Source of the DNA: Candidatus Saccharimonadota bacterium
GTDB taxonomy: Archaea > Micrarchaeota > Micrarchaeia > Micrarchaeales > Micrarchaeaceae
Direction of reading: 5' to 3'
DNA: 32,000 nt
Assembly: GCF_002214165.1 (NCBI RefSeq)
Contig: NZ_CP019964.1
Span: 690,001 to 722,000 of the forward strand
In this document: positions 1 through 32,000 of the stretch, piece by piece
Numbering within the stretch: position 1 is the first letter of the stretch
Layout of the letters: the number at the start of each line of letters is the position of its first letter
The notes under the pieces: generated by a model
Database searches by the model: none
What the model saw: the letters and a program-made list of their open reading frames with translations, nothing else
What the model was told of the DNA's origin: nothing
Position numbers and translations under genes: made by a program

Positions 1-2
1 TT

Positions 3-71
3 GCGATGGGATTGTCAAGAGGATTAAATTCCGGAATAGAGGGCGCTGCGTCGTTCTGGTCAGGAATATGA
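3..71 (+). CDS. Possible 3' end of an upstream gene cut by the window edge (reads ..AMGLSRGLNSGIEGAASFWSGI*); the frame choice is uncertain
   Basis: An open frame runs from the window edge to TGA at 69-71, just before the GAGGT Shine-Dalgarno of the next gene. Another frame stays open to TGA at 83-85 (ATGA overlap with the 82 start), so the real frame cannot be decided. The Gly/Ser-rich tail resembles the C-termini of the downstream membrane paralogs. Confidence 0.25.
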   Translation, partial: AMGLSRGLNSGIEGAASFWSGI

Positions 72-81
72 GGTTTAAAAA

Positions 82-1506
82 ATGATAGATACAATGCTTG
101 CGATAACGTCCTTTTCCAATACAAGGACAAACCTTATACCGCTTATAGCCCTGGCTATAGGCCTGGACGCATCGTTTGTGAGCATTTGGTACATATTGGG
201 CAGCCTGTTGAACAACAACTCGCTCAAGCAATCCGCAATAAACGAGATTTATCAGCTTTTTGGAAACATAATTATAGTAATATTGATAGTATTCCTTCTG
301 CTCGCGTTCAGCAGCATATTCTACAACTCGCTGCAGGGAACAAAGATGATGAACAGCACCACTATATACAGCATGTGCCAGAACATCAACAGCTCTTCGA
401 GCCTTTCAATACTAAATCCCAGCGATTCTGGCAGCGGCAGCTCCCTGCTTTATAGCGGCAAGTCGGGAAGTTTCCCTGGCTTATGCGAGATGGTCAAGAA
501 CCCGACGACGACAACTGAAAAGATAGACTACCCGGTTGCTACTTCAGCTGTGATACTTGCAAATTTGACAAACCAGACTTTTACAAACCTTAACTATCTG
601 TTCGGTGTCGAGGCTTACATTGGTTTCTTAAGCAAGCTTACACCCACTGATGCAATATGTACAGGTGAAATAGCTCCCCCTGACATAATACCGATTTCAT
701 GCGTGGTTCCATTTTCAAGCCTTCCTATACTGCTGTTCATAAGATCCCAATATACCCCCTTGTCAGGTTACAGCGCAATTTATTCAGGGCTGGCAACTTT
801 AGGGGGCTTGATTACTACTGCCATGGAGTCATTCACCGCCCAACTGCTTATAATAGTCTCATTCATTTACGTATGGCCAATACTTCTTTTCTTAGGGCTC
901 GCATTGAGGTCTGTATTCTTTACTAGAAGGATAGGGGGATTGTTTATAGCGCTAGCCGTTGCATTCATATTATTTTACCCTTCTGTAATGGCCCTTGAGT
1001 ACCTTAGCCTCAACCGTGTGGTTGCTCCGACTGATGTGCTTACAGTAAACAGTACAGTAGTAGGAAGCAATGTCATAGCGCCCGTATACAATTACACCGA
1101 TACCTCTTCAAACAAGTTGGGTAGCTTAGACTTCTTTGTTGAACCCAGCATAAAGAGCGTTGCGCAGTCAACATCCTGCTGGGCGGGGACAGGTTCGGGA
1201 TTGATATTGACAGAGTCTGGGATGATTCTTGAAACCGACTCTGTTTCAAACCTCGTAGATTTATATAAAGTTTTTGACGGTGGATTCGATGGGGATGTTG
1301 GGGCATACTCGTTAGGGCTCGCGACATGCAATGAACAAGGTGCAATAAGCACCCTTTTTGCTTCATTTGATATATATGGAATTATGGGCATAACTGCATA
1401 CCTGCTACCGATATTTAACATAATAATAGTTATTTCCGGAGTAGTTGGACTATCTGGAATGCTCGGAGGGGATACAAATTTGGCTGGATTGAGTAGATTG
1501 TTATGA
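82..1506 (+). CDS. Polytopic membrane protein, paralog 1 of a 4-member family (474 aa), with a large sequon- and Cys-containing extracytoplasmic loop; function unknown
   Basis: Long ORF with SD-like GAGGT at 70-74. It has many hydrophobic segments and Ser/Thr/Asn-rich loops with N-x-S/T sequons. Family motif RSVFFTRRIGGLFIALAVAFILFYP lies at nt 907-981. The stop overlaps the next start (ATGA at 1503-1506). Confidence 0.85.
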   Translation: MIDTMLAITSFSNTRTNLIPLIALAIGLDASFVSIWYILGSLLNNNSLKQSAINEIYQLFGNIIIVILIVFLLLAFSSIFYNSLQGTKMMNSTTIYSMCQNINSSSSLSILNPSDSGSGSSLLYSGKSGSFPGLCEMVKNPTTTTEKIDYPVATSAVILANLTNQTFTNLNYLFGVEAYIGFLSKLTPTDAICTGEIAPPDIIPISCVVPFSSLPILLFIRSQYTPLSGYSAIYSGLATLGGLITTAMESFTAQLLIIVSFIYVWPILLFLGLALRSVFFTRRIGGLFIALAVAFILFYPSVMALEYLSLNRVVAPTDVLTVNSTVVGSNVIAPVYNYTDTSSNKLGSLDFFVEPSIKSVAQSTSCWAGTGSGLILTESGMILETDSVSNLVDLYKVFDGGFDGDVGAYSLGLATCNEQGAISTLFASFDIYGIMGITAYLLPIFNIIIVISGVVGLSGMLGGDTNLAGLSRLL

Positions 1507-2615
1507 CAAGATTAAGATTTGCGGCGGTTGGCATTTCGCTGTTCTTAGTGTTATTCATGGAGCTTGGCACCGGATTTGCACCTGCAGCCACAACCAGTTA
1601 TCTGCCAGCCAACCTATGCGGGAGCATGTACAATGTGGCAGGGAATCCAACAGGGTTTGTAAAATATGAGAGCTTGACTGGCTTGTTGGCGATATCGCTC
1701 ATACTTTTGACCATAATGCTTCTCATCACTGGAGTACTGTGGGCATTTGGCGGTCTGCTGGAAATGCCAAAGCTGAAGGAGTCAGCAAGAAGCGAGATTG
1801 GTGAGGTACTACTCACAGGATTGATAGTTGTTATAATTTTAGGCTCGTTTTCGCTGACCAATTTTTCGGCAGGAGATGCCCTTCCCCTATCGAATGGGCT
1901 TTTCAGCTCGCGCATCTATTATGATGACTGCAATGTGATATTTACTGGGGTACAGAAAGGTATATCTGAAGATATAGGGCTTTTGGCTTATGACGATGTG
2001 GTTAAACTTATATCTTCTTTAACCTTGACAATCGAGCCTGGATATTTTGGCTATTCGTTCTCTCCATACGCCGGAATGGGTTATGGCAGCAATGTAATAG
2101 GAGTTACAATGAGCATAGTTGGAGGCGTAGTAATGCTTTCATTCGCAGGCATCTTAGTATTGAACTATGTGTTCATCATAATGCCAATATTCCTTTTCAT
2201 TGGCATTGTGCTTAGGACAATCCCCTGGACCAGACCGGCAGGAGGGGCTTTCATAGGCATGTTCATAGGGTTTTTCATACTGTTCCCCTTGCTTCTGCAT
2301 TTTATGATAGTGGGAAGCATACAGACAATCAACCTGGCCACGGTTTCATCAAGCACACCTACCAGCCTTCCTGGATTAAGCGGACTCACCAATGTGCTGA
2401 ATATAATGGGAGACATAGAGGGATATGTTAGTGATTTTTCAGGAGGAATTGCCGCAGTGAATTCGGTTATAACTGATATCATAGGGCCTTTACTTTATAT
2501 AATATTGTCGCTTTTAATAACACTTATAATTGCATTTGACTTTACAGATACTATGGGAGACCTTTTAGGCTCACCCAGCTTAAGTTCATCAGGAGGGTTG
2601 AAAAAGTTAGTGTAG
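1503..2615 (+). CDS. Polytopic membrane protein, paralog 2 (370 aa)
   Basis: Start overlaps the previous stop. N-terminal signal-anchor-like segment. Family motif RTIPWTRPAGGAFIGMFIGFFILFP at nt 2214-2288. Second shared motif ..SARSEIGEVLLTGLIVVI.. follows an early TM helix. Confidence 0.85.
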   Translation: MTRLRFAAVGISLFLVLFMELGTGFAPAATTSYLPANLCGSMYNVAGNPTGFVKYESLTGLLAISLILLTIMLLITGVLWAFGGLLEMPKLKESARSEIGEVLLTGLIVVIILGSFSLTNFSAGDALPLSNGLFSSRIYYDDCNVIFTGVQKGISEDIGLLAYDDVVKLISSLTLTIEPGYFGYSFSPYAGMGYGSNVIGVTMSIVGGVVMLSFAGILVLNYVFIIMPIFLFIGIVLRTIPWTRPAGGAFIGMFIGFFILFPLLLHFMIVGSIQTINLATVSSSTPTSLPGLSGLTNVLNIMGDIEGYVSDFSGGIAAVNSVITDIIGPLLYIILSLLITLIIAFDFTDTMGDLLGSPSLSSSGGLKKLV

Positions 2616-2649
2616 TAAATCAATAATGGATGTTTAAGAAGGTAAAAAA

Positions 2650-3828
2650 ATGTTTGGAAAAAACAAAAACCATGGGAAGTTTGCGATCGCGCTTCTGCTA
2701 GCATTAGCTTTAATTGGATCTGCATACTTGTTTGCCGTGCAGACTCCTATCGCATTTGCTGGCCCTGCCGGATATGGCGCTTCACCAAACAACGCCAACC
2801 TTGTTGCTGCCAATTCGGGAGTTGAAGGTTATGGTCTTGCCAGCAGGCTAAATGTACAGGAACTCTCATTGGTAAGTCCTACAGGATTCGCATCAAAATG
2901 GCTTGCTCTTGCCTTCATATTTGCAATATCTATTATAATGGTGGCAGTGTTCGTATATGAGATAAGCAACATATCCAACAGCACAAATGGGAAGATGTGG
3001 GCAAGGACACAGATCTATGAAGCGGTCCTTTCAATAATAATGCTGCTTATATTCATAGGCATAGGCTCAATACTTATGGTAAATCCAAAGGCGGCTTATA
3101 ATTCGGTAGGGTTGCTGCCTTTTCAGTGCAACACTGCGAGCATAAACACGATTTACAATTTGTCGGCATGTGATATGGGGACATTTAACTCAAATGTCGA
3201 TTCGCTTATCTATATAATATATGGATTTACATTCTCTTCTGGCCTTGAGCCTGGTTTTTCGGTAAGCGTGACTCCTTTGGGGATTGAGGGCCAGCAGAAA
3301 CTTTGGTCGGTATCTGGCGGAATTTCCAGCTTCATGCCCTCCTCTTCACTAGACATATATAGCTATGTTATAGTGGCACTGATAACACTATTGATACTCA
3401 ATTATGTTCAGATGATACTTTTGACAGGGTCCCTATTTTTCCTTGCGGTTTTTGTGAGCTTGGGGCTTGTATTGAGAGCATTGGGCTTTTCCAGGAGTTT
3501 TGGAGGATCATTAATAGCTCTTGGAGTGGGGCTGGGCATAATCTACCCTCTTCTCGTATCAATTTCATATGGATTCGTGGTTGCATCGCAGTCTGCCATA
3601 GTACTGCCATCCTTCAGCGCAATTTCCAGCTCCGACCCTCTTGCAATCGTAAGCAACTTCATAAGTTACATGTTCGGAGGGTACCTTGACTCAATAGGAT
3701 ATGTTTTGGTAGGACTTACATTCCTTCCATTCCTAAACTTCATAATACTTGATTCGTTTATGATAGACTTCTCTTCTGCGATAGGAGAGAGGATAGGTTT
3801 TATGTCATTGATGACTGGCTTGGTGTGA
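2650..3828 (+). CDS. Polytopic membrane protein, paralog 3 (392 aa)
   Basis: SD-like GAAGGT at 2638-2643. Signal-peptide-like N-terminus (..LIGSAYLFAVQTPIAFA/GPAG). Family motif RALGFSRSFGGSLIALGVGLGIIYP at nt 3475-3549. Confidence 0.85.
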   Translation: MFGKNKNHGKFAIALLLALALIGSAYLFAVQTPIAFAGPAGYGASPNNANLVAANSGVEGYGLASRLNVQELSLVSPTGFASKWLALAFIFAISIIMVAVFVYEISNISNSTNGKMWARTQIYEAVLSIIMLLIFIGIGSILMVNPKAAYNSVGLLPFQCNTASINTIYNLSACDMGTFNSNVDSLIYIIYGFTFSSGLEPGFSVSVTPLGIEGQQKLWSVSGGISSFMPSSSLDIYSYVIVALITLLILNYVQMILLTGSLFFLAVFVSLGLVLRALGFSRSFGGSLIALGVGLGIIYPLLVSISYGFVVASQSAIVLPSFSAISSSDPLAIVSNFISYMFGGYLDSIGYVLVGLTFLPFLNFIILDSFMIDFSSAIGERIGFMSLMTGLV

Positions 3829-3834
3829 TATTAT

Positions 3835-5019
3835 ATGAATAGGTTTTTTAAATTTACAATTCCGGCGCTTTTCTTGATTTTAGTCGTACTTCTGAGCTAT
3901 GGCTTAATCTATAACCAATTTAATAACACGCTGAAGTCAAATTACGGTTATGAAATATTGAATTTTGGAGGGGCTGGAGGGAGCTCTTCGAGCCAATGTG
4001 GCCTTGTCCCTTCTTCAATATCGAAAACGATATCAAGCAATGAACCTTGGTACTGTCCTATAAATGAGGAGATTTTCAATGACTGGCAGACTTATCTTCC
4101 TATAGCTGTGATAGTGCTTTTGATTGGGCTCTTTGTTGATATAATAATATTCGGTATAGGCGTAGCGCTCAAGAATGACAGAGTCAGGAACATTGGAGTT
4201 GGGGAGCTGTATGAAACCTTTGCCAGCGCTATAATAATCTTTTTGTTCCTTTACATATGTGCGGTTACCTTTGGACTTATTCCTGGCGTGTATGTAGGCA
4301 ACATAAACCCATATGCAACCGCTTTCCACCTGATGCTTACAACATCCAATTCTGTTGAGAAACTTTACACTGGCCTTTTCCATACTTACGCCATGGACAA
4401 GTTTATTACTTCAATTGAAATAAAATTTTATGGAAGCAACCTTGGGGATTTGGATTTGAATACTTATGGGCAATATATATACGGAGTAGCCTATACCCCT
4501 CTTGAGATCGGTTTCATAGAACCTGCAAGCTTCATTATGTCAATGCTCATAGATGGGACTGCAATTTTATACTCGGAGTATTATCTTCTTGTGTTCTTTT
4601 CTGTCAGCGCCATACCTGTGTTCATAATACCTGGAGTAATATTCAGGATAATACCTCCTACTAGGGGTCTTGGGGGAATGATGATTGCCCTTGGAATAGC
4701 ATTTTACTTGGTATTCCCAACCCTGTTTGCTGCAGTCTATTATTTCTCTTCAAGTTCATTTTTGACACAGATAAGTGTAGCTACACTGCAGGCGGAGCAG
4801 ATAAATTCGCAGGGAATCGCCTCTGCCAAGGGCTTCTCAAGCACAAGCCCTGCTGCTGAAAATCTAAGCAGCATACAATCAAGCATGAGTTCTTTCTGGC
4901 TACTGGTACTGTTCTACCCCGCACTGATAATTGCGGTATCCTACGCATTTGTGCAGACGATAGCGCAGTTCATAAGCGGATCGACATATTCAAGCCGTAG
5001 GATAAGAGGTTTCGTGTGA
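3835..5019 (+). CDS. Polytopic membrane protein, paralog 4 (394 aa)
   Basis: GGTG at 3822-3825 upstream of the ATG. N-terminal signal anchor. Family motif RIIPPTRGLGGMMIALGIAFYLVFP at nt 4645-4719. Confidence 0.85.
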   Translation: MNRFFKFTIPALFLILVVLLSYGLIYNQFNNTLKSNYGYEILNFGGAGGSSSSQCGLVPSSISKTISSNEPWYCPINEEIFNDWQTYLPIAVIVLLIGLFVDIIIFGIGVALKNDRVRNIGVGELYETFASAIIIFLFLYICAVTFGLIPGVYVGNINPYATAFHLMLTTSNSVEKLYTGLFHTYAMDKFITSIEIKFYGSNLGDLDLNTYGQYIYGVAYTPLEIGFIEPASFIMSMLIDGTAILYSEYYLLVFFSVSAIPVFIIPGVIFRIIPPTRGLGGMMIALGIAFYLVFPTLFAAVYYFSSSSFLTQISVATLQAEQINSQGIASAKGFSSTSPAAENLSSIQSSMSSFWLLVLFYPALIIAVSYAFVQTIAQFISGSTYSSRRIRGFV

Positions 5020-5072
5020 TTGCATTGATGGATGCAATTGGCATTTATTTGTAAAATAAGCATTAGTTTTTT
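5019..5072 (+). terminator. Possible transcription stop after paralog 4: a hairpin followed by a T-run
   Basis: Inverted repeat ATTGCAT (5019-5025) / ATGCAAT (5032-5038) with a 6-nt loop, followed by T-rich sequence including TTTTTT at 5067-5072. It sits in the only sizeable intergenic gap (about 100 nt) inside the cluster. Confidence 0.3.
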
Positions 5073-5082
5073 AACTTTTCAA

Positions 5083-5102
5083 TTTAAAATTATAATAAAT
5101 AA
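5083..5102 (+). promoter_or_regulatory. TATA-like AT box, a candidate internal promoter for the second half of the cluster
   Basis: TTTAAAATTATAATAAATAA lies 18-50 nt upstream of the candidate starts (TTG 5120, ATG 5132). Position only; there is no transcript evidence. Confidence 0.25.
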
Positions 5103-5119
5103 TGAATTAGGTAATTTAC

Positions 5120-5953
5120 TTGAACAATAATATGTTATTTGGCATTGAATACGCTATTTCGATATTGTTCTTGGTTGCTGCAATAGTTATGCCATTGAGC
5201 ATTGGCGGCTATCTAGTCAAGATAATATTGTTTTTAATCGCCATGATCTTTGATGTCATAGCGTTCACCTCCCGTTATTATGCTTACTTATTTATACCGT
5301 TTATAAAAGGAAGAGGGAAGAGAGTGGTATTAAGCAATGAGGATGCATATTATCTCTCCGCATCTGCAGATTCTATATTGAAGAAGGTAGGTGACAAATT
5401 CATAGCTACTGTATATATCTTATTGCCCGTTTATACTTCTTCCACTGAAATGAATGACGACCAAAAGCTTGAGTTCACCCAGAAAGTTAGCAGGATGGTA
5501 GGGATTACACGCGACCCGGCAAGATTCACTACGGAGGTACTGATAATGAATAAGGATGACTACCTAAGAGAGCTTAAAGATGCGATTTCACAAGCGGACA
5601 ATGAAGTTGCACAGCTTAACCTTAACAAAAACCCGGACAAAAAAAGGATGGAGCATTATAAGGGTAAATCCGTTATGCTCAGAAACCTACTAAATGATAT
5701 GGGAAAGGTTACATCTTATGAAGAAATTTCTTATGTTACAGTATCGGCATACGGCTACAAAGAGTACGAAGCCGTAGCAAATGCACAGCAGAAAGCAAGG
5801 GAGCTTATATCAGGTATAAGCTCTGTTTTCGGTGTCCCTGTAAGCATAATCACAGGAAACGAGCTACTAAAGTTTGTTGAACCGGAATACCTTATACCAT
5901 ATGTTACGGTTACTACGCAGATGAACAGTGATTTGGAAAGCAAAGTGATATGA
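5120..5953 (+). CDS. Bitopic membrane protein, twin A (277 aa): two N-terminal TM helices plus a cytoplasmic alpha/beta and coiled-coil domain
   Basis: ORF starts at TTG 5120 (alternative ATG 5132). The hydrophobic N-terminus has two helices; the rest is charged and soluble. Its stop overlaps the next start (ATGA at 5950-5953). It is a paralog of the next gene. Confidence 0.75.
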   Translation: MNNNMLFGIEYAISILFLVAAIVMPLSIGGYLVKIILFLIAMIFDVIAFTSRYYAYLFIPFIKGRGKRVVLSNEDAYYLSASADSILKKVGDKFIATVYILLPVYTSSTEMNDDQKLEFTQKVSRMVGITRDPARFTTEVLIMNKDDYLRELKDAISQADNEVAQLNLNKNPDKKRMEHYKGKSVMLRNLLNDMGKVTSYEEISYVTVSAYGYKEYEAVANAQQKARELISGISSVFGVPVSIITGNELLKFVEPEYLIPYVTVTTQMNSDLESKVI

Positions 5954-6783
5954 TGGATGAAACTACGATGATTTATCTTGCACTTACGCTTGTGGTGCTT
6001 CTCCTTGCATTTGGGACAATTGGGAGCATTGCCAAGGGTATATATTATGACATAGCAATACTGCTTATCATTATAACCGCAGGCTTGATAGTGATAATCA
6101 GCCAAGTGGATTATGTTATGTTCACAATGCTTACCTCATTGTTGGGCACTACGATAAAACCTGCAAATAACTATATGATAAATAAAAAGCAGGATTCTAT
6201 AGTAAAAAATGTGAATAACCTTTATTATGCAACAGGATATGTAACTGCAAACCTGTTCCCTTACGTATTCAAGAATGAAAATCCTCCAGAAGATGAGGAG
6301 GATAGGATGAGCCAAGCGCCTGAGTTATGGGAAAATATAGTAAGGAGTCTTGGATTTCCATTCAAATTCCATGTTTTTTCAATAGGCCTTAATGTACAGG
6401 CTTCCAGGGACGAGCTTGAAGGGAAAAGGTCTTACCAAGAGTTCCAACTATCAAGGGCTTTGCAGGGAAATGCAAATGAGACAGTAATAACAAGCCTGCA
6501 GAGGCAGATAAGGATTCTGCAATCCAAGATAGATATGATATCTTCCGGAGAGAAACCTATAGCTACTATCATGTATATAGAGACGACTGCCGTGGGTATT
6601 ACCGATCAGGAAGCTCTTGATAAGCTTTCATCCCAAGTAACAGCCATACAGGTTGCGTTTAGCTCGTTTGATGTTGAACTCAGGAGGATAGTCGGGAGAG
6701 AATTATATGAAATATTCAAGTTCAACTTTGCACTCCCTCTTACAGTTAAAGATGCTTCAAGGCTGTTTGACCAGCAGGGTTGA
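5950..6783 (+). CDS. Bitopic membrane protein, twin B (277 aa), paralog of 5120..5953
   Basis: Same length and architecture as twin A. Alignable blocks: DSILKKVGDKFIATVYI vs DSIVKNVNNLYYATGYV, EISYVTVSAYG vs ATIMYIETTAVG, and ITGNELLKF vs IVGRELYEIFKF. Confidence 0.75.
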   Translation: MMDETTMIYLALTLVVLLLAFGTIGSIAKGIYYDIAILLIIITAGLIVIISQVDYVMFTMLTSLLGTTIKPANNYMINKKQDSIVKNVNNLYYATGYVTANLFPYVFKNENPPEDEEDRMSQAPELWENIVRSLGFPFKFHVFSIGLNVQASRDELEGKRSYQEFQLSRALQGNANETVITSLQRQIRILQSKIDMISSGEKPIATIMYIETTAVGITDQEALDKLSSQVTAIQVAFSSFDVELRRIVGRELYEIFKFNFALPLTVKDASRLFDQQG

Positions 6784-6798
6784 TTAGAAGATGATATT

Positions 6799-8316
6799 AT
6801 GTCTATTGTAAAGATGCAACACGTGATGAGCAATGAGGTGTCTAAGAGGTCATTTTTGTCAAGGCCTCCAGAGCCGCCGGCAAATATACTGCTTAATGAT
6901 CCTATGAATTCAATTTATATAGGCAATACCAAGATATTCAAGATCCCGTTCGCTTGGAATTTCGACAATGTCACCAACCCCCATATAGCAGTAGTGGGAA
7001 TAACAGGTGCAGGAAAGAGCTATTTTGTAAAGACCTTCCTGATAAGGGCAAACTATATATGGGATACGAATGCTGTGATAATAGACTGGGCTTCGGAGTA
7101 CAAGGCATGGGTACAGCAGAGCGGTGGCACAATACTTTCATTGGGGAAGGGGGACTATATCAATATCATGGACCTTGCAGGTATGAAGCCATTGGATAGG
7201 GTCAAGCAGATAATGGGCGCATTTGAGATACTTACGGATATCGCGTCTTATCCTGAACAGCGCAGGCTGACTGAAGAGGCTTTGGAGCAGGCTTACGCCA
7301 ATCTGGGCTTCAACTTGGCGGAAAGGCCGCCTGAAGGCAAGGATGCGCCGACGCTTAAGGATGGGATAGCCCTGCTTGAAGAGCAGCTTCAATCGGGAGG
7401 ATACCAGTACCCGGCAGAACTTGAAAATGCAATATATAGGCTTAGGCAGTTTGCGAGGCCAGGGGAGGACTTCTTCTCAAGGAAGAGCACTTTGGACATA
7501 GAAAAGATGGCTAATTCTGGATTGGTCGACATAGATCTTTCAGGATTGTCTGATGATACTTTTAGGGCATTGGCAGCATTGTTCATCTTGCAGACATTGA
7601 AAGAGAAAATGAGGTTTGAAGGTTTTGCCGAAACAAAAGGGATAAAGACCTTCGTGGTGCTTGATGAAGCTTGGAAGGTGGCCAGCGATGACAGAAGCGA
7701 TGCAATCACGATAGTCAGAGAGGGAAGGAAATACCAGTTCGGGCTCATAGTGGCATCCCAAAACCCCACGGATATTAATGAGGCGATATACTCAAACGTG
7801 GGCACTAACTTCATACTTAGGATAAAATTTGAAAGGTTCCTTGATTACATACAGGGCTCTTTGAACTTCTCGCCTTATATCAGAAGCGAGATAAGCAATT
7901 TCGGAGTAGGTCAAGCCGCTGTGGACATGTCATTCACAACATCGATGAGGTTCCCAAACATATTCGTTCTGGACAGGATAAAGGGTGAAGAGCCATTATA
8001 CATATACACAATAAACTTGACAGATGTGCTGACACAGGCAGAGGTTTCGGCCAACCTTCTCCCAAGAGATTACCAGTTTGAGGAAGATGAGCTCAAGAAC
8101 AAGATGATAAACTATAACGTCAGCGGGGACATAATAAACCAGCTGTTTAAGAAGCTGGACAGCCAGGGGAGGACCATAAACATGCTTGATTTCGTGAGAA
8201 CCCTTTACTCTTACCATCTTAGGGTGGCGGATATAATTGCGTTGCTGAAAAGCATGAGCATAGAGGACCTTCTCATAACAAGGATAATCTCCTCTTCAGG
8301 TGTAAGAAATGAGTGA
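6799..8316 (+). CDS. P-loop ATPase of the FtsK-HerA superfamily, VirB4/TrbE/CedB-like (505 aa)
   Basis: Walker A GITGAGKS at nt 6997-7020. Walker B VVLDEAW at nt 7654 onward. REGRKYQFGLIVASQNPTDI block. IIDWASEY and INIMDL blocks resemble the conjugative VirB4/TraC ATPase pattern (xIDpxGEY .. iNPl). No TM segment. Confidence 0.85.
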   Translation: MSIVKMQHVMSNEVSKRSFLSRPPEPPANILLNDPMNSIYIGNTKIFKIPFAWNFDNVTNPHIAVVGITGAGKSYFVKTFLIRANYIWDTNAVIIDWASEYKAWVQQSGGTILSLGKGDYINIMDLAGMKPLDRVKQIMGAFEILTDIASYPEQRRLTEEALEQAYANLGFNLAERPPEGKDAPTLKDGIALLEEQLQSGGYQYPAELENAIYRLRQFARPGEDFFSRKSTLDIEKMANSGLVDIDLSGLSDDTFRALAALFILQTLKEKMRFEGFAETKGIKTFVVLDEAWKVASDDRSDAITIVREGRKYQFGLIVASQNPTDINEAIYSNVGTNFILRIKFERFLDYIQGSLNFSPYIRSEISNFGVGQAAVDMSFTTSMRFPNIFVLDRIKGEEPLYIYTINLTDVLTQAEVSANLLPRDYQFEEDELKNKMINYNVSGDIINQLFKKLDSQGRTINMLDFVRTLYSYHLRVADIIALLKSMSIEDLLITRIISSSGVRNE

Positions 8317-8638
8317 ACAGAACTCTTATACGATAAGCAAGGCAGACCTCAGGAAACTGCTGATAAACTACAAGATTAGCGAGGACACTATCGCCCGGTT
8401 TTTTGGGGAGCTGGAAAAGTCCCATAGACATATAAATGCACTCGCGTTCGTATCGATATTGGAGAAGTCTGGAGTAGACTTAGATAATATTGTAAACATA
8501 TTGCGCCGCCTTGGTATGGATGACGTCAGGATAAATAATATACTGAATGATGAAGACGAACAGAAGCTTGCAGCAGAGCCAGGAAGGATATTCAATGCCT
8601 CAGTTGAATTCAGCGCAGAGGATGAAGTTAATGAGTAA
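8309..8638 (+). CDS. Small acidic protein (109 aa), paralogous to the C-terminal ~75 aa of the upstream ATPase
   Basis: Its start overlaps the ATPase stop (ATGAGTGA). LRKLLINYKISEDTIARFFGELEKSHRHINALAFVSIL..NIVNILRRLGMDD aligns with LKNKMINYNVSGDIINQLFKKLDSQGRTINMLDFVRTL..DIIALLKSMSIED of the ATPase tail. Confidence 0.7.
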   Translation: MSEQNSYTISKADLRKLLINYKISEDTIARFFGELEKSHRHINALAFVSILEKSGVDLDNIVNILRRLGMDDVRINNILNDEDEQKLAAEPGRIFNASVEFSAEDEVNE

Positions 8639-9032
8639 AAGCAGCATATCTAACAACAGGTGCATAATATGCGGCCAGCAGAAGCCAGGGTTGCATGTGA
8701 AAGATGATTTTGTACTGGATTCAATAAGATGGATCAAAAGGAACATAACCAAAAATGAAAAGGGGTACAAACTGGTAGTGTGTAAGGAGGATTACAAAAA
8801 ATACCTTAAAGAAAGGAACAAATATATAAGAAGGCAGATATTTTATATAGCGATAGGGATAGTGTTTGCGGCATTGCTGATAATAATGTCGGGTGGTTCG
8901 ATAGGTGCAATACTCTTTGGGCTTGCTATAATATTGCTGCTTTATCTGCTTTCGCTCCTTTCATATATTCCAGCAGTAGATCTTCCTGAAAAATTTGTAT
9001 CAAAGGATTTAAAAGGGAAATATGATAAATGA
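8631..9032 (+). CDS. Small membrane protein with an N-terminal CxxC..H..C segment and two C-terminal TM helices (about 133 aa)
   Basis: The track ORF 8547..9032 overlaps the previous gene for 90 nt. ATG 8631 (ATGAGTAA overlap with the stop at 8636-8638) or ATG 8622 is the likelier start. CIICGQQKPGLH...VVCKED is followed by a hydrophobic IFYIAIGIVFAALLIIMSGGSIGAILFGLAIILLLYLL segment. Confidence 0.6.
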   Translation: MSKSSISNNRCIICGQQKPGLHVKDDFVLDSIRWIKRNITKNEKGYKLVVCKEDYKKYLKERNKYIRRQIFYIAIGIVFAALLIIMSGGSIGAILFGLAIILLLYLLSLLSYIPAVDLPEKFVSKDLKGKYDK

Positions 9033-9058
9033 GTATTGTTGTGTTATAAGGTGTATGA

Positions 9059-9790
9059 ATGCCTGAATCTATGGGGATAATAAAACCTAAAGTAAAAGAA
9101 TTCTACTTAAATAGCAGGTTAGTTGGAAGTTTCGACGATATGCTCGGCAGGTTTTCTGATGTAAAGACATTTATATCGAAAAAGCAGCAGGACAATTCAT
9201 TAGTTTTAGTCTCTATAGAGAGCAGGGATATGCAGAAGAATCCTTTCCTGTTCATAGTTCTTGTATTCAAGCCTGATTCTATAACTGTGCAGTATTCTAT
9301 ACCGCTGGACAGCAGCGAAAAGATGAGAAAGATTTATGTTATAAGGGCTGTGCTTGAGCTGCTTGCACTCGTTACAGACCTATATATTGTAGACCAGAGT
9401 GCACTTTATACTTATATCAATTCTTCTATAGATGATATATTGGGCTCATTAAGTCAAAGCTACAGTTCGTTGTTCAATAGCTATGATTCGTTGTTCAGCG
9501 AATTCAGGGAAATACGCAGGCTTAACCTTGAGCTTCAAAATTCGAATAAAACGCTTACAGCAAAAGCGGTCCAGATGGAAGACGAGAATAAAAGGCTTAA
9601 TGAGCAGCTGGATCAGCTGCATAAGTATTCCGACCAGGCTTTGATGGTTATGGTCGAGGATTGGATAGACGAGCATAACAACACAATAGACTTGGATGCG
9701 TTTTCCAATACGCACCACATACCAATATCAAGAGTCGAGCAGATACTTAACAAGATGGTCACGGAAGGTTACATATCCATACAGGGATGA
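9059..9790 (+). CDS. Cytoplasmic protein (243 aa): N-terminal alpha/beta region, central coiled coil, C-terminal winged-helix-like module
   Basis: SD AGGTG at 9046-9050. Heptad-like segment LNLELQNSNKTLTAKAVQMEDENKRLNEQLDQL. The C-terminus HHIPISRVEQILNKMVTEGYISIQG looks like the recognition helix and wing of a wHTH. Confidence 0.7.
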   Translation: MPESMGIIKPKVKEFYLNSRLVGSFDDMLGRFSDVKTFISKKQQDNSLVLVSIESRDMQKNPFLFIVLVFKPDSITVQYSIPLDSSEKMRKIYVIRAVLELLALVTDLYIVDQSALYTYINSSIDDILGSLSQSYSSLFNSYDSLFSEFREIRRLNLELQNSNKTLTAKAVQMEDENKRLNEQLDQLHKYSDQALMVMVEDWIDEHNNTIDLDAFSNTHHIPISRVEQILNKMVTEGYISIQG

Positions 9791-9930
9791 ATATGATATA
9801 CAATGTCAGGGTAAATCAAAAGCTTAAATATGTAAGAGTCTACCGAATAGTTAAAAGGCTCTCGAAAGGAGAAAACGGCTTGACAAAACTTTTCGTAAAA
9901 CTGTTTGCAAAAAAGGGGAATACGGAGTGA
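9787..9930 (+). CDS. Unlisted micro-ORF (47 aa, very basic): MNMIYNVRVNQKLKYVRVYRIVKRLSKGENGLTKLFVKLFAKKGNTE
   Basis: ATG 9787 overlaps the upstream stop (ATGA at 9787-9790). Its stop at 9928-9930 lies 7 nt before the next start and inside that gene's SD-like GGAGTGA. It fills an otherwise empty gap in a tightly packed operon. It is below the size cutoff of the ORF track. Confidence 0.35.
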   Translation: MNMIYNVRVNQKLKYVRVYRIVKRLSKGENGLTKLFVKLFAKKGNTE

Positions 9931-9937
9931 TGGCTGA

Positions 9938-12328
9938 ATGAAAAAGAAGATAGCTATTTTAATTTTAGTCGTGGTCATGGCAATAATCTTTGCAGGGATA
10001 TTTGCTTATCTCTCCAGTCTCTTCGCACAGCTAAAGCCTCCTGCGCCTCCAGTATTGAAATATATAGCGCCTAGTGAAAATGTGTACCTTACAGGGCAAA
10101 ATCTGCTGTTTTACAATTATAGCTACGACATCATGCCTTACACTCTTTTGGACTATGCAGCATCAAATGTAACCGGGCTGTACATCAATGAATCGATATT
10201 GCAGAAATCCCCTCCTTCCTACAACGAGATATACATATTGAATTATACTAATGACTGCTTGTCATGCTCCAACCCGACCGCGGAAGTAAGCTATATTACC
10301 AATGACCTTATAAAATACAGAATCATAAGCAATTACAGCCAAGTTCAGGTTGTGTCCGCTTCACAGGTTGCTTCTTTACCAAATAACTCCATACTAATAA
10401 TAATGAACGGGAGGCTCCCAATATCAATGATGGGCAACTATAGCTTGTCGGACAACAATCCGCAATTGGCAAGGCAATACAATGAAAGCAATACCTCTGT
10501 AATCGGATATGCATTGATGAAAGGCATTTCAATAATCTATATAGGGAATGATTTTTCAAGCTTAGTTGGGCCTGGAGATATCGTGGTCCCGGATAGCAGG
10601 ATGCCCTCTTATCTTTCAACTTCCGGTGTTTCGCCGCTGCCAAAAGAAAATGGATTCTATTTTACAAACAGGACTTTTGTATTTAATAATGGAAGAACGT
10701 ATGGGCCTGTATCATATACCTATGTTTATAACGGTACTATAATTGCATTCTCCAATTACCTCAGTTCATGGCCTTCATTGAACGATTCCGCTTACGATAT
10801 AGCTAAGTCAATATCCCAATTGTACTGGATCCCCACTTATATATCTGGAACAGCTACGGTAAATGTTGGATTGAACAATGTGGTGTCAGGATCTGAAGGA
10901 GTATTTTTGAACAGCAGCACCTTGGGCTATTCATACCCCCTAATAAAAAAGCTGAATTCCGGGATAATAAGAATAGTCGCCTATACCAATAGCACCTATG
11001 GATTTGGGAATGGATCAATCTATAACTATCTTACTTATAAACCGGATTACAAGGTATACGGAAAATTGGGCATACAGAATAACATCGTAGCGGGATCCAC
11101 AGATCCTGTTGATATGGACATTTTCACCAATTCATCAACAAATGTAAATATAGTCCCCCATCTGGCAATATACTATACCAACATGACCAAATTTGAGGAT
11201 ATATACCTTACATCTTTTGAAGCCTCGGGCAACTTTTCCTTGATACAGTACAAGACATTTACACTACCTCCAGGACAGTATATAGCGATTCTAAGGAACG
11301 ACCTCGATTTTGACTATGCCTCTGCATTATTCACGGTCCCTCCCATTTCGGTAACCCTGTCTCCGTATTTCACAAAAAATGTGTTCACCTTCACTGTATA
11401 TTCACAGGGTAAGCCAATCTCTGGAATTCCATACTCAATAAACGTCGATGGCAAATATACACAGAATGGAACAGTGGAGAACGGTGTAATAAATTATACC
11501 TTGCCTAAGACTGCACCAAAGCTTACAACTAAATCCACGTTTAACCTAAATATGCTTTCTACGGATTTTGTAAACACTGCAACACCGCCAACATTCCATA
11601 TAAACTCTGAATACATAGAAGCCGGAATTGTATTCCTTGTCGCTTTCATAGTCATAGTATTTGTGCATCCGGCACCAAGAGACGAATTTTATATTGATGT
11701 GTCAAATCTGCCAGTAGCCAAAAAACAGGACATACGTTTAAAGGACATAGATCTGATTGGAGCATTTGACAAGCTTAATACTTATTACCATTGGAGGTAT
11801 ATGCCTTTGACAGTGCATGAGTTCAGGACCGCTGTATCAAATTACATCCGCTCCAACAATATACCTGTGAACCTTACTCTGAACAACATCAATACGATAC
11901 TTACACAGATGGTAGAGAAGAACGAATTGGTTTCTGTAAGAGATCTTTATGCGCCAAAATCATGGATCACATTGAGCAAGCATGACATTGCATATCTGGC
12001 CATATTCAAGGAGCTTAGGATGTTCATGATATCGCATGCGATAACCTTTACAGACCTGGATAGCAACGACAAGGCAGACATGGTAATAGCAATGAAGGAC
12101 CAGAAGGCGAATATAATAATTTATTCGAAGACATCAAAATTCAAGGAGGTATCTATAACTCCAGGATTAAAGACCTTTATAGTATTCTTGAGCGAGGAGG
12201 AGCTGAATAAGTTCAAGGAAACTGTTTACAGTGTGTCCTCTTATGATATGGATCTTTTCAGGATTTACCTATCTTCAGGGTTGGTAAAATTGGTGAGCTT
12301 GGACAACCTAAATGACCTGCTCTCCTGA
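9938..12328 (+). CDS. Large bitopic surface protein (796 aa): signal anchor, ~525-aa sequon-rich ectodomain, TM helix, ~220-aa cytoplasmic tail with a winged-helix-like module
   Basis: N-terminal hydrophobic helix at aa 5-30. I count 20 N-x-S/T sequons by hand between aa 60 and 521. Second TM EAGIVFLVAFIVIVFV at about nt 11612-11668. The cytoplasmic tail contains NNIPVNLTLNNINTILTQMVEKNELVSV. Confidence 0.8.
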   Translation: MKKKIAILILVVVMAIIFAGIFAYLSSLFAQLKPPAPPVLKYIAPSENVYLTGQNLLFYNYSYDIMPYTLLDYAASNVTGLYINESILQKSPPSYNEIYILNYTNDCLSCSNPTAEVSYITNDLIKYRIISNYSQVQVVSASQVASLPNNSILIIMNGRLPISMMGNYSLSDNNPQLARQYNESNTSVIGYALMKGISIIYIGNDFSSLVGPGDIVVPDSRMPSYLSTSGVSPLPKENGFYFTNRTFVFNNGRTYGPVSYTYVYNGTIIAFSNYLSSWPSLNDSAYDIAKSISQLYWIPTYISGTATVNVGLNNVVSGSEGVFLNSSTLGYSYPLIKKLNSGIIRIVAYTNSTYGFGNGSIYNYLTYKPDYKVYGKLGIQNNIVAGSTDPVDMDIFTNSSTNVNIVPHLAIYYTNMTKFEDIYLTSFEASGNFSLIQYKTFTLPPGQYIAILRNDLDFDYASALFTVPPISVTLSPYFTKNVFTFTVYSQGKPISGIPYSINVDGKYTQNGTVENGVINYTLPKTAPKLTTKSTFNLNMLSTDFVNTATPPTFHINSEYIEAGIVFLVAFIVIVFVHPAPRDEFYIDVSNLPVAKKQDIRLKDIDLIGAFDKLNTYYHWRYMPLTVHEFRTAVSNYIRSNNIPVNLTLNNINTILTQMVEKNELVSVRDLYAPKSWITLSKHDIAYLAIFKELRMFMISHAITFTDLDSNDKADMVIAMKDQKANIIIYSKTSKFKEVSITPGLKTFIVFLSEEELNKFKETVYSVSSYDMDLFRIYLSSGLVKLVSLDNLNDLLS

Positions 12329-13933
12329 TTCGCCTGAATCGGTCTCCTCTATGTCTTTTTTCTTTATGTAATGAGATTCTACAAGGGTTGACAGCTTTTC
12401 CTTTATCATGCCTCTGTCCATGTCAGTGATGAATGCCAAATCCGAAGACAGGTGGTCAACATATTTGATTATTGATTTATACTTGCTCATCTCAATCTTG
12501 TCCCTCTCTTTGTTCTTCAGGTAATGATGCATCTCCCTTGCACAGTCCATCAATGCAAATTTTATCTCATTGACTATAGATTGGTCCTGCTGTATGGATT
12601 CCTTGCCGACCCCTGAATAGGGTATATAAATTGAGGACATGTTGACCATTATGCTTACAGGCTGCTTTTCCAGGTCTATGTCATACCTCTTCCATGATAC
12701 TTTCTTTACCGCTTCTGTAATCGCACAGCTTCCCGCGTCAAATAGCAATGGAACTTTATTCGCAAACCTCATTATATTTGATGTATAATCGTTGTCTTCT
12801 GTTTTCTTCCCTGCATTTCCGCCTATCGCTATAGCCGACTCTATTATAAATGGTATCCCTCCATAGAACACCTTTGGCTTCCTCTCTGTCACTGAGATGT
12901 ATTCTGGATTTAGTATGTTAAGGACTGTCGTTTTGATTTGGGATTTTCCCAGTATGCTTAATGATGAGGCATCTGGAGCTATCCAGTCTATTTTCTTGAA
13001 TGCGTTTATAAGCATCTCTGCATCATCCCAGTTTATTTCAGAGGGGGGCTTGTCAAAATCAATATTGCAAACTTTTCTTAGTTCTTCGATTTTCTTGGGG
13101 CTTACACGAGTAAATGAGTTCTGAAGAAAAGTCGAAATCTTTTTCTCTTGTGATACCTGTGAGAATTCTATTATGTCATTTATGGACAGCCCTAATGGAT
13201 GGGGCTTTACTTCCTTTGGCTTTTTAGGTATTGCATTTATTGAACGTGTAAATATGTATTTTTCGGATTCGGGATCGATGAATGCTATCTGGCAGTGTGG
13301 ATTTACAAGCGCCGTCCTTTTCAGGTACTCGTAAACACCTCTGTCACCTCTTTCATATTTTATCTCTCCAAAAACCCCCTCAACTTTAAGCCCTGTGCCA
13401 CTATGATTTATGTCACTCATATTGGAAACTACGGGGGTGTTGTCAATGGTATTGATTGATAAATCACATGCATAAGATTCGTTTAATGTTGTGGACTCTA
13501 TATGTATAGGCTTGCCTGTTGTCATGCTAGAGAACAATGTGCACCCTGCGGCTCCTATACCCTGCTGGCCTCTCTGCTGCTTGTAAGAATTGAATTTAGT
13601 GCCAGCAAGAATGGTGGCAAGCGCTTTTCCAATGTATTTCTTTGGTATCCCCGGGCCATTGTCTTCTATGCTGATCCAATACTTGTTTTCACCTGCATCT
13701 TTTATAGAAACTGTTATCTCTGGAAGTATGCCTGCCTCTTCACATGCATCCAGTGAATTTGTGACATATTCGTGGACTATCGTGACCATAGAATGGGCTA
13801 ACCCGGAATAGCCCAGCATCTGCTTGTTCTTCTTGAAGAATTCTGAAATTGAGTGCTCCTTGAATTTGTTGAATATTGAATCCGCACTCCCTACTGTTTC
13901 ATTGGCATTATTAATTGGAGGCATTGCTATCAA
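12308..13933 (-). CDS. top6B: DNA topoisomerase VI subunit B
   Basis: GHKL/Bergerat ATPase motifs: EYVTNSLDA (N box), EDNGPGIP (G1), GQQGIGAAG (G2). The length and N-terminal SISEFFKKNKQMLGY are typical of Top6B. Confidence 0.95.
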   Translation of the reverse strand: MIAMPPINNANETVGSADSIFNKFKEHSISEFFKKNKQMLGYSGLAHSMVTIVHEYVTNSLDACEEAGILPEITVSIKDAGENKYWISIEDNGPGIPKKYIGKALATILAGTKFNSYKQQRGQQGIGAAGCTLFSSMTTGKPIHIESTTLNESYACDLSINTIDNTPVVSNMSDINHSGTGLKVEGVFGEIKYERGDRGVYEYLKRTALVNPHCQIAFIDPESEKYIFTRSINAIPKKPKEVKPHPLGLSINDIIEFSQVSQEKKISTFLQNSFTRVSPKKIEELRKVCNIDFDKPPSEINWDDAEMLINAFKKIDWIAPDASSLSILGKSQIKTTVLNILNPEYISVTERKPKVFYGGIPFIIESAIAIGGNAGKKTEDNDYTSNIMRFANKVPLLFDAGSCAITEAVKKVSWKRYDIDLEKQPVSIMVNMSSIYIPYSGVGKESIQQDQSIVNEIKFALMDCAREMHHYLKNKERDKIEMSKYKSIIKYVDHLSSDLAFITDMDRGMIKEKLSTLVESHYIKKKDIEETDSGESGEQVI

Positions 13934-14463
13934 ACCTCTTTTGATTCAGGGGCCTTTCTATATCTTTTATGAGCAGCTTCCATTCTCCTGTAAGCCAACC
14001 TATGGGAACCGCCTTCTATTAAGGTCTTGGCGGCGGTTTCCGCTTCGGCGATGTTATCTGCTTTTCCTATGAAGCATATTGTATCCCCGTATATGCTTAG
14101 ATATGCGGAACTTACCTCCTCTATATACTTTTTAGTCCTGCCATTATTGCCTATTAGCCTTGCCTTGATCTCTGTTCTCCTGTTTTTGTTTTTGGCATAA
14201 TCAGCCAGGTCTATGAATGTAAAATAGAATTCATCATTCAAGAGTTTTTCGGCTATCTCTATGCTGAATCCCCTGCCAAACGCATAAAGTATATTCTTGG
14301 CATTGAATTCATCAAAGGCATCTCCTTCTATCTCTATGCTATTGCCTTGGCTTATTTTAAGATGGCAGTTGCATGTATCTTCCAATCTTTTTAATAGGTC
14401 ATGATTTGATTTTAGTAATTTTAATCTTTCCGCCGGTATGTAAACTTCTTGCATATTAACCAT
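13930..14463 (-). CDS. KH-domain RNA-binding protein (archaeal Dim2/Pno1-like)
   Basis: 177 aa. RLIGNNGRTKKYIEEVSSAYLSIYGDTICFIGK is a type-1 KH GxxG-containing block. Its stop overlaps the top6B start by 4 nt. Confidence 0.65.
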   Translation of the reverse strand: MVNMQEVYIPAERLKLLKSNHDLLKRLEDTCNCHLKISQGNSIEIEGDAFDEFNAKNILYAFGRGFSIEIAEKLLNDEFYFTFIDLADYAKNKNRRTEIKARLIGNNGRTKKYIEEVSSAYLSIYGDTICFIGKADNIAEAETAAKTLIEGGSHRLAYRRMEAAHKRYRKAPESKEV

Positions 14464-14677
14464 CTGGTATATTTAGAAATAAATATCTATATTGGATTTA
14501 TAGCAATTCATATTTATTTATTCGCTGCATCTTCATGATATAAATATGTACAGTATGGACTGGACACGTATTTTCTTGGTTGTAGCACATTAAGTAATTC
14601 TGTAGATTTACGAATGAAATAACGTTTAATGTCTAATACAGGTTAGTCAATATTTAAACTTTTTATTACAATCTGTA

Positions 14678-16465
14678 ATGATCAATATGGCAACGTTAAC
14701 TGATGCTAAATTAAATTCCAAAGTTGAGATTACAGGAATCTCATTCTCATTAGGAAGCTATTCTATATCAAGCAGGGATAAGGTAAGTTCTATCGTTGAT
14801 AGCAGTAGGCTTAAGGATGAGACAGACAAGGTTGTGCTTGGGCTTGGAATAAACCGCACGAGCGTTGCCGCAAAAGGCGAAGATGTGATAACGAATGCGG
14901 CACTTGCGATAATAAAGCTTATAGTATCTTACAATGTTGATACCTCAAAGGTATCGAATGTGGTTATAGCAACTGAAACTCCTCACGATATATCACAGAG
15001 CATGGCAAACCCCGTATTGAAATTGACAAACAAGCTTATAGACAAGCTAAACAACAATGGATACAACATAAAGCATCTTAATCCCGAGATAGGAATGCAT
15101 GTGCAATCCGCCTGCACATCGGCCGGATCTGCTATATCAAGTTATGCAATAAATGGGCTCAGTGGATATGCGATAATAGTTGCAACAGACAATGCAGAGT
15201 ATAAGCTCGGAACTGCTGCAGATGAAACAGGAGGTTTTGGATCAGTTGCGGTGTTGCTTGAGCCATATGAGAAAGGCAAAAAAGGGATAGTTCTTCTTGA
15301 TAAAATAGGGCATTACTCTGATGAGGTTCCCGATTTCATAAAGGTTATCTTTGATGACAATTATTCGTCTTCTGGGCTAAGCTTGGTGGCCAGATATCCG
15401 ATAGTTTTTGGCAAATTCTCAGAAGAGGCTTATTCCCTTGCCATATTTGAGGCTCTTAAAAGGATATCTGAGAATACCGGAATACCTATAAATAACCGGA
15501 AGATGCTTGAGAGCTATGACCTAATATCACATCTTCCATATCCGAAGATACCTGAAAAGCTGCTTGCATATCTTATAAGGCACTTGAGCAGGACTGACAG
15601 CAGCTTGAAAGAGGATCTTTCTGTTGATTTGGGCATCCTCAATTCTTCAGGCACGATGTTAAAAGAGAGCTTTCTTCCTGGATTCGACAGTTTGGAAGAC
15701 GAGTTCAAATTTATAATAAAATTTGAGAGCCTTTACAACAATGCTGTCGGCCTTTCTTCCGAGATAAAAGGCAGGATGTCTGAGAGGAAGAATGAGATGG
15801 ATTCATTTTTAAATGCAGGAAATACCAAGGATGAAGTGAAAAGCATAATCTGGGAAATCGAAAACATAAGTTCGGAATTCGAATCAAATACGGATATATT
15901 GGAATTGCTTGGAAATTGCAAGGAATCTTTCTTGATGCTATTGGAAAGTGATAAGATTGGCGAAAAGGACATAGAAAATGCCTTCAAGCCAATAATGGAT
16001 GTCATAAACGAATTTGAAAAAGAGGACAATGTATATAACAAGAGCATACGGTCGTCAAAAATATTCAAGCAGATAAAAGAGGAGCTACACATAGAGGAAG
16101 CTGTGAAGCTTTCAAAGGAGATAGGCAATATATACACAGGCTCAATATTGATAGGGTTGGTTAGCTATCTAACCAACGTTAAAAAGCCTAAGAACAACCT
16201 TCTGCTGACATTTTATGGAAGCGGATTTGAGTCGTATGTGATAGAGGCAATTCCTAATATAGATGAAAACTTTATCTCCCTGCTTGACAGGAATGTAGAG
16301 AATGAATTTGCAAGGCAGAGGATAATAGATGGGGAGACTTATATAAAAATAAGAAAAAACGCGTATGATGATGCCAAAATACCACTGTCAAGGGACAACA
16401 TATTCAGGGTAGATTTCATAAATGAAGGGGAATTCCTTGATGAGATTAAAAAATATAAAAATTAG
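14678..16465 (+). CDS. HMG-CoA-synthase-like thiolase-fold enzyme with a large internal insertion (595 aa)
   Basis: Blocks match the bacterial/eukaryal-type HMGS pattern: LGLGINRTSVA, GEDVITNAA, VVIATETPHDISQS (Glu), HVQSACTSAGSAI (Cys), IIVATDNAEYKLGTAADETGGFGSVAVLLEP, LISHLPYPKIPEK (His), EIGNIYTGSILIGLVSYL, LLTFYGSGFES. Confidence 0.75.
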   Translation: MINMATLTDAKLNSKVEITGISFSLGSYSISSRDKVSSIVDSSRLKDETDKVVLGLGINRTSVAAKGEDVITNAALAIIKLIVSYNVDTSKVSNVVIATETPHDISQSMANPVLKLTNKLIDKLNNNGYNIKHLNPEIGMHVQSACTSAGSAISSYAINGLSGYAIIVATDNAEYKLGTAADETGGFGSVAVLLEPYEKGKKGIVLLDKIGHYSDEVPDFIKVIFDDNYSSSGLSLVARYPIVFGKFSEEAYSLAIFEALKRISENTGIPINNRKMLESYDLISHLPYPKIPEKLLAYLIRHLSRTDSSLKEDLSVDLGILNSSGTMLKESFLPGFDSLEDEFKFIIKFESLYNNAVGLSSEIKGRMSERKNEMDSFLNAGNTKDEVKSIIWEIENISSEFESNTDILELLGNCKESFLMLLESDKIGEKDIENAFKPIMDVINEFEKEDNVYNKSIRSSKIFKQIKEELHIEEAVKLSKEIGNIYTGSILIGLVSYLTNVKKPKNNLLLTFYGSGFESYVIEAIPNIDENFISLLDRNVENEFARQRIIDGETYIKIRKNAYDDAKIPLSRDNIFRVDFINEGEFLDEIKKYKN

Positions 16466-16945
16466 TTATTTTAATATTTTACTTTTCGGAGCTTTGTATT
16501 TGTACCTTGCTTTAAGATCCGGGAATGCCTTGAGCATCGTAGGCAATTCTATATCTGCGCTCAATTTCATGTACTTCAATGACTTGTCTAAGAGATAGGA
16601 TTTTGCAAATGGCACTACAACTTGTGTCTTGCAGGCTTTTGACAAGCTGTCCTTTACCTGTTTTGTGTCAATTAAAGAAGCAAGCTTAGGCAAGCCCTTG
16701 TATCCTGATCCTGACTGCTTTGCTAGATTTTTAGCCAAAGAATCTATTGAGTTTATATCTATGCCTAAAAATTTGTACACCTTTGAATCTATTGAAGATT
16801 CTATTGAAGCTAAATTATAGACTACTTCTTCGGGGGTTACCTTATCATCAATTGATAACCTCTTTATCGCAACCCAATCATTATATTTTACTGAGAAGTC
16901 AATATAATTATCCGGTTTACCATCCATGATATCACTTCTGGACAA
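16466..16945 (-). CDS. Hypothetical protein (159 aa), Lys-rich C-terminus
   Basis: ORF only; I recognise no motif. It overlaps the upstream small wHTH gene by 14 nt and abuts the convergent HMGS-like stop. Confidence 0.5.
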   Translation of the reverse strand: MSRSDIMDGKPDNYIDFSVKYNDWVAIKRLSIDDKVTPEEVVYNLASIESSIDSKVYKFLGIDINSIDSLAKNLAKQSGSGYKGLPKLASLIDTKQVKDSLSKACKTQVVVPFAKSYLLDKSLKYMKLSADIELPTMLKAFPDLKARYKYKAPKSKILK

Positions 16946-17150
16946 TGTAGTAGCCTGCCACCTTCTCCCTTGCTACTCTCTTTATCAAGCCTTTCTGTGT
17001 CAGTGTAATCAATGAATTTGTTACAAGACCCTTTGGCCTGCTGCATTTTTTAGCTATATCGTCCGCGGTCTTTATTGATGTTTCCTTGGTGGCACCCATT
17101 GACTGCATCACGTCAACTATCAATTGCTCTATATTAGATAATTCTGCCAT
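16932..17150 (-). CDS. Small winged-helix DNA-binding-like protein (72 aa)
   Basis: The track ORF 16932..17285 is trimmed to Met46 (ATG at 17150), because its upstream 45 codons read out of frame across rpl40e. TADDIAKKCSRPKGLVTNSLITLTQKGLIKRV..GYYIV looks like HTH plus wing. Confidence 0.55.
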   Translation of the reverse strand: MAELSNIEQLIVDVMQSMGATKETSIKTADDIAKKCSRPKGLVTNSLITLTQKGLIKRVAREKVAGYYIVQK

Positions 17151-17154
17151 TATA

Positions 17155-17307
17155 TCACTTTTTAACTCTAGTATCTTTTCTCTTTGGCCTAAGGTATTTA
17201 GATCCGCACTTCCTGCACTTCTCTGCTCCTGCCTTGTTCCTGGCTTTGCATTTCTTGCAAACCCAAATCTTTGATAATGCTGCATCAGCTACTGCAAATT
17301 TTCCCAT
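17155..17307 (-). CDS. rpl40e: Ribosomal protein eL40 (L40e), 50 aa
   Basis: My manual translation of the minus strand gives MGKFAVADAALSKIWVCKKCKARNKAGAEKCRKCGSKYLRPKRKDTRVKK*. The CxxC..CxxC zinc ribbon and basic tail are typical of archaeal L40e. It is below the ORF-track cutoff. Confidence 0.85.
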   Translation of the reverse strand: MGKFAVADAALSKIWVCKKCKARNKAGAEKCRKCGSKYLRPKRKDTRVKK

Positions 17308-17444
17308 AATAAGCACCTTAATTGTATCTGCTTTTTAAAATCAAATATTTAATACGTTGTGTTTTTAATAATTTGACAGTTATAATTATCAGGTAAAATT
17401 TAAAAATATATCAGGTATAACAGTGGGATTTATTCGGTGTAATT

Positions 17445-18506
17445 ATGGCAAAAATTTATGTTTTAAGGTTAGGGCACAGGCCAAAAAGGGATAAGAGGGT
17501 GACTACGCATGTTGGGCTTGTTGCAAGAACCTTCGGCGCTGACAGATTTGTTCTTGTTGGGTCGGACAGCAAAGTAGTATCTGGGCTAAATAGTGTATCG
17601 AATAGATGGGGAGATGGAAAATTTGAAGCTACTTCTACTAAAGACGCGAAAAAATATGTTGAGCAATGGAAAAAATCTGGAGGTATTATTGTACACCTTA
17701 CAATGTATGGCTTGAACTTGTCTGGATTTGATATGAACAAGGTTAGAGGCAAAGACTTATTGGTTGTAGTAGGTGCTGAAAAAGTTGAACCTTGGTATTA
17801 TGAGAATGCTGATTATAATATCGCAGTTGCCAATCAGCCGCACAGTGAAGTTTCCGCATTGGCCATGTTTCTTGATAGGTATTATCAGGGAAGGGAACTT
17901 GATAAAGGTTATACCTCAAAGCTTTCGATAAAACCGATGGAAAATGGCAAATATGTGACTTTAATACCTAATGAGTTGGAATGCATCGATATACTCAAAA
18001 ATGAAAAGGTAGATGATAAATTGCTGCTCCATTCAAAGGCTGTTTATGAATTGGCTGTTGAAATTGGAAAGAGGGCCAACGCAAACCTTAATCTTATAAC
18101 AGCAGGTGCATTGCTTCATGACATAGGCAGGAGCAAGGCAAATGGCTTGGATCATGGGCACATAGGGGCAGAGATCCTAAGGAAAAAGAGGGTAAATGAG
18201 AAGGTTGCAAGAATAGTGGAAAGGCATATAGGAGCTGGATTGACAAAAGAGGATGTGGTAAAAAATGGCCTATACATACCTAAAAAGAACTATGTCCCGA
18301 TCACATATGTCCCGATCACATTGGAGGAAAAGATAGTGGCGGAAGCTAACAACCTTATTTATGGCTCAAAAAGAGTAAGAATAGAAAAAACGATTGAACG
18401 TTATAAAAAAGAGGGGTTGAATAACTCAGCTGAACACATATTGAAGCTCCATAAGGAACTATCAAAAAAGTGCAAAATTGACTTGGACGACCTGTGTACG
18501 GATTAA
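17445..18506 (+). CDS. trm56: tRNA Cm56 2'-O-methyltransferase (aTrm56, SPOUT) fused to a C-terminal HD-domain phosphohydrolase (353 aa)
   Basis: N-terminal VLRLGHRPKRDKRVTTHVGLVARTFGAD .. HLTMYG .. VVVGAEKV .. ADYNIAVANQPHSEVSALA is the aTrm56 pattern. The C-terminal half has H..(x27)..LLHDIGRS .. ERHIGAG (HD/HDIG-type). Confidence 0.8.
   Translation: MAKIYVLRLGHRPKRDKRVTTHVGLVARTFGADRFVLVGSDSKVVSGLNSVSNRWGDGKFEATSTKDAKKYVEQWKKSGGIIVHLTMYGLNLSGFDMNKVRGKDLLVVVGAEKVEPWYYENADYNIAVANQPHSEVSALAMFLDRYYQGRELDKGYTSKLSIKPMENGKYVTLIPNELECIDILKNEKVDDKLLLHSKAVYELAVEIGKRANANLNLITAGALLHDIGRSKANGLDHGHIGAEILRKKRVNEKVARIVERHIGAGLTKEDVVKNGLYIPKKNYVPITYVPITLEEKIVAEANNLIYGSKRVRIEKTIERYKKEGLNNSAEHILKLHKELSKKCKIDLDDLCTD
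18291..18320 (+). repeat. Perfect in-frame 15-bp tandem duplication inside the HD domain
   Basis: TATGTCCCGATCACA occurs at 18291-18305 and again at 18306-18320, encoding YVPIT-YVPIT. Confidence 0.95.
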
Positions 18507-18540
18507 ACAATTTTAAAGGATGAGAAAAGAGGAGCGCTGT

Positions 18541-18846
18541 TCACTCCAAATCTATTCCAGAAGCTTTGTACCCTATATTTATCAATGCTTTCTTAGTCGC
18601 TTCCCTGTGGTCTCCCTGAAGTTCTATCTGGTTCCCTTTATAGGTACCTCCGCACGCCAATAACCTTTTCAGGTCTTTTGTCGTCTCTTCTATTGAATTC
18701 GCAGCTATCCCTTCAATCACAGTCATTACTTTATTGAATTTTGCTTTCTTTTTATAGATCTTTATTTTAGTTTCCGTCTCTTTATCTAAGACATCACAAA
18801 CACAAAGCTCTTTGGGCAGCCCACATTTAGGGCAGATTTCTGACAT
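18541..18846 (-). CDS. sui1: Translation initiation factor aIF1 (SUI1 family)
   Basis: 101 aa. N-terminal CPKCGLPKELCVC zinc knuckle plus TVIEGI .. LKRLLACGGTYKGNQIELQGDHRE, a typical SUI1 core. Confidence 0.9.
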   Translation of the reverse strand: MSEICPKCGLPKELCVCDVLDKETETKIKIYKKKAKFNKVMTVIEGIAANSIEETTKDLKRLLACGGTYKGNQIELQGDHREATKKALINIGYKASGIDLE

Positions 18847-18848
18847 CT

Positions 18849-19052
18849 TTATTTTGCACCTCTTTCATTGAGAATCGTGAGTATGCGTGCTATAGTTCTC
18901 TTTATATCCCTTATTTTTACGACTTTGCTTGACACTCCTGTAGCTGCAATCTTCCTCTTCTCGATAGCTTCCTCTAAATTCAAATCATCCAACTTGGTTT
19001 TTAGCTCTTTGTCAGATAATCCTCTAAGTTCTTTTGCTTTTATAATAAGCAC
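18849..19052 (-). CDS. rpl29: Ribosomal protein uL29
   Basis: KAKELRGLSDKELKTKLDDLNLE .. IRDIKRTIARILTILNE is the L29 pattern. It lies 2 nt upstream of SUI1. The GTG start is embedded in GAGGTG, so the exact start is uncertain. Confidence 0.85.
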   Translation of the reverse strand: MLIIKAKELRGLSDKELKTKLDDLNLEEAIEKRKIAATGVSSKVVKIRDIKRTIARILTILNERGAK

Positions 19053-19309
19053 CTCTTATTTAACTTTTTAATATTATTAATATTAATACTTTTCGCTTTT
19101 GCAATTGCGGACCTCCCGACTGCATCGGCCCAAAGCACACCCTTTTGGTATAAAACTTTTTATATTTAATTTCTCATTGCAAATGCGGTGATTTATTGCA
19201 CATTTTACAATCAAATTAGTTGATGTAATAGAAAAGTATAAATACATTTTCTTACAATCTTTTTTAAGTCGATGGTTGAAAAGTCATATTGCTACTTTTC
19301 CCGCGGTTA

Positions 19310-19328
19310 CTGCAGAGGTGCAGGAGGG
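19310..19328 (+). promoter_or_regulatory. Leader hairpin abutting the rpl1 Shine-Dalgarno
   Basis: CTGCA (19310-19314) pairs with TGCAG (19319-19323) around a GAGG loop. It runs directly into GGAGGG (19323-19328), 5 nt before ATG 19334. Confidence 0.25.
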
Positions 19329-19333
19329 ATTCG

Positions 19334-19966
19334 ATGGAAAAAGATATGAAAGATAAAATAGCCACCTTATTGGAAGAAAATAAGGGGAAGAGAAAATTCA
19401 CACAAAGTGTCGAAGCGGCGGTAAATTTCAGGAATGTTGATTTCACAAAGAATGTGAACAGGCTTAACATAGAGATAAAGCTGCGCAACGGCACAGGCAA
19501 AGTGAATAAGGTAGCGGTATTCGCCGATGATCCTTCTATAGCTGACAAGGCAAAGGAATTGGGTGCCACAATAATAAGCAAGTCAGAACTTACATCTGTT
19601 GCTGGAGATAAATCCAGAATGAATGAGCTGCTAAGTTACAACCTTCTTGCACAGCCAAATCTGATGCCTGATATAGCAAAGGCTTTAGGTCAGTTCTTAG
19701 GGCCTAAGAACAAAATGCCAAGGCCTCTTATAGGACTTGATGTGGCAGAAGTTATAAAAGGTTCTGGAAACTCGATTTTCATAAGATCTAAAGGCAAGTA
19801 CTTACCAACGATTAACTGCTTGATAGGAAATGAAAAAATGAGTGCGGACCAGATAGCGGAGAATGTGGATTCTGTTGTAGATGCACTGGCAAAGAAAGTA
19901 GGGAAGCAGAACATAAAATCCATATATGTAAAACTTACCATGAGCAAGCCAGTAAGGCTGCTTTGA
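19334..19966 (+). CDS. rpl1: Ribosomal protein uL1
   Basis: The L1 pattern is present (FTQSVEAAVNF .. KVAVFA .. LGQFLGPKNKMPRP). The start is moved from the track's 19289 to ATG 19334, which has a GGAGGG SD. Confidence 0.9.
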   Translation: MEKDMKDKIATLLEENKGKRKFTQSVEAAVNFRNVDFTKNVNRLNIEIKLRNGTGKVNKVAVFADDPSIADKAKELGATIISKSELTSVAGDKSRMNELLSYNLLAQPNLMPDIAKALGQFLGPKNKMPRPLIGLDVAEVIKGSGNSIFIRSKGKYLPTINCLIGNEKMSADQIAENVDSVVDALAKKVGKQNIKSIYVKLTMSKPVRLL

Positions 19967-19976
19967 GGTGTTCATC

Positions 19977-20810
19977 ATGTTAACTAAGCAGGATAAAGAG
20001 AAATTTGTAAAAGAAGGAGTAGAAAAAATAAAAAAATACAAGGTGGTCGGAGTATTGCCTTTGAACAGCATACCGGACAGCTTGCTGCAGTCATCAAGAA
20101 ATAAACTTAGGTCAGATATAAACTTCATAATAGGCAAAAAGAGCCTGCTAACCATGATACTTGAAAGTTCAGAGGAAACAAAGAAGCTTGAATCTGAATT
20201 GAAGGGAACATCTGCAATAATATTAAGCAATGAGAACCCGTTTGAGCTTTATAAGAGATTCTCGGCAAACTCAATGAAATTGGCGGCAAAGCCAAACCAG
20301 AAAGCAATAGATGACATTAATATAGCTGAAGGTGAAACATCGCTTCAGCCAGGTCAGGGTGTCACGGAGCTTAAAAGTGCTGGCATTGATGTAAAGATAG
20401 ACAAAGGAAAGGTAGTTATATCAAAGAGCAAAGTGCTTGTCAAAAAAGGGGATACCATAAGCAATTTGGTTGCGAAGGCATTGCATACGCTCGATATGAA
20501 GCCATTTACAGCAACCCTTGTCCCGTCTGCAATAATGTATGAGCACTTAAAGTTCGGCAGGGAAGCGCTTAGCATAACTTCAGATAGCCTGAAAATTGAC
20601 ATAGCCCATGCATTCAGTGCGGCTTACAACTTAAGCTTGGACGCTGGATTCATAAACCTGTACACGATAAAGCCAATGATCAGCAAAGCTTATACAGAAG
20701 CTATGGCATTGGGGATAAATGCAAAGATTTATGATACAGGGATAACTGAAAAGCTTCTCGAGATAGCAGCTGCAGAAGCAAAGAGCTTGAACGAGAAAGT
20801 TGGAGAGTGA
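19977..20810 (+). CDS. rplP0: Ribosomal stalk protein uL10 (P0), short form without an acidic C-terminal tail (277 aa)
   Basis: N-terminal L10/P0 pattern (IPDSLLQSSRNKLRSDINFIIGKKSLL). SD GAGGTG at 19965-19970. The protein ends ..AAAEAKSLNEKVGE* with stops in all frames just downstream. Confidence 0.85.
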   Translation: MLTKQDKEKFVKEGVEKIKKYKVVGVLPLNSIPDSLLQSSRNKLRSDINFIIGKKSLLTMILESSEETKKLESELKGTSAIILSNENPFELYKRFSANSMKLAAKPNQKAIDDINIAEGETSLQPGQGVTELKSAGIDVKIDKGKVVISKSKVLVKKGDTISNLVAKALHTLDMKPFTATLVPSAIMYEHLKFGREALSITSDSLKIDIAHAFSAAYNLSLDAGFINLYTIKPMISKAYTEAMALGINAKIYDTGITEKLLEIAAAEAKSLNEKVGE

Positions 20811-20862
20811 TATTTAAATTTTTTATTTTGTAAATATGTTTTAGATACTAAAGGTGAAATAA

Positions 20863-21171
20863 ATGGAATATGTATATGCGGCAATGCTGCTTAACGCAGC
20901 CGGCAAGGATATAAGCGAACAGAGTATGACAGAAGTTATAAAGGCTGCTGGATTGACTCCAGACGAAGCCAAAGTAAAATCTGTTGTTGAGTCCCTAAAA
21001 GGAGTGGACATAAAGAGCGTAATAGAGAATGCACAGTCGATGCAGGTTGCAGCAGCCCCAGGAAAAGCGGAAGCAAAGGCAGAAGGGAAGAAGGAGTCCA
21101 AAGCAGAAGCAAAGAGCGAGGCAAAGAGCGAAGAGGAAGCAGCAGGCGGATTGGCTGGATTGTTCGGATGA
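20863..21171 (+). CDS. rpl12: Ribosomal stalk protein P1 (L12e)
   Basis: MEYVYAAMLL start, an Ala/Lys/Glu hinge, and the conserved tail EEEAAGGLAGLFG. Confidence 0.95.
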   Translation: MEYVYAAMLLNAAGKDISEQSMTEVIKAAGLTPDEAKVKSVVESLKGVDIKSVIENAQSMQVAAAPGKAEAKAEGKKESKAEAKSEAKSEEEAAGGLAGLFG

Positions 21172-21185
21172 ATTAAAAGCTAAAG

Positions 21186-21212
21186 TTTATTTGTTTTGTT
21201 TGCTTTAATTTT
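21186..21212 (+). terminator. Oligo-T tract after the rpl1-P0-P1 unit
   Basis: TTTATTTGTTTTGTTTGCTTTAATTTT lies 15 nt after the P1 stop. Archaeal termination commonly occurs at T-runs. It overlaps a TATA-like TTTTATTATAATTAAA. Confidence 0.3.
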
Positions 21213-21223
21213 ATTATAATTAA

Positions 21224-21841
21224 ATGCGTGTTTTCGTGAAGGACACTGAAATAGTCATGCCAGGAGACAAATTAGCTACAGAGGAAGAATTCTTACCCGA
21301 GAGAGGAATATTCAATGAGAATGGGTACCTATTTTCTTTGTTAGTCGGAGACTTGTTTTTAGGGAGAGGAAAGATAGGTGTGAAGCCGCTTCTGCGTGAC
21401 ATAAGGACATTCAAGGAGGAGAATGTTGTGATCTGCATGATAACCGATCTGCTTCCTTCAATAGCATTCACTTCAGTGAGCAGCATTAGGCTTAATGGCA
21501 AGGACTATGTAGCCCTGAAGGAAGGCAAGATAATAAATCCAAGCGAGCGTGGCCATTATGGCAGTTCTAAGAAATTGAATTTCTCCGATTACAATGTAGG
21601 GGATGTGCTTTTGGCAAAGATAAAGTATAATGATGATGACTCCTATATGCTGGATATAGAGTCTTCTCCGGAACTTGGGGTATTATTCTCCGTATGCGAG
21701 GATTGCGGTGAACCGATGATTTACGATTCCAAGCTGCATATGCTCGCATGCTCAAAATGCAAACACGTGAACAATAAGGACGTGAGCACAGTATATGGCA
21801 GCATTGAAGAAGCTTTGAAAGTTATAGAAAAAAATCTGTGA
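21224..21841 (+). CDS. csl4: Exosome cap subunit Csl4
   Basis: VMPGDKLATEEEFLPERG N-terminus, a central S1-like region, and a C-terminal zinc ribbon CEDCGEPM..CSKCKH. The conserved csl4-rpoL neighbourhood is present. The start may instead be Met12 (nt 21257). Confidence 0.75.
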   Translation: MRVFVKDTEIVMPGDKLATEEEFLPERGIFNENGYLFSLLVGDLFLGRGKIGVKPLLRDIRTFKEENVVICMITDLLPSIAFTSVSSIRLNGKDYVALKEGKIINPSERGHYGSSKKLNFSDYNVGDVLLAKIKYNDDDSYMLDIESSPELGVLFSVCEDCGEPMIYDSKLHMLACSKCKHVNNKDVSTVYGSIEEALKVIEKNL

Positions 21842-21845
21842 TATT

Positions 21846-22109
21846 ATGGACTACAAAATACTTAAAGACGATGAAAATGAGCTGATGGTTGAATTTAATT
21901 CTCCAGATTTGACTATACCTGACCTTGTAGCAAATACCGCTCTTGAGGATTCAAAGGTCACTTTCGCAGGAGTGTACAAGGAGCACCCCGATGTAGGCAA
22001 CCCCCAGTTGGTCATAAAGACAAAGGGAGAGAAGGCGGCAGAAGCATTCAAGGGGGCTTTGAATAAGATAGAGTCAAGCATAAAGGATATGAAAAAGCAA
22101 TTGAAGTAA
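21846..22109 (+). CDS. rpoL: DNA-directed RNA polymerase subunit L (Rpo11)
   Basis: 87 aa. ..VTFAGVYKEHPDVGNPQLVIKT.. matches the RpoL core. The position after csl4 is typical. Confidence 0.75.
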   Translation: MDYKILKDDENELMVEFNSPDLTIPDLVANTALEDSKVTFAGVYKEHPDVGNPQLVIKTKGEKAAEAFKGALNKIESSIKDMKKQLK

Positions 22110-22133
22110 CTGCTTCTTAAGTGGTGCAGTACA

Positions 22134-22688
22134 TTGAAGCAAGGATCTAGGATTATATCCATAGCTGGCGGGCCTATACGATCAGGGAAATTTGCTTTGC
22201 TTGTTGGTATTGTCGGAGAAAAAAATACAATAGAAGGTGTACTGTCTTCAAAAATACGGGTTAACGGATCTGATTCTACGCATAAGATAATAAAAATGAT
22301 AAGCGCTAGCAGGTTCAAGGATGAGATAAAGATTATTTCCTTGAATGGAATCGCTATGGCAGGATTGAACGTAGTTGATCTTGTAAAGGTAAAAGAGGAG
22401 CTCCATATCCACTTTCTTGTTATGACAAGGAAAAGGCCGAGGCCAAACGAGATTGCAAATGCTTTAAAAGCATTCTCATCAAAATCCGGTGATGATGTAA
22501 AGCCAAAAATGGATAGGATAACTGAATTTGGGGAATACGAGTTTTATGGTGATAAAAATATCTACGTTCTATCTGATCTGCCTAAGCAGTCCTATAAGCA
22601 GGTACTTGATTTCTGCATCGAATTCCAGAGGATTGCACATCTAGTAGCTAGGGGCATCAGTGAAGGAGAATCAAAAGGGAAAATATGA
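22134..22688 (+). CDS. DUF99/UPF0215 family protein (endonuclease-V-like fold)
   Basis: LLVGIVGEKNTIEGVLSSKIRVNGSDSTHKII .. ISLNGIAMAGLNVVDL resembles the UPF0215 pattern. The non-ATG start (TTG 22134) is uncertain. Confidence 0.55.
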   Translation: MKQGSRIISIAGGPIRSGKFALLVGIVGEKNTIEGVLSSKIRVNGSDSTHKIIKMISASRFKDEIKIISLNGIAMAGLNVVDLVKVKEELHIHFLVMTRKRPRPNEIANALKAFSSKSGDDVKPKMDRITEFGEYEFYGDKNIYVLSDLPKQSYKQVLDFCIEFQRIAHLVARGISEGESKGKI

Positions 22689-22691
22689 TAA

Positions 22692-22776
22692 TGCAGGGAG
22701 TGAGATTTGAACTCACGAACCCCTACGGGAATGGGCCCTAAACCCACCGCATTTGGCCATACTTTGCTATCCCTGC
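22692..22776 (-). tRNA. tRNA-Leu (anticodon TAG), class II with a long variable arm
   Basis: The reverse complement folds as acceptor GCAGGGA/TCCCTGC, anticodon stem GTGGG/CCCAT, loop TTTAGGG (anticodon TAG), variable arm TCCCGTAGGGGTTC, T arm GTGAG-TTCAAAT-CTCAC, discriminator A. No encoded CCA. Confidence 0.9.
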
Positions 22777-22785
22777 ACTAAAAAT

Positions 22786-25548
22786 TCAGGTCCTGCCATA
22801 TCTTGCCATAAAGTTAAGGTATGGCGTAAGCATTGCCTCTGAAGCAGAAGGCTTGGTATTAATTATTGCATTCGATAAGTCTTTATAAGTTATCGTAACC
22901 TGCTTTCCTGTCTGCAAATCCCTTTCAAGAGCTTTCATCTTCACACCTCTGCATATTCCTGCTATGTCCGCACCTGTAAAATTCCTTGTTATCGCTGCCA
23001 GTTTAGAGAACCTTACATCTTTTGATAGAGGCGTATTGCTGAGGTACTCTTTGAATATTGAAGCTCTCTCCTTCAGGTTTGGGGGCGGTGTGTATACAAG
23101 CTTGTCAAATCTTCCATTTCTTAGCAAAGCTGTGTCCAAATCCTCAGGCCTGTTTGTGGCTGCCACGACTACCACACCTGTCGTTTTTCTTATGCCATCC
23201 ATCTCCTGAAGCAGCTGGCTTGTTATCTGCGCCGAGTACTCACTGGAGCCTTCGCGGGACCTTATCAATCCGTCTATCTCATCTATGAATATTATGGACG
23301 GGGTATTGTCAAGTGCCCTGTAGAACAAGTCTTTTATCGTTGTATTTGCTTTTTCCAAACCCTGCCTTTCAACATCTGCGCCGTTCAATTCTAGTGTTGT
23401 AACTCCTTTGAAATCCTCTTTGACCGCTCTCATGAGCATAGTCTTTCCACAGCCGGGAGGGCCATAAAGCAGTATCCCGTTTATCGATTTTATATCATAT
23501 TTTTTTATCAGGTCAGGATGCATCAGCGGTATCTGTATAGCTTCGACTATTGAGTTCTTTGCTTCTGACATGCCTATTACGCTGTCTATTGTTACATTTT
23601 CATCTGCTTCCTCGACAGGTTCAATTCCTCTCTGCCTTCTGAAGTCCAGATCAAACTCGTTGTACTTTTCCAACTGGGCAAATGTTGTGGATGGGCGTAT
23701 AACCTTCAATGTCTTCATTATGTCCTCCTGCCTTATCTCCAGTATCCTATGTTCTTTGGATGCTTGGGAGGCTATTTCCTGTGCTACGGTTGCACATACA
23801 TTCTGTATGTCTGCACCTGAATAGCGTTGTGTCTGCTTTGAAATCTCGCTTATATTTATGTCACCGGCAAGAGGCAGCTTTTTTAGATACATTGAGAATA
23901 TCTCTTTCCTGCCATTGAAATCAGGAAGGTGCATGTATATTGCCTTGTCAAACCTCCCAGGCCTCAATAATGCGGGATCTAGCTTATCGGGTATGTTAGT
24001 GGCTGCAACTACTATTACCCTGTCCAGTCTCTCAAATCCGTCCATCTCTACCAACAGCTGGCTTATAAGGTGCTTATGCACATCGTCTGTCGATTCGTCA
24101 TTCCTTGAGGCTGCTATTGTATCTATCTCATCTATAAACAGGATGCATGGTGTGTTCTTTTTTGCCACATCAAATACATGTACTATCTCCTTTTCAGATT
24201 CCCCTGGATAAGCCGACACTATGTTAGAAGCCTTTATATAAAAGAACGCGGAGTGGGTCTCGTTTGAAAGTGCTCTCATCAATTTTGTCTTTCCTGAACC
24301 TGGTGGACCGAAAAGCAGTACACCTTTTATAGGAGCAATGTTATAGGCTTTCGATACTCCCTTCTGCTCTAATGGTGATATTATTGATTCCCTGAGCTCA
24401 GCCTTTATCGTTTCGTAATCTGCTATATCATCAAATGTCTCTTTAGTGGAACCTGAGCTAAGGTCTTCGAAGGCTTCACCAAACTTCATCCTTATGTCAT
24501 TCTTTTTTATGTTCAGCGCATTGCTTATTTCATAATTATATAGTTCCATTAGGTAAAACGCTATAGGGGCTATAAGGAAGCTTATAAATGGTACAATGTA
24601 ATTTATCTTTACACTAGATAGAATTATGCTCAGGCCAACAAATATCGCTGGAAACCCTACACCTATTATAGATGCCTTGGCGCCTTTGTATTTTGACCTG
24701 CTTGATATCACAACCTTCTCTATCCCATATGCTATCGCTATGAACAGCAGCAATTCAAGAAGATACTCTGGCTGGTGCGATATGCCTACCGCAATTATGG
24801 TTATCATATCCGATATGGAACTTGTTACAATGCCACTGACAAGAACCGATGAGCTTTTCAATGCTAAAGGTATAAAGGTAAAAATGGTCGGCCTGACAAA
24901 AGAGGTAATTGAAAAATATGGGGCAATCCTAGACCATTGCGATAATATGTAAGAATGCACGGGCAATGCCGTGTACATTATAAATCCCGTATTCTGTATC
25001 CCGGTTATGGCTGAAAGTGCTGCAATAGAAAGGAACGAAACTGCATACAGCATTCCAGATCTCTTAAACCCTATTAATATTGGGGATATTATTAGAAAAG
25101 GAATCTCAAGCATGTATCCCAAAGCCGAAAAAGGCAACGATGCCAATATGAATAGTAGAACTATTACCCTATAATGCCTGTATCCGAGAATCAATGTAAG
25201 GCTTATAAGAAGCAGGAGAACCCATGCGAGTAATGGAAATTCTATTATAGATATAGGAAAAAGGAAAGCTGCCAAGCTTATTATACCTAAGTAAGGGTGG
25301 AATTGGGCAAGTATGAATATGATAAAGGCCAATATAACCGCTATCACTATTGGATATGCGGGGAATGCAGCGTTTACTGCTATAAACGCTATTATCATTA
25401 ATATTGAATCCAGGAAATGTTTGTTTGAGAATATTTCTGAGAAGAAGCTGTTTATATTGTAAAAGAATATGGGTGCCTTGTGCCTTTTCTTTATCAGCAT
25501 CTTCACATTGCTGCTTTTTATAGCTTCATCGGATGTATGTTTAGACAT
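22786..25548 (-). CDS. Membrane-anchored tandem AAA+ ATPase (Cdc48/VAT-like D1-D2 cassette behind a ~335-aa polytopic N-terminal domain), 920 aa
   Basis: Two classic-clade AAA modules. Walker A GPPGSGKT (nt 24286-24309) and GPPGCGKT (nt 23440-23463). Walker B ILFIDEID and IIFIDEID. Both have ATNxPxxLDxALLRxGRFD. The N-terminal ~335 aa (nt about 24544-25548) is almost entirely hydrophobic helices. Confidence 0.9.
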   Translation of the reverse strand: MSKHTSDEAIKSSNVKMLIKKRHKAPIFFYNINSFFSEIFSNKHFLDSILMIIAFIAVNAAFPAYPIVIAVILAFIIFILAQFHPYLGIISLAAFLFPISIIEFPLLAWVLLLLISLTLILGYRHYRVIVLLFILASLPFSALGYMLEIPFLIISPILIGFKRSGMLYAVSFLSIAALSAITGIQNTGFIMYTALPVHSYILSQWSRIAPYFSITSFVRPTIFTFIPLALKSSSVLVSGIVTSSISDMITIIAVGISHQPEYLLELLLFIAIAYGIEKVVISSRSKYKGAKASIIGVGFPAIFVGLSIILSSVKINYIVPFISFLIAPIAFYLMELYNYEISNALNIKKNDIRMKFGEAFEDLSSGSTKETFDDIADYETIKAELRESIISPLEQKGVSKAYNIAPIKGVLLFGPPGSGKTKLMRALSNETHSAFFYIKASNIVSAYPGESEKEIVHVFDVAKKNTPCILFIDEIDTIAASRNDESTDDVHKHLISQLLVEMDGFERLDRVIVVAATNIPDKLDPALLRPGRFDKAIYMHLPDFNGRKEIFSMYLKKLPLAGDINISEISKQTQRYSGADIQNVCATVAQEIASQASKEHRILEIRQEDIMKTLKVIRPSTTFAQLEKYNEFDLDFRRQRGIEPVEEADENVTIDSVIGMSEAKNSIVEAIQIPLMHPDLIKKYDIKSINGILLYGPPGCGKTMLMRAVKEDFKGVTTLELNGADVERQGLEKANTTIKDLFYRALDNTPSIIFIDEIDGLIRSREGSSEYSAQITSQLLQEMDGIRKTTGVVVVAATNRPEDLDTALLRNGRFDKLVYTPPPNLKERASIFKEYLSNTPLSKDVRFSKLAAITRNFTGADIAGICRGVKMKALERDLQTGKQVTITYKDLSNAIINTKPSASEAMLTPYLNFMARYGRT

Positions 25549-25728
25549 TCAAGGACCTGATTTATTATGCAATCTCTATACCTTAAATAATAAATTTATT
25601 ACAATATTTATATATTGCCCTTATTTTTGATTTTTCCGCTATTGCAAGTGCATGGTTTTGAAAATTTTGAGAGGGCCTTTGCATTATACATAGAATGTAT
25701 TTAAGATTATCTTTGTTATAGCTAATGG

Positions 25729-26508
25729 ATGATAGTTACTTTATTGCAATCCATCTTGTCAATAATTTCTGGTTTGCTTGTCGGATTTAGCCTTGGCTTA
25801 ATAGGTGGTGGAGGATCCATACTTGCTATACCTCTGTTTATTTATTTTGTAGGCATAGATGAGCCTCACAAGGCCATAGGGACAACAGCACTGGCAGTAG
25901 GCGTGAATGCATTCATAAATTTTTACCAACATGCAAGGGATAAAAACGTAAATCTTAAAGTTGGTGTACTGTTTGCCTTCATAGGTCTTATTGGTGTTTT
26001 CATAGGGTCTGAAGTTGGGCTTTACTTGCCAGGAAAAAGCCTCCTTGCTTTGTTTTCAGTTCTTATGGTAATAATAGGCGTATATATGTATTTAAGCAAG
26101 TGCAAGACCTTGCCTGACGAAAATTGCAAGTCGCTTGATGGGATTAAGAAGAAGAAATTGACATTTTATTCATCGCTTGTAGGATTTGCTTCCGGCTTCT
26201 TCGGAATAGGTGGGGGATTCCTTATAGTTCCAGGAATAATGTCTTCTACAAAAATAAAGATAAACCAAGCAGTAGGGACCTCATTGTTTGTTGTGGGCAC
26301 TTTTGGAATAGGCACAGCAATAAGATATGCGTTTGCCGGTGACGTCTTGCCTGAGCTGTCAGTATTGTTTATAATAGGAGGTATATTAGGAGGGTATTTT
26401 GGTACACGTGTGTCTGTAAAGATGAACAAGAATCTGCTTAGGAAGATATTTGCGGCTATAGTGATTGTTTTCGGCATTTACATATTTTTGGAATCTGCAA
26501 TTTTGTAA
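25729..26508 (+). CDS. TauE/SafE (TSUP, DUF81) family anion permease
   Basis: 259 aa and polytopic, with an internal duplication carrying GLIGGGGSILAIP and GIGGGFLIVPG motifs. Confidence 0.8.
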   Translation: MIVTLLQSILSIISGLLVGFSLGLIGGGGSILAIPLFIYFVGIDEPHKAIGTTALAVGVNAFINFYQHARDKNVNLKVGVLFAFIGLIGVFIGSEVGLYLPGKSLLALFSVLMVIIGVYMYLSKCKTLPDENCKSLDGIKKKKLTFYSSLVGFASGFFGIGGGFLIVPGIMSSTKIKINQAVGTSLFVVGTFGIGTAIRYAFAGDVLPELSVLFIIGGILGGYFGTRVSVKMNKNLLRKIFAAIVIVFGIYIFLESAIL

Positions 26509-26602
26509 TCAGATAGAATTGCATTTGATTAGACAAATGTTAATAAGTATTGCTGAATATATTTACTTACAATTACACTATCAAAGCATAGTGAGGGGTT
26601 AA

Positions 26603-27922
26603 ATGAAAAATATCCCGGCTAAGATAAGTTATTCCTTTAGAAAATTGGAAAAAATTTACGGGCGCAGTATAGACCTTAAGCTTGTAAATGGCAAATTCTG
26701 TATTTTTGAGGTCTTAAAAACCCACAGCCCAAAAGGCAGAAGAAACAGTATCTCTCTTAGTTATATCGGCTGGATAACCAACAAAGGGGCATTAATACCT
26801 GCAAAACCTGAATTTCGCGGTTTGGATGTATCAGATTTAGAAACATTTAATGGGGTACCTGAACCTTCAGAACCAGATCAAAAAAATTTGGATGCTTACG
26901 ATATTTATGATATTGAGGTAGATGGTTTAGATCTTAAAATTTTGAAGATTTTGAGCATGAACTCAAGGCTTGCTTATCCTAAAATCTCCAAATTAATAGG
27001 AACTCCAGTAAATACTGTTAAATATAGAATAAAGAAGCTAAAAAAAGAGTTAGGTATAAAGGATACGTTAGAGCTAAATACCGGGAAGTTAGGGTTCTCC
27101 AATTATTTGATTGCCGTAAAATTCTTGGATCAGAAACCTGAGGAACAGAACATCTTAAAGGCCACTTCAAAAAATCCTAGGGTGCAACTAGTGCTCTTAA
27201 CAAAGAGCATCTACGATCTTCTAATATTTTGTTTAGCAGAAAACAGCAGTATAATTGAAAGTACACTTGATGAGATAAGGGGGGACCCTGCTTTGAGGTC
27301 AATCAGATCCGAATGGTATGTAACATCAATAAATCCAAATTATGGATTTTTACCATTAAGGCAAGAATTTTTTGATATTTTAATTAACAAGGCATCAAAT
27401 GGCAGTATGATGGAAGAAAAACTTTGCCTGCCCGCTTTAAACTCAAAGGAATACAAGGTTCTTTACGAGTTAAATATTGATGGAAGAAAGGAGTTTAAAA
27501 GCATAGACCAGAAGTATAACTTGCCTGCAGGCAGCAGCAAAAAGGCTTACAGTAACCTGATTAATGATACAAAGAAAAATTTGATCTTAAGGCCAACTAT
27601 TATTATGAGGAGCATCCCTAAGATTTATGATGCCGTTATAATTGCTAAGGTCATTGACAAAGCTGAATTCATAAAACATAAAGATGTCCAAATTGGGGCA
27701 ATAGACAAACCTGAAACGACTACTGACAAGTTCTCTTACATATGCGATATTGGGATCCCTGATGGCATATTGTATCTGTTTTCAGTAATTAATGATAGAG
27801 ATTTAGAAGAGGTTAAAAATGAGATTGAAACATCCATAAAAGGTGTTGAACTGGAATCATTGATAATTGAAAAAAATATATTGGGAGATATAGGCTACAG
27901 AAGATTTGTGTGCGGCATTTAG
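26603..27922 (+). CDS. Tandem Lrp/AsnC-like protein (439 aa): unknown N-terminal ~100 aa plus two HTH and RAM-like modules
   Basis: Module 1 (nt about 26924-27337): LDLKILKILSMNSRLAYPKISKLIGTPVNTVKYRIKKLKKELGI followed by ..VQLVLLTKSIYDLLIFCLAEN... Module 2 (nt about 27434-27877): SKEYKVLYELNIDGRKEFKSIDQKYNLPAGSSKKAYSNLI followed by ..IYDAVIIAKV... SD GTGAGGGGT upstream. Confidence 0.6.
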   Translation: MKNIPAKISYSFRKLEKIYGRSIDLKLVNGKFCIFEVLKTHSPKGRRNSISLSYIGWITNKGALIPAKPEFRGLDVSDLETFNGVPEPSEPDQKNLDAYDIYDIEVDGLDLKILKILSMNSRLAYPKISKLIGTPVNTVKYRIKKLKKELGIKDTLELNTGKLGFSNYLIAVKFLDQKPEEQNILKATSKNPRVQLVLLTKSIYDLLIFCLAENSSIIESTLDEIRGDPALRSIRSEWYVTSINPNYGFLPLRQEFFDILINKASNGSMMEEKLCLPALNSKEYKVLYELNIDGRKEFKSIDQKYNLPAGSSKKAYSNLINDTKKNLILRPTIIMRSIPKIYDAVIIAKVIDKAEFIKHKDVQIGAIDKPETTTDKFSYICDIGIPDGILYLFSVINDRDLEEVKNEIETSIKGVELESLIIEKNILGDIGYRRFVCGI

Positions 27923-28120
27923 AATGTATGTTTGGCAAAAAGGCTTGGCAATTATTACAATACTTATTATTTCCAATGAATATAAGAGTGATACCTAGCA
28001 TAAGTATAAATATCTTTTTTTTCTCAATATGTCTGCATTTGGATCTTTTTGGCAATATGCTAGAATTTATAAATTTTAACGTTATAAAATCACATATAAA
28101 CCCAATATTAATTAAATAGA

Positions 28121-28207
28121 CCCGTTGTAGCTCAATGGTAGAGCGGCCGGCTGTAGCCTGTGTAGAAAGAAACCGGCAGGTTGGGTGTTCAAATCACTCC
28201 AACGGGA
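28121..28207 (+). tRNA. tRNA-Tyr (anticodon GTA) with a 15-nt intron at the canonical 37/38 position
   Basis: Acceptor CCCGTTG/CAACGGG (C1:G72, the archaeal/eukaryal Tyr identity pair). D arm GCTC-AATGGTA-GAGC. Anticodon stem GCCGG/CCGGC enclosing 22 nt (CTGTAG + 15 nt + A). T arm GGGTG-TTCAAAT-CACTC. Discriminator A, no CCA. Confidence 0.85.
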
Positions 28208-28253
28208 TGCAAAATGCATAAAAATTTAAACTTAAAATAACAATATAAACCAA

Positions 28254-28325
28254 GTCTCGGTAGTGTAGTGGTTAGCATGCGACCCTGTCACGGTTGCGAC
28301 TCGGGTTCGAATCCCGACCGAGGCG
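28254..28325 (+). tRNA. tRNA-Asp (anticodon GTC)
   Basis: Acceptor GTCTCGG/CCGAGGC, anticodon arm CGACC-CTGTCAC-GGTTG, T arm TCGGG-TTCGAAT-CCCGA, discriminator G. 72 nt. Confidence 0.9.
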
Positions 28326-28422
28326 CCTATTTTAGAGATTTTTATGCTAATATAATTTGGCACTAAATTCAAAATATGCTTGATACACAAACGCATATGT
28401 TGAAAATGAAAGCAATAAATAA

Positions 28423-29346
28423 ATGTACTATGACATTAATATCGTGGAGAATGAGAGTGTCTTAGGATTTGAAGTTGGTGCGAGCAAAACAATAGCACTG
28501 GTAGGAGACCTTTCCGGAAACGTATTTTCAAAGATAATCGCAGACACTAGAAATGAAAAAGATGATAAAGAGGTATTGTTTAGGCAACTTAAAGAGCTGC
28601 AGAAAAAGGTTTCTAAAAAATATGACTTTAATTACGTGAGCATGACATTTCCTGGTGCTATAAATAGAAAAGGGATTGTTGCTTATACCCCTAACCTTCC
28701 TGGATGGAAGGGCTATAACTTGATGAAAGGCCTTAAGGAGAGATTTGATTCGGAGGTATTTGTAGAAAATGATGCAAATGCACAGGCGGTCGCAGAAAAG
28801 ATCTATGGTTATGGAAGAAAGTACAGCAATTTCATATACCTTACAGTAGGAACAGGCATAGGGGGCGGCATATTTATAGATGATAAGCTTTACTCCGGGC
28901 ACAATGGATGGGCTGGTGAATTTGGTCACATGGTGATAGGAGAGGGGCCTAAATGTGGATGCGGCAGATATGGATGCCTTGAAACACTGGCTTCTGGAAG
29001 CGCTATCAAAAGGATGGCATTTGAAGCAGGAAAGAACATGAGTGGAAAAGAAGTTTTTGAAGCTTGGTTTGATGGTGATAAAGCCGCAAAGGCAATTGTG
29101 GAAAAGGCTGCAAGCAGCTTCACGATTGGGATTGCAAATATCGTCAATATATTTGACCCGGAAGCAATAATTATTGGTGGAGGTATAACAAAAAACAATG
29201 AGCGCTATCTAGGTTACATAAGAAAAAAGCTGCCGAAAGAGCTTGGCAATTACAGGAGAAGAATAAAGATAATACGTGCTTCAGAAAATCTTATTGAAAA
29301 GGCACCTCTTGCACTTGCAGCATATAGATTAAATATAGGCAATTAG
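28423..29346 (+). CDS. ROK-family sugar kinase (glucokinase-like)
   Basis: ENDANAQAVAE, LTVGTGIGGGIFIDDKLYSGHNGWAGEFGH, and the ROK zinc motif CGCGRYGCLETLASG. Confidence 0.85.
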   Translation: MYYDINIVENESVLGFEVGASKTIALVGDLSGNVFSKIIADTRNEKDDKEVLFRQLKELQKKVSKKYDFNYVSMTFPGAINRKGIVAYTPNLPGWKGYNLMKGLKERFDSEVFVENDANAQAVAEKIYGYGRKYSNFIYLTVGTGIGGGIFIDDKLYSGHNGWAGEFGHMVIGEGPKCGCGRYGCLETLASGSAIKRMAFEAGKNMSGKEVFEAWFDGDKAAKAIVEKAASSFTIGIANIVNIFDPEAIIIGGGITKNNERYLGYIRKKLPKELGNYRRRIKIIRASENLIEKAPLALAAYRLNIGN

Positions 29347-29400
29347 CCAGAAATTTTTACAGAAGAAGGAATAATTGCCTTTAACAAAGTGAGCGGGAAA

Positions 29401-29423
29401 TCCCACACGCTTTAGCGGTGGGA
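29401..29423 (+). repeat. Left-end subterminal hairpin of the IS
   Basis: In TCCCACACGC-TTTA-GCGGTGGGA, TCCCAC pairs with GTGGGA and CGC with GCG, with one bulged A. Confidence 0.7.
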
Positions 29424-29461
29424 TGAAAGCGAACTGCTGAATAAAGTAAAGGTGTATAAAT

Positions 29462-30718
29462 ATGAATGGTTATACAAACAACATGGATTCCACAAGAGCC
29501 TATAAATTCAGGATCTATCCAGATACTAAAAGGCAGAATGAGATAGATGAAAGGCTAATCCTTGCACAGCAGTTCTACAACAAGATTCTGGAGAAGTCCA
29601 TTGAATCCTATAAGAATGGAAAGGCAAAAGCCTCAATGGCACAGTTCAACAGGTTCGTCAAAGAAATAATCCAAGATGACAAGAAATACCTGAAACTATA
29701 CTCGCAGACGAGATGCGAGATTGAATATAGGCTTCTCAAGGCATACCAGAACTTCTTCAGGAGAATAAAGGAAGGAAACAGGAAGGCAGGATTCCCAAGA
29801 TTCAGGTCAAGGGACAGGTACAAGTCAATAACATATCCTCAGTACAATGGCTCTTTCTCAATAAAGAGGGGCAGGCTGAGAGTCTCAAGGATAGGAACAA
29901 TGAGGATAGAATTGCATAGGAAGATAGAAGGCACAATCAAGACTCTTGCAATAAAAAGGGAAGGAAAGGATTATTACGCCATCTTCACCACAGCAAACGA
30001 AATAAAGATTCCGCAATTGAAGGACACAAACCCTGTCGGCATAGATATGGGTTTGCATTCATTTATTGGGATGTCATCTAGAATGAAGATAGAGAAGCCA
30101 AGGTTTGTTAGGAAGAGGGCAAAGCATCTTGCAAGATGGCAAAGAAGAATTGCAAAGAGGGAAAAAGGCAGCAAAAGAAGGGAAAATGCAAAGAATCATC
30201 TACAAAAGGAATGGGAACACGTTACAGAGCAATCTGATGACTTCTCCCATAAACTTTCTAACAAATTGGTAAATTCAGGATATACTTCATTCGCAGTAGA
30301 GGATTTGCACATTCAAAACATGGCAAAAAACCATAATTTTGCGCAGGCAATCTATAATGCTTCATGGAACAGGTTCATCCAAATGCTCTCATACAAGGCT
30401 GAAAGTGCCGGCATGAAGGTAATAAGGGTGGATGCAAGAAACACGACACAGGAATGCAGCAACTACCACTGCATAAAGGAAGGCGGCGAAAGGCTGGCTC
30501 TAAAAGATAGAGTCTACAACTGCAATAGATGCGGTATGCAGTTAGACAGAGATATAAATGCATCAATAAACATATTGCACAGAGCAACTACCCTCGGACA
30601 GAGGGGAAGTCACGCTCAGGGAGATATGGCCTCTGCAGTTCAACAGGAACTGAAAAGTCGCATCGCTGAACTGAGAACCGATAAAACACATCCTTTGCGG
30701 GATGCAGTGTTTGCATGA
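29462..30718 (+). CDS. tnpB: TnpB (OrfB) RNA-guided endonuclease-type transposon protein, 418 aa, apparently intact
   Basis: AYKFRIYPD N-terminus. RuvC-I VGIDMGL, RuvC-II FAVEDL, RuvC-III LDRDINASINI. Zinc finger CSNYHC..CNRCG. SD AAGGTG at 29450-29455. Confidence 0.9.
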   Translation: MNGYTNNMDSTRAYKFRIYPDTKRQNEIDERLILAQQFYNKILEKSIESYKNGKAKASMAQFNRFVKEIIQDDKKYLKLYSQTRCEIEYRLLKAYQNFFRRIKEGNRKAGFPRFRSRDRYKSITYPQYNGSFSIKRGRLRVSRIGTMRIELHRKIEGTIKTLAIKREGKDYYAIFTTANEIKIPQLKDTNPVGIDMGLHSFIGMSSRMKIEKPRFVRKRAKHLARWQRRIAKREKGSKRRENAKNHLQKEWEHVTEQSDDFSHKLSNKLVNSGYTSFAVEDLHIQNMAKNHNFAQAIYNASWNRFIQMLSYKAESAGMKVIRVDARNTTQECSNYHCIKEGGERLALKDRVYNCNRCGMQLDRDINASINILHRATTLGQRGSHAQGDMASAVQQELKSRIAELRTDKTHPLRDAVFA

Positions 30719-30730
30719 ATGCAGAGGAAG

Positions 30731-30751
30731 CCCACACCGCTTGCGGGTGGG
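30731..30751 (+). repeat. Right-end subterminal hairpin of the IS
   Basis: CCCACACCG-CTTG-CGGGTGGG has the same CCCAC-A(bulge)-C.. architecture as the left-end hairpin. It lies 13 nt after the tnpB stop. Confidence 0.7.
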
Positions 30752-30815
30752 AGGATGTCACTTACAGAATCCTTTGATTAGTGGTTTTATTTCAGCAGAA
30801 GCTAAGCTTAGTGGC

Positions 30816-32000
30816 ATGGAAGAGTCCTCCCTACCTAAAGGTTCTTTTAGTCACAAGGAAAAATTGATGTCTCTGGCTTTTACTTCATTTGGCCATTTCT
30901 CAAATGACTTCACTATTTTATTATTCTCGCTTCTAATCGTTTATTATTCGCAGGATTATGGTATAAGTTTGGCAGTGCTAGGAGCCGTAGCAATAATATA
31001 CAACGTACTTTCAGGCCTTTTGAGCACTCCAATTGGAAGCTATGCAGACAGAACTGGCCAGTACCGGACATTGATTGCTATTGGGATTGCTATAATAGGC
31101 ATAGCGGTAATTCTCTTTGCACTTTCATTTCAGTTCTCGCATTATGTACTCCCTCTTATGCTTATCTCTGCGGTAGTGATTGGTACAGGGCAAGCTTTTT
31201 ACCATCCGTTAGGTGCATCGGTTTTGAGGGTAACGTATGAAGCAAAAACATCCTCTGCGTTAGGAATAAATGGGGCTTTTGGCAGTGTGGGCCGTTCAGT
31301 ACTGCCAGTATTGCTTGTGCCAATGATAATCTTATATGGTGAATTCCATGCGCTTCTTTTTATTGCAGGCTACCTTTTCATAGTAGCATTGATTATATTC
31401 TTAGGTCTTGACTTCATCAAGCCTCAAAATGGCTCTATAGAGAGAAAGTCTGAGAAGTCTTCAGATGACAAATTAGGTCAAGGCGGCATAGAGAGGTATG
31501 AGAGGGCAATTTTCATCTTGGTACTTATAGTATTCATAAGGGCTATGTTCCTTACTGGAACTACTACTTATATTTCTGAATACCTGGTAAGCCGCGTGCA
31601 TTCTGATATTATCATGAGCTATATAATGGCGATAAGCTTTATCACTGCAGTGGCTGGTCAACCAATCTTCGGTAGGATAACTGAGATTAAAGGAGGAAAG
31701 TTCAGCATAATAGTGACAACGGTTTTATCCACGATATTCTTCATATTGTTCATGCTGTCGGGATCAAATGCAATACTTGATACTATAACATATGCGTCTT
31801 TTGTATTCATGGGATTCACTGGATTTCCAGTACTGCTTGGTTATGTAAGCCAGATAGTGCCTAAAAAAGTAGCAACAAAATCAAATGGGCTTGTATGGGG
31901 ATTGGGAAACACAGTAGGAGGGGGAGTTGGATTGGCGATCATGTCAATAGTTCTGTTCTTGAAGATAACTCTTGTTGACACAATGTGGATTATGGTTATC
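30816..32000 (+). CDS. MFS transporter, 5' part (runs off the right edge of the window)
   Basis: The frame is open from ATG 30816 (alternative ATG 30867) to nt 32000 with no stop, which is probably why it is absent from the track. My manual translation shows a series of TM helices and the MFS loop motif PIGSYADRTGQYRT. Confidence 0.8.
   Translation, partial: MEESSLPKGSFSHKEKLMSLAFTSFGHFSNDFTILLFSLLIVYYSQDYGISLAVLGAVAIIYNVLSGLLSTPIGSYADRTGQYRTLIAIGIAIIGIAVILFALSFQFSHYVLPLMLISAVVIGTGQAFYHPLGASVLRVTYEAKTSSALGINGAFGSVGRSVLPVLLVPMIILYGEFHALLFIAGYLFIVALIIFLGLDFIKPQNGSIERKSEKSSDDKLGQGGIERYERAIFILVLIVFIRAMFLTGTTTYISEYLVSRVHSDIIMSYIMAISFITAVAGQPIFGRITEIKGGKFSIIVTTVLSTIFFILFMLSGSNAILDTITYASFVFMGFTGFPVLLGYVSQIVPKKVATKSNGLVWGLGNTVGGGVGLAIMSIVLFLKITLVDTMWIMVI

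Follow-up and report, generated by a model that had tools for sequence, protein, structure and literature searches.

The window, the whole 32,000-nucleotide stretch of DNA that was analysed, comes from the symbiont Candidatus Mancarchaeum acidiphilum (Micrarchaeota, DPANN) and opens inside an array of related membrane protein genes. The initial annotation described four tandem paralogs, and open reading frames of 474, 370, 392 and 394 aa are present as described. BLASTP supports their relationship, with E-values of 3e-8 (ORF1 and ORF2), 1e-8 (ORF2 and ORF3, 275 aligned columns) and 2e-5 (ORF3 and ORF4), and all 6 pairs are at or below 5.5e-4. However, the array consists of six genes rather than four. 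Upstream of the window are P1, P2, a membrane protein of 243 aa and a pilin-like protein of 134 aa, and locus L095 is identical to the window across 15,019 nt, with nt 6167 of L095 corresponding to nt 1 of the window. The six-member family was designated P1-P6, and ORF1 to ORF4 are P3 to P6.

P2 to P6 are on the forward strand. The 3′-end of P2 (385 aa in full) is cut by the window edge and occupies positions 1-70, as judged from the L095 match and the reading of window positions 1-120. P3 (ORF1, 82-1506) has the largest extracellular loops, with six N-x-S/T sequons and five loop cysteines, and its 1:1 orthologs in L001 and L003 are 37-38% identical to it. Loops of this kind had been ascribed to all four proteins, but the other three have zero to one sequon and an uneven distribution of cysteines. 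The start of P4 (ORF2, 1503-2615) overlaps the P3 stop by 4 nt. P5 (ORF3, 2650-3828) is modelled by AF2 as seven long helices preceded by either a signal peptide or an N-terminal TM helix, and P6 (ORF4, 3835-5019) is named 'multipass membrane protein' of Candidatus Mancarchaeum acidiphilum in a public source. Each paralog has a separate line of orthologs (35-51% identity), indicating that the paralogy is old, and little is conserved between paralogs outside the core of motif 1. P1-P6 are thus six ancient paralogs.

Motif 1 was found precisely as reported, on the forward strand, at 907-981 in P3 (RSVFFTRRIGGLFIALAVAFILFYP), 2214-2288 in P4 (RTIPWTRPAGGAFIGMFIGFFILFP), 3475-3549 in P5 (RALGFSRSFGGSLIALGVGLGIIYP) and 4645-4719 in P6 (RIIPPTRGLGGMMIALGIAFYLVFP). 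Residues R276, R282, G285, G286, I289 and P300 are invariant in all four proteins, and R282, G285, G286 and P300 also across a 63-sequence family alignment. The similarity exceeds chance expectation, as R-x5-R-xx-GG arises in 4-10 of 10,000 shuffles of each protein (p 4e-4 to 1e-3); each contains just 5-8 arginines in total. Retention across copies holds for these four but not for P2, where the canonical motif occurs in 0 of 50 orthologs. The motif-1 turn is the best conserved feature of the family (conservation 0.72), as had been proposed, followed by the C-terminal tail (0.56), and extracellular loop 2 is the least conserved (0.27). The suggested position of motif 1 at a membrane interface also agrees with the data, and both the positive-inside rule and the helices of the AF2 model point to the cytoplasmic face. 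In P3, motif 1 is a helix-break-helix turn on that predicted face, and in the P5 model helix 261-277 ends at R276 and R282, G285 and G286 open helix 279-315.

Motif 2, described as a charged segment with a conserved E/Q that leads into a TM helix, is real but weaker than motif 1, with Y123 conserved in 92% and the E/Q positions in 51-56%. A short conserved C-terminal tail is likewise present, though it is better written as [K/R/G/S/N]-hydrophobic-[I/V/L]-COOH than as glycine plus hydrophobic residues. The last residue is I, V or L in >90% of orthologs (53-58 orthologs for each of P3-P6), and P1 ends in K-[L/I]-A. Because motif 1 appears to cluster with motif 2 and the C-terminal tail on the cytoplasmic face, partner docking is tentatively favoured among the roles suggested for it, which were gating and the binding of lipid or a partner.

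The genes downstream of P6 are all on the forward strand. A277 (5120-5953) and B277 (5950-6783) are weak paralogs of one another, and each has an N-terminal two-helix TM hairpin and a soluble alpha/beta domain of ∼215 aa. These are followed by a gene for a 505-aa P-loop ATPase of the FtsK/HerA/VirB4 superfamily (6799-8316) and by genes for a soluble protein of 109 aa that resembles residues 431-498 of the ATPase, which form its C-terminal extension (gene at 8309-8638), a 133-aa protein that combines a basic, Cys-rich N-terminus with a TM hairpin (8631-9032, start as called in L095; the longest ORF starts at 8547), a 243-aa coiled-coil protein with one hydrophobic segment (9059-9790), a very basic, conserved protein of 47 aa (9787-9930) and a 796-aa protein (9938-12328). 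The last, encoded by the final gene of the conserved cluster, consists of a TM segment, ∼520 extracellular residues with 20 sequons, a second TM segment and a 214-aa cytoplasmic tail.

The P array belongs to an operon of roughly 16 genes that is conserved across the Micrarchaeota, in the order pilin-like gene, m243, P1-P6, A277, B277, ATPase and then five more genes. The order P1-P6, A277, B277, ATPase, s102, s140, c243, big796 is fixed in 52 loci with enough flanking sequence, partial arrays on truncated contigs follow it, and copy number of the P genes does not vary among the loci compared. The ATPase was found in 190 species genomes and on no viral contig of IMG/VR, and the best 80 of these genomes are all Micrarchaeota save a few mislabelled bins and include the cultured strains A_DKE and ARM-1. 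Co-occurrence with the ATPase, raised in the initial annotation, was borne out, with the array upstream of it in about 50 genomes of Micrarchaeota; the two do not adjoin in ARM-1 and about five others. The paralog family comprises 2,976 clusters at 50% identity. The P proteins have no match in Pfam, NCBIfam, PHROGs or PADLOC, in keeping with the earlier statement that they belong to no named family, and these searches assigned them to no well-known transporter family.

The ATPase carries Walker A (GITGAGKS) and Walker B (VVLDEAW) motifs and lacks both TM segments and the VirB4 N-terminal domain. It matches Pfam DUF87 (1.6e-17), AAA_10 and TraG P-loop, all above cut-off, and its domain can be aligned over the full length to VirB4/TraC-type models, to the C-terminal domain of VirB4 (4ag5) and to TraC genes carried by 380 plasmids. 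The HerA, mad8 and DndH defence models score as well as VirB4 (1e-16 to 1e-18), and the assignment to VirB4 therefore rests on alignment coverage, the alignment to HerA being mostly partial, and on context. Its best NCBIfam scores are to CedB and CedD, but with 67 bits against a CedB cut-off of 700 it is not a CedB ortholog.

The 134-aa pilin-like protein combines a signal peptide with two hydrophobic helices that flank a short basic loop. Its ortholog in L001 gives a near-full-length, sub-threshold match to Pfam TrbC/VirB2 (E 6.8e-4, model positions 17-97 of 98), while the Mancarchaeum protein has no TrbC match, and it is regarded as a candidate VirB2-like pilin.

Structure models were compared with 350,542 PDB chains using Foldseek. 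The P5 model (pLDDT 79.9, pTM 0.72) has as its top and only standout match 8rtd_L, assigned by chain length as R388 TrwI/VirB6 (prob 0.85, E 0.22, TM 0.40 on the target); 7o3v_J is also listed, and nearly all remaining matches have prob <0.3, most with rmsd >20. For B277 (pLDDT 79.4), ranks 2-4 and 17 are taken by chains of R388 that have the size of VirB4 (457-760 residues), namely 8rtd_h, 8rtd_P, 8rtb_B and 8rtd_g, with prob 0.44-0.91 (0.77-0.91 at ranks 2-4), E 0.02-0.04 and rmsd 6.5-7.8. These matches are statistically weak, with TM-scores of 0.3-0.4 and E never at or below 0.001. The number of helices and the hydrophobicity pattern match those of published VirB6, in which five of the seven long helices are hydrophobic (PMC9259494). 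The lead to VirB6/TrbL/CedA given in the initial annotation thus proved a good one, as the fold match to VirB6 is accompanied by a VirB4-type ATPase and the VirB2-like pilin candidate.

VirB6/TrwI (TrbL family) resembles the P proteins in being polytopic, very hydrophobic and ∼350 aa long, in the large exoplasmic region that follows its first pair of helices, and in having genes for a VirB4 ATPase and a VirB2 pilin as neighbours. However, no sequence or profile similarity was detected by Pfam or NCBIfam, the P-family profile found no VirB6 in the PDB, and hhalign of the 63-sequence profile against a 10-sequence MPF_T VirB6 alignment gave a probability of 0.16; hhalign of B277 against R46 VirB4 was also negative. 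R-x5-R-xx-GG has no counterpart in the VirB6 alignment, and the P family lacks the conserved Trp region of VirB6. VirB6 is encoded by a single gene and forms a homo-pentamer, whereas the P paralogs are a fixed six; six distinct subunits would be a different architecture, a counterpoint to viewing them as a VirB6-like platform. Homologs of VirB5, VirB7-10 and VirB11 of bacterial type IV secretion systems (T4SS) do not occur in the cluster.

Ced (Sulfolobales/Desulfurococcales) and Ted (Thermoproteales) import DNA and are minimal, chromosomal, domesticated archaeal T4SS derivatives (CedA/TedA, CedA1/TedC and CedB/TedB) that have VirB2, VirB6 and VirB4 alone, without relaxase or coupling protein (PMC9905601). 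They are set apart from the P cluster by gene content and models, with one CedA/TedA gene against six paralogs that have no NCBIfam match, and in the P cluster the N-terminal part of VirB4 appears split into two separate membrane proteins. Their hosts are free-living crenarchaea, whereas the lineage studied here is a DPANN obligate ectosymbiont with a Thermoplasmatales host. The MPF-FATA-like T4SS of Patescibacteria (CPR), likened here by description, is phylum-wide and chromosomal, has no relaxase and belongs to ultrasmall cells that depend on a host. Its genes for VirB4, VirB6 and a VirB3-like protein are clustered, and for the epibiotic growth of one Saccharibacteria strain it is reported to be essential (PMC12102498); it differs in being bacterial, detectable by standard VirB6/PrgH/PrgI profiles and without a six-fold array. 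In another DPANN lineage, the giant nanohaloarchaeal 'SPEARE' proteins include a VirB4/TraG-like ATPase proposed for host interaction (PMC10266531), but there the ATPase is joined to a giant surface protein with Ig repeats, a VirB4 that has the canonical N-domain PF03135 accompanies it, and no P-family array is described. No description of the P apparatus was found in the literature searched.

We consider it somewhat probable that P1-P6 form a membrane platform equivalent to VirB6, within a chromosomal apparatus that is Ced/Ted-like and derived from a T4SS. A rather unlikely alternative is that they are unrelated to VirB6 and form the translocon of another FtsK/HerA-driven pump, such as a Micrarchaeota-specific DNA or polymer importer, the T4SS likeness reflecting convergence of helical bundles. 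The negative VirB6 comparisons, the absence of the signature motif from VirB6, the Foldseek E-values and the equal scores of the HerA, DndH and mad8 models all speak for it. Against it stand the end-to-end alignment of the ATPase to VirB4/TraC, the VirB6-like helix number and hydrophobicity, the pilin-shaped gene at the head of the operon, and the R388 T4SS chains among the top matches of two independent components of that operon.

It is improbable that the paralogs belong to the surface or envelope as adhesins, S-layer anchors or glycoprotein scaffolds, for example, with loops varied for host recognition and a functionally separate ATPase module. The extracellular loops are the most variable parts, orthologs have insertions of up to ∼500 residues and N-terminal extensions of 200-500 residues, P3 has its sequons and cysteines, and the array stands apart from the ATPase in a few genomes. 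However, it is the membrane helices and the predicted cytoplasmic face, rather than the outside, that are most strongly conserved, and the unvarying copy number, the start and stop codons that overlap as far as the ATPase gene and strict 1:1 orthology also speak against this; strict orthology and fixed order in about 50 genomes indicate one obligate complex and not a variable adhesin repertoire. Still harder to credit is a remnant of an integrated conjugative plasmid with no cellular role, although archaeal VirB4-type ATPases were first known from conjugative plasmids (PMC12102498) and a TnpB gene lies ∼17 kb downstream of the cluster. The ORFs of the cluster are all intact, it contains no integrase, relaxase or coupling protein, and an IMG/VR search found no viral contig with it. 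Many species genomes share its housekeeping neighbourhood (Topo VI-B, KH protein), and their ATPases are 64-87% identical; bounding by att sites or an integrase together with absence from sister strains is contradicted here.

In the VirB6-equivalent platform that we favour, each P protein would start with a signal or TM helix, and its five-span core would run from an outside N-terminus to an inside C-terminus. Loops that vary and can be glycosylated would face outward, and the motif-2 turn, the R-x5-R-xx-GG turn and the C-terminal tail would face the cytoplasm and dock onto an ATPase module made up of the VirB4-like motor and A277/B277. The A277/B277 pair may represent a VirB4-N-domain-like fold, provided in trans, with a VirB3-like hairpin fused to it. 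All six paralogs, one gene each in an apparently co-transcribed operon, would assemble into one hetero-oligomer that stands in for the homo-pentamer of VirB6, recruits the VirB2-like pilin and provides the conduit. By analogy with Ced/Ted and the Saccharibacteria T4SS, the substrate would most likely be DNA or other macromolecules that pass between the archaeon and its Thermoplasmatales host. The gene cluster looks like an undescribed relative of the bacterial conjugation (type IV secretion) machinery and may serve host-cell contact in these tiny symbiotic archaea.

The four consecutive reading frames ORF1 (82-1506), ORF2 (1503-2615), ORF3 (2650-3828) and ORF4 (3835-5019), all on the + strand and with coordinates as in the initial annotation, are homologous to a degree that exceeds their shared hydrophobic composition, as judged from composition-adjusted BLASTP and motif shuffles. 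E values in the composition-adjusted comparison are 3e-8 for ORF1/ORF2, 1e-8 over 275 columns for ORF2/ORF3 and 2e-5 for ORF3/ORF4, and none of the six pairs exceeds 5.5e-4 (BLASTP, small database). Residues R276, R282, G285, G286, I289 and P300 (ORF1 numbering) are invariant in the four-way alignment. The R-x5-R-xx-GG pattern, referred to as motif 1, arises by chance in 0.04-0.1% of shuffles per protein, each protein having 5-8 arginines, and its previously reported positions are correct. Two further elements proposed as shared are also real, namely the C-terminal tail and motif 2 (a charged turn that runs into a helix and carries E/Q and a nearly invariant Tyr), but both are looser than motif 1.

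The initial description of four tandem paralogs captures their homology but not the extent of the array, which has six genes, with ORF1-ORF4 corresponding to P3-P6. Contig L095 is identical to the window across 15,019 nt and shows the DNA upstream of window nt 1. Genes for a 134-aa small hydrophobic protein, a 243-aa polytopic protein, P1 and P2 are located there, and the 3′-end of P2 occupies window nt 1-70. P1 (448 aa) carries motif 1 as RAFPTLRGIGG, and in P2 (385 aa) the motif is degenerate. Among orthologs, motif 1 is kept in 44 of 45 P1, 45 of 53 P3, 52 of 53 P4, 47 of 55 P5 and all 58 P6 proteins, and in none of 50 P2 proteins. ORF3 and ORF4 are identical to the public 'multipass membrane protein [Candidatus Mancarchaeum acidiphilum]', from a Micrarchaeota (DPANN) ectosymbiont of Cuniculiplasma (PMC5498576). 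The P proteins have zero matches in Pfam, NCBIfam, PHROGs and PADLOC, with nothing at E ≤ 0.1 in Pfam or NCBIfam for the four ORFs, P1 or P2, and assignment to a known transporter or other named family was rejected on these empty searches.

When a single genome for each GTDB species was scanned with the ATPase encoded downstream of the P array (505 aa; 6799-8316, + strand), this protein was found in 190 species genomes. The best 80 of the 190 are labelled Micrarchaeota except for a few evidently mis-binned MAGs, and include the cultivated A_DKE and ARM-1 (ATPase identity 64-87%). The gene order m213/243 (the upstream membrane protein), P1-P6, A277, B277, ATPase, s102, s140, c243 and big796 was seen in 52 of 52 loci with sufficient upstream DNA, and is unchanged in contigs that end within the P array. 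ARM-1 and about five further genomes carry the ATPase half apart from the P array. P1-P6 are not ahead of the ATPase-to-big796 half in ARM-1 (L072, 1-21494) or in loci L045, L058, L059 and L063; A277 and B277 are also missing ahead of it in ARM-1, and c243 and big796 are shifted upstream in L058, L059 and L063. Each of P3-P6 in the window is 35-51% identical to its 1:1 ortholog in distant Micrarchaeota, whereas paralogs share only about 25% identity, mostly around motif 1, and the six-fold duplication is therefore older than the Micrarchaeota radiation. The cluster, consisting of about 16 genes and about 15 kb of a 0.95-Mb genome, is core to Micrarchaeota and not mobile.

At E ≤ 1e-3, an exhaustive HMM search for the P family detected 2,976 clusters (50% identity), of which 471 reach E ≤ 1e-30. 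Interpretation of the 'two-stretch' matches in this search as tandem fusions was rejected, as these are mostly large loop insertions. In P3 orthologs the second outside loop can be enlarged by as much as about 500 residues, and P5-type proteins can be extended N-terminally by 200-500 residues (size variants were seen among P0152, P0225, P0235, P0150, P0176 and L078 1482-4409). One of these, P0152 (901 aa), is an apparent P2-P3 fusion, the sole one seen.

The cluster contains no relaxase, coupling protein, integrase, VirB5, VirB7-10 or VirB11, has no relatives in IMG/VR, and is flanked by housekeeping genes (Topo VI-B, a KH protein, aTrm56, L10 and Cdc48). A mobile-element or viral origin was rejected on the basis of the IMG/VR result, the absence of integrase and relaxase, and these flanks. 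A defence system was likewise rejected, since the sole HerA-type match is the ATPase, at superfamily level.

Two genes lie at the downstream end of the cluster. A 47-aa very basic protein (MNMIYNVRVNQKLKYVRVYRIVKR...; 9787-9930, + strand), small enough for gene callers to overlook, is conserved in the cluster and also found in L003 and L095. The 796-aa protein (9938-12328, + strand) is always the final cluster gene and has no family match. It is laid out as two TM segments enclosing about 520 outside residues that bear 20 N-x-S/T sequons, with a 214-aa cytoplasmic tail after the second, and is a candidate surface or host-contact component. Elsewhere in the window, a 595-aa ORF (14678-16465, + strand) has only weak matches to the HMG-CoA synthase N- and C-domains (about 1e-9 to 1e-10); it is far longer than the usual HMG-CoA synthase, and the genome is said to miss most biosynthesis. 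A 353-aa ORF (17445-18506, + strand) is a fusion of aTrm56 tRNA 2′-O-methyltransferase and an HD phosphohydrolase. A tRNA-Leu (22691-22777, - strand) was called by ARAGORN only. An 87-nt tRNA (28121-28207, + strand; Rfam 59.9 bits), whose anticodon was not named by ARAGORN and which probably contains an intron, is followed by a tRNA-Asp (28254-28327). A TnpB/Cas12f-like, transposase-associated IS605 OrfB protein with HTH_OrfB, OrfB_IS605 and TNB domains is encoded at 29462-30718 (+ strand).

Hydropathy, the positive-inside rule and the placement of sequons and Cys predict that the P proteins are N-out and C-in with five spans and two outside loops. The published VirB6 topology has the N-terminus out, a large exoplasmic loop and a cytoplasmic C-terminus. 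The basic residues of the P proteins are found at three sites, the helix 1-2 turn (motif 2), the motif 1 break and the C-terminal tail, and sequons and Cys are located in the two long loops. Motif 1, motif 2 and the C-terminal tail are therefore predicted to be cytoplasmic, and the variable loops to be outside. Column conservation agrees with this placement: it is 0.72 at the motif 1 turn, 0.56 at the C-terminal tail and 0.54 at the motif 2 turn, but falls to 0.27 in outside loop 2 and to 0.15 in the N-terminal region. An AlphaFold2 model of ORF3 from a 63-sequence alignment (pLDDT 79.9, pTM 0.72) begins with an N-terminal signal/TM helix and an outside segment that is disordered, followed by seven long helices (77-109, 112-142, 168-198, 231-259, 261-277, 279-315 and 330-378), with a small beta-hairpin within the first outside loop. 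In the model, motif 1 forms the break between helices 261-277 and 279-315, with R276 ending the first and R282, G285 and G286 opening the second.

When the ORF3 model was compared with 350,542 PDB chains using Foldseek, the top match was 8rtd_L (prob 0.85, E 0.22, TM 0.31/0.40, rmsd 8.9, 319 columns), a 268-residue chain of the 'Stalk-Arches-IMC' structure of the plasmid R388 type IV secretion system (T4SS), the length of which fits TrwI/VirB6. The model also matches 7o3v_J (VirB5-VirB6 stalk) and two further 8rtd chains, and nearly all of the remaining matches have prob <0.3, most with rmsd >20. VirB6 is built of seven long helices, of which five are hydrophobic, and makes up a pentameric base where the VirB2 pilin assembles (PMC9259494). 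Among PDB sequences, profiles of 4 and of 63 family members retrieved chance matches only (Rtt109, E 1.8; PilE1, E 0.35), and VirB6 was not found with the 63-sequence profile. Among plasmids, R46 and pMAK3 (IncW, named as the R388 clone in PMC9259494) stood in for R388 (BR000038), and a 10-member MPF_T VirB6 alignment was assembled from plasmid sequences. Comparison by hhalign of the 63-sequence P profile with this alignment gave prob 0.16, and with R46 TraD alone prob 0.3, from shallow alignments (Neff 3.8-4.7) without secondary structure. These sequence comparisons do not place the P proteins in the VirB6 family, but neither are they decisive against it, because the Ced and Ted components, too, are without mutual sequence similarity and were linked through HHpred (PMC9905601).

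A277 (5120-5953) and B277 (5950-6783), both on the + strand, adjoin the ATPase gene upstream, and each combines a hairpin of two membrane helices with an alpha/beta domain of roughly 215 aa. The two genes overlap at their start and stop codons, and the proteins are distant paralogs (cross-genome BLASTP 2e-4), which therefore represent a second tandem duplication within the operon. Foldseek comparison of the AlphaFold2 model of B277 (pLDDT 79.4) with PDB placed the R388 T4SS inner-membrane complex chains 8rtd_h, 8rtd_P, 8rtb_B and 8rtd_g at ranks 2-4 (prob 0.77-0.91, E 0.02-0.04, rmsd 6.5-7.1) and 17 (prob 0.44, E 0.18, rmsd 7.8); rank 1 is a MacAB-TolC chain with rmsd 24. The length of the R388 chains (457-760 residues) fits TrwK/VirB4, and from the model B277 may supply the VirB4-like fold missing from the ATPase. 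Nothing consistent was found for A277 or B277 in Pfam (60 orthologs), PDB sequences or R46 VirB4 (hhalign).

The 134-aa protein encoded upstream has a signal peptide and two hydrophobic helices flanking a short basic loop, an architecture that fits TrbC/VirB2. Its ortholog in locus L001 aligns with positions 17-97 of the 98 in the Pfam TrbC/VirB2 model (PF04956), at a sub-threshold score of 20.2 bits (E 6.8e-4; cut-off 27.9). Neither the copy in Mancarchaeum nor that in L003 matches PF04956, and a profile of this pilin candidate found nothing in PDB or in R46 TrbC. The P genes share an operon with a VirB4-type ATPase and a sub-threshold pilin candidate in about 50 genomes, a VirB6-like context.

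On its sequence, the ATPase is a motor of the FtsK/HerA/VirB4 superfamily. It exceeds the Pfam cut-offs for DUF87 (64.8 bits), AAA_10 (49.1) and P-loop_TraG (37.2), and the Walker motifs, GITGAGKS and VVLDEAW, are intact. Scores against NCBIfam VirB4/TraC models (32-60 bits) are far below the cut-offs of 325-1177, and the protein is not a CedB/TedB ortholog (CedB 67.3 bits, cut-off 700; CedD 62.5, cut-off 600). Neither the VirB4 N-terminal domain PF03135 (CagE_TrbE_VirB) nor a TM segment was detected in it. A 109-aa protein (8309-8638, + strand) resembles residues 431-498, the C-terminal extension of the ATPase (37% identity, E 5e-10, between the L001 ATPase and the 109-aa ORF), and looks like a duplicated or detached C-terminal module.

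We lean, with modest confidence, towards a T4SS-derived apparatus in which P1-P6 serve as the membrane platform or channel, the part played elsewhere by VirB6. This reading draws on the VirB4-type motor, the pilin-shaped first gene, the R388 structural matches of two components, and a chromosomal cluster without a relaxase. R388 T4SS chains are among the top structural matches of two independent components, VirB6 at rank 1 for ORF3 and VirB4-sized chains at ranks 2-4 for B277, and the chromosomal location and lack of a relaxase are as in Ced and Ted. The main rival, that P1-P6 are an unrelated membrane family serving a HerA-like pump, is rather unlikely: HerA, mad8 and DndH defence models match the ATPase equally well (1e-16 to 1e-18), but alignments with HerA are mostly partial, and the full length of the ATPase domain is covered in alignments with VirB4/TraC-type models, with 4ag5 (the structure of the VirB4 C-terminal domain) and with the TraC genes of 380 plasmids, of which 199 are conjugative. 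An adhesin-only role for the P proteins and a dead plasmid remnant both fit the conservation pattern poorly.

In the T4SS-derived apparatus, P1-P6, each produced from one gene of an apparently co-transcribed operon, would form a single hetero-oligomer, given the common conserved cytoplasmic face, the divergent outer faces and the one operon. A277/B277 and the ATPase would provide the docking site for their cytoplasmic turns and C-terminal tails, with A277 and B277 standing in for VirB3 and the VirB4 N-domain. VirB6 is a homo-pentamer at the stalk or pilus base, whereas the P family consists of six distinct paralogs, which argues for an unlike stoichiometry. By analogy, DNA or other host-derived macromolecules are plausible substrates, because Ced imports DNA (PMC9905601) and a chromosomal T4SS is essential to the epibiotic growth of a Saccharibacterium (PMC12102498). 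An improbable extension is that one copy of each of the six paralogs forms a pseudo-symmetric hetero-hexameric ring matching the hexameric ATPase, as the core of a Micrarchaeota contact organelle that takes up host DNA or macromolecules. The ARM-1 21-nm barrel would be an example; in co-culture this barrel-like envelope structure docks host nanotubes, and its genes were not assigned (PMC11329633). If so, the cluster would descend from a T4SS that was rebuilt with paralogs and turned to the service of an obligate archaeal symbiosis.

No description of the cluster or the P family was found in the literature searched on Micrarchaeota and DPANN. The operon is mentioned neither in the main text of the Mia14 genome paper, which lists Sec, Tat and type IV pili (PMC5498576), nor in the papers on A_DKE and ARM-1, and the Ced/Ted paper does not mention DPANN (PMC9905601). 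As proposed here, the cluster would be a domesticated, Ced-like T4SS of DPANN whose platform consists of six paralogs and whose VirB4 is split, its link to a known kind of system being drawn from context and from fold matches that are weak. Micrarchaeota and other DPANN archaea need physical contact with a host cell, and to our knowledge no genes have yet been assigned to the machine that moves material between the partners. The cluster, large and membrane-embedded, bears the hallmarks of a conjugation-derived translocator, and provides a candidate host-interaction apparatus for three systems in cultivation, Mia14/Cuniculiplasma, A_DKE/Scheffleriplasma and ARM-1/Metallosphaera. The P proteins constitute a family of roughly 3,000 clusters without a Pfam or NCBIfam entry. 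If the T4SS-derived reading is true, domesticated T4SS of the Ced/Ted type would reach from Crenarchaeota into DPANN, with a new design of the VirB6 platform built from six fixed paralogs and with the VirB4 N-domain split off.

Follow-up and report, generated by a model that had tools for sequence, protein, structure and literature searches.

A Micrarchaeota gene cluster around a CedB/VirB4-type ATPase, a candidate divergent relative of the Ced and Ted systems

An ATPase resembling the VirB4 and CedB motors, with no second motor beside it, may belong to a DNA-import system of the Ced/Ted kind, to a conjugative element or to the HerA repair helicases, and the question is which of these the present locus encodes. 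The window, the whole stretch of 32,000 nucleotides that was analysed, comes from the chromosome of a DPANN Micrarchaeon. The original prediction had spoken of a euryarchaeal counterpart, an attribution corrected by a homologue search: relatives are encoded in at least 568 candidate stretches of species-representative genomes, and the best 80 of these loci are mostly Micrarchaeota-type records, a few being filed under other labels. The cluster consists of approximately 16 genes on the same strand (g01-g16), flanked by housekeeping genes (Table 1). Elsewhere the window carries housekeeping genes, for topoisomerase VI-B, a KH protein, HMG-CoA synthase, Trm56, L1/L10/P1, SUI1 and CDC48; TauE, a ROK kinase and TnpB are further genes outside the cluster. 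The cluster was found in two co-cultured Micrarchaeota, Mia14, which the window matches, and A_DKE, where it lies on the chromosome (locus L009). Further components were found upstream of the window, where the original prediction had pointed, namely g01-g04. The start of g06 overlaps the stop of g05, as expected for an operon. In the databases the orthologues of the ATPase g11 are named 'ATP-binding protein', 'HerA-like ATPase' or 'VirB4 component', and the partner genes are annotated as hypothetical.

Table 1. Genes of the cluster, with positions counted in the window unless another locus is named.
Gene	Position	Strand	Product
g03, g04	L003:7479-9990, directly upstream of window		Polytopic membrane paralogues of g05-g08
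g05	82..1506	+	474-aa polytopic membrane protein; one of six paralogues g03-g08
g06	1503..2615	+	370-aa membrane paralogue
g07	2650..3828	+	392-aa membrane paralogue
g08	3835..5019	+	394-aa membrane paralogue with the highest conservation among the six; candidate for a CedA/VirB6-like subunit of a channel or stalk
g09	5120..5953	+	277 aa; two N-terminal TM helices and a ~210-aa cytoplasmic domain
g10	5950..6783	+	277 aa; two TM helices and a soluble domain; second stand-alone N-terminal-domain protein
g11	6799..8316	+	505-aa FtsK-HerA-superfamily P-loop ATPase; 505 open codons
g12	8309..8638	+	109 aa; separately encoded copy of the helical C-terminal domain of the ATPase
g13	8631..9032	+	~133 aa (longest ORF from 8547); CxxC-containing cytoplasmic head and TM hairpin
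g14	9059..9790	+	243 aa; N-terminal alpha/beta domain, coiled coil, winged-helix-like C-terminal end
g15	9787..9930	+	47-aa basic protein; called as a gene on identical contigs
g16	9938..12328	+	796 aa; candidate surface or adhesion component

The motifs by which g11 had been recognised were all found: GITGAGKS at residues 67-74 (Walker A), IIDWASEY at 94-101, INIMDL at 121-126, ALEQAY at 161-166, APTLKDGIALL at 183-193, VVLDEAW at 286-292 (Walker B) and REGRKYQFGLIVASQNPTDI at 307-326. This set is far beyond chance. An alignment of 21 homologues, extending down to 24% identity, showed that G67, G70, G72, K73, D289, E290, R310, K311 and Q321 are invariant and that R307 is nearly so (at least 90%). 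The Pfam models DUF87/HerA-central and AAA_10 matched g11 at 64.8 bits (cut-off 23.2) and 49.1 bits (cut-off 27.5), respectively; these scores and the conserved Walker A, Walker B and Arg/Gln residues place the protein in the FtsK-HerA superfamily. The RecA-like core spans approximately residues 37-400 and is followed by a helical C-terminal domain of about 80 residues, and the polypeptide lacks an N-terminal domain, the core beginning at about residue 37. Translation could start at M1, M6 or M10, and the gene callers on an identical contig give a protein of 500 residues. The databases hold 1083 homologues, the 120 best matches sharing 67-100% identity across the full length. Two orthologues carry inteins, sited in the P-loop and at Walker B.

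Sequence comparison supports the proposal that g11 is closer to CedB/VirB4-type motors than to the HerA repair helicases. The top NCBIfam model was CedB, both for g11 and for 7 of the 8 relatives tested. However, g11 is not a CedB equivalog, as it scores 67.3 bits against a cut-off of 700 (NF041017), in two stretches that cover only part of the model. It also differs in architecture from CedB, which carries a TM segment and a VirB4-like N-terminal domain on one chain with the ATPase. Outside its orthologues, the closest relatives of g11 are the proteins of the P0156/P0169 family (hhalign 100%, E 3e-52), with which the CedB model aligned end to end (141, 126 and 94 bits), and the P0169 gene adjoins a full-length CedA homologue (90 bits, E 1.4e-25). 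Read by eye, the C-terminal region of P0156 and P0169 contains a wHTH and a PD-(D/E)xK-like motif; g11 has an unrelated helical domain there, and a counterpart of this region was not found in g12, g14 or g16. The best plasmid matches of g11 were TraC/VirB4 proteins, with about 24% identity over residues 56-433. VirB4 models aligned over residues 37-329, that is, the whole core, as did the VirB4 structure 4ag5, whereas HerA models matched the C-terminal half of the core only. The scores stayed below the family cut-offs, with 32.3 bits against 643 for TIGR00929 (VirB4_CagE) and 47-52 bits against 800-970 for the HerA equivalog models, and no component of the cluster reached a curated threshold of a CedB/VirB4-type family. 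The N-terminal domain model PF03135 (CagE_TrbE_VirB) had no match in g11, in g09/g10 or in the CedB-like relatives.

Profile comparisons of the sequences showed that g09 and g10 are stand-alone homologues of the CedB/VirB4 N-terminal domain. The two proteins matched each other (hhalign 97.7%, E 2e-12, 260 columns), and both matched the N-terminal domain of the CedB-like P0156/P0169, g09 at 95.7% (E 9e-9) and g10 at 84.6% (E 7e-6). Among 105 members of the g09/g10 family, all without an ATPase domain, 18 were matched by the CedB model and 5 by a VirB4 model, the two most recurrent NCBIfam families in this set. Proteins resembling g10 also lie beside the ATPase in distant relatives (99.2% in locus L089 and 96.5% in locus L091). 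The relations of g09 to g10, of both to P0156, and of g12 to the ATPase were resolved by profile comparisons only; pairwise BLASTP of these proteins was not significant. Published work describes the N-terminal domains of CedB and CedD as structurally homologous to portions of the one in VirB4 (PMC11868833).

The six membrane proteins g03-g08 are clearly related, since all 15 pairs of family profiles matched at hhalign probabilities of 95-100%, and they have the motif R-x3-P-x-R-x2-G-G ... Y-P in common. An AF2 model of g08, built from a 77-sequence alignment (pLDDT 84, pTM 0.74), is all-helical, with predicted helices of 40-65 residues around approximately six TM segments; a single-sequence model of g07 was discarded (pLDDT 50). 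A Foldseek search of the PDB with the g08 model gave no match at E<=1e-3, and TrwI/VirB6 chains were ranked 9 and 10 (E 0.59, probability 0.72, target-normalised TM 0.41). The NCBIfam CedA model matched 2 of the 111 g03-g08 family members (best E 5.3e-6), neither of which was among 10 candidate paralogues that were rescanned. Weak NCBIfam matches of the 111 proteins included TcpD and TrbC-pilin, and a Pfam scan of them gave no TrbL/VirB6 signal. When g03-g08 and the single-copy homologue of locus L091 were aligned with a 22-sequence CedA-like profile, the probability was below 4%, though the proteins were colinear. Comparisons with the single sequences of R388 TrwI, TrwL, TrwM and TrwK were negative, as was the CedA-like positive control against TrwI, and a profile of the six-paralogue alignment found no relevant match among PDB sequences. 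The assignment of g03-g08 to CedA/VirB6 is statistically weak.

A signal peptide followed by a hairpin of two hydrophobic helices with a basic loop was predicted for g01, which resembles VirB2 and CedA1 in architecture only. This architecture is kept in loci L003, L068, L072, L085 and L091. The pilin match was not significant (Pfam T4SS_pilin, E 4.3), and the alignment profile had no relevant match among PDB sequences. Furthermore, g01 matched the N-terminal hairpin of g04 (67.7%, E 4.9e-5), echoing the published relation of CedA1 to CedA (PMC9905601). The membrane partners had been expected to be completely different from those of the known systems. The split-off N-terminal domains g09 and g10 contradict this, and so do the CedA/VirB6 and VirB2-like signals of g03-g08 and g01, which are weak but mutually consistent; the partners are probably very divergent Ced/T4SS parts.

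The g12 profile matched columns 434-509 of the ATPase profile (hhalign 97.2%, E 2.8e-11, 76 columns); g12 was present in 83 of 84 loci, as was g13, which always adjoins it. For g14, the Pfam matches were only weak, to coiled-coil and PCI/HTH families, ZapB, MreC and CdvB being among its weak coiled-coil matches in Pfam and NCBIfam, and the gene is kept beside the ATPase even in locus L089 (hhalign 99.4%). By tblastn, g15 was found at the same position in 65 loci, and g16 closes the cluster in 72. In g16, an N-terminal TM helix precedes some 520 extracellular residues that carry 21 N-x-S/T sequons, and a second TM helix (555-582) leads to a cytoplasmic tail of some 210; Pfam had no match for the protein. 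Nothing significant was found by Pfam or NCBIfam for the window's own membrane proteins, g02, g13 or g15.

That the 12 kb downstream hold no coupling protein, relaxase or second ATPase was confirmed, with a Walker A motif in only one of the 16 cluster proteins, g11. Neither a coupling-protein (T4CP) domain nor a relaxase domain was found in the window or in the 10 kb upstream of it, so the arrangement of a conjugative T4SS, with VirD4/TraG and a relaxase beside VirB4, is not seen in this region. The description of g11 as a lone motor holds within the cluster but not for the genome, as related Micrarchaeota genomes encode other HerA-superfamily ATPases elsewhere; at least two, Micr_00101 and Micr_00641, are listed for A_DKE (PMC8975820).

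The gene order g02-g16 is kept in the best 80 species-level loci, in which the locus is chromosomal, non-mobile and conserved in the lineage, as is usual for systems of the Ced/Ted kind. Topoisomerase VI-B lies downstream in at least 57 of these 80, and the KH protein is also a neighbour in many. Across 57 Micrarchaeota genomes the median identity of g11 was 69.6%, as compared to 55.1% for topoisomerase VI-B from the same loci. Gene-exchange systems are not usually conserved more tightly than a topoisomerase, and a more basic cellular role could be indicated instead. A minimal form of five genes occurs in a more distant archaeon (locus L091), where the ATPase is accompanied by a g01-like protein (97.5%), a g08-like protein (97.0%), the g10-like protein (96.5%) and a possible coiled-coil/wHTH protein, the last on a weak match.

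Ced and Ted are themselves domesticated type IV secretion systems. Like the cluster, Ced (CedA, CedA1, CedA2, CedB, CedD and CedE of Sulfolobales and Desulfurococcales) is chromosomal, has no relaxase or T4CP, and combines a small two-helix membrane protein with polytopic membrane proteins. The best curated model for the ATPase of the cluster is CedB, its nearest outgroup is CedB-like and linked to CedA, and the pairing of g01 with a polytopic partner has the Ced precedent given above. The VirB4-type N-terminal domain is spread over more than one polypeptide in both systems, in Ced over CedB and CedD (PMC11868833). The cluster differs in that this domain is unfused and encoded twice, as separate proteins with two TM helices, in that there are six polytopic paralogues rather than one or two, and in the extra conserved genes g02 and g12-g16. 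Moreover, its bearer is a DPANN symbiont and not a free-living crenarchaeon, and its conservation is phylum-wide and very tight. The six-fold expansion of the putative channel protein is reminiscent of the VirB6 expansions in Rickettsiales.

The cluster resembles Ted (TedA, TedB and TedC of Thermoproteales) in the logic of its triad, in which a VirB4-like ATPase would work with a membrane protein of the VirB6 type and a pilin of the VirB2 type, and the predicted cleavable signal peptide of g01 is like that reported for TedC (PMC9905601). However, TedB is a canonical VirB4, and the Ted loci carry VirC1/ParA, Rad50 and HerA genes (PMC9905601) that are missing from the cluster. Among conjugative T4SS (MPF-FATA and archaeal plasmids), the VirB4 of a Mycoplasma ICE, CD1110, TraC, TIGR00929 and 4ag5 all align with the g11 core, TraC provides the best plasmid matches, and VirB6/TrwI is among the top Foldseek matches for g08; the cluster differs by the lack of VirD4, relaxase, mobile-element context and a PF03135 domain in the ATPase polypeptide, and by scores far below the family cut-offs. 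The T4SS of Patescibacteria (CPR) is likewise chromosomal, centred on VirB4, equipped with VirB2-like pilins and relaxase-less, and it occurs in nearly all members of a radiation of ultrasmall, host-dependent episymbionts (PMC12102498). Being bacterial and nested in MPF-FATA VirB4, it was acquired independently of the Micrarchaeota cluster; its components, unlike those of the cluster, are recognisable with standard models.

In our judgement the cluster is a domesticated type IV secretion system of the Ced/Ted kind in a new form, both expanded and split. We consider it probable, with some reservation, that g11 is the sole ATPase of a Micrarchaeota-wide chromosomal translocation apparatus, a very divergent and expanded relative of Ced/Ted, for which DNA would be the likeliest cargo by analogy. 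A hexameric g11 ring would dock under the membrane on g09/g10, in the manner of the VirB4 N-terminal domain and VirB3 in T4SS. The CedA/VirB6-like g03-g08 may assemble into a heteromeric channel or stalk, with long helices that would extend past the membrane. The ATPase may extract the VirB2-like g01 from the membrane, giving a short pilus or a conduit through the S-layer. In this apparatus g16 would be a glycosylated surface component, and g12 and g14 putative cytoplasmic adaptors. By analogy to CedB and the 'pumping' ATPases of the FtsK-HerA superfamily, DNA would be the likeliest substance to pass between the Micrarchaeon and its host, a wall-less member of the Thermoplasmatales, most likely by import into the symbiont. 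A more specific picture, put forward tentatively as one possibility, is that of a host-interface nanomachine of Micrarchaeota, reduced in other archaea, in which a ring or stalk of six VirB6/CedA-like paralogues, a VirB2-like tube and a CedB-type motor on two split-off N-terminal-domain anchors would pull host DNA (nucleotides, genes) or other macromolecules from the wall-less Thermoplasmatales. It would be an archaeal counterpart, independently evolved, of the T4SS on which Patescibacteria depend for epibiotic growth.

The possibility was considered that the same T4SS/Ced-derived apparatus does not import DNA, and instead forms a VirB2-type adhesive pilus or conduit, transfers protein, lipid or metabolites between symbiont and host, or both. 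The absence of DNA-processing genes from the cluster, the replacement in the Micrarchaeota ATPase of the nuclease-like/wHTH region of P0156/P0169, and the very strong conservation, which fits a function in obligate host dependence, all agree with this. So do the analogous relaxase-less VirB4 system with VirB2-like pilins in Patescibacteria (PMC12102498, PMC12857230) and the VirB4/TraG-like ATPases proposed to act in host-interaction secretion in Nanohaloarchaeota (PMC10266531). However, CedB, the closest characterised relative, imports DNA (PMC9905601, PMC11868833), DNA pumps dominate the FtsK-HerA superfamily, and the cluster contains no evident effector-like genes. We regard such an apparatus as rather unlikely.

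Alternatively, g11 could be a membrane-tethered pump of the FtsK/HerA type that acts on the cell's own chromosome in segregation, division or repair, the membrane proteins being components of a divisome or an anchor. The HerA central domain is the top Pfam match of g11, and when its profile was compared with PDB sequences HerA-like chains tied for first with DptH and VirB4 chains (approximately 98-102 bits). For this organism, the entries in the arCOG phyletic tables of the Mia14 study are all generic 'HerA helicase' arCOGs (category L), with no VirB4 arCOG; g11 is presumably counted among the former. The conservation of g11 above topoisomerase VI-B and the weak ZapB, MreC and CdvB matches of g14 would also suit a chromosomal role. 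In contrast, g11 has no match to a HAS-barrel, the N-terminal domain of HerA, and no room for one. NurA, Mre11 and Rad50, neighbours that would have spoken against the original prediction, were absent from every locus whose gene table was inspected, and the immediate partners are membrane proteins. Although the C-terminal half of the RecA core is conserved between g11 and the HerA-NurA helicases, the alignments with VirB4 models and 4ag5 take in the whole core, g09 and g10 match CedB/VirB4 and not HerA, and the nearest outgroup is linked to CedA. An own-chromosome pump is accordingly judged quite improbable.

That the cluster is what is left of a conjugative element or plasmid once integrated here, an origin that the Mia14 genome paper proposed in general terms for membrane-protein-rich islands and that a TnpB gene 17 kb downstream might suggest, deserves very little credence: the gene order is the same across the best 80 species-level loci, often with the same downstream neighbours, the GC content equals that of the surroundings, no integrase, relaxase or T4CP was found in the window, and the ATPase evolves more slowly than its housekeeping neighbours. 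Readings as a defence system or as virus packaging were dropped, as no effector or capsid genes lie beside the ATPase in any locus.

To our knowledge, a transfer machinery dedicated to this purpose has yet to be defined in Micrarchaeota, and among archaeal systems DNA import is known only for Ced, to which the cluster is related. For the question of how DPANN archaea draw nucleotides, lipids and genes from their hosts, the cluster offers a concrete candidate machinery. It would extend the Ced/Ted-like domesticated type IV secretion systems beyond Thermoproteota, in an unusual build: the N-terminal domain of the motor is split off and present twice, and the putative channel protein is expanded into six paralogues. 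It would also be the second case, after Patescibacteria, of ultrasmall episymbionts that keep a relaxase-less system of the VirB4 family. The cluster may be a route by which the tiny symbiotic Micrarchaeota and their hosts pass DNA or other material to one another.

The ATPase gene under study (g11) is the 11th of a cluster of about 16 genes that are tightly packed on one strand. The ORF and every motif listed in the original prediction were confirmed, and it is a genuine gene under strong conservation. The 5' end of the cluster lies outside the window, and a look upstream, as originally proposed, revealed four further cluster genes, g01-g04, on the identical contig L003. A carbamoyltransferase gene flanks the cluster on the upstream side and topo VI-B on the downstream side. 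The rest of the window, which has uniform GC content throughout, encodes housekeeping functions (topo VI-B, KH protein, HMG-CoA synthase, aTrm56-HD, L1/L10/P1, SUI1, Csl4/Rrp4-like, EndoV-like, CDC48, TauE and ROK kinase) and one TnpB.

Features of the gene cluster, the window and related loci (positions without a prefix are window positions; window position = L003 position - 9919)
Feature	Position	Length (aa)	Description
g01	L003:6209-6613, upstream of window	134	signal peptide, two hydrophobic helices
g02	upstream of window	243	~6 TM segments
g03-g08	g03, g04 upstream; g05-g08 in window		polytopic membrane proteins, six paralogues
g09, g10		277 each	2 TM helices, soluble domain
g11	6799-8316 (+)	505	ATPase; motifs at residues 67-74, 94-101, 121-126, 161-166, 183-193, 286-292, 307-326
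g11 C-terminal helical domain	8080-8316	~80	
g12	8309-8638 (+)	109	free copy of g11 C-terminal helical domain
g13			CxxC head, TM hairpin
g14			coiled coil, winged-helix-like end
g15		47	basic
g16		796	21 N-glycosylation sequons, two TM helices, cytoplasmic tail
HMG-CoA synthase-like ORF	14678-16465 (+)	595	unmatched ~230-aa insert between N- and C-terminal Pfam halves, both scoring weakly
aTrm56-HD	17445-18506 (+)	353	one ORF: tRNA 2'-O-methyltransferase aTrm56, C-terminal HD phosphohydrolase domain
TnpB/IS605 OrfB-type gene	29462-30718 (+)		HTH_OrfB_IS605, OrfB_IS605, Cas12f1-like TNB
Cassette, more distant archaeon	L091:5285-9407		g01 homologue (82 aa, 97.5%); single g08/g06 homologue (291 aa, 97.0%/96.8%); g10 homologue (229 aa, 96.5%); coiled-coil/wHTH protein, weak g14 match (hhalign 35%)
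Cassette, second relative	L089:9196-12198		only g10-like (N-terminal-domain) protein, ATPase (38% identical), g14-like protein
CedA/CedB-like pair	L087:168-3890		
g01 tandem duplicate, another Micrarchaeon	L085:1625-2495		first copy C-terminus divergent/frameshifted
g01-type proteins compared	L003:6209-6613, L085:2118-2495, L068:7635-8003		conserved Cys near mature C-terminus
ATPase fragments, another Micrarchaeon	L085:12846-14366	244, 180, 86	called in three fragments

Searches of Pfam with g11 gave DUF87/HerA-central at 64.8 bits, and AAA_10 and P-loop_TraG likewise exceeded their cut-offs. The top curated NCBIfam model was CedB (67 bits), followed by CedD, two monoderm VirB4 models, HerA and TraC, with g11 far below the cut-off of each. 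A 21-sequence g11 profile matched HerA-like, DptH, VirB4 and HerA chains of the PDB almost equally (98-102 bits), and PDB sequences are therefore non-discriminating. Alignments to VirB4-type models and to 4ag5, a VirB4 structure, cover the whole g11 core, whereas those to HerA models and structures fall mainly within its C-terminal half. The top plasmid matches were TraC/VirB4. Neither a VirD4/TraG coupling protein nor a relaxase is encoded in the window, elsewhere in the cluster or at those loci of relatives whose gene tables were inspected, and the same holds for integrase and for NurA, Mre11 and Rad50, neighbours that would be expected of a repair helicase.

The decisive link is a bridge family (P0156, P0169 and P0200; 873-888 aa), the nearest non-orthologous relatives of g11 (phmmer E 1e-30 to 1e-50; hhalign 100%, E 3e-52). 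These proteins match the CedB model from the N-terminus to the end with 141, 126 and 94 bits. The P0169 gene lies directly downstream of one encoding a 291-aa CedA-like protein. The match of this protein to CedA is full-length (90 bits, E 1.4e-25), it also matches CedE and Pfam CedA1, and homologues of it are encoded in MAGs of Bathyarchaeia, Brockarchaeota and Nitrososphaeria. The occurrence of CedA/CedB-like gene pairs in these MAGs (P0169, P0380-P0400) suggests that, within Thermoproteota, systems of the Ced type extend beyond Sulfolobales and Desulfurococcales. The CedB-like protein carries an extra C-terminal region, read by eye as a wHTH and a PD-(D/E)xK-like motif.

The Micrarchaeota ATPase has no N-terminal domain. 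In the bridge family this domain consists of two TM helices and a soluble domain, and both g09 (95.7%, E 9e-9) and g10 (84.6%, E 7e-6) are homologues of it, as well as paralogues of each other (hhalign 97.7%, E 2e-12). When 105 g09/g10 proteins were scanned singly against NCBIfam, the two most recurrent families were CedB (18/105) and a VirB4 model (5/105, best E 3.6e-5), and none of the g09/g10 proteins contains an ATPase domain. Thus, the motor is an ATPase of the CedB/VirB4 type, and the N-terminal domain that anchors it in the membrane is encoded separately, and twice. The N-terminal domains of CedB and CedD have been reported to superpose on different parts of that of VirB4 (PMC11868833). 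Duplication also extends to the other end of the ATPase; g12 is homologous to its C-terminal domain (hhalign 97.2%, E 3e-11), indicating that this domain was duplicated as a separate gene. The sole database match of this domain was a weak one to IF2_N.

The six membrane proteins g03-g08 are paralogous in every pairwise comparison (hhalign 95-100%), and those in the window, g05-g08, were unrecognised by standard models. An AF2 model of g08 built with 77 homologues was confident (pLDDT 84, pTM 0.74) and predicts roughly six TM segments; its helices, 40-65 residues long, must reach far past the membrane. Foldseek found nothing significant in the PDB; two TrwI/VirB6 entries ranked 9 and 10 (E 0.59, probability 0.72, TM 0.41 by target). 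In an NCBIfam scan of 111 paralogues, CedA was matched twice (best E 5.3e-6), and TcpD (4) and TrbC pilin (2) recurred weakly. Profile-profile alignment with the CedA-like profile was not significant, although it was colinear and paired a shared central motif, P-x2-R-x2-G-G ... (Y/I)-P. The conserved architecture of g01 is that of VirB2/TedC, and its hairpin aligns with the one at the N-terminus of g04 (67.7%, E 4.9e-5), mirroring the published CedA1-CedA and VirB2-VirB6 relation (PMC9905601). The assignments of g03-g08 as CedA/VirB6-like and g01 as VirB2-like are probable but unproven. Two of the three g01-type proteins compared have a further Cys close to the mature N-terminus (I-C-x-V-Y); speculatively, a terminal disulfide could replace the head-to-tail cyclisation of some VirB2/TrbC pilins.

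The database holds 1083 g11 homologues, the best 120 being full length and 67-100% identical. The close homologues are all from Micrarchaeota, so the window is DPANN. The original prediction was right about a CedB/VirB4-type motor, as the top model and the bridge family indicate, but not about its euryarchaeal origin. When each species was represented by a single genome, scanning gave at least 568 relatives; the best 80 loci, among them that of the cultured strain A_DKE (Ca. Micrarchaeum), are Micrarchaeota-type records save a few under other labels. The order g02 to g16 is kept across loci by tblastn and the g09-g13 core is contiguous in every case, while the membrane-paralogue block is located elsewhere in a few genomes and g01 immediately precedes g09 at L068. 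The gene is under strong purifying selection, with a median identity of 69.6% across 57 genomes compared with 55.1% for topo VI-B and 49.4% for the neighbouring KH protein at the same loci. Large inteins with LAGLIDADG-like blocks occupy catalytic motifs in two orthologues: 506 aa immediately before Walker B in P0122 (starting CLDGEE, ending SSN, +1 Cys) and ~690 aa within the P-loop in P0123 (GSGK/SVHY...FVHN/SYLIK). The fragmented ATPase at L085 is probably due to assembly frameshifts.

A CedD-like second motor may be encoded elsewhere in the genome, since A_DKE has two further HerA-like ATPases (Micr_00101 and Micr_00641) and the arCOG tables of the Mia14 study list several 'HerA helicase' arCOG members for Mia14, three of them in arCOG00280 as read from table column order, and no VirB4 arCOG.

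Smaller cassettes occur in housekeeping contexts in distant relatives. At L091, four proteins flank an ATPase 28% identical to g11, which amounts to the Ced/Ted triad with two additional components. This minimal cassette is ancestor-like, and the cluster of Micrarchaeota is its expanded form.

For this locus, full-text literature searches found nothing tying Micrarchaeota/DPANN to CedB, Ced, T4SS or VirB6. The Ced/Ted paper (PMC9905601) does not mention it, and neither do the papers on Micrarchaeota cultures or the 2025 review of T4SS nomenclature. The giant proteins of Nanohaloarchaeota that contain VirB4/TraG-like domains are a different case (PMC10266531); conceptually, the nearest parallel is the T4SS of Patescibacteria, which lacks a relaxase (PMC12102498).

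In the proposed mechanism, a g11 hexamer would dock on g09/g10 at the membrane, g03-g08 would form a heteromeric channel or stalk, and polymerised g01 would provide a short conduit through the S-layer, with g16 as a putative surface component and g12 and g14 as possible cytoplasmic adaptors. By homology with CedB, DNA is the most likely cargo, and it would be exchanged with the wall-less Thermoplasmatales host. The main rival to this reading is a cargo other than DNA, or a pilus that serves adhesion alone. Judged from its sequence, the locus fits best as a domesticated T4SS of the Ced/Ted kind, in a form that is new, split and expanded and is phylum-wide in Micrarchaeota.
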